Program-made: the position numbers and the translations under genes | Shown: one piece after another, positions 1 to 24,000 of the stretch | Layout of the letters: each line of letters opens with the position of its first letter | Numbering within the stretch: position 1 is the stretch's first letter | Source of the DNA: Halofilum ochraceum | GTDB taxonomy: Bacteria; Pseudomonadota; Gammaproteobacteria; XJ16; Halofilaceae | Length of the DNA stretch: 24,000 nucleotides | Reading direction: 5' to 3' | Assembly: GCF_001614315.2 (NCBI RefSeq) | Contig: NZ_LVEG02000004.1 | Location: 506,668-530,667, forward strand | Notes under the pieces: generated by a model | The model's database searches: none | Seen by the model: only the letters and a program-made list of their open reading frames with translations | What the model was told of the DNA's origin: nothing

Positions 1-1
1 A

Positions 2-73
2 CCCGTCTGCCGGGGCGACTGGTGCGACCTCCCGGCGCGGGATCTGTTCGCCGGTATCCGCTACGGGGCATAG
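2..73 (+). CDS. 3' end of an unidentified CDS truncated by the window edge
   Basis: Frame 2 is open from the window edge to TAG at 71..73. About 20 of 23 codons end in G/C, like the confident genes here. I recognise no motif in the tail PVCRGDWCDLPARDLFAGIRYGA. Confidence 0.3.
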   Translation, partial: PVCRGDWCDLPARDLFAGIRYGA

Positions 74-115
74 TGGCCATGCATCGGTGCAGCACGCCGA
101 TGGTGTCGCAGGGGC

Positions 116-904
116 ATGATTGCGGAGGGGGCTGTGGTGCGGAGTTGGCCTGAGCGGATCGGACAATGGCTCGCGCGATATCTGTCGCGATCGCGTGATA
201 TCGGATCGCATCCGGCCACCAGCCCGCCCGGGTTGGTGGCCGCCGCGTTGCGGCCCGGCGATGTGCTGCTCGTGGAAGGGACCAGCCGGCTCAGCTCGGC
301 GATCAAGTACCTGACACAGTCGACCTGGTCACACGCGGCGCTGTATGTCGGCGATGCCATCGATCCGCCAGGCCTGGTGGGCGATCGGCGCACACTGATC
401 GAGGCCGATGTTAACGAGGGCGTTCGCGCGGTTCCATTCAGCCTGTATGCGGGGTATCACACGCGCATCTGCCGCCCGGTCGGGTTGAAGGACTCCGAGA
501 CCGCGCGCGTGTGCGACTACATGATTTCGCGCCTCGGTTACCGGTATGACATGCGCAACGTCTTCGACCTCGCGCGCTACCTGATACAGACGCCGCCCGT
601 GCCGGGGCACTGGAAGCGGCGGATGCTCGCGCTGGGCAGTGGTGACCCCACGCGCGCGATCTGTTCGTCGTTGATCGCGCAGGCGTTCCAGTCGATCCGC
701 TACCCGGTGTTACCGCATGTCGAGCCGGGCACCCACCCGGAGGCCGCCGACGAGATCCACCATATCCGCCACCACAGCCTGTTCGCGCCGCGCGACTTCG
801 ATGTGTCGCCGTATTTCGACGTGATCAAGCCGCGGATCGCGGCGGGTTTCGACTACCGCGAAATCGTCTGGGACGACCGGGAAGGTGCCGGAACGGAGCG
901 ATGA
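116..904 (+). CDS. YaeF/YiiX-type permuted papain-like hydrolase (NlpC/P60 superfamily, C92/DUF830-like)
   Basis: 262-aa ORF with the permuted His-before-Cys layout of this family: PGDVLLVEG...SSAIKYLTQSTWSHAALYVG (His motif), LIEADVNEGVR, RLGYRYD, then AICSSLIAQAF (Cys motif). The start is uncertain because the G-run before ATG 116 is too close to be a good SD. Confidence 0.6.
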   Translation: MIAEGAVVRSWPERIGQWLARYLSRSRDIGSHPATSPPGLVAAALRPGDVLLVEGTSRLSSAIKYLTQSTWSHAALYVGDAIDPPGLVGDRRTLIEADVNEGVRAVPFSLYAGYHTRICRPVGLKDSETARVCDYMISRLGYRYDMRNVFDLARYLIQTPPVPGHWKRRMLALGSGDPTRAICSSLIAQAFQSIRYPVLPHVEPGTHPEAADEIHHIRHHSLFAPRDFDVSPYFDVIKPRIAAGFDYREIVWDDREGAGTER

Positions 905-1027
905 AGCCACTTCGAAGGTTGGCCGCGCCTGCAGCACCGCGATCCGACCGGCATCGTTCCCCGACGCGCCGCCTGATATAAGCAGCGTTCCCTGGTCGGC
1001 AGCCGCATGCGAGCGACGGCGCGCGGT

Positions 1028-1345
1028 TCAGGCGCTCAGGCGGCCGTCGAGATTGGCGAGGAAACGCTGCAGTTCGGCTTCATTGGACAGGTCCCCGTAC
1101 AGCACCGCGGGTTCTCCCCCGTCGCGGACGTGGACCAATGCCGGCGTCGCGAAGATCCCGTACTCGGTGATGCCCCCGGTGTCCTCGAGGAGGTCGACAT
1201 GGCGCACGGTGATATGGTCACTGGCGGTTTCTTCCACGGCTTTCGCCAGGTTGGCACGCGCGCGCAGTGAGCGCGGAGAATTACCCGTCACGAACAGAAC
1301 CAGGTCGGCGCTCGCACCGCTATCCCGATCGTTTCCCGGATTCAT
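1028..1345 (-). CDS. kaiB: KaiB (thioredoxin-like clock/timer protein)
   Basis: 105 aa with KaiB hallmarks: LVLFVTGNSPRSLRARANL, YGIFATPALV, LYGDLSNEAEL. Its ATG (1345..1343) overlaps the kaiC stop (1344..1342) as ATGA, implying translational coupling. Confidence 0.9.
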   Translation of the reverse strand: MNPGNDRDSGASADLVLFVTGNSPRSLRARANLAKAVEETASDHITVRHVDLLEDTGGITEYGIFATPALVHVRDGGEPAVLYGDLSNEAELQRFLANLDGRLSA

Positions 1346-3066
1346 TCCTCGTTCCCCCGGTTTGGGCCGGTCGTTTGATCATCCGCTGCCCGCCGGCGCC
1401 GGATGTCCTGTCGATGCAGATCCGCCTGATGGTTGGCATCGGTATCGCCCTGACGCTCGCGCTCCAGGACCTCGCTGAGGCGCTCGGCCTCGCTCTGTGC
1501 CTCCTGCATGCGCAGCCGCGCCTGTTCGATGTTGCGTTCCAGATCACGCCGGCGCTGTCCCCGTTCCACCTCCGCCCGTCGACTGCGCTCGGCGACCTCA
1601 TGTTCCTTCTGCATCCGGGCGGTACCCATGAGGACCTCGGAGCCGTACTCATAGACATCGGCAAGCGCCACGCCGTCATCCGACAACAGCAGTTCCCGTA
1701 CCTGATTGGAGTGCGCGGAGCCCCGGGATTTCACGATCGACAGGGCACGATTGCGTTCGCCGCCATGGACCCGGTATTCCAGCGAGATCCAGCTGTCGGC
1801 CAGGGTCGATACATGGCTCAGCGTCGATTCCTGCTCCTGGCTCTCGGTATCGATCAGGGACGTCAACAGGATCGTGATGCCCCGTGCGCGCGCCTCGCCA
1901 AGGATCCGCTCGGTGGTCATGTAGGCGCTGTCGGCGCTGGCCGACTTCAGCAGTGCCGAGACCGGATCGATGACCATGCAGTCCGGCTGGAACGCATCGA
2001 GCCAGCGGTGGATGGTGATGAAATGCTCCTCCACCAGCGCGTTCCAGGCCTCGCGCGATTCGATCCTCAGCAGCCCGGAATCGATGCCCGGCTGCAGTTC
2101 GATCCCGACCGAGGCGGCGTTGCGGACGATCCGGTCACCCAGTTCGTCGAAGGTCAGATAGAGCACCCGTTCGCCACGGTCGACCGCCGCCCGCGCGAAA
2201 CCGACCGCGAGCGTCGTTTTCGCGGTCCCGGGCGCGCCGGACACGAGGACGGTGGAGCCCCGATAGATACCGCCACCGAGGATGTGGTCCAGGCGCGGAA
2301 TGCCCATGCCGACACGTTCATACGAAACGGGGGCGTGGCGTGATTGATTGGCTGCGCTATAGGGCAGGTGCAGCCCGGCATCGTCCATGACCATCGGCAA
2401 CTCGTCGGTGACGTGCGCGCTCCCGCGGTACTTCGCGATCCGGAAGCGACGATTCAGGCGCCGCCCCACGAGTTCCGCTGACAGCACCAGCACGGTGGAG
2501 AGCATGAACTCGATGCCCTCGAGATCCAGTGGCCGTGCCGCATCGGCGCTGGCCCGCTTGCCGCTCAGCAGCAGCGTGACGCGGCGCGCTTCGCACCAGT
2601 CGTTGAGATGTCGGATCTGGTCGAGCGCGGCCCGCGCGTCCGGTTCCAGAGACAGCAGTTGATCGATGCCGTCCAGGATCAACCAGCCGCCGCCGAGGTG
2701 ATCGAGACGCTGCCCGGCAATCGCCAGCAGGCCCTCGAGGTCGAAGCCCCCCGAGGCGGTCGCATCCACCGGTGGCCGGCCATCGAGCAGCGCCCACGCA
2801 TCCGATTCGGTGAGGGTCTCACCCCAGTCGAACGAGCCGGCATCCCGCAGAATCTGCGCGGGGGATTCCTCGAATGAGATGAACAGACCGCCATCACCGT
2901 TGGCAATGGCGCTGGCGAGGATCTGCAGTCCGAGTATGGTCTTGCCTGCACCGGGTCCGCCCAGCACAAGCACGCCGCCGGCATCCGGCAGACCGCCGCG
3001 GGTGACGGCGTCGAGCCCGGCGATACCGGTCGGGCGTTTGGTCAGTGGGGTATCCGCTTGCCCCAT
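1342..3066 (-). CDS. kaiC: KaiC, double RecA/DnaB-like ATPase-autokinase with a C-terminal charged helical extension
   Basis: 574 aa with two Walker A motifs: GGPGAGKT (2938..2961) and GAPGTAKT (2215..2238). CI has the catalytic FISFEESP. A Ser-Thr pair in SHVSTLADS (S420/T421, 1804..1809) aligns by eye with cyanobacterial S431/T432. The KSRGSAH arginine-finger region is present. GGAGA SD lies 8 nt before the ATG. The last ~95 aa (1345..1629) are an R/E/Q-rich helix not present in cyanobacterial KaiC. Confidence 0.92.
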   Translation of the reverse strand: MGQADTPLTKRPTGIAGLDAVTRGGLPDAGGVLVLGGPGAGKTILGLQILASAIANGDGGLFISFEESPAQILRDAGSFDWGETLTESDAWALLDGRPPVDATASGGFDLEGLLAIAGQRLDHLGGGWLILDGIDQLLSLEPDARAALDQIRHLNDWCEARRVTLLLSGKRASADAARPLDLEGIEFMLSTVLVLSAELVGRRLNRRFRIAKYRGSAHVTDELPMVMDDAGLHLPYSAANQSRHAPVSYERVGMGIPRLDHILGGGIYRGSTVLVSGAPGTAKTTLAVGFARAAVDRGERVLYLTFDELGDRIVRNAASVGIELQPGIDSGLLRIESREAWNALVEEHFITIHRWLDAFQPDCMVIDPVSALLKSASADSAYMTTERILGEARARGITILLTSLIDTESQEQESTLSHVSTLADSWISLEYRVHGGERNRALSIVKSRGSAHSNQVRELLLSDDGVALADVYEYGSEVLMGTARMQKEHEVAERSRRAEVERGQRRRDLERNIEQARLRMQEAQSEAERLSEVLERERQGDTDANHQADLHRQDIRRRRAADDQTTGPNRGNEE

Positions 3067-3124
3067 GGGTCGACTCTCCGGTTTGCGTGTGTCCGGGCGT
3101 TGCCCGGTTCATCGATCGGGCAGC

Positions 3125-6100
3125 TTAGCCGGCGCCGCCTGCATGCGAAATCGGCAGGTGGGACCGCTGCTCCAGCAGCCAGCGGAAATCCTCCGACTCC
3201 AGCGGCATGCTGTAATAAAAACCCTGACCGATACGGCAGCCCATCCCGAGCAGCGCGTCGCGCTCGGCCGCGCTCTCGACGCCTTCGGCGACGACCTCCG
3301 CGTTCAGGGCACCGGCCACGCCGAGCACGGTGGTCACGATCTGGCGGCTGTAGGGATCTTCCAGCATACGCCGGACGAAGCCCTTATCGATCTTGATCTC
3401 GTCGAATGGATAGCGCTGCAGGTACAGCAGCGACGAATACCCCGTTCCAAAGTCGTCCAGGGACAGGCGTACGCCCATGTCGTGCAGCGTGCGCAGTTGT
3501 TGATTGAGATTCTCCGATTCGCGCTCGAATACACTCTCCGTGATCTCCAGCGTCAGCGCTTGTGGCGGCACATCGTGGCGCTGCAATGCGGAACGCACGG
3601 TCTCCGGGAAATCGCCCACCATGAACTGCACCAGCGAGACGTTGACCGCCACGCGCACGATGTCCAGCTTCGCGTCCTGCCATTCGCGCAGATGCCGGCA
3701 GGCCTCGTTCAGCGCCCAGTCGCCGATCGGGCCGATCAACTGGCTCTGTTCGGCGATCGTGACGAACGTGGCGGGTGAGCGCAGGCCATGTTCGGGGTGA
3801 TACCAGCGCAGCAGCGCCTCGCTCGCGATCAGCTCGCCGGTGTCCAGTCGGACCTTCGGCTGGAAGTGGAGCTGGAATTCATCCCCGGCGAGGGCCTGGC
3901 GCAGTTCCTGCGTGATCTCCACGCGTTGACGCACTTCATGATCGATCGCGCTGGTGTACGCGGTCCAGTAGTTATTGTTGTCGCTCCCCGTGCTCTCGAA
4001 GAGCGCCAGTTCCGCCTCGCGCAGCAGTTCCTCGTGCGCGCGTGGCTCGTCGCCGAGCAGCGTATAGCCGAACCGGGCGGTCACATCGAGCTGCAGACCA
4101 TCAAGTTCGAACGGCTGATCGAAGAGGGCGTCGATCTGCGCGCGCAGCTCCGCGGCGCTCAAGTCCGGGTGTTCCGGCAGATAGACGACGAACTCATCTC
4201 CGCCCACGCGTCCCGCGAGCGCGTCCTCCCCGAGCATCTCGTTGACCCGTTCAGCGACCGTCCGCAGCAGCTGGTCACCGACCGCATAGCCGTGACTGTC
4301 GTTGATATCCCGGTGCCGCTGGATATCGAACATGACGATCATTGCACTCGGTTGCCATCCCAGTTGCCACAGGCGATCCGCCAGTGACTGCACGAAGCCG
4401 TTGCGTGACGGCAGACGGGTGAGAGCGTCCTGGTAGGCCAGCCGATTGAGTTCCTGCTCGGCCAGTTTGCGTTCCGTGATGTCCACGTGCATGACGACCG
4501 CGCCGGATACGAGTTCGCCACCCAGACGGTTGGCCATCATCCGGAACCAGCGCGCACGGTCGGGGGCGTGACACGGGTACTCCAGGACAAACGTCTCGCG
4601 CTCGCCATTCAGCACATCGGCAAGTCCGGTGCGGGCCTCCGCCGCTTCGTCGGCGCAATCGCCGGTTGCACCATCGCAGATCCGGAGATAGTTCTGTCCG
4701 ACCCCGGTTTCGGGGTCGGGGTTGGCGTTCTCCATACCGAAGTGGCGCCACTGCCGATTGACGTCCCGTATCGTGCCGTCTGCATCGAGCAGCGCGATAT
4801 GGGCGGGCAATGCGTTGATCAGCATCTGCCGCGTTTCGAGCGTCGCGGCCAACTCGTCACGCGACACACGGAGTTCTTCCTCCCGGTTGCGGAGCTGTTC
4901 CTCCATCCTGCGGCGTTCGGTGACGTCGCGGAAATACACGGCCAGTCCCTCTTCGGTCGGGTAGGCCCGGATATCGAACCAGATTTCGAGTGGTTCGTAG
5001 TATTCCTCGAGCGCGACGGTGACGCGCTCGCGCATCGCGCGCCGGTATTCCCGCTCGATCGGCGTGCCCACCGCCGCCGGAAATTCCGTCCATACATGCT
5101 TGCCGACGAGCTCGGCGTGACCGCGCCCGAGCAGGTCGCCGGCCGCGCTGTTGACGTAATCGAAGCGCCACTCCGGTGTCAGGGTGAAAAAGGCGTCGCT
5201 GATGCTCTCGAGGACATTCGCAAGCCGTGCATTGATGCGTTCCAGCTCCTCGTCGGCTTCCTTGTTCGCGGATATATCCTGGAACGCGCCCTGTACGCAG
5301 TAGATCCGGCCGCTCAGGTCGTGGACCGGCTCGGCCACGACCCGGACCCAGACCCGTTGCCCGTGGGCATCGAGGATCTGCATTTCTTCGTCATAGGCGA
5401 TGCCGTTTTCGGCACACGCGGTAAAGCGTGCGCGCATGGCCTCGCGGTATTCGGGCGCATAGAACGCCAATCCCTCATCGACCGTGGGCGCATAGCCTGC
5501 CGGCATGCCGTGAATCTCCGCGACCATGTCCGACCAGTGAATCCGAGCGCTGTCGAGGTCCACCCACCAGCCGCCGAACCGCGCGACCCGGCCGGCCATA
5601 TCGAGCAGCTGCGCCTGCTCGCGCAGCGTCTCCTCGGCGTGGCGGACGTCGGTGAGGTCGGTCATGACCGCGCCGATATTCTGTCCTTTGCCCTCGCTCG
5701 CCGTGATCGGGAAATACCGGATCAGGAAATGACGCGTGCCGAGATGCGCGTAGGTGCGATCGCCCTCGAAACTCAGCGATTCCCCGGCGAGGCAGCGATC
5801 GAGTCGCGGCACGACTTCGCGGTCGTAGAACTCACGGCTGAGGATATCGAGCAGATGCAGTCCTTCAATCGACTCCCGGGTCAGCCCGTAGAGTGCCGCG
5901 TAGCCGTCATTGGCGAGCACGTAGTGATGACTCGAATCGATCACGCAGAATAAATCGCTGCCGGACTCGATCAGATGGTGGTATTGCCGGAGTCGCTGCT
6001 CCACCTTGTGCCACTCGGTAATGTCCTGGATCGTTCCCGTGAGCGCGACGGTATTGCCCGACGCGTCGGTCTCGGTTTCGGCGAGTTCATGGACCCGGCG

Positions 6101-7144
6101 GGTCGATCCATCTGGGCGGACGATACGGAACTCGAAATCGTGCCGGAGATTTTCGTCCCGCAGGCGAGTGCGCACGTCCAGCAGATGGGCGCGATCGTCA
6201 GGGTGCACGAGCTCCAGAAACGCCTCTGGCGTCGGTTCTCCCAGCGCGGGGTCGAGTCCCAGGATGCGGAAGGTCTCCTCCGACCACTCGAGGCGGTCTT
6301 CGTGGACCATGAGGCGCCAGCTGCCGATCTGCGCAATGCGCTGTGAGTCGATCAGCATCCGCTCGCGATCCTCCAGGGCCCGTTGTTGCGCCGCGATGCG
6401 GTCGTCGGCTGCGTCACGCTCGTCGAGCAGCCGGTTGAAGGCATCGGCGAGGCGCGAGAGTTCGTTGTCGCCACGACCGGCGGCGCGCAGGCCGGACTCC
6501 CCCGCGCGGATCCGGTCGATCGTGCTCGCCAACTCCTGTATGGGCCCACCCATGCGGCGATGGATCAGCCCGAATGCGGCCAGCGACAGTATTCCGAACG
6601 ACAGCGCCGCCGCGGCGAAGCTGCCGGCGATCCACATCGCATCGGTGGCGATACCCTGCTGGCGGTCGCGCAGCAGCTGATACAGGGCCGTGTCGAGTGC
6701 GACGCCGTGGCTGGCGACGCGGTCCATGAGGCTCCGCGCGCGCGGTGAGATATCCAGCGCTCCGGGGGCGTTCGACTCCGCCGGCTCCGTTACCGGTTCC
6801 GTCGCCAACGCGTTGGCATCCGCAAGCGCCTCGATCATCCGATCGATTTCCTGGGCGGCGGCCTGGGCCGCCGGGTATTCGTCGCCCATGGCGCGCAACT
6901 CCCTGCGAAGCGACGCCGCACGGGTGCGGAAAGCGCCATCGCTTTGCTGGTCGGCTCCGAGCAGGAGTTGGCGGTCACTCGCGGCGGACAGATCGTCGAG
7001 GCGTTTTTGCAGCTCGATCAGTTCGACGAGCTCGGCCTGCCTCGCTCGCATATCGTCATACGCGATCAGGCCGATCAGCAGCAGCGCGGCCAGGCCGGTT
7101 ACGCAGCCGGCAATACTGACATTGGATAGGCGCGCCAGTTTCAT
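3125..7144 (-). CDS. Membrane-anchored HAMP / 5xPAS / GGDEF / EAL c-di-GMP synthase-phosphodiesterase
   Basis: Longest ORF is 3125..7153 (1342 aa). I prefer ATG 7144 (MKLARL...) because GGGGGA lies ~8 nt upstream of it, whereas 7153 abuts that G-run. The protein has two TM segments flanking a ~140-aa helical periplasmic region, then a HAMP-like segment and five PAS-like cores (e.g. IGSWRL..EWSEETFRILG, LFCVIDSSHHYVLAN, FGGWWVDL..IHWSD, DAFFTLTPEWRFDYVN, AHIALLDADGTIRDVN). GGDEF motif RVGGDEFVVY is at 4190..4204. EAL motifs are EALLRW (3812..3820), EITE, DDFGTGYSS, KIDK, EGVE and QGF. Confidence 0.9.
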   Translation of the reverse strand: MKLARLSNVSIAGCVTGLAALLLIGLIAYDDMRARQAELVELIELQKRLDDLSAASDRQLLLGADQQSDGAFRTRAASLRRELRAMGDEYPAAQAAAQEIDRMIEALADANALATEPVTEPAESNAPGALDISPRARSLMDRVASHGVALDTALYQLLRDRQQGIATDAMWIAGSFAAAALSFGILSLAAFGLIHRRMGGPIQELASTIDRIRAGESGLRAAGRGDNELSRLADAFNRLLDERDAADDRIAAQQRALEDRERMLIDSQRIAQIGSWRLMVHEDRLEWSEETFRILGLDPALGEPTPEAFLELVHPDDRAHLLDVRTRLRDENLRHDFEFRIVRPDGSTRRVHELAETETDASGNTVALTGTIQDITEWHKVEQRLRQYHHLIESGSDLFCVIDSSHHYVLANDGYAALYGLTRESIEGLHLLDILSREFYDREVVPRLDRCLAGESLSFEGDRTYAHLGTRHFLIRYFPITASEGKGQNIGAVMTDLTDVRHAEETLREQAQLLDMAGRVARFGGWWVDLDSARIHWSDMVAEIHGMPAGYAPTVDEGLAFYAPEYREAMRARFTACAENGIAYDEEMQILDAHGQRVWVRVVAEPVHDLSGRIYCVQGAFQDISANKEADEELERINARLANVLESISDAFFTLTPEWRFDYVNSAAGDLLGRGHAELVGKHVWTEFPAAVGTPIEREYRRAMRERVTVALEEYYEPLEIWFDIRAYPTEEGLAVYFRDVTERRRMEEQLRNREEELRVSRDELAATLETRQMLINALPAHIALLDADGTIRDVNRQWRHFGMENANPDPETGVGQNYLRICDGATGDCADEAAEARTGLADVLNGERETFVLEYPCHAPDRARWFRMMANRLGGELVSGAVVMHVDITERKLAEQELNRLAYQDALTRLPSRNGFVQSLADRLWQLGWQPSAMIVMFDIQRHRDINDSHGYAVGDQLLRTVAERVNEMLGEDALAGRVGGDEFVVYLPEHPDLSAAELRAQIDALFDQPFELDGLQLDVTARFGYTLLGDEPRAHEELLREAELALFESTGSDNNNYWTAYTSAIDHEVRQRVEITQELRQALAGDEFQLHFQPKVRLDTGELIASEALLRWYHPEHGLRSPATFVTIAEQSQLIGPIGDWALNEACRHLREWQDAKLDIVRVAVNVSLVQFMVGDFPETVRSALQRHDVPPQALTLEITESVFERESENLNQQLRTLHDMGVRLSLDDFGTGYSSLLYLQRYPFDEIKIDKGFVRRMLEDPYSRQIVTTVLGVAGALNAEVVAEGVESAAERDALLGMGCRIGQGFYYSMPLESEDFRWLLEQRSHLPISHAGGAG

Positions 7145-7578
7145 GCAGGTCATCCCCCGTTACAGGGGGCACGCTCGACCCTTCGCTGCGCGGTCGTTGT
7201 CTGCCAGCAACGCGGCGGTTGGCGGGAGGTAGAGGACAATGACAGGACTCATGCGCTTCGTTGCTGGCAATGTATCGCGCAGGGCTGGTAGTGTCTATTT
7301 GCCACGCGACCCGTTCAGGGTTTATACCCACTCCCTTTGCGCGAGATCGCGCTGCGTGATCTGAAGAAACCGTAACTATGCCGCTCCGGTGTCGCCTGGT
7401 ATGCTTCAGCGTTCGGCGCTCGCATTCTGACATGCGCAGTGTGGATGCCGGCTTGTACCGGATCCATTGAGCAGAATCCGGGGCGTGTGCACTCGCCGTA
7501 AAGATCCTTCATCACGCTCAATCCGGACCATTACCGCTGGCCGCAGCGGATTCCAGCCTTGCGATGGAGTGTTGAACA

Positions 7579-8577
7579 ATGCTGCCGTGCCCACGCAGCC
7601 GGGGAGTGATTCGTTCGTCCAGCCCTCGGTGCCTTTCGGCCCTCATTGTCGCGACCATTGCCTTGACGCTCGGCGGCTGTGCATGGACGTCGGGCAGTCA
7701 GGCACTGACGGTCGACGAGTACCGCACGCTCGAGGAGCGCTGGGCCGACGAACGCGAGCGGCGGCTGAAGGCCCTGCTGGATGAGCGGATCGAGCCGCTA
7801 CTCGAACACGAGGAACGTCTCGGTACGCTCGAGCGGCGTTCGGAACGGATCCTGGTCGGACTGCGTGAACTCGAGGCGGCCCAGCGGCGCGCGAATCGGG
7901 AGGAGCGGGCCGATGACAGCGGAGGAGACGGCGATGAATCGAACGCGTCCGGGGACGACGGAAACAATGGCGCGGGCAGCGGCGAAGGCGAAGGCAAGGG
8001 CGAAGATGGCCCCGATCTGGAGCGCGATCCGAATGCGCTGACATCCGGTGAACCGCTGATTTTTGGTGCAAAGGAATGCATTGCACTGCCGGAACAGGAG
8101 CTCGTACTGCGCGCGCGGATCGATTCCGGTGCGAATACGGCCTCACTGGCCGCCGTCGATATCGAACAGTTCGAGCGCGACGGCGATCCCTGGGTTCGCT
8201 TTCGGATTCCGCGCGCCGGTTCAGGTGACGAGGCCGCGTCCGGCGCGGAGGATGGCGCCGGTGAGGATGAGGACGTATTCGAAGAAGTCATGGATGCGGT
8301 CGAGTCCGCGGCCGAGGCCGAGAATGAAGAGGAGGTGGGCGTGCGGGTCGAGGCCGAGGTCCAGCGCCGGGTCACCATCATCCAGGCGTCAGGGGAAGAT
8401 GAACGTCCGGTGATACGCCTGCCGACGCGGATCGGTCCGCTCGAACGACGGGTCGAGTACACGCTCGCCGATCGCGGACATTTGACCTACGGAGTCCTGC
8501 TCGGGCGGCGCTTTCTGCAGGATCTCGCCGTGATCGATGTGGCCCGCGAGTACGTTCAGCCTTGTCCGCCGCGCTGA
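7579..8577 (+). CDS. Retropepsin-like aspartic peptidase family protein (DUF785/COG4067, RimB-like), predicted lipoprotein with acidic inserts
   Basis: 332 aa. Signal peptide plus lipobox LTLGG-C (Cys34, 7678..7680). Family core: ECIALPE..LRARIDSGANTASL (D-S-G at 8122..8130), FERDGDPWVRF, LADRGHLTYGVLLGRRFL. Two D/E/G-rich low-complexity inserts lie at ~7909..8028 and ~8212..8334. GGAG lies 10 nt before the ATG. Confidence 0.75.
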   Translation: MLPCPRSRGVIRSSSPRCLSALIVATIALTLGGCAWTSGSQALTVDEYRTLEERWADERERRLKALLDERIEPLLEHEERLGTLERRSERILVGLRELEAAQRRANREERADDSGGDGDESNASGDDGNNGAGSGEGEGKGEDGPDLERDPNALTSGEPLIFGAKECIALPEQELVLRARIDSGANTASLAAVDIEQFERDGDPWVRFRIPRAGSGDEAASGAEDGAGEDEDVFEEVMDAVESAAEAENEEEVGVRVEAEVQRRVTIIQASGEDERPVIRLPTRIGPLERRVEYTLADRGHLTYGVLLGRRFLQDLAVIDVAREYVQPCPPR

Positions 8578-8587
8578 GTGATCGGGC

Positions 8588-10114
8588 ATGCGCGTACCGA
8601 CACTGATCCTGGTCGCACTTGGACTCATCGCGTCGGGTCTGGGTCACAGCGTCTATCGCCATATCGAGCAGGGCGTTCCGCTGCTGCCAGGGGCGAGCGA
8701 GACCTTCTGGGATGTCGAGGCGCGCGTGCGCCTGGAGGCGGAGGAAGGACCGGTCCGCGTACGCCTGGCGGTGCCGGACGATCCGCCGGGTTTTGCCCTG
8801 CGCAGTGAGCACACCGCATCGCCGGGGTACGGGCTGCAGTTCCTCGATGATGGGCAACGGCGTGCCGAATGGACAACGCGGGAGACCGAGGGGCTGCAGG
8901 TCCTCTATTACCGCGCCCAGTTCCGGGCGGTCGAGGGTGAATCCGGCGGGCCGCCGGCACGGAAAGATCCGGAGAAACCCGCCTCCACCGGGACCGTGTC
9001 TTCGTGGCGACCGGCCTTGCAGATTGCCGCCAATGAACTCCTCGCGTCCGCCTACGCCGCCTCGGTCGACGCCTTCAGTCTGGCGGCGGCACTGAGTCGA
9101 CGCCTGCAGGATAACGGCAATCAGAACGCCCGCCTCTTGCTGAGCGAAGCGGATCCGCCGGATGCGCTCGTGCGCCTGTTGGCGCAGGCGGATGTTCCGG
9201 CTCGTGTGGTCCAGGCGCTCGAACTCGAGGATGGTCGGCGTCGGCAGGATCTGCGCTCCATCGTGCGCGTGTTTGGTGACGGCGGCTCGCGGTTGTTTGA
9301 CCCGGTCGCGGGCGGTCGGGCGGATACCAGTCGGCTGCTGCTGTGGGAAGGCAGTGGTGGCCCGGTCCTCGAGGTCGAGGGCGGGCAGGACTCGGACGTC
9401 AGCTTCTCGATTCTCGAGACCCGTCGCCCCGCGGCCGTGGTCGCTCGCGACGAGGGCATCAGCGAAGGTCTGTTCAACCTCTCGATCTACAGCCTGCCCA
9501 TCTCCGAGCAGACCATCTTCAAAAGCATCCTGCTGCTGCCGTTGGGTGCACTGGTCGTCGTGTTCTTCCGGGTGTTCGTCGGTCTGCAGACCTCGGGGAC
9601 CTTTATGCCGGTACTCATCGCGCTGGCGTTCATCAAGATGTCCCTGCTGACCGGTCTCGTGACGTTCCTGCTGGTGATCGGCGGTGGCCTGGTGCTCCGC
9701 CAGGCGCTGGCCCATCTCAATCTGCTGCTCGTCGCGCGCGTGTCCGTGGTCATCGTCTGTGTCATCGGGCTGGTCGCGCTGCTGTCCGTGCTCAGCTTCC
9801 ATCTCGGGTTCGCTGATGCCCTGCAGATGCCCTTTTTCCCGATGATCATCATCGCGTGGACGATCGAGCGGTTGTCGATCCTCTGGGAAGAAGAGGGTGC
9901 GCACGAGGTGTTTATCCAGGGCGGCGGCAGTCTGATTACGGCGATCGCCGCGTATCTGGTGATGCAGCAGCCCTGGGTGCAGTATTGGATGTTCAACTTC
10001 CTTGGCCTGCAGCTCGTGGTGCTCGCCCTGATCATCCTCGTCGGCAGCTATACCGGCTATCGCCTGAGCGAGATGTGGCGGTTCCGCACTTTCTGGAAAC
10101 GCGCTGATGCCTGA
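8588..10114 (+). CDS. Inactive transglutaminase-like domain fused to 7 TM helices (7TM-transglut family membrane protein)
   Basis: 508 aa: an N-terminal TM, a ~290-aa extracytoplasmic domain, then ~7 hydrophobic helices (from LLLPLGALVVVFF to LQLVVLALIILVG) with the GTFMPVLIALAF-type motif I associate with this family. The only Cys in the whole protein is inside a TM helix, so a Cys-His-Asp transglutaminase triad is impossible. Starts 10 nt after the upstream stop and overlaps the downstream gene by 8 nt. Confidence 0.7.
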   Translation: MRVPTLILVALGLIASGLGHSVYRHIEQGVPLLPGASETFWDVEARVRLEAEEGPVRVRLAVPDDPPGFALRSEHTASPGYGLQFLDDGQRRAEWTTRETEGLQVLYYRAQFRAVEGESGGPPARKDPEKPASTGTVSSWRPALQIAANELLASAYAASVDAFSLAAALSRRLQDNGNQNARLLLSEADPPDALVRLLAQADVPARVVQALELEDGRRRQDLRSIVRVFGDGGSRLFDPVAGGRADTSRLLLWEGSGGPVLEVEGGQDSDVSFSILETRRPAAVVARDEGISEGLFNLSIYSLPISEQTIFKSILLLPLGALVVVFFRVFVGLQTSGTFMPVLIALAFIKMSLLTGLVTFLLVIGGGLVLRQALAHLNLLLVARVSVVIVCVIGLVALLSVLSFHLGFADALQMPFFPMIIIAWTIERLSILWEEEGAHEVFIQGGGSLITAIAAYLVMQQPWVQYWMFNFLGLQLVVLALIILVGSYTGYRLSEMWRFRTFWKRADA

Positions 10115-11087
10115 ATGGTCGCGGCGGCTGCGCGAGCAGGGCGTGGTGGGCCTGAACGAGCGCAATCTCGAGTACATCAACCGCGCCAATGGCCGTCGGC
10201 ACTTCCCGCTTGTCGACGACAAGCTGCGGACGAAACGCCTCGCGCAACGTTACGGCGTCGCCGTGCCGGAACTGCTGGGTGTCATCCGTGGCAATCACGA
10301 GGTCCGCCGCCTCGAACAGATCATCCCCGGCGATCGCGGTTTTGCGATCAAACCGGCCCGGGGCAGCGGCGGCAAGGGCATCCTCGTGATCGCGTCCCAC
10401 GGTGATGGCTGGTTCCGGAAAGGGTCAGGGGAATGGCTGCCGCGCCGCCGCGTCGTGCGGTACCTGTCCAACCTGCTCGCCGGTCTGTATACGCTCGGGG
10501 GGACGCCCGATGTGGCCATGGTGGAGGCCCTGGTCGAGATCGAACCGGAATTCGCGGCGTTCAGTCATGCCGGGGTCCCGGACATCCGTATCGTCGTGTA
10601 CCAGGGCTATCCGGTGATGGCCATGATGCGCCTGTCCACGGCGGCTTCCGATGGCAAGGCCAACCTGCATCAGAATGCCATCGGTGTGGGTCTGGATATT
10701 GCCCGTGGCGAGCCGGTGCATGCCGTGCAGAAGAACCGACGCGTAAGCCATCATCCGGACACGGGGCAGCGGCTCGATGAACTGCGGATCAGCGACTGGG
10801 AGGCCATGCTCATACAGGCGGCAAACTGTTTCGAGATGACCGGACTCGGCTTCCTCGGCGCGGATATGGTGCTCGACCGCCGGCACGGGCCCTTACTGCT
10901 CGAGTTGAATGCGCGCCCCGGGCTATCCATCCAGCTGGCGAACGGTATCGGGCTCGCTCCGCGGCTGCAGTGTATTCGTGATCGTGAGGCCGAGCGCGTA
11001 GAGGCGGACCGCCCTGTCTACACAGCGCAGGAACGCGTCGCCTTCGCGCGCGCCCGGTTCACGGGCACGAACGACGTCCTTCCCTGA
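10107..11087 (+). CDS. RimK-related ATP-grasp enzyme (alpha-L-glutamate ligase-like protein, TIGR02291-type)
   Basis: 326 aa. N-terminal GLNERNLEYINRAN..FPLVDDKL.TK signature, ATP-grasp nucleotide loop FAIKPARGSGGKGILVI, and later GADMVLD...LLLELNARPGL. Overlaps the 7TM gene by 8 nt (ATG 10107, upstream stop 10112..10114). Confidence 0.8.
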   Translation: MPEWSRRLREQGVVGLNERNLEYINRANGRRHFPLVDDKLRTKRLAQRYGVAVPELLGVIRGNHEVRRLEQIIPGDRGFAIKPARGSGGKGILVIASHGDGWFRKGSGEWLPRRRVVRYLSNLLAGLYTLGGTPDVAMVEALVEIEPEFAAFSHAGVPDIRIVVYQGYPVMAMMRLSTAASDGKANLHQNAIGVGLDIARGEPVHAVQKNRRVSHHPDTGQRLDELRISDWEAMLIQAANCFEMTGLGFLGADMVLDRRHGPLLLELNARPGLSIQLANGIGLAPRLQCIRDREAERVEADRPVYTAQERVAFARARFTGTNDVLP

Positions 11088-11128
11088 CGGTTTCAGGTCT
11101 GTCTTTGGGCCACCGGGACCGTTCAGGA

Positions 11129-12205
11129 TCACATGCTGAACGGCATGGCCATCCGCAGTGAAACGTCCGGTGCATCGTCCGTCAGACCGAAACCGACGTT
11201 CGTGGTCAGTGAGCGGTCGGGTCCGAGGTTGAGCGTAGCGCCGAGATTCAGGACGGACGAGACGGAATCACTCCCCGTAATCTCCTGGCTGGCCTGCCCC
11301 TCCAGTTTCTGCTCCGTCGGCGACGTGAATTTCTGGTCGAGAGAAAATGACAGGCTCAGGTCGCGATTCAGCGCGAATGCCGTTCCCAGCCCGAAGCGGA
11401 AGCTGTCACCGAGGTCGATTTCACCTGGCTGATCACCACTCTGTGCCGAGATATCGTCGAACTCTTCCTTCAGGCGCACGTCGGCGCCGAAACTGGCGAA
11501 CACGATGGCCGGGTCATAGGTCTTGAGTATCGAGGCGCCAAGCGAAACGGTCCAGACGCCGTTCCCCGTCGGCAATTCCTCGGGGAAAGTCAACAACCCA
11601 TCGCCGCGGCTCGCGGTCGGGATTCCGAACGGATCGGTCCCGGTCGGTGCGGTCACGCCCAGGTTGAGGACGACATCCGGTTGGTTCTGTGTTTCGTCAA
11701 GCCAGCGATAGAACAGGCGCATACGCGTGTCCCCGATATCGTCATCGCTGACCGTTTCTTCCAGCGTAAGATCACCTTCCTGATTTGTCGATTCGTAGTT
11801 GGCCTGACGGAAGACGTATGGCACCGCGAGCTGGAACTGGAATCGATCGGTCAGGTCGTAGCGCATCGCCACTTCCGGCTGGATGGTATCGCGCGCGATT
11901 CGATCAACGCTGATATTGCCGAGGAAAATCGCGTCCAGTGCCAGAAAACCGGAAAGCGTCAGTTGATTGCGGTCGGAGTGTGTCCAGGTGATGCTCGGCT
12001 CGATCGTGAGGTCCTCGCCGAACAGCGCGTGCTGCTCACGGTATACGTCGCGGACCGAGGATTCGGGTTCCGCCTCTTCCTCGGTCGGTGCGGCGCTACC
12101 GGAGGCGGAAGGTTCCCCCCCGGAATCGGATTCCTGGGCGGATGCACCGGCAAATGGCAGTGTGAGCGTGAGCGTCAGGATGGATGCTGCGACGGTGCGT
12201 TCCAT
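11129..12205 (-). CDS. fapF: Outer-membrane beta-barrel protein in the FapF position (amyloid secretion pore candidate)
   Basis: 358 aa. Signal peptide ...PFAGASA|QE, an acidic disordered N-terminus, then alternating beta-strand-like segments through to a C-terminal ...MAMPFSM. GGGAGA SD lies 6 nt before the ATG. It is the last gene of the fap-like operon. The symbol is assigned mainly by synteny. Confidence 0.6.
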   Translation of the reverse strand: MERTVAASILTLTLTLPFAGASAQESDSGGEPSASGSAAPTEEEAEPESSVRDVYREQHALFGEDLTIEPSITWTHSDRNQLTLSGFLALDAIFLGNISVDRIARDTIQPEVAMRYDLTDRFQFQLAVPYVFRQANYESTNQEGDLTLEETVSDDDIGDTRMRLFYRWLDETQNQPDVVLNLGVTAPTGTDPFGIPTASRGDGLLTFPEELPTGNGVWTVSLGASILKTYDPAIVFASFGADVRLKEEFDDISAQSGDQPGEIDLGDSFRFGLGTAFALNRDLSLSFSLDQKFTSPTEQKLEGQASQEITGSDSVSSVLNLGATLNLGPDRSLTTNVGFGLTDDAPDVSLRMAMPFSM

Positions 12206-12248
12206 GGATCGTCTCCCGTCCGGTTTGCATGTGTCCGCACGACGTAAA

Positions 12249-12299
12249 GGCGCGCCCGCGCGCGGGCGCGCCCCGTGATATCTCCGGGGGAAACCCCGG
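12249..12299 (-). promoter_or_regulatory. Two consecutive GC-rich hairpins between fapE and fapF (intra-operon attenuator/stabiliser candidate)
   Basis: Read on the minus strand, CCGGGG-tttc-CCCCGG (12284..12299) follows the fapE stop directly. Next comes a perfect 24-nt palindrome GGCGCGCCCGCG/CGCGGGCGCGCC (12249..12272) followed by TTTACG. Confidence 0.5.
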
Positions 12300-13127
12300 T
12301 CAGCGCAGCGTCTCGATCGAGTCGAGCGCCTGGCGTATCGACGCGGTATTGCCTGACAATTCCTCCTGCAGTTCCACGCGGAGCCGGGCGATACTGCTGG
12401 CCCGGTTGAGTTCGCCGCTGAGCTGGATCAGCTGTTTGACGCCCTGGCCGGAAACGACGCGTTGCGAGACGCGGCCGCTGCCGGGGATATCGAGCGCCAG
12501 GTTCATGCCGTGCTCGCCTGCGGATATCTCGACACTCGATCCGTTGGTGCCATGGAGCGCGACATCGGTATTGTTCGCGTCCGAGCCGGAAGCGGGGTGG
12601 TCCATGTGCTCGACGACGTCGATCCGCATGTCGTTGACGCCGCTGTTGGCGTCCCCGGCGACCTGAACGCGTTGCACGATCCCGTTCCCGTTGTTGTTGC
12701 CGTTGCCGGGACTGCGATTACCCGACTCCCCGGGAGTGACCGAGCCACCACCGTTTTTAGCCGGATGGGTGCCGTCGGGTTTCGAGTCTGATGGGTTTTT
12801 GATCGCCATGGTCGGGGTGAACTCCACCTTCGGCTCCGACGAACTCATATCGACGCGGAAGTCGACACCGCCACGTACAATTTCACCTGTTTCCGATTGT
12901 ATTTGACTCGCCATTCGCAGGCCAAAACGGACGACCTTGCCGCCCTGGACGAAGCGCCCGCGCTGGTTGGCGAGTTCATGCTCCGGGACCACCTGTGCCG
13001 CGTCCAGGGTTGGTGTTGCCGGCCGTTCCCCCTCGGGGGCAGCGACGGCCGCCTGGACTGAGCATGCCGCGACGATCAGCAGGGCGCCCCTTGCGGTTCC
13101 CCGATTACTGAGTTTTCGCCATTGCAT
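12300..13127 (-). CDS. fapE: Secreted protein in the FapE position, carrying two FapB-like repeat segments
   Basis: The ORF extends to 13169. The internal ATG 13127 has GGAGA 7 nt upstream and starts a signal peptide (MQWRKLSNRGTARGALLIVAACSVQAAVA|AP). It contains a G/N/S/P-rich central region plus GIVQRVQVAGDANSGVNDMRIDVV (12612..12683) and GVKQLIQLSGELNRASSIARLRV (12375..12443). The symbol is assigned by synteny and repeat similarity. Confidence 0.55.
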   Translation of the reverse strand: MQWRKLSNRGTARGALLIVAACSVQAAVAAPEGERPATPTLDAAQVVPEHELANQRGRFVQGGKVVRFGLRMASQIQSETGEIVRGGVDFRVDMSSSEPKVEFTPTMAIKNPSDSKPDGTHPAKNGGGSVTPGESGNRSPGNGNNNGNGIVQRVQVAGDANSGVNDMRIDVVEHMDHPASGSDANNTDVALHGTNGSSVEISAGEHGMNLALDIPGSGRVSQRVVSGQGVKQLIQLSGELNRASSIARLRVELQEELSGNTASIRQALDSIETLR

Positions 13128-13174
13128 CACCGATTCTCCGAAATTCTGTGACAGCGCCCGTGACTCCACCGTTC

Positions 13175-13969
13175 TCAGAAGATCTCCGTGTGCCGGATGC
13201 CGAAGCCGATCGTCTGGGCCTCGGGCACCGGTGCATAGATATCGTGGAGGCGGCGGGCGGAGAGTGTTCGCCTGGGTTTCAGCAGAGCCGTATCCTCATC
13301 GAATCCCGGCCCGATCACCGCGAAAACGATGCCGTTCCAGGCGTCAACAAAATCCTCCAGCGCCATGGTGCGGTTCCCGAGCGCCGGATCACCCACGAAT
13401 ACACGCTCGCCCTCGACCTGGCGAACGACGACGAAATGCCGGTAGCCCTCGATGTCGACGAGGGCGATGGTCGGGATCTTGATGTCGCCCAGGGTATCGG
13501 CCGCTACGCGATAGCCGCGCCCGCGCATGCCAATGCCCTCGACGAAATTCTTGAGATCGAGCAGTGAAAATCCCTGCTTGCGGACCTTCTCGCGGTCCGC
13601 GACTTGGAACAGTCCTTTGAGGATGCGTTTTTCCGTGGCCCCGTTCCGATCGTATGCGTAACGCAGGATGGTCGCGAGTGCCGCGGCCCCGCAGGAGAAG
13701 TCGGTCTGCTGCTCGACCAGCTGCGCATACTTGCGCTCGCGCATCGATTCCACTTCCTTGTCGGCCAGGTCCCCGACGGGGAGATTGCCCCCCATCGGGA
13801 CCCGGGCTGTATGGCCCGTCAGTGGCCAGGACAGCAGGAGCGCCACAAGCCCGCAGCAGGCGAGGATCGTTCCCCACCGCGCGGGCCTGCCGGCGCGTCC
13901 CGCGAAAACAGGCTCGACCCGGCCGCCCGAAGGCGACCGGGCCGAGGTTGGCAGGGTTGCCGTTTTCAT
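13175..13969 (-). CDS. fapD: Periplasmic C39-family cysteine peptidase (FapD)
   Basis: The ORF extends to 14023, but ATG 13969 (GGAAG upstream) precedes a hydrophobic anchor (WGTILACCGLVALLLSW). C39 motifs: QQTDFSCGAAALATIL (catalytic Cys), GYRHFVVVRQV (His), VFVGDPALG (Asp). It holds the fourth position of the operon, as fapD does. Confidence 0.8.
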   Translation of the reverse strand: MKTATLPTSARSPSGGRVEPVFAGRAGRPARWGTILACCGLVALLLSWPLTGHTARVPMGGNLPVGDLADKEVESMRERKYAQLVEQQTDFSCGAAALATILRYAYDRNGATEKRILKGLFQVADREKVRKQGFSLLDLKNFVEGIGMRGRGYRVAADTLGDIKIPTIALVDIEGYRHFVVVRQVEGERVFVGDPALGNRTMALEDFVDAWNGIVFAVIGPGFDEDTALLKPRRTLSARRLHDIYAPVPEAQTIGFGIRHTEIF

Positions 13970-13985
13970 GACGGCTTCCCGAACC

Positions 13986-14005
13986 CGTGGTATCCGGCTA
14001 CCACG
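13986..14005 (-). other. Small stem-loop immediately 3' of the fapC stop
   Basis: CGTGGTA-tccggc-TACCACG (plus-strand reading): 7-bp stem, 6-nt loop, starting 1 nt after the fapC stop codon (14007..14009). No U-tract. Confidence 0.3.
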
Positions 14006-14006
14006 A

Positions 14007-15149
14007 TCACTCTCCGCCTCCATTCCCTTCGGGCCCGACGGACACGACCGACAGGCTGTTGGACTGGAGGTTGTTGGTGCCGGAGGCCACGTTCACGCCG
14101 ATATTGCCGGTGGCGCCGCGCAGGGCATTGCCATCGATCGACGCGTTGTTGGTGGTGCGACGGTCACGCTCGAGATGGGCATAGCCCATCGACACGCTTG
14201 CCGTACCGGACAGTTCGATGTCACCGGCTTCCTCGAACTCGAAGGCGCCATCCTCGTCCAGCGGTGCGTTGTCCTCGTCGCTGGAGTTCGTCTGGGTCTC
14301 AGAGTCGAAGTCGGAATGGCCGAGTGAAGGAGCCGGCGCATTGGGATGCTGGTTCTCATCCCCGAACTCCGGATTGTGATCCCAGTTGTCGGGGTAGACG
14401 TTGTTGCTCTGATCCACGTCGCCCTCGTAGGAGCCTGAGACCCCGCTTTCGGGACCGCCCATGTCGATCTCGGCGGTGAGCTGCTCGAACTCGAGGTCAT
14501 AGCTGGGGCTGTTCACGGTTTCGTTGCCCCCGACCGACTGCCGGGTGCTCACGCCGGCCTCAGCCATGCTGTCGGCACCGGTGGTGGCCGCGAAATTGTT
14601 CTGCTGGCTGTTGCTGTTGCCGGCCGTCACGTTGACCCCGATGTTGCCGGTTGCATCCTGCAGCGCATTGCCGCCGAGGTTCGCCGAGTTCCGGGCACCG
14701 ATATTGGCGGTGCGGTTACCGCCGGTGGTCTGCTTGGAGAACGCCTCGGCGTCCCCATGGCCGAAGACGAAGTCGGCATCGGCCGCGGCCAGCGCCGCCG
14801 CGTTCGACTGGCTGTTGTTGTCGCCGGCCGCCGCGTTGGCGCCGAGGTTGCCGCTGCCTTCGCGCATGGCGTTGTCGTCCACCGAGGCCGAATTGTTGTT
14901 GGCCTTGTTGAGGACTTCATTACCGCCGTTGTCCTGGCGGTTCTCGATCACCGCCATGCCGAGGGCATCGCCGTCGATGTAGCCGCCGACACTGACCTCA
15001 CCTTCATAATCGATTTCCTTTTCGGTATCGGTCTCCTTGTCCATTTCGACGGAACTGTCGCTTTCGTAGCCCTCAGCCATTGCAGCGGGTGCAGCAATCA
15101 CCGCGGCCACCGCGATTGCAAGTGCGGATTTTTCGAAACGATTAGTCAT
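14007..15149 (-). CDS. fapC: Major functional-amyloid subunit FapC (R1-L1-R2-L2-R3 architecture)
   Basis: 380 aa. Signal peptide ...AAPAAMA|EG. Three imperfect repeats share N-[AS]-x-[LIV]-x-x-N-A-[LM]-x-x-x-[ST]-G-N-[IL]-G-[VA]-N-[VA]-x-[AS]-G-x-x-N-x-Q-x-N. GGGGAGA SD precedes the ATG. The protein is N/Q/G/S/D/E-rich and has no Cys. Confidence 0.85.
   Translation of the reverse strand: MTNRFEKSALAIAVAAVIAAPAAMAEGYESDSSVEMDKETDTEKEIDYEGEVSVGGYIDGDALGMAVIENRQDNGGNEVLNKANNNSASVDDNAMREGSGNLGANAAAGDNNSQSNAAALAAADADFVFGHGDAEAFSKQTTGGNRTANIGARNSANLGGNALQDATGNIGVNVTAGNSNSQQNNFAATTGADSMAEAGVSTRQSVGGNETVNSPSYDLEFEQLTAEIDMGGPESGVSGSYEGDVDQSNNVYPDNWDHNPEFGDENQHPNAPAPSLGHSDFDSETQTNSSDEDNAPLDEDGAFEFEEAGDIELSGTASVSMGYAHLERDRRTTNNASIDGNALRGATGNIGVNVASGTNNLQSNSLSVVSVGPEGNGGGE
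14040..14156 (-). repeat. FapC repeat R3 (protein level)
   Basis: aa 332-370: TTNNASIDGNALRGATGNIGVNVASGTNNLQSNSLSVVS. It is separated from R2 by a 141-aa highly acidic linker (14157..14579). Confidence 0.85.
14580..14696 (-). repeat. FapC repeat R2 (protein level)
   Basis: aa 152-190: ARNSANLGGNALQDATGNIGVNVTAGNSNSQQNNFAATT. Confidence 0.85.
14781..14900 (-). repeat. FapC repeat R1 (protein level)
   Basis: aa 84-123: NNNSASVDDNAMREGSGNLGANAAAGDNNSQSNAAALAAA. Confidence 0.8.
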
Positions 15150-15170
15150 CGCTCTGTCTCCCCTTGGTTG

Positions 15171-15809
15171 TCATGGCTCGATCGCACTGTCTACATGCAG
15201 TTCGAACCGGTTGCTCGTGGCGTTGCCACTACCTGCGGCCTGGTTTACCTGAATGACGCCGCTGGCGCCGGCGAAAGCGCTCGGATCGATCTCCGCCGTT
15301 TCCGCCGACTCCTCGCCGCGTCCATCGGGACCCGGCCGAGTCTGTTGTGCCGTACCGACGGCGGCCAGATCGGCCTCACCGAGTTGCTCGCCGTCGATAC
15401 CGACATTGATCGTGAGGGCATTGCCCTGGGCGTTTGCCTGGCCGGCGCTCTGATTGACGGCGATCCAGCCGCTCGCCCCGCTGAATGCGCCCGCCCCGAT
15501 CCGGGCCCGCGCCGCGCCATTGTCCGTGGCCCCTGACGCCGTCCGTTGGCGGATCACGGCGCGCCCGGGGGTCTGCGCCCCGATCGCGATCGCGCCGGCG
15601 TTGGCCTGTACGTTCGCGTTGCCCGCGGTCTGGTTGACCTGGACCGCGCCGTTGACGTCGCCCAGCGCACGATCCTCGATCACGCTCTGCGCCACGCTGC
15701 CCGGGATCGGCTCCTCGCTGGCGGCGGTGCCGGGGACACCGAGCAGCAGGGCCGCGGCGGCCAGCGACCACAGTGCGCGTTCGAGACCGGTGTACGGATT
15801 GCGTTCCAT
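15171..15809 (-). CDS. fapB: Minor amyloid subunit / nucleator FapB (three repeats, short linkers)
   Basis: The ORF extends to 15905, but ATG 15809 lies 1 nt after the fapA stop (15811..15813) and begins a signal peptide (..LWSLAAAALLLGVPGTAAS|EE). Three repeats: IEDRALGDVNGAVQVNQTAGNANVQANAGAIAIG (15579..15680), RIGAGAFSGASGWIAVNQSAGQANAQGNALTINVG (15399..15503), EIDPSAFAGASGVIQVNQAAGSGNATSNRFELHV (15192..15293). Confidence 0.8.
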   Translation of the reverse strand: MERNPYTGLERALWSLAAAALLLGVPGTAASEEPIPGSVAQSVIEDRALGDVNGAVQVNQTAGNANVQANAGAIAIGAQTPGRAVIRQRTASGATDNGAARARIGAGAFSGASGWIAVNQSAGQANAQGNALTINVGIDGEQLGEADLAAVGTAQQTRPGPDGRGEESAETAEIDPSAFAGASGVIQVNQAAGSGNATSNRFELHVDSAIEP

Positions 15810-15810
15810 G

Positions 15811-16179
15811 TCAGTGCCCCAGCTGCAGTGTGTGAGTCTGGCGGTTGCCAGCGCCGTCGCTGTGGTTGCGCCGCCGGGTCGATTGCGTCGGCGAGCCACG
15901 CTCATCCCAGAGCGTCACGCCGGTACGCTGGTTCCCGCCGACGGGGGTGTTGCCCTCGGCGTTGCGGGCGCGGATGCCCGCCAGCGCACGGTCATCCAGC
16001 GTTGCCGCCGGCAGACCCGCATCGCCGGCAGCCACGGTCGCCGCGATCTGCTGCGCATCCGCGGACCATGCGGTCGCCGGTGCGGTCAGGACGAACAGCA
16101 GCGCGAGAAGCGCGGCGGTCAGACCGCGGGTATGGCGTCCTTGCCGTTTCCGCTTTTGCTCGACCAAAAGTGATTGCAT
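15811..16179 (-). CDS. fapA: Small secreted protein in the FapA position (putative amyloid chaperone/regulator)
   Basis: 122 aa. Signal peptide ..LLFVLTAPATAWS|AD. The mature part is low-complexity and likely disordered, and includes LDDRALAGI, which resembles the lead-in of FapB R1 (IEDRALGDV). No obvious SD. It is the first gene after the sigma-54 promoter. The symbol is assigned by synteny. Confidence 0.5.
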   Translation of the reverse strand: MQSLLVEQKRKRQGRHTRGLTAALLALLFVLTAPATAWSADAQQIAATVAAGDAGLPAATLDDRALAGIRARNAEGNTPVGGNQRTGVTLWDERGSPTQSTRRRNHSDGAGNRQTHTLQLGH

Positions 16180-16222
16180 GGCAGTCGTATTGCGCCGGTA
16201 AGCCGTTGTTGCCGACCGTGTC

Positions 16223-16237
16223 GCAAACGCCGTGCCA
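16223..16237 (-). promoter_or_regulatory. Sigma-54 (RpoN) -24/-12 promoter of the fap operon
   Basis: The minus strand reads TGGCAC-GGCGT-TTGC, an exact match to the TGGCAC-N5-TTGC consensus with correct GG/GC spacing. It ends 43 nt upstream of the fapA ATG (16179), and a sigma-54 EBP gene lies immediately upstream. Confidence 0.75.
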
Positions 16238-16242
16238 CTACG

Positions 16243-16312
16243 TAAATCCCTGTTTTATGGGGGTATTATTCAGGCCGGGTGCAGGTATGTGTCACGCTGG
16301 CGAGACAGCGTG
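16243..16312 (-). promoter_or_regulatory. Candidate upstream control region: AT-rich IHF-like site plus 7-bp inverted repeat
   Basis: An AT-rich patch is unusual for this window. On the minus strand AAACAGGGATTTA (16243..16255) matches the IHF consensus WATCARNNNNTTR with one mismatch. CACGCTG-gcgaga-CAGCGTG (16293..16312) is a possible EBP site. Spacing to the -24 element is shorter than for classic UAS. Confidence 0.3.
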
Positions 16313-16401
16313 GGGCGGGGAGGGCGGCAGATGCGGTCGTGGGGCCCGTATGTGGCCGTTTCGTCGATCGTCACACGGATGCGACAGGCGGAGGCGGGCG
16401 T

Positions 16402-17766
16402 TCAGGCTTCGCTGGTGTCGCGCAATCCGTAGCGGTCCATGAGCCGGTACAGGGTCATGCGGGACACGTCGAGTTCCTGGGCGGCCTCCGTCACGCACTG
16501 CCGATTGCGGATCAGCGCGGCATGGATCGCCTCCCGCTCGGCATTTTCACGGACTTCTTCCAGGCTTCTAGCCCGGCGCCAGTGGCCGCGACGCTCCAGA
16601 CCCAGGTCCTCCGGCTGCAGCAACCGGCCCTCGGCCATGACCATGCCGCGCCGCATCCGGTTGATCAGTTCGCGGACATTGCCGGGCCAGTCATAGTGGC
16701 GCATGACGTGCAGCGCATTACGGCTGATCCCGCTCAGCGACGGGGCGCTTTCGGTCTGGAAACGGTCGAAGAAAAACCGGGCCAGCACCTCGATGTCGTC
16801 GGGCCGCTCGCGCAGTGGCGGGATTTCCAGCTGGAGGACATTGAGCCGGTGAAACAGGTCTTCACGGAAGTCCCCCGCCGCGACCGCGTCCGCGATATCC
16901 ACATTGGTGGCCGCGAGGATCCGGACATCAACGGAGACATCGTGCGAACTCCCGACCCGCTGGATGACGCCGGACTGCAGAAAGCGCAGCAGGTTCGCCT
17001 GCAGATTCAACGGGAGATCGCCGATCTCGTCGAGCAGGAGCGTGCCACCGGACGCGGCCTCGATCCTGCCCTCGTGGCGTTCGATCGCGCCGGTAAAGGC
17101 GCCTTTTTCATGGCCGAACAGTTCGGACTGGATCAACTCCGTCGGCAGGGCACCACAATTGACGGCAATGAACGGCCCCTCAGCACGGGGCGAACGCTCG
17201 TGAATGGCGTGGGCGGCCAGTTCCTTGCCGGTACCGGATTCGCCATGAATCAGCACCGGTGCATCGACCCGGGCGGTTTTCCGTATCTGTCCGAACAGTT
17301 TCATCATCGCCGGCGTCGTGCCGACCATCTCGGATTCATCCGTGTCCTGCGGGATGTCTTCGTCCGATTCCTTTGCGGCTGTCTTTTGCCGCAGTGCCGA
17401 GAGTCCAGCAGCGTGGCGCAGAAGCGTGTCGAGCGAGTCGGGGTCGGGGGGAAGCGGGTGATGCGCGAACAGGCAGTCCGCAACGGAACCCGTGAGGAGT
17501 TCCTCGGGATTCCTCCTGCCCGGGACGAGTGCGATCCATTCCCTGCGGCTGTTCCCGAGTATCGCCTCGATTTGACGACTATCCGGCGGCGATGCGCCGT
17601 CGAGGGCGATCACGCCCGGAGCCGTGTCCGACCCCGGCATCGGTGGCAGCGGTTCTCCGATCTCGCGATGAATCACCGGAGACCAGCCGCGTGCCTCCAT
17701 GTTCATGATCAGATCATCTATCGGGCCCGTCCGCGGGCCCCGAACAACCAAGCGCGCCACATCCAT
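16402..17766 (-). CDS. Sigma-54-dependent Fis-family transcriptional activator (bEBP) with an atypical receiver-like N-domain
   Basis: The ORF extends to 17841. ATG 17766 has a strong GGGGAGG SD 6 nt upstream. AAA+ core: VLIHGESGTGKELAA (Walker A), GHEKGAFTGA (GAFTGA sigma-54 contact loop), GGTLLLDEIGDLP (Walker B), RLNVLQLEIPPLRER. C-terminal Fis-type HTH: TEAAQELDVSRMTLYRLM. The N-terminal ~130 aa are REC-like but lack the N-terminal acidic pair. Confidence 0.9.
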   Translation of the reverse strand: MDVARLVVRGPRTGPIDDLIMNMEARGWSPVIHREIGEPLPPMPGSDTAPGVIALDGASPPDSRQIEAILGNSRREWIALVPGRRNPEELLTGSVADCLFAHHPLPPDPDSLDTLLRHAAGLSALRQKTAAKESDEDIPQDTDESEMVGTTPAMMKLFGQIRKTARVDAPVLIHGESGTGKELAAHAIHERSPRAEGPFIAVNCGALPTELIQSELFGHEKGAFTGAIERHEGRIEAASGGTLLLDEIGDLPLNLQANLLRFLQSGVIQRVGSSHDVSVDVRILAATNVDIADAVAAGDFREDLFHRLNVLQLEIPPLRERPDDIEVLARFFFDRFQTESAPSLSGISRNALHVMRHYDWPGNVRELINRMRRGMVMAEGRLLQPEDLGLERRGHWRRARSLEEVRENAEREAIHAALIRNRQCVTEAAQELDVSRMTLYRLMDRYGLRDTSEA

Positions 17767-18038
17767 CGCGTGCCTCCCCTGTGCATGCGCAGGCGCTGAA
17801 ATCGAAGTAGTCGACGGCCCGCGCCCGACCGGCATGGCCATTCGCGGGCTCCGCTCATTGTCATGAAGTCACGGGTGAGCGCCGACTGCTTATTAAAGGT
17901 GTAGTACCTAACCCAAAGTGAGGTCAATATTTCGCACTGCCGACGGTTCGGCTTGGCGGAAATTCACGTGGAGTGGGGATGCAGCCCGGATAGGGGAACC
18001 GGGTCCGAAAACAGGTGGGCTGACTGGAAAGGGGCGGG

Positions 18039-18072
18039 GCGTACGGTGCCCGGGGGACCGGGCACCGTACGC
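18039..18072 (-). terminator. Strong hairpin downstream of proW (likely proVW terminator)
   Basis: Perfect 15-bp inverted repeat GCGTACGGTGCCCGG / CCGGGCACCGTACGC with a 4-nt loop, 23 nt after the proW stop. On the minus strand it is followed by CCCGCCCCTTTCC, so the U-tract is poor. Confidence 0.5.
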
Positions 18073-18094
18073 TCGCCACAACGGTACTGGCGGA

Positions 18095-19015
18095 TCAGCT
18101 GGACGCGGCCGTCTTCTTGCCGGAACCGCTGAACATCGCCTTGAGGTAGTGGAACAGCGGGCTGCCGCTGGCTCCAGCCTGACCGAAGGTCTGCGTGATC
18201 CGGTCGAGCAGGATCGCAATCAGCACCACGCCAAGACCGCCCTCGAACCCGAGGCCGACGTTCAGGCGCTGAATACCCGTCAGGACCACGTTGCCGAGAC
18301 CGCCCGCACCGATCATCGAGGCGATGACGACCATCGACAGCGACAGCATGATGGTCTGGTTCACGCCCTGCATGATGGTGGGCATCGCCAGAGGCAGCTG
18401 TACCTTGGTCAGGAGCTGGCGCGGCGTGCAGCCGAACGCGAGGCCGGCCTCGATGTTCTCCTCATGCACCTGGCGGATGCCGAGATTCGTGAGGCGCACG
18501 GCCGGCGGCATGGCGAACACCACCGTCGCGATCGTGCCGGGTACCTTCCCGAGGCCGAAGAAGATTGCGGCCGGGATCAGGTACACGAATGGCGGCATGG
18601 TCTGCATGAAGTCCAGCACCGGCCGTACGAGCATCTCGACCTTGTCGTTGCGGGCCATCGCGATGCCGAGCGGCCCGCCGATCAACAGTGCGACGAAACT
18701 GGCACTGAGTACGATCGCCACCGTCGACATGGTCTCCGGCCACAGCGTCATCTCGAAGAACAGGATCATCGCGACGATGCAGAATATTCCGAAGCCCCAG
18801 CCGACGCGCAGAAAGCCGAGAATGATGATCGCTGCCGCCATCACCAATGGATGCACCCAAAGCATGAAGCCTTCGAGGTTGGCCACGACGAAGTCGATGG
18901 CGGCGGAGATGCCGTCGAGCAGGCCGCCGAGATTGTTCTGGATCCAGTCGACGAGGTCTTCGACGTACTGTCCCAGATCGATATTGAGGAATTGATAGTT
19001 CTCTGGATCAGCCAT
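18095..19015 (-). CDS. proW: Glycine betaine/proline-betaine ABC transporter permease ProW
   Basis: 306 aa. ProW-type N-terminal extension (LGQYVEDLVDWIQNNLGGLLDGIS), multiple TM helices, and an EAA-like loop EAGLAFGCTPRQLLTKVQLPLAMPTIM. Starts 6 nt after the proV stop. Confidence 0.9.
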   Translation of the reverse strand: MADPENYQFLNIDLGQYVEDLVDWIQNNLGGLLDGISAAIDFVVANLEGFMLWVHPLVMAAAIIILGFLRVGWGFGIFCIVAMILFFEMTLWPETMSTVAIVLSASFVALLIGGPLGIAMARNDKVEMLVRPVLDFMQTMPPFVYLIPAAIFFGLGKVPGTIATVVFAMPPAVRLTNLGIRQVHEENIEAGLAFGCTPRQLLTKVQLPLAMPTIMQGVNQTIMLSLSMVVIASMIGAGGLGNVVLTGIQRLNVGLGFEGGLGVVLIAILLDRITQTFGQAGASGSPLFHYLKAMFSGSGKKTAASS

Positions 19016-19021
19016 GATGAA

Positions 19022-20197
<1,176 letters not shown>

Positions 20198-20491
20198 CGA
20201 TCGTCGCTCCCGTGGTTATGAAATCATGGAATGACAGGCCGCATACGGCCGGCCGACGAAACGCAGTCTAACCCGGATCGCGCCCCACTATAAAAGAGGG
20301 GGACCGGAACCGAGCCCAATTTCGCCGCGGAGCGACGCCCGTCATGACGCCAGTTCGGCCTGAGCCTTAGCCCCGCTCATGGCCGATGGGAGGCGGACTA
20401 CGCGGAAACCGCAGCCCGGATGCAGCGCCAGCGGAATCCGGGGATGTATGCAGCCGGCCGCGGGCTTTGGCGCCCGGCCGCAGCGCTGTAT

Positions 20492-22612
20492 TCAGAATCC
20501 GACTTCGAGTCCGGCCACGAATGTCCGACCCGGCGCCGGCTCGAAGTAGCTCCCGCCGGTCGCATTCACGCGGACATTCGCGACATGCTCCGTGTCGGTG
20601 ACGTTGTCGATGCCGAACCAGGCCTCGACGCGGCGCCCGGAGGCGCTCCACGTGCGCCCGGCGCGCAGATCCAGCGTCGTGTAGTCATCGACGCGGACGC
20701 GGTTCGCGTTGTCGGCGTAGACCGAGTCGATATAGCGGATGCTGGCGCGTGCGTAGCGGCCGTCCGCAGCGCGCCAGTCCGCCTCGAGGAACAGCTTGTG
20801 CTCGGGGAGCCCGGGCAGGCGATTGCCGGTGAAGTCGTTGCCGTCGCGGTCGACGAATTCCTCGAAGCGATAGTCGGACCAGGTCCAGGCGGCGGCGATC
20901 GACAGCCGCCGCGAGGCGATCCAGTCGAGACCGAGTTCAATGCCGTCGCGCCGTGTCTCGGCGGCGTTCTCGTAGAAATCGCGGCCGTTGCGCTCGAAAG
21001 AGACGATCTCGTCGTCGACATCGACCCGGAAGAGGGCGAGCTGATAGCGCAGGCGACTGCCAAAACGCCCGCGCGCGCCGATCTCGCGGTTCAGCGCCTG
21101 CTGGGACTCGATCGCGGGATTGAAGCCGCCGGTGCCATCCGGATCCGCGAATTCGGTGAAGGTGGGGGTTTCAAAAGCCGTCGAGACATTGGCATACAGG
21201 CGATGGTTGGTCGATAGCGCATATAGGGCGCCGAGACTGCCGCTGGTCTCGTCGAACCGGCGGGAACCCGAGTCATCGCCGTCACTGACGAGCTCGTCGT
21301 CGATTTCGAAACGCACCCGATCGAAGCGCAGGCCCGCGCTGAGGTCGAGGGCTTCGGTCACGCCAAGGTCCGCCTGGGCGAAAAGCCCGCCGGCGGTCGC
21401 CTGCTGGCGCTCGCGGGCCGTACGTGACTGGATCGCACCGTCGCCATCCACCGCGAAACGGAAGCGATCGTCGATCTGCCGGTCGATTTCGCCGCCGATC
21501 GTGTATTGCACCGGCATGCCGGCGAATGCGCCCGAACGGGCGTATTCAGTACCGAGGCCGAAGAAATCGCGATCGTAGCCGAGCAGGCTGTTGCCCGGAA
21601 AAGGCAGCTGCTGTTCGAAATCCCGGCGGGTGTAGAACCCCCGCAGCGTCAGCACGCCGCCGGCCGCACCCCCGTCGCGCCAGCGCAATCCCAGCCGCTG
21701 TTGCGAGGCCGTCTGGCCGGCGTCGAGCGCGCGGGCATTGGCGGTCGCGGCGCTGCGGTCGTCCGCCAGCTCGGCCGCGGTCAGGCCGCCGGGATCTTCG
21801 GAGACCGGGTTGTCCATCAGCGTCAGCACCGTCTGCAATTCGCGCTCCTCGTCGAACGAGCGGGTGACCTTGGCATTCACGCGGTCGCGCTCCACGCGCG
21901 ACTGCTCGCGGAAGCCGTCGAAGCGGAGTGCCGAGGCGTTGATGTGGTAGGCCCACGGGCCGTCGTTGCCGCCGGCCCGGACGCCGCCCTTGCGGTAGCC
22001 ATGGCTGCCGCCCTGTGCGGACACGGCGGGGCTGTAGGCCATGTCTCGACCGTCCGCCGTGGTGATATCGATGACGCCGCCGGCGGCGTTGCCGTAGGCC
22101 ACCGCGGCTGGCCCGCGGATCACCTCGATCCGATCCGCCGATTCGAGGTCGATGGCATCGGTCTGCGACTGGCCGTCGGGCAGCGTCTCCGGGAACCCAT
22201 CGACCCGCAGCCGGATGCCGCGGATACCGAAGGGCGCACGGGCGCCGAATCCGCGCGTGGATATCCGCAGCCCCTGGGCGAAGTTGTACTGGTTCTGGAA
22301 GTAGAGACCCGGGATCTGCTGCAGCGACTCGTCCAGGGTGAGCCCCCGGCGCCCGTTCCGGATCTCGTCGCGATCGACCGCGTCCACCGCCGCCGGGACG
22401 TCGAGCAGGTTGCGCTCCATGCGCGGGGCGGTGATCACGATGGGTTCCATGACCCCGTCCTCCGCGGGCGCGGCGGACACCAGGGTCGCGGCGGCGGCGA
22501 ACAGCAGGACGCGAATCCGCCTCGCGGGCGCGTTCGTGTCGAAGTGGGCGTGTGCCGGAATCGGTCCAGTCTCCATCGCCAGCCACTCGCCGCGGGGTTG
22601 GATAGCCTGCAT
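20492..22612 (-). CDS. TonB-dependent outer-membrane receptor (substrate unknown)
   Basis: 706 aa. TonB-box/plug region EPIVITAPR...LDESLQQIPGLYF...RGFG...IRLRVDGFP...IEVIRGPAAVAYGNAAGGVIDITT, a long barrel, and a C-terminal ...FVAGLEVGF. The start may instead be the ATG at 22576 (M13). Confidence 0.88.
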   Translation of the reverse strand: MQAIQPRGEWLAMETGPIPAHAHFDTNAPARRIRVLLFAAAATLVSAAPAEDGVMEPIVITAPRMERNLLDVPAAVDAVDRDEIRNGRRGLTLDESLQQIPGLYFQNQYNFAQGLRISTRGFGARAPFGIRGIRLRVDGFPETLPDGQSQTDAIDLESADRIEVIRGPAAVAYGNAAGGVIDITTADGRDMAYSPAVSAQGGSHGYRKGGVRAGGNDGPWAYHINASALRFDGFREQSRVERDRVNAKVTRSFDEERELQTVLTLMDNPVSEDPGGLTAAELADDRSAATANARALDAGQTASQQRLGLRWRDGGAAGGVLTLRGFYTRRDFEQQLPFPGNSLLGYDRDFFGLGTEYARSGAFAGMPVQYTIGGEIDRQIDDRFRFAVDGDGAIQSRTARERQQATAGGLFAQADLGVTEALDLSAGLRFDRVRFEIDDELVSDGDDSGSRRFDETSGSLGALYALSTNHRLYANVSTAFETPTFTEFADPDGTGGFNPAIESQQALNREIGARGRFGSRLRYQLALFRVDVDDEIVSFERNGRDFYENAAETRRDGIELGLDWIASRRLSIAAAWTWSDYRFEEFVDRDGNDFTGNRLPGLPEHKLFLEADWRAADGRYARASIRYIDSVYADNANRVRVDDYTTLDLRAGRTWSASGRRVEAWFGIDNVTDTEHVANVRVNATGGSYFEPAPGRTFVAGLEVGF

Positions 22613-22702
22613 TCTCGTGGCTGTGATACCCGTTTGCCAGACCCCCGCGTGGTCCTCGGCGAGTGCGGCAATGCCCCGGGGGATCGGCGCTGTCTCTCGG
22701 CT

Positions 22703-23182
22703 TCAGTCGTCCGGTTGCCCGTGCAGCCGCTTCAACCCGGCTTCGAGGCCATCCTGCAATGTGCGCAGGCGCTGTTGCAGCCGCGTCAGTTCGTCCGCGT
22801 CCAGGCCCGTGGATGCGCCGATCGAATTGTTCACGCGTTCGAGTTCCGGTCGCAGGGCCCGCCCCTGAGCGGTGAGGTGCACGCGAACGATGCGCTCGTC
22901 GTCCCGGTCACGCGTCCGATTCACGTGGCCAGCCGTATCGAGCCGACGGAGGACCGGCGTGAGCGTGCCGGAATCCAGTGACAGCCGGCCGCCGAGGACC
23001 TTGATCGATACCCCGTCTTCTTCCAGCAGGGCGAGCAGGACGATGTACTGGGTGTAGGTTAGGCCGAGCGGGTCGAGCAGGGTCCGGTACAGGCGGGTGA
23101 ATGCGTGCGCGGTCGAATAGACGCTGAAACAGAGCTGGTTGTCGAGCGTGAGCGGATCCCTGTTGTCGCAACCGTTCGCCAA
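22703..23182 (-). CDS. ohrR: MarR-family regulator of the OhrR (organic hydroperoxide sensing) type
   Basis: 159 aa. The N-terminal LDNQLCFSVYS contains the reactive-Cys motif typical of OhrR. Winged-helix core: LTYTQYIVLLAL...ISIKVLGGRLSLDSGTLTPVLRRLDTAGHVNRTRDRDDERIVRVHLT. TTG start at 23182 with a strong AGGAGG 4 nt upstream. Confidence 0.75.
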   Translation of the reverse strand: MANGCDNRDPLTLDNQLCFSVYSTAHAFTRLYRTLLDPLGLTYTQYIVLLALLEEDGVSIKVLGGRLSLDSGTLTPVLRRLDTAGHVNRTRDRDDERIVRVHLTAQGRALRPELERVNNSIGASTGLDADELTRLQQRLRTLQDGLEAGLKRLHGQPDD

Positions 23183-23261
23183 GGTACCTCCTTCGGGCCC
23201 GTCGCCTTTTGCGATGCCGGATCGGCGTCGCGCGCGGGTCGAATGCCCGATCGGTCAGAAT

Positions 23262-23291
23262 GATTGCACACAATTGGATCGTGTGCGAATC
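23262..23291. promoter_or_regulatory. Imperfect inverted repeat in the ohrR/GST divergent promoter region (candidate MarR/OhrR operator)
   Basis: GATTGCACAC-aattggatc-GTGTGCGAATC (one extra base in the right arm), centred on a CAATTG core. This is the most AT-rich part of the 182-bp intergenic region. Confidence 0.4.
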
Positions 23292-23364
23292 TCCTTCGAG
23301 CGGGGTTTCGCCTCGCGCCATTCCGGTACCGGAATGGCCACCGGACATACCCGGAGGTAGTGCC

Positions 23365-24000
23365 ATGAGCAAGGACATCGTTCTCTACGGTTTCGACGGG
23401 AGCACCTACGTACGAACCGTGCGTATGCTGCTCGCGGAGAAGGGCGCCGATTACGACCAGGTCCAGGTGAACGTGCTGGAAGGCGAGCCGCGGCAGCCGG
23501 AACATCTCGAGCGCCACCCATTCGGCAAAGTGCCGGTGCTCGACCACGACGGGATGCGGATTCTCGAAACCAGCGCGATCACCCGCTATCTGAACGATGT
23601 GCTCGAGGGGCCGTCATTCATACCCGATAACCCCAAAGACCGTGCCCGCATGGACATGGCGATCGGCCTGTTCGATTCCTATGGCTATGGTGCGCTGGTC
23701 GGTGTCGCCGGTTATCACCTGTTCCCCGGCTTCCTCGGCAATCCGGACGAGGCGTTCCGCAAGCAGTCCATCGAGGACGCGCGCAAGGTCCTCACCGAGC
23801 TGATGAAGATCCGCGGCGACTCGAAGTACATCGCCGGTGACAAACCGACGCTGGCCGATCTCTATCTGGCACCCGCCTGCTTCTATGTCAGCCTGACCGA
23901 CGATGCCGCAAAGGTGTTCGACGTCCCGGGCTTCCAGGAATGGTGGGATCGCTTCCAGCAGTTGGAGAGCTATCGCGCGACCGAACCCGACCTCGGCTGA
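23365..24000 (+). CDS. Glutathione S-transferase family protein
   Basis: The ORF begins at 23209, but ATG 23365 has GGAGG 7 nt upstream. The 211-aa protein has a thioredoxin-like N-domain (IVLYGFDGSTYVRTVRMLLAEKG...HPFGKVPVLDHDGMRILETSAITRYL) and a helical C-domain (GDKPTLADLYLAP). The stop TGA is at 23998..24000. Confidence 0.85.
   Translation: MSKDIVLYGFDGSTYVRTVRMLLAEKGADYDQVQVNVLEGEPRQPEHLERHPFGKVPVLDHDGMRILETSAITRYLNDVLEGPSFIPDNPKDRARMDMAIGLFDSYGYGALVGVAGYHLFPGFLGNPDEAFRKQSIEDARKVLTELMKIRGDSKYIAGDKPTLADLYLAPACFYVSLTDDAAKVFDVPGFQEWWDRFQQLESYRATEPDLG

What the first reader, a model, noticed from the sequence alone, without database searches (positions are those of the whole stretch)
1028..7153. 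KaiA-less kaiC-kaiB pair directly downstream of a 5xPAS-GGDEF-EAL enzyme: candidate timer-to-c-di-GMP module
Seen: kaiC and kaiB overlap by ATGA. kaiC starts 58 nt after the stop of the co-oriented 1339-aa TM-HAMP-5xPAS-GGDEF-EAL gene. That gap holds only a 6-bp hairpin (3093..3107) with no U-tract, so a three-gene transcript is plausible. The window has no kaiA, no SasA/CikA-type histidine kinase and no RpaA-type regulator. The GGDEF (RVGGDEFVVY) and EAL (EALLRW, EITE, DDFGTGYSS, KIDK, EGVE, QGF) motifs all look catalytically intact, and there is no RxxD I-site upstream of GGDEF. Established: cyanobacterial KaiABC signals through histidine kinases, and KaiA-less KaiBC pairs in purple bacteria act as environmentally reset hourglass timers. 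Inference: here the timer's partner, either as PAS-mediated input or as output, is a c-di-GMP synthase/phosphodiesterase. That would gate c-di-GMP by time of day or energy state. I do not know of this coupling having been shown experimentally.
Basis: partly seen in the sequence, partly recalled or inferred. Interest (0 to 1): 0.8.

Follow-up and report, generated by a model that had tools for sequence, protein, structure and literature searches.

The report
Conserved c-di-GMP phosphodiesterase–kaiC–kaiB operon
A membrane sensor enzyme that breaks down the bacterial signal c-di-GMP is encoded in one tightly packed three-gene unit with a KaiA-less KaiC/KaiB timer, and this unit is kept in all 52 related salt-loving bacteria checked, which makes a timer-to-c-di-GMP link a testable hypothesis.

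Summary
On the minus strand of a Halofilum ochraceum window lie a 1342/1339-aa TM-HAMP-5xPAS-GGDEF-EAL gene, a 58-nt gap with no terminator, kaiC (574 aa), and kaiB overlapping kaiC by ATGA.

The adjacency is not chance. In 52 of 52 genomes whose KaiC is at least 45% identical, a GGDEF-EAL gene sits directly upstream of kaiC-kaiB. These span about 20 genera, nearly all halophiles. The median gap is 30 nt, and no flanking gene is shared.

KaiC is closest to Rhodobacter sphaeroides KaiC, the KaiA-independent hourglass type, and it has the long C-terminal helix. Its CII P-loop and catalytic pair are non-canonical.

The EAL motifs are invariant. The GGDEF signature is degenerate in 28 of 49 orthologues, and the phosphate-binding K/R motif is absent even here. 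The conserved output is therefore c-di-GMP hydrolysis, not synthesis.

Precedents exist. A 2011 gene-context survey noted GGDEF/EAL genes next to kaiCB, and cyanobacterial KidA (PAS-GGDEF-EAL) binds KaiB.

This is a new variant of a known kind. Physical coupling, its direction and any timer function are inferred, not shown.

The parts
7269..7297 (-). Only sigma-70-like promoter match in 800..7700 (TAGACA-17-TACATT), 116 nt upstream of the first ATG of the sensor gene. It lies in the 425-nt divergent intergenic region 7154..7578.
   Evidence: This is a consensus match only: 1 site found against 1.1 expected in shuffles, so the evidence is weak.
3125..7153 (-). Sensor GGDEF-EAL gene. It is 1342 aa from the ATG at 7153, or 1339 aa from the ATG at 7144.
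6404..7153 (-). N-terminal module, aa 1-250. It comprises TM1, a helical extracytoplasmic segment of about 140 aa, TM2, and HAMP (aa 196-244).
   Evidence: Pfam HAMP. The hydrophobic segments at aa 12-31 and 173-196 were read from the translation. Among the loci readable in the output, many clade-1 partners have a 30-52% identical counterpart of this module.
4469..6346 (-). Five PAS domains at about aa 288-378, 395-505, 535-625, 648-749 and 780-896.
   Evidence: each segment scores above a Pfam PAS cut-off. The number and type of PAS domains vary between orthologues, from 0 to at least 5.
3989..4438 (-). GGDEF domain (aa 906-1055). The RVGGDEF signature is intact and there is no RxxD I-site. 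The YxAKxxGRN (K442/R446) motif is lost.
3203..3910 (-). EAL domain (aa 1082-1317) with the full catalytic motif set.
   Evidence: 236 bits. One search shows the motifs are invariant across the clade-1 partners whose EAL domain is complete in the fetched DNA.
3067..3124 (-). 58-nt gap between the sensor gene and kaiC. It holds a small hairpin (3093..3107) with no U-tract, and a GGAGA ribosome-binding site before the kaiC ATG.
   Evidence: z = 0.39, no terminator.
1342..3066 (-). kaiC (574 aa). CI has a canonical P-loop (GGPGAGKT) and an EE pair. CII has GAPGTAKT and D307-E308. The phosphosites are T415, S420 and T421.
1378..1638 (-). KaiC C-terminal extension (aa 477-563), predicted as one continuous helix. 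It aligns with the coiled-coil stalk of R. sphaeroides KaiC.
   Evidence: 8DBA alignment runs to residue 573. (AlphaFold helix H477-563; block-mean pLDDT 64-87 over residues 491-560, 76-87 over 491-540).
1028..1345 (-). kaiB (105 aa). Its start overlaps the kaiC stop in ATGA.
   Evidence: best solved relative is KaiB of R. sphaeroides, 8FWJ, E = 5e-6.
905..1027 (.). Convergent intergenic region that ends the unit. The next gene (116..904, +, Peptidase_C92) points towards kaiB.

Best explanation
The three genes form one operon (sensor phosphodiesterase, then kaiC, then kaiB) that works as a single signalling module.

**Proposed mechanism**
- KaiC is a KaiA-independent, C-terminally extended KaiC of the kind characterised in Rhodobacter sphaeroides.
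- With KaiB it would act as a slow ATPase/phosphorylation switch that reports elapsed time or cellular ATP/ADP state.
- Its partner is a membrane-anchored HAMP-PAS-GGDEF-EAL protein, instead of the PAS histidine kinase that follows kaiB in other proteobacterial kaiCB operons.
- The partner's conserved catalytic activity is c-di-GMP hydrolysis by the EAL domain.
- The divergent GGDEF domain most likely serves as a regulatory or GTP-sensing domain rather than a cyclase.
- The proposed flow is: the Kai state, through KaiB and/or KaiC binding to the cytoplasmic part of the enzyme, is combined with the enzyme's own periplasmic and PAS inputs. Together they set phosphodiesterase activity, and hence c-di-GMP-controlled behaviour such as motility versus attachment.

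**Shown here**
- Gene structure.
- Conservation of the operon.
- Co-inheritance of the three genes.
- Domain and motif states.
- Relatedness to R. sphaeroides KaiC and KaiB.

**Inferred**
- Co-transcription.
- Physical interaction.
- The direction of signalling.
- Timer behaviour.
For: **Operon conservation**
- Among the 80 kaiC loci fetched from species-representative genomes, all 52 with KaiC at least 45% identical have an EAL-containing gene on the same strand directly upstream, and kaiB downstream.
- The distance from the partner stop to the kaiC start has a median of 30 nt. It is at most 60 nt in 49 of 52 loci, and the genes overlap in 11 of 52.
- kaiC and kaiB overlap by 4 nt in 40 of 52 loci.
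- None of 13 other window genes recurs next to the cassette.
- The KaiC, KaiB, EAL and GGDEF distance matrices correlate (Mantel r = 0.80-0.91).
- The hosts span about 20 genera: Halomonas, Marinobacter, Wenzhouxiangella, Halochromatium, Aquisalimonas, Spiribacter, Rhodovibrio, Limimonas, Haliea and others. Two bins are assigned to Trueperaceae.

**Independent recurrence of the Kai/c-di-GMP link**
- In a second KaiC clade (about 40% identity), the gene after kaiB is a PAS-(GAF)-GGDEF-EAL protein in at least 6 loci. In others it is a PAS hybrid histidine kinase or a Crp-like regulator.
- In 8 of the 52 clade-1 loci, tblastn shows a GGDEF-containing gene on the same strand after kaiB. Pfam scans of three of these show stand-alone GGDEF cyclases with unrelated sensor domains: PAS, MASE6 and GAF.

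**Enzyme state**
- The EAL motifs are invariant, and mean EAL identity is 63%, above KaiC's 56%.
- The GGDEF signature is degenerate in 28 of 49 partners, and the K442/R446 motif is absent in all.

**KaiC and KaiB**
- The best solved relative of KaiC is 8DBA (R. sphaeroides KaiC, E = 1e-88), aligned through the tail.
- AlphaFold predicts a single helix over aa 477-563.
- The best solved relative of KaiB is R. sphaeroides KaiB.

**Transcription signals**
- There is no terminator or significant structure in the 58-nt gap.

**Precedent**
- KidA, a PAS-GGDEF-EAL protein, binds fold-switched KaiB (PMC9478674).
- c-di-GMP levels alter the S. elongatus clock (PMC13001216).
Against: - No transcript, interaction or activity data exist for this module.
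- The CII domain of this KaiC clade departs from characterised KaiCs. Its P-loop is PGT[A/S]K[T/S] instead of GxGK[T/S], and it has F-D-E instead of F-E-E. Autokinase or timer behaviour may therefore differ or be absent.
- No common docking domain was identified. PAS content varies from none to at least five domains, and the best-conserved PAS type is not kai-specific.
- Some sensor-less GGDEF-EAL paralogues, 46-57% identical, occur without kai genes.
- The 52 loci probably descend from one ancestral cassette. They show long-term retention, not 52 independent events.
- The Mantel correlations would also arise from shared vertical descent.
Confidence: 0.55

Rival explanations
1. Input or modulator model, as for KidA. 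The sensor protein acts on the Kai switch, for example by binding or sequestering KaiB in response to periplasmic or PAS signals. This would reset or tune KaiC, and c-di-GMP turnover would be a parallel or secondary activity.
For: - KidA tunes the cyanobacterial oscillator through PAS-domain binding to fold-switched KaiB, and its GGDEF/EAL domains are not needed for that effect (PMC9478674).
- The window protein has sensory modules: an extracytoplasmic segment, HAMP and five PAS domains.
Against: - The most conserved part of the partner is the EAL catalytic domain, with every catalytic motif invariant. The sensory part is freely exchanged, and some orthologues lack PAS entirely.
- That pattern is expected if the enzymatic output matters to the module.
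Confidence: 0.2
2. Co-expression only. The genes share an operon because both serve the same physiological condition, such as salt, energy or oxidative stress as reported for the Legionella kai operon. There would be no direct Kai-enzyme contact, and KaiC would not act as a timer.
For: - The cassette is almost confined to halophiles.
- The CII catalytic residues are non-canonical.
- No shared docking domain was found.
Against: - Tight spacing and start/stop overlaps persist down to 45% KaiC identity.
- Diguanylate cyclases with different sensors recur after kaiB.
- GGDEF-EAL and histidine-kinase partners are swapped at the same position in a second clade.
- Two decayed loci have lost or broken kaiC and have also damaged the partner gene.
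- All four points fit a dedicated partnership better than shared regulation.
Confidence: 0.15
3. Reverse coupling through the nucleotide. Local c-di-GMP, pGpG or GTP set by the enzyme would be sensed by KaiC, whose CII site is non-canonical, or by KaiB. c-di-GMP would then be an input to the switch.
For: - Changing c-di-GMP levels shifts the period and phase of the S. elongatus clock through unidentified factors (PMC13001216).
- The CII P-loop (Ala or Ser in place of the Gly before Lys) and the D-E pair are conserved oddities.
Against: - The same CII oddities occur in clade-2 KaiCs that are paired with histidine kinases or Crp-like regulators, so they are not tied to c-di-GMP partners.
- No c-di-GMP-binding motif was identified.
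Confidence: 0.07
4. The adjacency is a chance arrangement peculiar to this genome.
For: None beyond the prior that GGDEF-EAL genes are numerous in gammaproteobacteria. Extra copies are seen in many flanks.
Against: - 52 of 52 loci conserve the order, the strand and the short spacing, while all other neighbours differ.
Confidence: 0.01

Closest known systems
KaiBC hourglass timer of Rhodobacter sphaeroides (KaiC_RS/KaiB_RS; Pitsawong et al. 2023, PMC10076222; PDB 8DBA, 8FWJ)
   Same: - There is no KaiA.
- KaiC has two domains and a long C-terminal helical extension. 8DBA is the best solved match and aligns through the tail (E = 1e-88).
- AlphaFold predicts a helix over aa 477-563.
- The adjacent kaiB has KaiB_RS as its best solved relative.
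   Different: - The phosphosite pair is Ser-Thr (S420/T421), not Ser-Ser.
- The CII P-loop is GAPGTAKT, against GVAGAGKS in KaiC_RS.
- The catalytic pair is D-E, not E-E.
- The operon partner is an upstream GGDEF-EAL enzyme.
- Biochemical behaviour has not been tested.
Non-cyanobacterial kaiC-kaiB gene contexts with a downstream PAS histidine kinase or GGDEF/EAL protein (De Luca et al. 2011, PMC3164672)
   Same: - A kaiC-kaiB pair is clustered with a signalling protein.
- That survey explicitly lists GGDEF/EAL proteins as one neighbour class.
- I recovered that arrangement (kaiC-kaiB-PAS-GAF-GGDEF-EAL) in loci L056, L058, L060, L064, L066 and L068.
   Different: - Here the enzyme is upstream of kaiC, membrane-anchored through HAMP, and belongs to a distinct orthologous group.
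- Its EAL is 56-91% identical within the group, against 39-46% to the downstream type.
- The arrangement defines a separate KaiC clade.
- I found no description of this arrangement in the searchable library.
KidA of Synechococcus elongatus (4xPAS-GGDEF-EAL; Kim et al. 2022, PMC9478674)
   Same: - It has a multi-PAS plus GGDEF plus EAL architecture.
- It is the experimental precedent that such a protein contacts the Kai system, through PAS domains binding fold-switched KaiB.
   Different: - KidA was found by pull-down with KaiB rather than by gene neighbourhood, and it works with a KaiABC oscillator.
- Its enzymatic domains are dispensable for the period effect.
- Sequence relatedness of KidA to this protein was not tested, because no KidA sequence was available to the tools.
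- The partner here is membrane-bound.
GGDEF-EAL phosphodiesterases with a non-cyclase GGDEF domain (for example MorA of P. aeruginosa, PDB 4RNF; Caulobacter PdeA/CC3396, cited from memory)
   Same: - MorA is the best solved relative of the GGDEF-EAL junction region (E = 1e-27).
- The EAL site is complete.
- The GGDEF domain lacks residues needed for GTP phosphate binding, which fits a regulatory role.
   Different: - None of these proteins is known to be linked to Kai proteins.
- The GGDEF signature itself is still intact in the H. ochraceum protein, so residual cyclase activity cannot be excluded.

Membership tests
KaiC (double-domain RecA-superfamily clock ATPase/kinase) | Two tandem KaiC/RecA-like domains (CI and CII) | tested here: met
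   Pfam PF06745 matches in two stretches, 228 bits. The AlphaFold model shows two alpha/beta domains.
KaiC (double-domain RecA-superfamily clock ATPase/kinase) | CI Walker A GxxxxGK[ST] and the catalytic Glu-Glu pair | tested here: met
   GGPGAGKT and SFEES are present.
KaiC (double-domain RecA-superfamily clock ATPase/kinase) | CII Walker A GxxxxGK[ST] | tested here: not met
   The motif is GAPGTAKT, with Ala at the Gly that precedes Lys. All 80 fetched loci have Ala or Ser there. KaiC_RS has the canonical Gly.
KaiC (double-domain RecA-superfamily clock ATPase/kinase) | CII catalytic Glu-Glu pair (E318/E319 of S. elongatus) | tested here: not met
   The sequence is TFDEL, that is D307-E308. 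The Asp at the first position is invariant in the family. Part of the distant clade has D-S.
KaiC (double-domain RecA-superfamily clock ATPase/kinase) | Phosphorylation sites equivalent to S431/T432 (and T426) | tested here: met
   S420 and T421 are invariant in the 14-sequence alignment. The [VIA]-S-T motif is kept in 79 of the 80 loci; L076 reads S-S. T415 lies at the T426 position.
KaiC (double-domain RecA-superfamily clock ATPase/kinase) | Slow ATPase and autokinase/autophosphatase activity | not testable with these tools
   This needs purified protein.
C-terminally extended, KaiA-independent KaiC (KaiC_RS type / kaiC2 subgroup, PMC10076222) | C-terminal extension of about 50 aa or more forming a long helix (coiled-coil stalk) | tested here: met
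   The alignment to 8DBA runs to residue 573. AlphaFold predicts a helix over aa 477-563. All 14 aligned relatives are 564-599 aa long.
C-terminally extended, KaiA-independent KaiC (KaiC_RS type / kaiC2 subgroup, PMC10076222) | Ser-Ser phosphosite pair reported for the kaiC2 subgroup | tested here: not met
   The pair is Ser-Thr (S420/T421).
C-terminally extended, KaiA-independent KaiC (KaiC_RS type / kaiC2 subgroup, PMC10076222) | Dodecamer assembly and ATP/ADP-reset hourglass behaviour | not testable with these tools
   This needs biochemistry or structure determination.
KaiB | KaiB domain, encoded next to kaiC | tested here: met
   Pfam PF07689 scores 33.2 bits against a cut-off of 27. The best solved relative is KaiB_RS, 8FWJ, E = 5e-6. 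The ATGA overlap with kaiC is read. Fold switching was not testable.
EAL c-di-GMP phosphodiesterase | Full catalytic motif set (EAL, N, ExxE, DDFGTGYSS, KxD, EGVE, QG[FY]) | tested here: met
   All motifs are present in the window protein. They are invariant in the clade-1 partners whose EAL domain is complete.
GGDEF diguanylate cyclase (active) | GG[DE]EF signature with the preceding Arg, plus the Mg/guanine-binding Asp, Asn and Asp | tested here: met
   RVGGDEF is present, and MFD..IND..GD is read from the alignments. However, the signature is degenerate in 28 of 49 orthologues.
GGDEF diguanylate cyclase (active) | GTP phosphate-binding Lys and Arg of the YxAKxxGRN motif (PleD K442/R446) | tested here: not met
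   The window protein reads ALFESTGSDNN where MorA reads AMYHAKEMGKNN. The motif is absent in all 49 orthologues. Residue numbering in PleD is from memory.
GGDEF diguanylate cyclase (active) | RxxD inhibitory site five residues before GGDEF (not obligatory for membership) | tested here: not met
   The position reads GEDA.
KidA-like Kai-interacting PAS-GGDEF-EAL protein | Multi-PAS plus GGDEF plus EAL architecture | tested here: met
KidA-like Kai-interacting PAS-GGDEF-EAL protein | Direct binding to fold-switched KaiB, and sequence orthology to KidA | not tested
   Binding needs an experiment.
Proteobacterial kaiC-kaiB-PAS histidine kinase operon | Histidine kinase gene immediately downstream of kaiB | tested here: not met
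   The gene downstream of kaiB is a convergent Peptidase_C92 gene. No HisKA/HATPase_c domain was found in the scanned window ORFs.

The most novel reading that the evidence does not exclude
In many halophilic bacteria a KaiA-less KaiC/KaiB switch may directly gate a membrane c-di-GMP phosphodiesterase, and in some lineages a cyclase encoded after kaiB as well. The motile-versus-sessile decision would then be scheduled by elapsed time or energy state.

This would be the first defined output pathway of a non-cyanobacterial Kai system. It would use a second messenger instead of a two-component phosphorelay.
Probability: 0.3. Interest if true: 0.8.

Novelty: new variant of a known kind. Interest (0 to 1): 0.6.

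Why it matters
**The open question it addresses**
- What KaiBC systems outside cyanobacteria control is largely unknown.
- The R. sphaeroides and R. palustris work defined the timer but not its output.

**What this cassette offers**
- It is a compact, strongly conserved three-gene unit.
- The only non-Kai gene is a c-di-GMP phosphodiesterase, which gives a concrete, assayable output candidate.
- It occurs in cultivable genera such as Halomonas and Marinobacter.
- It extends the single cyanobacterial precedent (KidA) to a gene-neighbourhood rule.
- The exchange of histidine-kinase, GGDEF-EAL and Crp-like partners at kaiCB loci suggests that Kai switches are modular front-ends for different signalling outputs.

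**Other consequences**
- The conserved non-canonical CII active site marks a KaiC lineage whose biochemistry may differ from every KaiC studied so far.
- If the coupling proves to be only co-expression, the finding reduces to an annotation note.

Tried and rejected
1. **'Kai-partner PAS' idea: rejected.**
   - The last PAS domain (aa ~768-895) is 59-63% identical in the single-PAS Halomonas partners.
   - It is 36-50% identical to the first PAS of the proteins encoded after kaiB in the distant clade. That suggested a dedicated docking domain.
   - A motif scan (EYPCHxPxxxRWF) of metagenome contigs gave 120 loci, and only 7 have kai genes nearby.
   - The unlinked domains are as similar to this PAS (median 40%, maximum 56%) as the linked ones (43-49%).
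   - 22 of the 52 clade-1 loci give no match to this PAS type. The Aquisalimonas partners show no PAS-region match at all.
2. **Exact-sequence look-up of KaiC.** It found nothing on record. The organism was identified from the homology search instead.
3. **Homology search with the 143-aa PAS domain alone.** It returned only 10 short fragments and was uninformative.
4. **Riboswitch or other known RNA.** Rfam gave no match at E ≤ 1 anywhere in the window, including the leader and the gap.
5. **Terminator or stable structure in the 58-nt gap.** None was found.
6. **Repeats in 900..7600.** Only chance-level matches were found.
7. **Conserved wider neighbourhood.** None was found.
8. **Strict exclusivity of the partner family.** It is not met. 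Of 7 atypical or short GGDEF-EAL homologues looked up:
   - 1 is linked to kaiCB;
   - 2 are decayed kai loci;
   - 1 is followed by IS elements;
   - 3 are sensor-less copies with no kai genes nearby.
9. **Loza-Correa 2014 (Legionella kai operon).** The paper is not held in the library.

Full report
**What is in the window**

The window is from Halofilum ochraceum: the KaiC translation is 100% identical to an NCBI protein of that species. It has 62-70% G+C.

Three co-oriented genes lie on the minus strand.
- A sensor gene, 7153..3125.
- kaiC, 3066..1342, 574 aa.
- kaiB, 1345..1028, 105 aa.

The sensor gene gives 1342 aa from the first ATG.

The kaiC stop and the kaiB start overlap in ATGA.

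The sensor gene and kaiC are 58 nt apart.
- The terminator scan finds nothing there.
- The gap folds no better than shuffled sequence (z = 0.39).

The unit is bounded upstream by a 425-nt divergent intergenic region. This region holds the only sigma-70-like match of the whole stretch (7297..7269; weak evidence). Downstream it is bounded by a convergent Peptidase_C92 gene. Rfam finds no known RNA anywhere in the window.

**Domains**

For the sensor protein, Pfam gives HAMP, PAS, GGDEF (96 bits) and EAL (236 bits).
- Scanning five segments separately confirms five PAS domains.
- The N-terminus has two hydrophobic segments flanking about 140 residues, followed by HAMP.

KaiC has two KaiC-domain stretches (228 bits). 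KaiB passes the Pfam cut-off (33 bits against 27).

No KaiA, histidine-kinase or receiver domain was found in the other large ORFs of the window.

**Is the adjacency meaningful?**

An alignment of 14 KaiC relatives was used to fetch kaiC loci from one genome per species. At least 582 relatives were found and the best 80 were kept. tblastn with the window's domains gave the following.
- Every one of the 52 loci with KaiC at least 45% identical carries an EAL-containing gene directly upstream of kaiC on the same strand, and kaiB downstream.
- The distance from the partner's stop to the kaiC start has a median of 30 nt. It is at most 60 nt in 49 of 52 loci, and the genes overlap in 11 of 52.
- kaiC and kaiB overlap by 4 nt in 40 of 52 loci.

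Three further results point the same way.
- None of 13 other window genes recurs beside the cassette, so the conserved block is exactly these three genes.
- The distance matrices of KaiC, KaiB, EAL and GGDEF correlate (Mantel r = 0.80-0.91). This fits co-inheritance, although shared vertical descent would also produce it.
- The carriers are almost all from saline or soda environments. They include Halomonas/Vreelandella, Marinobacter, Wenzhouxiangella, Halochromatium, Thiohalocapsa, Aquisalimonas (two copies), Spiribacter, Arhodomonas, Nitrincola, Methylohalomonas, Thioalkalivibrio, Haliea and Kineobactrum. They also include the alphaproteobacteria Rhodovibrio and Limimonas, and two bins labelled Trueperaceae. 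Bin assignments were not checked.

Chance adjacency is excluded.

**Independent support for a Kai/c-di-GMP link**

In the more distant KaiC clade (about 40% identity, L053-L080) the order is kaiC, kaiB, then a partner.
- The partner is a PAS-(GAF)-GGDEF-EAL protein in at least six loci.
- It is a PAS hybrid histidine kinase in at least six others.
- It is a Crp-like regulator in two.
- In L064, kaiB overlaps the start of the GGDEF-EAL gene.

So different signalling outputs are exchanged at kaiCB loci.

In eight of the 52 clade-1 loci, tblastn shows a GGDEF-containing gene on the same strand after kaiB. Pfam scans of three of these show stand-alone cyclases with strong GGDEF scores and unrelated sensor domains: PAS, MASE6 and GAF.

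Two decayed loci were also seen.
- One has a truncated EAL domain and internal deletions in kaiC.
- The other, from a Halofilum bin, has kaiC deleted, a remnant of kaiB, and the partner spread over several reading frames.

**What the enzyme does**

The EAL catalytic motifs are invariant in every clade-1 partner whose EAL domain is complete in the fetched DNA. EAL is the best-conserved part of the cassette, with mean pairwise identity of 63% against 56% for KaiC.

The GGDEF domain is the least conserved, at 43%.
- Its signature is intact in only 21 of 49 partners. It is degenerate in 28, with forms such as SGDQF, TGDQF, GGDQF, GSDEF and SGNKF.
- The window protein keeps RVGGDEF and the upstream Asp, Asn and Asp.
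- At the YxAKxxGRN motif, which supplies the GTP phosphate-binding Lys and Arg (PleD K442/R446, numbering from memory), it reads FESTGSDNN (alignment to MorA 4RNF).
- No orthologue keeps that motif.

The conserved activity of this family is therefore c-di-GMP hydrolysis. The GGDEF domain is more likely regulatory. Residual cyclase activity in H. ochraceum cannot be excluded.

**What kind of KaiC this is**

The best solved relative is R. sphaeroides KaiC (8DBA, E = 1e-88), aligned across the C-terminal extension. AlphaFold predicts one helix over residues 477-563. In the R. sphaeroides protein, that extension forms a coiled coil joining two hexamers. It makes the protein KaiA-independent, and the system is an hourglass reset by ATP/ADP (PMC10076222). 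KaiB's best solved relative is the R. sphaeroides KaiB.

There are differences from the R. sphaeroides protein.
- The phosphosites are Ser-Thr (S420/T421, invariant in the aligned relatives).
- The CII P-loop is GAPGTAKT and the catalytic pair is D307-E308. In all 80 loci the residue before the P-loop Lys is Ala or Ser.
- CI is canonical.

Timer-like chemistry is thus plausible, but it is not guaranteed for this lineage.

**How the parts might connect**

I tested whether one PAS type is the Kai docking module.
- The last PAS (aa ~768-895) is the conserved one in single-PAS partners. It resembles the first PAS of clade-2 partners.
- The idea failed. The same PAS type is common in unlinked kinases and cyclases: 113 of 120 metagenome loci with the motif have no kai genes nearby.
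- The unlinked copies are equally similar to this PAS.
- 22 of the 52 clade-1 loci give no match to it, and the Aquisalimonas partners show no PAS-region match at all.

What is constant is the GGDEF-EAL core. Any direct contact is therefore more likely there, or the coupling is indirect.

The reverse test shows the partner family is a distinct group.
- Members are at least 44% identical (365-783 bits), against at most 42% for generic GGDEF-EAL proteins.
- The group is not strictly kai-bound. Three sensor-less copies lie elsewhere in their genomes.

**Comparison with the literature**

- De Luca et al. 2011 (PMC3164672) surveyed kaiC contexts. [quoted passage not shown]
- Kim et al. 2022 (PMC9478674) found that KidA, a 4xPAS-GGDEF-EAL protein, binds fold-switched KaiB and tunes the S. 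elongatus clock. They also remarked on PAS genes next to kaiBC in other bacteria.
- Yamaguchi et al. 2026 (PMC13001216) showed that c-di-GMP levels shift the period and phase of that clock.
- Searches for KaiC together with GGDEF, c-di-GMP, diguanylate cyclase, EAL domain or Halomonas found no description of the upstream-phosphodiesterase cassette. They found no experiment on such a module outside cyanobacteria. The library does not cover most subscription journals.

**Verdict**

There is a real, conserved Kai plus c-di-GMP-enzyme module.
- Its conserved output is a phosphodiesterase.
- The coupling has published precedents.
- PAS-mediated contact is not supported.
- Timer function and the direction of signalling remain inferred.
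- It is a new variant of a known kind and a good experimental target.

Noticed in passing
window 2220-2243 and 2143-2157 (kaiC CII P-loop and catalytic pair); also L001-L080: The CII domain has Ala or Ser in place of the Gly that precedes the P-loop Lys (PGT[A/S]K[T/S]), and F-D-E in place of F-E-E. Part of the distant clade has F-D-S. This holds in all 80 fetched loci, whereas R. sphaeroides KaiC is canonical. The lineage may have altered CII nucleotide chemistry.
   Followed up: partly
L015 12098-13015, L001 12479-13576, L021 12023-13039: In related cassettes a fourth gene after kaiB encodes a stand-alone diguanylate cyclase with unrelated sensor domains (PAS, MASE6, GAF). In L021 it overlaps the end of kaiB. 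tblastn suggests such a gene in 8 of 52 loci. It is absent from this window.
   Followed up: partly
L201 3880-7306; L202 1977-6626: Two decayed cassettes were seen. L201 has a truncated EAL domain fused to kaiC fragments, with kaiB intact. L202 (a Halofilum bin) has the partner spread over several frames, kaiC deleted, and only the last 37 residues of kaiB. These could be true pseudogenes or assembly errors.
   Followed up: partly
L053 12045-12875; L059 12047-13066: In two distant kaiC-kaiB loci the gene overlapping the end of kaiB encodes a Crp-like regulator (cNMP-binding domain plus HTH). This is a third partner class, besides histidine kinases and GGDEF-EAL proteins.
   Followed up: no
L001 and L002 (Aquisalimonas lutea, two contigs): One genome carries two copies of the cassette. 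In both, the partner is a 694-aa N-terminal/HAMP-GGDEF-EAL protein with no PAS-region match.
   Followed up: no
window 7155-7170: A hairpin CCCCC-TGTAAC-GGGGG abuts the first ATG of the sensor gene. Its 3' arm is the likely ribosome-binding site for the second ATG at 7144, so it could occlude translation initiation.
   Followed up: no
window 7579-11087 (+): Three co-oriented genes encode a tandem 'ATP-dependent zinc protease' domain protein, an inactive transglutaminase fused to 7 TM helices, and a sugar-transfer-associated ATP-grasp enzyme. They are divergent from the Kai cassette and are not conserved next to it elsewhere.
   Followed up: no
window 12300-17841 (-): A run of four genes comprises a Peptidase_C39-like protein and three proteins with no Pfam match (289, 380 and 244 aa). 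It lies next to a sigma-54 activator that has no detectable receiver domain.
   Followed up: no

Follow-up and report, generated by a model that had tools for sequence, protein, structure and literature searches.

The question raised by this locus is whether Halofilum ochraceum, a bacterium from a marine solar saltern, possesses a functional amyloid system of the Fap type among proteins that carry the database label "hypothetical". The original prediction placed a complete fapABCDEF operon, of the Fap and not the curli type, at 11129-16237 of a window of 24 kb (the whole stretch of DNA that was analysed) from this GC-rich halophile. Six co-oriented open reading frames were found there, all on the minus strand and together spanning 11129-16179:

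15811-16179, minus strand: A-position gene, 122 aa
15171-15809, minus strand: fapB, 212 aa from its ATG; the longest open reading frame reaches 15905
14007-15149, minus strand: fapC, 380 aa
13175-13969 or 14023, minus strand: fapD, 264 or 282 aa
12300-13127, minus strand: fapE, 275 aa; the longest open reading frame reaches 13169
11129-12205, minus strand: fapF, 358 aa

Judged by eye, all six products open with positively charged residues, then a hydrophobic run and an Ala-rich site that resembles a cleavage site, and the anticipated set of six co-oriented genes for exported proteins in the Fap order is thus borne out. The coordinates and spacing describe one co-directional unit in A-B-C-D-E-F positional order, and a single operon is favoured because this order and the tight spacing and coupling of the genes, including a fapB ATG joined to the stop codon of the A-position gene (TGAcATG), fit it. 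Synteny is complete with a metagenomic relative (L021), and the same order and layout recur in Halomonas saccharevitans (L023).

Searches of each product against known Fap proteins with HMMs and BLAST, a check that the prediction itself had proposed, gave significant similarity for B through F. Each of these five matches its own specific NCBIfam Fap model, with E-values from 1e-26 to 1e-95, far beyond what chance could be expected to produce. The equivalog cutoffs of these models are not reached by B (93 of 190 bits), D (260 of 330), E (102 of 250) and F (318 of 700), and FapC falls just under its own (191.1 against 195). Given that the E-values are highly significant and that FapF of P. guineae itself scores only 657 of 700, the shortfall is probably due to the training of these cutoffs on close relatives (Pseudomonas, for example) rather than to non-membership, and it may explain the "hypothetical protein" annotation. 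All seven genes, counting an adjacent activator, have dN/dS values of 0.10-0.41 against L021 and are under purifying selection; a flanking housekeeping-like gene has 0.08. At the level of homology, this is a genuine Fap-type biofilm-amyloid operon of a kind already known. It is very probable that the biogenesis locus comprises seven genes, namely a BrfA-like activator and, behind a -24/-12 promoter, the A-position gene and fapB to fapF.

The repeat proteins bear the hallmark of the system. FapB and FapC have in common the repeat core G-x-[IVW]-[GAQ]-[VA]-N-x-[TSA]-[AS]-G, present exactly three times in each, as had been foreseen for a B protein with short linkers and a C protein with long ones. 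FapB (NCBIfam FapB, 1.5e-26; 37% identity to P. guineae FapB, 2e-18) has its cores at residues 54, 114 and 184, spaced by about 60-70 aa with short linkers, and is predicted to be the minor subunit or nucleator. FapC (NCBIfam FapC, 3.9e-56; about 1e-12 against the PDB FapC chains 9nqd and 9u4u) has the architecture R1-L1-R2-L2-R3, with repeats at residues 86-123, 154-191 and 334-371, a first linker of about 30 aa and a second of about 142 aa. It contains no Cys and hence no CxxC. In the AF2 model the repeats are all-beta with pLDDT of 80-89, and the only significant match of this model in a Foldseek search of the PDB is the FapC fibril 9u4u (E=7.4e-6, TM 0.70 by target). Sequence and modelled fold together identify it as the predicted major amyloid subunit.

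Curli was considered as a separate candidate. No Csg family was matched in Pfam or NCBIfam, and the CsgA fibril 8enq gave no significant match to the FapC model (E=1.1). The central claim of a Fap-type and not a curli-type operon in a GC-rich halophile is therefore supported by the NCBIfam matches of B to F, by 9u4u, by the channel structure 5O65 discussed below and by the lack of a significant CsgA match.

The subunits had also been described as very acidic, which holds for FapC (D+E 17.5%, net charge -49) and, beyond the subunits, for the barrel protein FapF, but not for FapB. Moreover, the acidity of FapC sits in its N-terminal region and linker 2, both hyper-acidic, and outside the amyloid repeats; FapC of Halomonas is not hyper-acidic.

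FapD matches Pfam Peptidase_C39 (5.5e-21) and NCBIfam C39_FapD (1.3e-77). The C39 motifs reported earlier (FSCGAAALATIL, RHFVVV and DPALG) are all present within the peptidase match, and the catalytic Cys (FSCGAA) and His (RHFVVV) are intact and align with those of other FapD sequences, as expected of an exported periplasmic C39 cysteine peptidase. Its start is uncertain: the ATG at 13969 has a conserved Shine-Dalgarno sequence, and 14023 or a GTG at 13846 are alternatives. FapE, encoded between fapD and fapF, matches NCBIfam FapE (2.9e-29, model positions 29-243 of 247) and P. guineae FapE (26% identity, BLASTP 1e-14), and its ATG at 13127 is preceded by GGAGA; it is probably a secreted minor fibril-associated protein. 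A scan for terminator-like structures found one further element right after fapC:

13913..13946, minus strand: hairpin with a 15-bp GC-rich stem, UUCG loop and short U-tract

The hairpin has a folding z-score of -4.3 and is kept in L021 with two pair-preserving changes, and in Halomonas, P. guineae and Shewanella, too, a comparable hairpin comes after fapC. It may be an attenuator or a 3' stabiliser that divides fapABC from fapDEF.

The control region lies upstream of the A-position gene:

16223..16237, minus strand: sigma-54 (RpoN) -24/-12 promoter TGGCACggcgtTTGC, exact TGGCAC-N5-TTGC
16289..16308, minus strand: candidate upstream activator site 2, dyad TGTCTCGCCAGCGTGACA(CA), conserved between the window and L021
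16369..16386, minus strand: candidate upstream activator site 1, dyad TGTCGCATCCGTGTGACG, a block conserved between the window and L021
16402..17841, minus strand: BrfA-like sigma-54 enhancer-binding protein, 479 aa

The end coordinate originally given for the operon, 16237, is the first base of this promoter; the original prediction named no strand and overlooked the neighbouring activator. The promoter is the only exact sigma-54 match in the window, with a predicted transcription start near 16211, and equivalent elements stand 50-70 nt before the first fap gene in Halofilum relatives, Halomonas, Vibrio, Pseudomonas and some Shewanella. The activator has three parts: an atypical N-terminal domain, an AAA+ domain for sigma-54 interaction in which the GAFTGA motif is intact, and an HTH of the Fis type (Pfam Sigma54_activat 1.4e-68, AAA_lid_14, HTH_8). 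It is 46% identical (6e-118) to the activator adjoining fapF in P. guineae, and a homologue lies beside the fap genes in every locus with flank available. Both the RpoN promoter and the adjacent BrfA-type activator are conserved across loci. In P. fluorescens, the fapA RpoN promoter has been mapped by 5'-RACE and fap has been shown experimentally to depend on RpoN and BrfA, the need for BrfA in fap transcription having been established in strain PF07 (PMC9207406). The Halofilum protein likely activates the fap promoter. The two dyads could serve as its upstream activator sites: site 2 precedes the -24 element by about 65 nt, and around site 1 the rest of the intergenic region has diverged between the window and L021.

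FapF matches the channel structure PDB 5O65 (2.7e-76) over residues 41-356, the whole barrel, and NCBIfam FapF at 5.8e-95, covering model positions 82-418 of 420 only. It keeps E98, E111 and R157, whose function has been tested experimentally, as well as both PTG motifs (P233-G235 and P259-G261), F325 and F335, and is predicted to be an outer-membrane beta-barrel secretion channel with a plug helix. Inspection of its sequence revealed neither the N-terminal periplasmic coiled coil of the Q-layer type nor the long linker, an absence that the original prediction had overlooked. The mature segment before the plug, QESDSGGEPSASGSAAPTEEEAEPES, consists of 26 aa with much Pro and Gly and without hydrophobic residues; in Pseudomonas, Vibrio, Shewanella, Sulfuriflexus, Amphritea and Metallibacterium this segment has about 80-135 aa with heptads. 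A short FapF without coiled coil also occurs in L021 and Halomonas, and the other sampled lineages retain the coiled coil. According to published work, secretion cannot do without the coiled coil, which is said to occur in "all FapF homologues" (PMC6173795, PMC6173800). The position of K401 is occupied by Ala in Halofilum, a change that abolishes secretion in Pseudomonas (PMC5557850), and by Arg in Halomonas.

The locus might accordingly be read as a decaying or non-secreting remnant whose channel cannot export, so that no extracellular amyloid would form, given that both the periplasmic domain and K401 are needed for FapC secretion in Pseudomonas (PMC5557850, PMC6173800) and both are missing here. 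However, every open reading frame is intact, the promoter and activator are conserved, and the short FapF is itself conserved in L021 and Halomonas, with a dN/dS of 0.12 (the lowest among the six fap genes) that is close to that of the flanking gene. We therefore consider decay highly improbable.

The peptidase and the barrel also bear on a reading in which the locus encodes a non-amyloid surface fibre or adhesin of the Fil type (a FilB C39 peptidase with a FilC barrel), or in which the barrel is an uptake channel for hydrophobic substrates of the COG4313 / Phenol_MetA_deg kind. FapD does match pilus_FilB (2.1e-29) and FapF pilus_FilC (4.6e-23), FapF also matches Pfam Phenol_MetA_deg (2.2e-12), and databases call FapC relatives "adhesin". 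Yet the Fap models score far higher, at 260 against 102.8 bits for FapD and 318.5 against 82.2 bits for FapF, the Fap-specific FapB, FapC and FapE are all present, and the fold of FapC matches the FapC fibril; the Phenol_MetA_deg match is to be expected, since FapF belongs structurally to the COG4313 superfamily (PMC6173800). Such a reading is extremely improbable.

It is at the A position that the phrase "complete fapABCDEF" stands by gene position and fails by homology. The product is small, secreted (with a signal peptide recognised by eye) and predicted to be mostly disordered (AF2 pLDDT 57, pTM 0.21); it carries the motif LxDxALAxIRG, an invariant V-[IT]-LWDE and a C-terminal GNxQxNxLxL tail, and has a short motif in common with FapE and FapA. 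About 10 small relatives were found among 1.84 billion proteins searched. Their genes lie 1-3 nt upstream of fapB, always directly before it, and this VILWDE family leads the fap operons of Halomonas (3.3e-6 to the Halofilum protein), Sulfuriflexus, Amphritea and marine metagenomes. The dN/dS of the gene against L021 is 0.41.

Could the first gene be a true but extremely diverged FapA, and the operon fully orthologous to fapABCDEF? Its position, similar size, signal peptide and predicted disorder would suit that view, as would the sole segment that aligns (ELSDsDFAxV in FapA, LxDxALAxIR here), and Dueholm et al. credit Halomonas elongata with a FapA and give a mean FapA identity of 17% outside Pseudomonadales. 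But two NCBIfam FapA models (NF058617, NF058556) give the protein no match even at E<=10 while recovering P. guineae FapA, the positive control, at 1.3e-35; hhalign of the family against FapA returns 0.7-0.9% probability even with 24 diverse FapA sequences; and nothing in FapA corresponds to the VILWDE and GNxQxN blocks, which are invariant. Furthermore, the first gene of Metallibacterium is readily recognised as FapA (1.3e-9), and the first genes of Sulfuriflexus and Amphritea belong clearly to the VILWDE family, so that, judged from their sequences, the first-gene families are bimodal and form no continuum. Divergence from FapA is thus unlikely, although it carries some weight, and the product is taken as a member of a separate family that is not detectably homologous to FapA. 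Membership in the Fap class is unaffected, because FapA is dispensable and often absent from Fap systems, being missing in 6 of 16 genera (PMC3792158).

Extending the Pseudomonas model to Halofilum, all six products would be exported by Sec, and unfolded FapB, FapC and FapE would exit through FapF, a plugged outer-membrane barrel, a secretion that would require the C39 peptidase FapD in the periplasm. Once extracellular, the FapC repeats, all three uncharged and rich in Asn, Gln, Gly and Ala, would stack as a cross-beta solenoid; FapB would probably nucleate it, and FapE would be a minor constituent. The hyper-acidity of the N-terminus and second linker of FapC would represent ordinary halophile-style surface acidification outside the amyloid core. 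The A-position protein most likely does the job of FapA in Pseudomonas, holding or pacing subunits in the periplasm. In the Halofilum/Halomonas lineage, FapF would work without a periplasmic coiled coil, and therefore the gating of the plug and the stabilisation of the trimer would have to come about in another way. We tentatively suggest, as a possibility still open to considerable doubt, that Halofilum and Halomonas represent a distinct Fap secretion subtype, with a FapF lacking the coiled coil (and in Halofilum the K401 plug pin as well), and that the VILWDE protein, itself widespread, serves Fap as a second and non-orthologous partner in the periplasm. On this view the protein, which appears to join a FapE-like N-terminal recognition motif (LxDxxLAxxRG) to half a Fap repeat (GNxQxNxLxL), could be a chaperone or cap the fibril. 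Were this true, coiled-coil gating would not be universal in Fap secretion, and the shared motif would become a candidate targeting signal for FapF or FapD.

The unusual FapF, the A-position gene and the charge of FapC leave the basic Fap classification unchanged. Since fap operons of the halophiles Halomonas elongata and Desulfohalobium were catalogued as early as 2013, the Halofilum operon is not a new kind; rather, it adds a saltern organism to those known to carry a well-studied biofilm amyloid system, and it corrects the annotation of proteins labelled "hypothetical". The locus also offers a natural experiment in Fap biogenesis, combining a FapF that lacks a coiled coil published as essential and universal, the equivalent of a K401A mutant and a second family of first-gene proteins. 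A FapC with uncharged core repeats and linkers of about -49 net charge should likewise be of use in work on how amyloid assembles at high ionic strength.

Among known systems, fapABCDEF of Pseudomonas (P. sp. UK4, P. aeruginosa PAO1, P. fluorescens) shares with Halofilum the order of the B-C-D-E-F homologues, three-repeat FapB and FapC with a long second FapC linker, the catalytic Cys and His of the C39 peptidase, the plug helix, both PTG motifs, E98, E111 and R157 of FapF, and a sigma-54 promoter before the first gene with a BrfA-type activator adjacent. Unlike Pseudomonas, Halofilum has a VILWDE protein in place of FapA, a FapF with Ala at K401 and without the trimeric Q-layer coiled coil and its linker of about 40 aa, a FapC with about twice the acidic content and no C-terminal CxxC, and an activator that is upstream and co-directional where that of Pseudomonas is downstream and convergent. 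The closest relative for every component is the fap locus of H. saccharevitans (FapF 4e-97, FapD 1e-81, activator 5e-139), a genus whose operon is also on record for H. elongata DSM 2581 (Dueholm 2013, Table S1). Here the layout of activator, small A gene and B-C-D-E-F is the same, as are the family of the A protein and the short FapF; the differences lie in FapC acidity (D+E 9.3% versus 17.5% in Halofilum), the Arg at the K401 position and the genomic neighbourhood. Curli of Enterobacteria (csgBAC/csgDEFG) follows the same functional logic, in that repeat-containing major and nucleator subunits are exported by Sec, leave unfolded through a dedicated outer-membrane channel and polymerise extracellularly. 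In contrast, curli bears no sequence or fold relationship to Fap, uses the CsgG nonamer in place of the 12-stranded plugged FapF barrel and operates without a C39 peptidase.

The original prediction of a Fap-type amyloid locus is supported, with corrections that concern the first gene, the FapF coiled coil, regulation and acidity. The elements on which it drew, a six-gene co-oriented locus with C39 motifs and the repeat motif, were all found in the window, where the minus strand of the region 11129-16237 carries six co-oriented ORFs. Start codons were refined by Shine-Dalgarno context and the gene calls of a relative. The comparison sequence L021 is a 49-kb metagenomic contig of a relative, whose synteny with the window is complete over the fap genes and the two flanks.

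Genes and candidate regulatory elements of the fap locus
11129-12205, minus strand: fapF, 358 aa
12300-13127, minus strand: fapE, 275 aa
13175-13969, minus strand: fapD, 264 aa; other possible starts at 14023 and 13846
13913-13946, minus strand: hairpin with a 15-bp GC stem, UUCG loop and short U-tract, directly 3' of fapC and possibly within the 5' end of fapD
14007-15149, minus strand: fapC, 380 aa
15171-15809, minus strand: fapB, 212 aa; its ATG follows the stop of the first gene as TGAcATG
15811-16179, minus strand: first (A-position) gene, 122 aa
16289-16308 and 16369-16386, minus strand: candidate activator-site dyads TGTC-N10-GAC(A/G), between activator gene and promoter, conserved in L021
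16402-17841, minus strand: sigma-54 activator gene upstream of the operon, GAFTGA motif intact

Judged by eye, all six products open with a charged stretch, which leads into a hydrophobic run and a site that is Ala-rich and cleavage-like. Where long ORFs on the plus strand overlap the operon, they are without family support and were set aside as the usual high-GC artefacts; Rfam gave no match anywhere in the window.

When the products were compared with Fap proteins by profile search and BLAST, dedicated NCBIfam models matched FapB to FapF with E-values from 1.5e-26 to 5.8e-95 (FapB 1.5e-26, FapC 3.9e-56, FapD 1.3e-77, FapE 2.9e-29 and FapF 5.8e-95). All five score below the equivalog cutoffs, FapC narrowly (191 bits against 195). 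The cutoffs seem to be set for close relatives, because the FapF of P. guineae itself reaches 657 against a cutoff of 700, and the sub-cutoff scores may account for the annotation of the source proteins as 'hypothetical protein'; exact-sequence look-ups of FapC, FapF and the ATP-grasp protein gave no record, and in the homology search FapC is 100% identical to a Halofilum ochraceum protein so annotated. The FapF relatives in the genome scan share 40-44% identity only, so that the matched representatives do not include the source species, and PADLOC returned no match for FapE or the A protein, the product of the first gene. That the locus encodes a Fil-type pilus system is unlikely, as the NCBIfam models for such pili score far below the Fap models. 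It is likewise improbable that FapF is a COG4313 uptake channel, since its likeness to that group is explained by the known place of FapF in the same structural superfamily (PMC6173800). Residues 41-356 of the Halofilum FapF align with the crystallised barrel 5O65 (2.7e-76).

FapC matches the solved fibril chains 9nqd and 9u4u in a PDB sequence search, and its AF2 model, built with 73 homologues, has repeats that are all-beta and confident (pLDDT 80-89), with the N-terminus and linker 2 disordered. In the PDB, this model has one significant neighbour, the FapC fibril 9u4u of Pseudomonas (E=7.4e-6, TM 0.70 (target)); its match to the CsgA fibril is not significant. FapB and FapC have exactly three repeats each, relatives of both carry the Pfam domain PF27129 'FapBC', and the FapC layout, with linkers of about 30 and 142 aa, agrees with the architecture in Dueholm et al. 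(PMC3792158). The lack of CxxC in FapC was considered as a Halofilum peculiarity and rejected, as Halomonas and Shewanella lack it also.

The subunits had been called very acidic, which is borne out for mature FapC (D+E 17.5%, net charge -49) and for FapF (16.7%) but not for FapB, unremarkable at 9.9%. FapC elsewhere (P. guineae, Shewanella, Vibrio, Halomonas) has 8-11% D+E and a net charge of -19 to -31, the giant Vibrio FapC being left out of the net-charge comparison, while FapF has 11-12% in P. guineae, Shewanella and Vibrio and 14.9% in Halomonas. The charge of the Halofilum FapC lies in residues 26-80 and linker 2, with only 1-4 acidic residues in each of the three repeats. Since all FapC proteins are acidic, with a pI of about 4, the acidity of the Halofilum protein is a quantitative feature.

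Across the six genes and the activator, pairwise dN/dS of the window against L021 spans 0.10-0.41, so none of the seven is decaying. A decayed Fap remnant is an unlikely description of the locus, being contradicted by this purifying selection on every gene. Overall, a genuine locus for Fap-type amyloid biogenesis is highly probable here.

The claim of a complete fapABCDEF set stands for FapB to FapF but not for the first gene. Its product matches neither of the NCBIfam FapA models even at E<=10, where P. guineae FapA gives 1.3e-35, and BLASTP returned nothing. In hhalign, the A family (the first-gene product and its relatives) reaches a probability of 0.7% against four Pseudomonas FapA and 0.9% against 24 diverse FapA, the sole aligned stretch being 14-16 residues (LxDxALAxIR against ELSDsDFAxV). 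Judged from sequence, the first gene is not a detectable FapA. An exhaustive HMMER search over 1.84 billion representative proteins yielded some ten relatives, 73-135 aa long; three large proteins matching the profile were discarded as spurious, being WD40 proteins caught via the V-x-LWD signature. Shared features of the family are a signal peptide, the motifs LxDxALAx[IV]RG and V-[IT]-LWDE, the second of them invariant, and a polar tail with GNxQxNxLxL at its end. Its members lie directly upstream of fapB in Halomonas, three unrelated metagenomic contigs, Sulfuriflexus mobilis (1.8e-22) and Amphritea japonica (8e-14), whereas the Metallibacterium fap operon has a recognisable FapA (1.3e-9). 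Therefore, fap operons carry either of two first-gene families, which are unrelated or diverged beyond recognition. Extra unannotated ORFs belonging to neither family lie between activator and fapB in Sulfuriflexus (L027 5847-6242, 131 aa) and Metallibacterium (L029 4640-5374, 244 aa).

FapA is described in bioRxiv 10.1101/2023.03.14.530334 as a disordered chaperone. The AF2 model of the Halofilum A protein is disordered save for a short helix over its motif (pLDDT 57, pTM 0.21), and since both proteins are thus disordered, one modelled and one as described, a FapA-like periplasmic role may be assigned to the A protein with moderate confidence. The motif, L-x-D-x-x-[LMF]-A-x-x-R-G-[RK], is common to the A family (residues 58-73 of the A protein) and the mature FapE N-terminus (residues ~58-76 of the ORF 12300-13169). 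A family relationship with FapE, at 91% in hhalign, was rejected as partly a signal-peptide effect; with signal peptides removed, a 20-column match over the motif alone is left (E=3e-4, reversed control 0.34). LxDxxLAxxRG also aligns weakly with the conserved ELSDsDFA of true FapA from Pseudomonas loci, and the Fap machinery could recognise these proteins by the shared motif. Moreover, the A-protein tail bears a weak resemblance to the rear half of a FapB repeat (hhalign, 17 residues, 41%, E=2.8e-4), and a repeat HMM finds front and rear halves in the correct order on the A protein, at up to 13 bits, hardly more than the 9.6 reached by shuffles. This hints that the A protein might be a single degenerate Fap repeat but does not establish it. 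Its likenesses to FapE and to the FapB repeat lie at the level of motifs only.

The periplasmic coiled coil of Pseudomonas FapF has been published as essential and present in all homologues (PMC6173795, PMC6173800). The NCBIfam match of the Halofilum FapF starts at model position 82, and between signal peptide and plug helix lie 26 residues, QESDSGGEPSASGSAAPTEEEAEPES, none of them hydrophobic. This layout is the same in L021, and Halomonas FapF is similarly short, in contrast to the FapF of Pseudomonas, Vibrio, Shewanella, Sulfuriflexus, Amphritea and Metallibacterium with their heptad-rich, Q-rich segments and long linkers. Judged from their sequences, Halofilum and Halomonas FapF are natural exceptions without a coiled coil. 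A coiled coil encoded separately or fused to FapE was rejected, the fapE-fapF gap being 94 nt and the FapE C-terminus reaching the end of the FapE model. Among the residues tested by mutagenesis in Pseudomonas (PMC5557850), E98, E111 and R157 are conserved in Halofilum, as are both PTG motifs, and the F102 position is Leu. K401 is the plug-pinning salt-bridge partner, and the Pseudomonas K401A change abolishes secretion (PMC5557850); at this position Halofilum and L021 have Ala, preceded two residues earlier by an Arg (residues 351-353), and Halomonas has Arg. Strong purifying selection (dN/dS 0.12) argues that the Halofilum FapF is functional.

The regulation of fap extends beyond 11129-16237. 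The sole exact -24/-12 sigma-54 match in the window is TGGCACggcgtTTGC at 16223-16237 on the minus strand. Since matches with one mismatch are not above chance (three in the window, 1.3 expected), the case for this promoter is built on its exactness and on the conservation of its position. In Halofilum relatives, Halomonas, Vibrio, Pseudomonas and several Shewanella, a similar element precedes the first fap gene by 50-70 nt. The activator is 46% identical to that adjoining fapF in P. guineae, and every sampled locus with flank available has a homologue of it next to the fap genes, in varying orientation. Precomputed Pfam annotation places a VpsR N-terminal domain (PF20161) in the activators of four relatives' loci (L026, L027, L028, L029); a Pfam scan did not report it in the window's activator. 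In P. fluorescens PF07, the RpoN promoter of fapA was mapped by 5'-RACE and the adjacent activator BrfA is needed for fap transcription (PMC9207406), and the promoter and activator in the window agree with such control. The two dyads, we infer, are candidate enhancer sites for a BrfA-like activator. The hairpin after fapC, kept in L021 with pair-preserving changes and matched by analogous hairpins behind fapC in Halomonas, P. guineae and Shewanella, may set the ratio of fapABC to fapDEF.

Convergent with fapF, at 7579-11087 on the plus strand, is a three-gene cluster that is syntenic with fap in L021 as well. It encodes a Zn-protease/RimB-like protein, an inactive-transglutaminase 7TM protein, which matches the NCBIfam model 'osmotic stress tolerance membrane protein RloB' below its cutoff (5.7e-85), and an alpha-L-glutamate-ligase-like ATP-grasp protein. 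At 1342-7153 on the minus strand, a 1342-aa HAMP-PAS-GGDEF-EAL protein adjoins a KaiC-like double ATPase; the GGDEF-EAL gene is adjacent in L021 too, and its product may supply c-di-GMP input close to a biofilm-matrix operon. Directly upstream of the activator, at 18095-20197 on the minus strand, lies a ProV/ProW-type ABC transporter (ATPase with CBS domain, and permease), probably for compatible-solute uptake, followed by a TonB-dependent receptor at 20492-22612, an order that is the same in L021.

Halofilum ochraceum was described in 2017, from a marine solar saltern, as cited in PMC8877833. A literature search found no work on Halofilum amyloid or on FapC/FapF in halophiles, and FapC searched with Halomonas gave two irrelevant gut-microbiota papers only; pairing the fap operon with sigma-54 likewise brought up no paper. 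Fap operons have been catalogued in Beta-, Gamma- and Deltaproteobacteria (Dueholm et al., 2013, PMC3792158), and since Table S1 of that paper already includes Halomonas elongata DSM 2581 with FapA-F, and also Desulfohalobium, a halophile with a Fap operon is not new in kind. The main interest lies in a natural FapF without coiled coil and in the second first-gene family. Halofilum resembles Halomonas, wholly or partially, in its non-FapA first gene, its FapF without coiled coil and its upstream co-directional activator, while the hyper-acidic FapC is specific to Halofilum in this comparison.

Follow-up and report, generated by a model that had tools for sequence, protein, structure and literature searches.

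A diverged fap amyloid operon outside Pseudomonas with a predicted sigma-54-dependent control region and an adjacent BrfA-family activator gene

[quoted passage not shown] The genes of the locus, and the domains and motifs of the EBP, are as follows.

11129..12205, minus strand: fapF, outer-membrane channel (NCBIfam FapF, 5.8e-95)
12300..13169, minus strand: fapE (NCBIfam FapE, 2.9e-29)
13175..14023, minus strand: fapD, C39 peptidase (NCBIfam FapD, 1.3e-77)
14007..15149, minus strand: fapC (NCBIfam FapC, 3.9e-56)
15171..15809, minus strand: fapB (NCBIfam FapB, 1.5e-26); start at 15809 inferred from the 211-aa gene of locus L001
15811..16179, minus strand: first gene of the operon (fapA position), 122 aa, assigned by position
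16402..17766, minus strand: gene for a BrfA-type sigma-54 EBP, 454 aa (Pfam domains and relatives)
[quoted passage not shown]
16828..17328, minus strand: AAA+ sigma-54 interaction domain (Pfam and motifs)
17040..17020, minus strand: Walker B, LLLDEIG, residues 243-249
17103..17086, minus strand: GAFTGA loop, residues 222-227
17244..17221, minus strand: Walker A, GESGTGKE, residues 175-182
17362..17766, minus strand: N-terminal REC-like (VpsR/BrfA-type) domain, residues ~1-135 (custom HMM and AlphaFold model)

The Fap models were the top NCBIfam matches of fapB to fapF, with every match under the equivalog cut-off, and FapF also matched PDB 5o65 (2.7e-76). The highest FapF identity among the matches listed from 185,579 GTDB species representatives was 50%, to a protein of Halomonadaceae, and the gene order of L001 is the same as that of the window. 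Judged from its sequence, the fap operon is diverged and does not come from Pseudomonas. A gene for a GGDEF-EAL protein is located 4 kb from fapF. The 122-aa product of the first gene has a hydrophobic, signal-peptide-like N terminus (by-eye reading of the translation), and it matched nothing in NCBIfam or Pfam. In the preliminary description of this DNA, the gene was called fapA, a name that is supported by position, although no similarity to Pseudomonas FapA was detected. The assignment as a homolog of Pseudomonas FapA is unsupported (BLASTP E value of 22), and an iterative HMM search, which misses the Pseudomonas first genes, connects the product with no genes but those in first position in 16 Halomonadaceae, Methylotenera, and related loci.

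The activator open reading frame extends at its longest to 17841, and the gene caller chose a 434-aa start at 17706; relatives with 84% identity are 454 aa long and align from residue 1. Pfam recognized Sigma54_activat (PF00158; 1.4e-68), AAA_lid_14, and HTH_8 in the protein, and its sequence matches in the PDB included ZraR (1.8e-80), NifA, NtrC1, and FleQ. The GAFTGA loop, both Walker motifs, and the Fis-type HTH, which had been noted from the letters of the DNA, were all found intact. By these motifs, together with the perfect -24/-12 element at the target promoter (see below), an atypical, sigma-70-dependent EBP of the VpsR type was rejected. The isolated N-terminal domain matched no Pfam family, and the VpsR model (PF20161) had no match at E<=1 in the N-terminal domains of the window and L001 proteins; support for the homology of the domain came instead from a custom HMM together with a structural model. 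The HMM, built from the N termini of 67 other locus-encoded EBPs, matched the domain with 54 bits (E value of 1e-18), while the PF20161 scores of the comparators were 36.9 bits (BrfA orthologue L078) and 36.2 bits (Halomonas elongata EBP). The AlphaFold model of the domain has a beta-alpha receiver-like fold, and the model of the whole protein could be aligned with the REC+AAA+ structures of NtrC1, FleQ, and VpsR across ~395 columns. The domain is without the acidic pocket after beta-1 (LVVRGPRT), carries a Pro-rich loop in place of helix 2, and has an Asp at the receiver phospho-acceptor position (GVIALDG), where Pseudomonas BrfA has Arg or Leu. The c-di-GMP contacts of FleQ, which Matsuyama is said to have described in 2016, are reportedly R144 of the LFRS motif and R185 and N186, the Arg-Asn pair after Walker A. 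A c-di-GMP site of this FleQ/FlrA type was rejected for the window protein, which has S, H, and A at these positions (DESEMVG and KELAAHAIH; by-eye alignment).

Alignment of the EBP with the 441-aa EBP of P. fluorescens PS918 (L078) gave 47% identity over 396 aa (E value of 2e-107) and covered residues 61-449 of the window protein and thereby a portion of its N-terminal domain. The L078 protein was named a BrfA orthologue by its length and by the position of its gene (convergent with fapF), both of which match BrfA of PMC9207406. The window EBP scored 326-340 bits against BrfA orthologues, a moderate excess over its 274 bits against the E. coli-type ZraR in the PDB. The BrfA family has no curated model, and the best NCBIfam matches of the EBP were all under their cut-offs. 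These results suggest that the protein belongs to the BrfA family within a VpsR-like subfamily, its putative orthology to BrfA being drawn mainly from synteny and shared operators.

The spacer between the EBP gene and the operon contains the following elements.

16210..16212, minus strand: predicted transcription start, 11-13 nt 3' of the GC by standard sigma-54 geometry; leader of ~32 nt
16223..16237, minus strand: sigma-54 -24/-12 element TGGCACGGCGTTTGC, exact TGGCAC-N5-TTGC with GG and GC 10 bp apart
16243..16255, minus strand: AT-rich IHF-like core AAACAGGGATTTA, -44 to -32, with two mismatches to WATCAANNNNTTR
16290..16307, minus strand: proximal candidate activator site, dyad TGTCTCGCCAGCGTGACA (TGT-N12-ACA), centered at about -87.5
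16293..16312, minus strand: 7-bp inverted repeat CACGCTG-N6-CAGCGTG of the preliminary description, overlapping the proximal dyad with an offset of ~4 nt
16369..16386, minus strand: distal candidate activator site, dyad TGTCGCATCCGTGTGACG, centered at about -166.5

An exact sigma-54 motif that ends 43 nt before the first gene (16237..16223) had been the central claim of the preliminary description, with which its position, its uniqueness in the window, and its conservation across loci all agree. TGGCACGGCGTTTGC is the sole exact TGGCAC-N5-TTGC in the 24 kb; it is on the correct strand, and 43 nt separate the C of its GC from the ATG (16179). Dinucleotide-preserving shuffles of the window contained a mean of 0.04 exact motifs, with any match in 4 of 100 shuffles, and the window has no second motif with <=1 mismatch at a promoter position. 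In a scan of 16100..18150, the spacer contained no sigma-70-like promoter (hexamer pair), and the stretch from the EBP stop codon to the first gene was free of intrinsic terminators; the only two terminator-like matches in this interval are inside the EBP gene and on the wrong strand. An Rfam scan of the whole window was empty, and a riboswitch or leader RNA is thus no explanation for the spacer. Relatives with 84% to 61% EBP identity share the gene order and four conserved spacer blocks with the window, whereas the remaining spacer has diverged; the -24/-12 element is kept in L001, L088, and L085.

Both predicted operator dyads are 18 bp long and of the TGT-N12-ACA type, and dyads of this conserved type are confined to the spacer within the window. 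The proximal dyad, TGTCTCGCCAGCGTGACA, is the top-scoring dyad of the window, and the distal dyad, TGTCGCATCCGTGTGACG, is one of the only four blocks that stay conserved when the window is aligned with relatives whose EBPs are 84%, 68%, and 61% identical. The inverted repeat named in the preliminary description does lie at 16293..16312 and is also present in L088, but it was rejected as an operator, being lost in L001, L085, and L086, where the offset TGT-N12-ACA dyad persists. The conserved element is thus the overlapping dyad, which occurs in two copies, the second of which (16386..16369) had been overlooked. The AT-rich patch at 16243..16255 is located where it had been placed; its two-mismatch IHF-like match is no better than those in composition-matched shuffles, and its offset (-44) is that of perfect IHF cores in L008, L014, L021, and L023.

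To place these elements in a wider context, we compared fap loci for EBP linkage (83 loci), for the -24/-12 element (79 loci), and for dyads and IHF cores (66 loci). A homologous EBP (43-57% identity) adjoins fap in 68 of the 83 loci, which represent four gene arrangements and >15 genera. The -24/-12 element, for which such a comparison had been proposed in the preliminary description, recurs upstream of fap beyond expectation: among 79 loci, 16 have an exact copy (1.4 expected) and 38 a copy with <=1 mismatch (8.4 expected). In the other loci, promoters were selected by the presence of this motif in the 1.6 kb preceding the FapB match, and their choice is partly circular; the dyad played no part in it, and the clustering of dyads and IHF cores relative to the chosen promoters is independent of it. 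An exact TGT-N12-ACA centered between -80 and -108 was found in 46 of 66 loci, against ~0.45 expected from the background rate. The positions cluster at -88 or -99, one helical turn apart, with further clusters near -180 and -252; 34 and 9 sites fall in the peak bins, where 0.06 per bin would be expected; the distal dyads of other genera are found at -178, -192, or -252. The interval from -65 to -28 is AT-rich across fap loci, and a perfect IHF core (WATCAANNNNTTR) is present between -80 and -28 in 20 of 66 loci versus 0.5% of composition-matched shuffles. The -24/-12 element, the AT-rich or IHF-like tract, and the phased dyads thus occur at fixed positions in Halomonas, Aeromonas, Shewanella, Vibrio, Pseudomonas, and others. 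By this comparison, the regulatory module is conserved across fap loci, and chance is no explanation.

Several paralogues of the EBP family are encoded in Halomonadaceae. Those adjoining some Halomonadaceae fap loci (L004, L008, and L014) include proteins with GAFTDA in the loop, which may be VpsR-like. We consider it somewhat probable that a BrfA-type activator, a sigma-54 promoter, an IHF tract, and helically phased TGT-N12-ACA operators form the ancestral and near-universal Fap module of Gamma- and Betaproteobacteria (i.e., Halomonadaceae, Aeromonas, Shewanella, Vibrio, Methylophilaceae, and Pseudomonadaceae) and are no peculiarity of Pseudomonas. If so, the regulator would in effect be a seventh core fap gene, which has moved around the operon at least four times with the operator geometry retained, and the GAFTDA paralogues of Halomonadaceae would represent steps toward VpsR-like sigma-70 regulators.

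As late as 2018, the regulation of fap was described in reviews as still unknown (PMC6173800). Since then, the expression of fapA-F was found to be lowered in an rpoN mutant of P. fluorescens PF07 (PMC8202526, Liu 2021), and in the same strain a -24/-12 promoter of fapA was mapped by 5' RACE and BrfA was found to be required, with brfA deletion lowering fap transcription (PMC9207406, Guo 2022). In Ru 2026 (PMC13101488), which cites Guo 2024 (Microbiol Res 287:127864) for it, BrfA is described as an enhancer-binding protein that senses c-di-GMP and regulates fapA directly, and c-di-GMP is said to promote BrfA-dependent fap expression. The suggestion in the preliminary description that such an arrangement is undescribed for the Pseudomonas fap operons is therefore wrong, since the RpoN dependence, the mapped promoter, and BrfA were already published (PMC8202526, PMC9207406, and PMC13101488). 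A search of the literature on fap regulation outside Pseudomonas returned nothing relevant. The locus is a further example of the RpoN/BrfA arrangement published in 2021-2024; it differs in its gene order and its non-Pseudomonas lineage.

Very likely, the 222-bp spacer is a complete sigma-54-dependent control region, with the adjacent BrfA-family protein as its activator. From established biology of bacterial EBPs, activator dimers would bind the dyads and join to form an ATPase ring, and a DNA bend at the AT-rich tract would allow this ring to meet the RpoN-holoenzyme in its closed complex at -24/-12. The GAFTGA loops would then contact sigma-54, and ATP hydrolysis would open the promoter, giving a transcript that runs from the fapA-position gene through fapF. 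Of the mechanism outlined in the preliminary description, the sigma-54 promoter, the adjacent GAFTGA activator, the upstream sites, and probably IHF are thus supported by the comparison across loci, while the inverted repeat as a site and the claim of novelty are not. A strict dependence of amyloid production on RpoN and this activator had also been proposed there; since no terminator follows the activator gene ahead of the operon, some basal, RpoN-independent expression by read-through would be possible. The homology to P. fluorescens BrfA points to a direct action of c-di-GMP on the activator, in place of phosphorylation, as the likeliest input. This is the least certain step of the scheme, to which we give about even weight, and with the FleQ-type residues replaced by S, H, and A, it is drawn from family membership.

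The same promoter and activator could instead respond to another input, with the receiver-like domain phosphorylated by an unlinked kinase or bound by another ligand or a partner protein. This is a tentative alternative, toward which the Asp in the phospho-acceptor position, the missing FleQ-type c-di-GMP residues, and an N-terminal domain too diverged for a Pfam VpsR match all point. Against it, the acidic pocket is missing, no histidine kinase gene adjoins the activator gene in the window, L001, or L002, and the N-terminal domain is homologous to those of other fap-linked EBPs, BrfA orthologues included; the GGDEF-EAL protein gene near fapF is circumstantial evidence in the same direction.

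It is very improbable that the -24/-12 element is not the main promoter and that fap transcripts arise by read-through of the activator gene or at an unrecognized sigma-70 or alternative-sigma promoter. The missing terminator would permit such transcription, and an exact motif arises by chance in ~4% of shuffled windows, but the position and sequence of the motif are conserved in dozens of loci, including those with the EBP gene downstream or divergent, where read-through is impossible. The spacer also contains no sigma-70-like hexamer pair, and RpoN dependence is supported by experiment in P. fluorescens (PMC9207406). Equally remote is a role for the EBP mainly at another target (e.g., the upstream ABC transporter genes or distant loci), with its adjacency to fap incidental. 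The paralogues in Halomonadaceae are consistent with such a role, as is the best named database match (P0006; 54% identity), which adjoins a different, fap-like cluster. However, the linkage to fap persists through four gene arrangements, and in the window the conserved dyads are found only in the spacer, with no second sigma-54 motif at a promoter position.

Fap amyloids are a major structural part of Pseudomonas biofilms, and the RpoN/BrfA/c-di-GMP pathway is known from P. fluorescens. A sigma-54 control region served by a BrfA-family activator in the window would extend this circuit to a high-GC lineage distant from Pseudomonas, in a simpler gene order with the regulator, promoter, and operon in line. 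The locus leaves the current picture of fap regulation unchanged. The comparison across many genera provides an operator model (i.e., TGT-N12-ACA at -88 or -99 and near -170/-180, with an IHF core at about -44) that could be used in annotation, in predicting the deployment of amyloid by environmental bacteria, and in fap expression systems.

The closest known system is the BrfA-RpoN circuit of P. fluorescens PF07/SBW25, with which the window shares a -24/-12 element before the first fap gene, a fap-linked GAFTGA activator with a VpsR-type receiver-like N-terminal domain and a Fis HTH, and TGT-N12-ACA dyads upstream of the promoter. In contrast to the window, where the activator gene is directly upstream of the first fap gene on the same strand, Pseudomonas brfA follows fapF and is encoded on the opposite strand. 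The TGT-N12-ACA dyads of Pseudomonas are centered at about -98.5, -178.5, and -252.5, so that the proximal one (about -99) differs by one helical turn from that of the window (about -88), and the perfect TGGCAC-N5-TTGC of the window corresponds to YGGCAC-N5-YTGC in most Pseudomonas loci. The N-terminal domain of the window protein is also more diverged, and the first gene of the window is not recognizable as fapA.

VpsR of Vibrio cholerae (PDB 7v2b) has the same REC-like, AAA+, and HTH architecture, its N-terminal domain family (PF20161) is found in most homologs of the window EBP, and it is likewise a c-di-GMP-dependent regulator of biofilm matrix, for which a protected sequence (AGTCTTAGAATTGATGCA) similar to the fap dyad has been reported (PMC6158489). 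However, VpsR acts with sigma-70 RNA polymerase at promoters without a -24/-12 element and has altered sigma-54-contact and ATPase residues (PMC6158489), whereas the window protein retains GAFTGA and Walker A/B and is associated with a canonical sigma-54 promoter. FleQ of Pseudomonas aeruginosa is a sigma-54 activator with a degenerate receiver, and its AAA+ domain is 46-50% identical to that of the window protein in structure-based alignments. It differs in its R144, R185, and N186, which become S, H, and A in the window protein, and in its targets (flagellar and Pel/Psl genes); c-di-GMP inhibits the FleQ ATPase but promotes BrfA-dependent fap expression. Promoters of the NifA/NtrC type (e.g., nifH of K. 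pneumoniae) have a dyad upstream activator sequence (UAS) ~80-170 bp upstream and an IHF-type bend between this UAS and the -24 element, and the NifA UAS is TGT-N10-ACA. The fap control region resembles these promoters in the layout of UAS and IHF and in the outer triplets TGT...ACA, but its triplets are spaced by 12 rather than 10, its regulator belongs to another family, and the function that it controls, an extracellular amyloid, is a different one.

The spacer between the EBP gene and the fap operon was aligned with those of relatives whose EBPs are 84%, 84%, 68%, and 61% identical to that of the window, and only four blocks were conserved, namely, two 18-bp dyads, an AT-rich patch, and a -24/-12 element. 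If +1 is placed 12 nt past the C of the GC dinucleotide (approximately position 16211), these blocks and the gene that follows them are located as follows:

16386..16369, minus strand: distal dyad TGTCGCATCCGTGTGACG, a candidate operator centered at about -166.5
16307..16290, minus strand: proximal dyad TGTCTCGCCAGCGTGACA, a candidate operator centered at about -87.5
16255..16243, minus strand: AT-rich 13-mer AAACAGGGATTTA, starting at -44
16237..16223, minus strand: -24/-12 element TGGCACGGCGTTTGC, an exact TGGCAC-N5-TTGC
15811..16179, minus strand: first gene of the operon, labeled fapA by position only

The sigma-54 promoter motif that the preliminary description placed before fapA was recovered at 16237..16223, with 43 nt between the end of the motif and the fapA ATG at 16179. 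It is the single exact copy of TGGCAC-N5-TTGC on either strand of the 24-kb window, and dinucleotide-preserving shuffles yielded a mean of 0.04 exact copies (4 of 100 shuffles contained any). When one mismatch was allowed, three matches were found in the window, a number that is not unusual; the exact motif taken alone is therefore only suggestive of a promoter. A scan of the spacer region found no terminator between the EBP gene and fapA, so some read-through into fapA is possible and strict dependence on RpoN and the EBP, as had been proposed, is not established.

The adjacent open reading frame upstream of fapA, on the same strand, matches Sigma54_activat (1.4e-68), AAA_lid_14, and HTH_8 and contains Walker A (GESGTGKE), GAFTGA, and Walker B (LLLDEIG) motifs, in agreement with its earlier description as an EBP with a Fis-type helix-turn-helix. 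Relatives that share 84% identity with it have a length of 454 aa and align from the first residue, which makes ATG 17766 the likely translation start. The database copy (P0001, 434 aa) begins 20 codons downstream of this start (17706..17766, minus strand), and its annotated start is probably too short. The Pfam VpsR N-terminal domain is present in most of the EBP homologs, including the fap-linked EBPs of Pseudomonas fluorescens and Halomonas elongata (approximately 36 to 37 bits). The N-domains of the window EBP and of its counterpart in L001, a locus on a JGI metagenome contig with an 84%-identical EBP, have no match to this Pfam domain; the window N-domain scored 54 bits (E value, 1e-18) against a custom hidden Markov model (HMM) built from the N termini of 67 other locus-encoded EBPs. 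In an AlphaFold model (mean pLDDT, 80.7), residues 4 to 135 are predicted to adopt a receiver-like beta-alpha fold, and the whole model aligns over approximately 395 columns with the REC+AAA+ structures of NtrC1, NtrX, FleQ, LuxO, and VpsR. The N-domain lacks the acidic pocket of true receivers, and no kinase gene adjoins the EBP gene.

The gene order EBP followed by fapA to fapF is common to the window, L001, and H. elongata (L002/L003; EBP identity, 55%). A scan of one genome per GTDB species with a FapF alignment (window, L001, H. elongata, and UK4) yielded 80 fap loci from Halomonas, Aeromonas, Shewanella, Vibrio, Amphritea, Methylotenera, Methylophaga, Pseudomonas, and others. Searches by tblastn with the window proteins placed a homologous EBP (43 to 57% identity) next to fap in 68 of the 83 distinct loci. 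The EBP gene precedes the operon in the same orientation in 23 loci (the window among them) and divergently in 5, all from Aeromonas; it follows the operon convergently in 37, mainly from Pseudomonas, and in the same orientation in 3, from Vibrio and Amphritea. Eleven loci had no EBP, 6 of which are cut by a contig end. Adjacency was not scorable in four further loci from Methylotenera and another member of the Methylophilaceae (L019, L042, L050, and L054), in which fapF is detached from fapB to fapE; L019, L042, and L054 each have an EBP homolog approximately 8 kb downstream of this isolated fapF, and L050 yielded none. Dueholm 2013 (PMC3792158) had already reported that fap operons are split in some genera. 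Of the 76 EBPs taken from fap loci, 70 have an intact GAFTGA, and three more carry GSFTGA. Three extra VpsR-like paralogs beside fap or fap-like clusters carry GAFTDA (L008, 3730..4917; L014, 3934..5046; L004, 10964..12142) and may be sigma-54 independent, like Vibrio cholerae VpsR. The best named homolog of the window EBP, in Litchfieldella qijiaojingensis (L004, 7196..16356), adjoins a different cluster, comprising a VpsT-like regulator, a second VpsR-like EBP, a FapF-like protein (27% identity), and a C39 peptidase, which may represent a separate Fap-related fiber system.

A comparison of fap upstream regions, as suggested in the preliminary description, revealed that most loci have a -24/-12 element ahead of their first fap gene. 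Exact elements were found in 16 of 79 loci (1.4 expected), and elements with at most one mismatch were found in 38 of 79 (8.4 expected), the expected counts being derived from the loci's own background; Pseudomonas loci mostly have the weaker YGGCAC-N5-YTGC. Positions -65 to -28 are AT rich across loci. Between -80 and -28, a perfect IHF core, WATCAANNNNTTR, occurs in 20 of 66 loci versus 0.5% of composition-matched shuffles, and a core with at most one mismatch occurs in 41 of 66 versus approximately 10%. The AT-rich patch of the window, found where it had been described, has two mismatches to this core and by itself is no better than chance; its start at -44 is the exact position of the perfect cores in four comparison loci (L008, L014, L021, and L023), which makes a site for IHF or a similar bending protein plausible.

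Exact TGT-N12-ACA dyads fall into narrow bins across 65 loci (34 at about -100, 9 at about -88, and approximately 20 at -180, with further clusters at -192 and -252), where 0.06 sites are expected per bin. A dyad centered between -80 and -108 is present in 46 of 66 loci versus approximately 0.45 predicted from the background rate. Since the dyad played no part in promoter selection, this clustering supports the dyads and the promoters independently. Centers of -87.5/-88.5 are seen for the proximal dyads of the window, of L001, and of most Halomonas loci; Pseudomonas loci have theirs at -98.5/-99.5 and usually contain three dyads (about -98.5, -178.5, and -252.5). The shift from about -88 (Halomonas type) to about -99 (Pseudomonas type) is 11 bp, or one helical turn (L005 to L084), as expected for an activator that must bind one particular face of the DNA. 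At the proximal position, the Aeromonas and Shewanella loci have an inner-palindrome variant, GTCTCA-N4-TGAGAC. The inverted repeat CACGCTG-N6-CAGCGTG reported earlier is present at 16312..16293 and overlaps the proximal dyad with an offset of approximately 4 nt; in the spacer alignment, it is not kept in L001, L085, or L086 and was rejected as the operator.

The genes downstream of fapA have FapB, FapC, FapD, FapE, and FapF as their best NCBIfam matches, all five under the equivalog cutoffs, which were trained on Pseudomonas; the window FapF matches the solved FapF of Pseudomonas sp. UK4 at 2.7e-76. The product of the gene at the fapA position has no family match and shows no similarity to Pseudomonas FapA that BLASTP could detect (E value, 22). 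In an iterative HMM search, its only links were to 16 fap loci from Halomonadaceae, Methylotenera, and relatives, where members of this family occupy the first position behind the sigma-54 promoter. Among named proteins, the closest matches to the Fap proteins and the EBP come from Halomonadaceae (approximately 50 to 57% identity). Three genes convergent with fapF (7579..11087, plus strand; likewise in L001, 12866..15555) encode a RimB-like zinc protease, an inactive-transglutaminase/7TM protein, and a sugar-transfer ATP-grasp enzyme. Approximately 4 kb beyond fapF lies a gene for a 1,342-aa HAMP-PAS-PAS-GGDEF-EAL protein (3125..7153, minus strand) of c-di-GMP synthesis or breakdown, adjoined by one for a 574-aa KaiC-like double ATPase (1342..3066, minus strand). 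Two long open reading frames antisense to the EBP and ABC transporter genes (506 aa, 16279..17799; 646 aa, 17918..19858; both plus strand) have no family matches and are most likely shadow frames of this sequence, the G+C content of which is 65%.

At the sequence level, the window has every predicted cis element and every protein motif that enhancer-dependent sigma-54 activation requires, and these features covary with fap across genera. By analogy with established EBP biology, EBP dimers would bind the dyads and assemble into a hexamer, the AT-rich tract would bend to deliver the EBP ring to the RpoN holoenzyme, and GAFTGA would contact sigma-54, with ATP hydrolysis opening the promoter near 16211. 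Homology to BrfA suggests that the activating signal may be c-di-GMP; the window EBP does not retain the c-di-GMP residues of FleQ. The GGDEF-EAL protein could feed this proposed input, a fit that proves nothing. We consider the sigma-54 control region to be real and the mechanistic reading in the preliminary description to be largely right.

A 2018 review described fap regulation as unexplored, with no regulators encoded in the operon (PMC6173800). In P. fluorescens, an rpoN mutant was subsequently found to downregulate fapA to fapF (Liu et al. 2021; PMC8202526), and 5' RACE placed the fapA transcription start site at a -24/-12 promoter (Guo et al. 2022; PMC9207406). [quoted passage not shown] BrfA was later described as an EBP that senses c-di-GMP and regulates fapA directly (Guo 2024, as cited in PMC13101488). 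In P. fluorescens PS918 (L078), the EBP encoded convergently to fapF has exactly the length of BrfA (441 aa) and shares 47% identity with the window EBP across 396 residues (E value, 2e-107). Given these reports and this similarity, the earlier belief that such an arrangement was undescribed for Pseudomonas fap operons is out of date. The predicted module of BrfA-type EBP, sigma-54 promoter, IHF tract, and phased TGT-N12-ACA dyads appears to be conserved in many genera, which exceeds the statements of the accessible papers and merits a short comparative note; it refines but does not change the current picture of fap regulation. Unlike the published P. fluorescens system, the window has its regulator directly upstream of and co-oriented with the operon, a perfect consensus promoter, a proximal operator one helical turn closer, a more diverged EBP N-domain, and a first operon gene with no recognizable similarity to FapA, and its host is not Pseudomonas.
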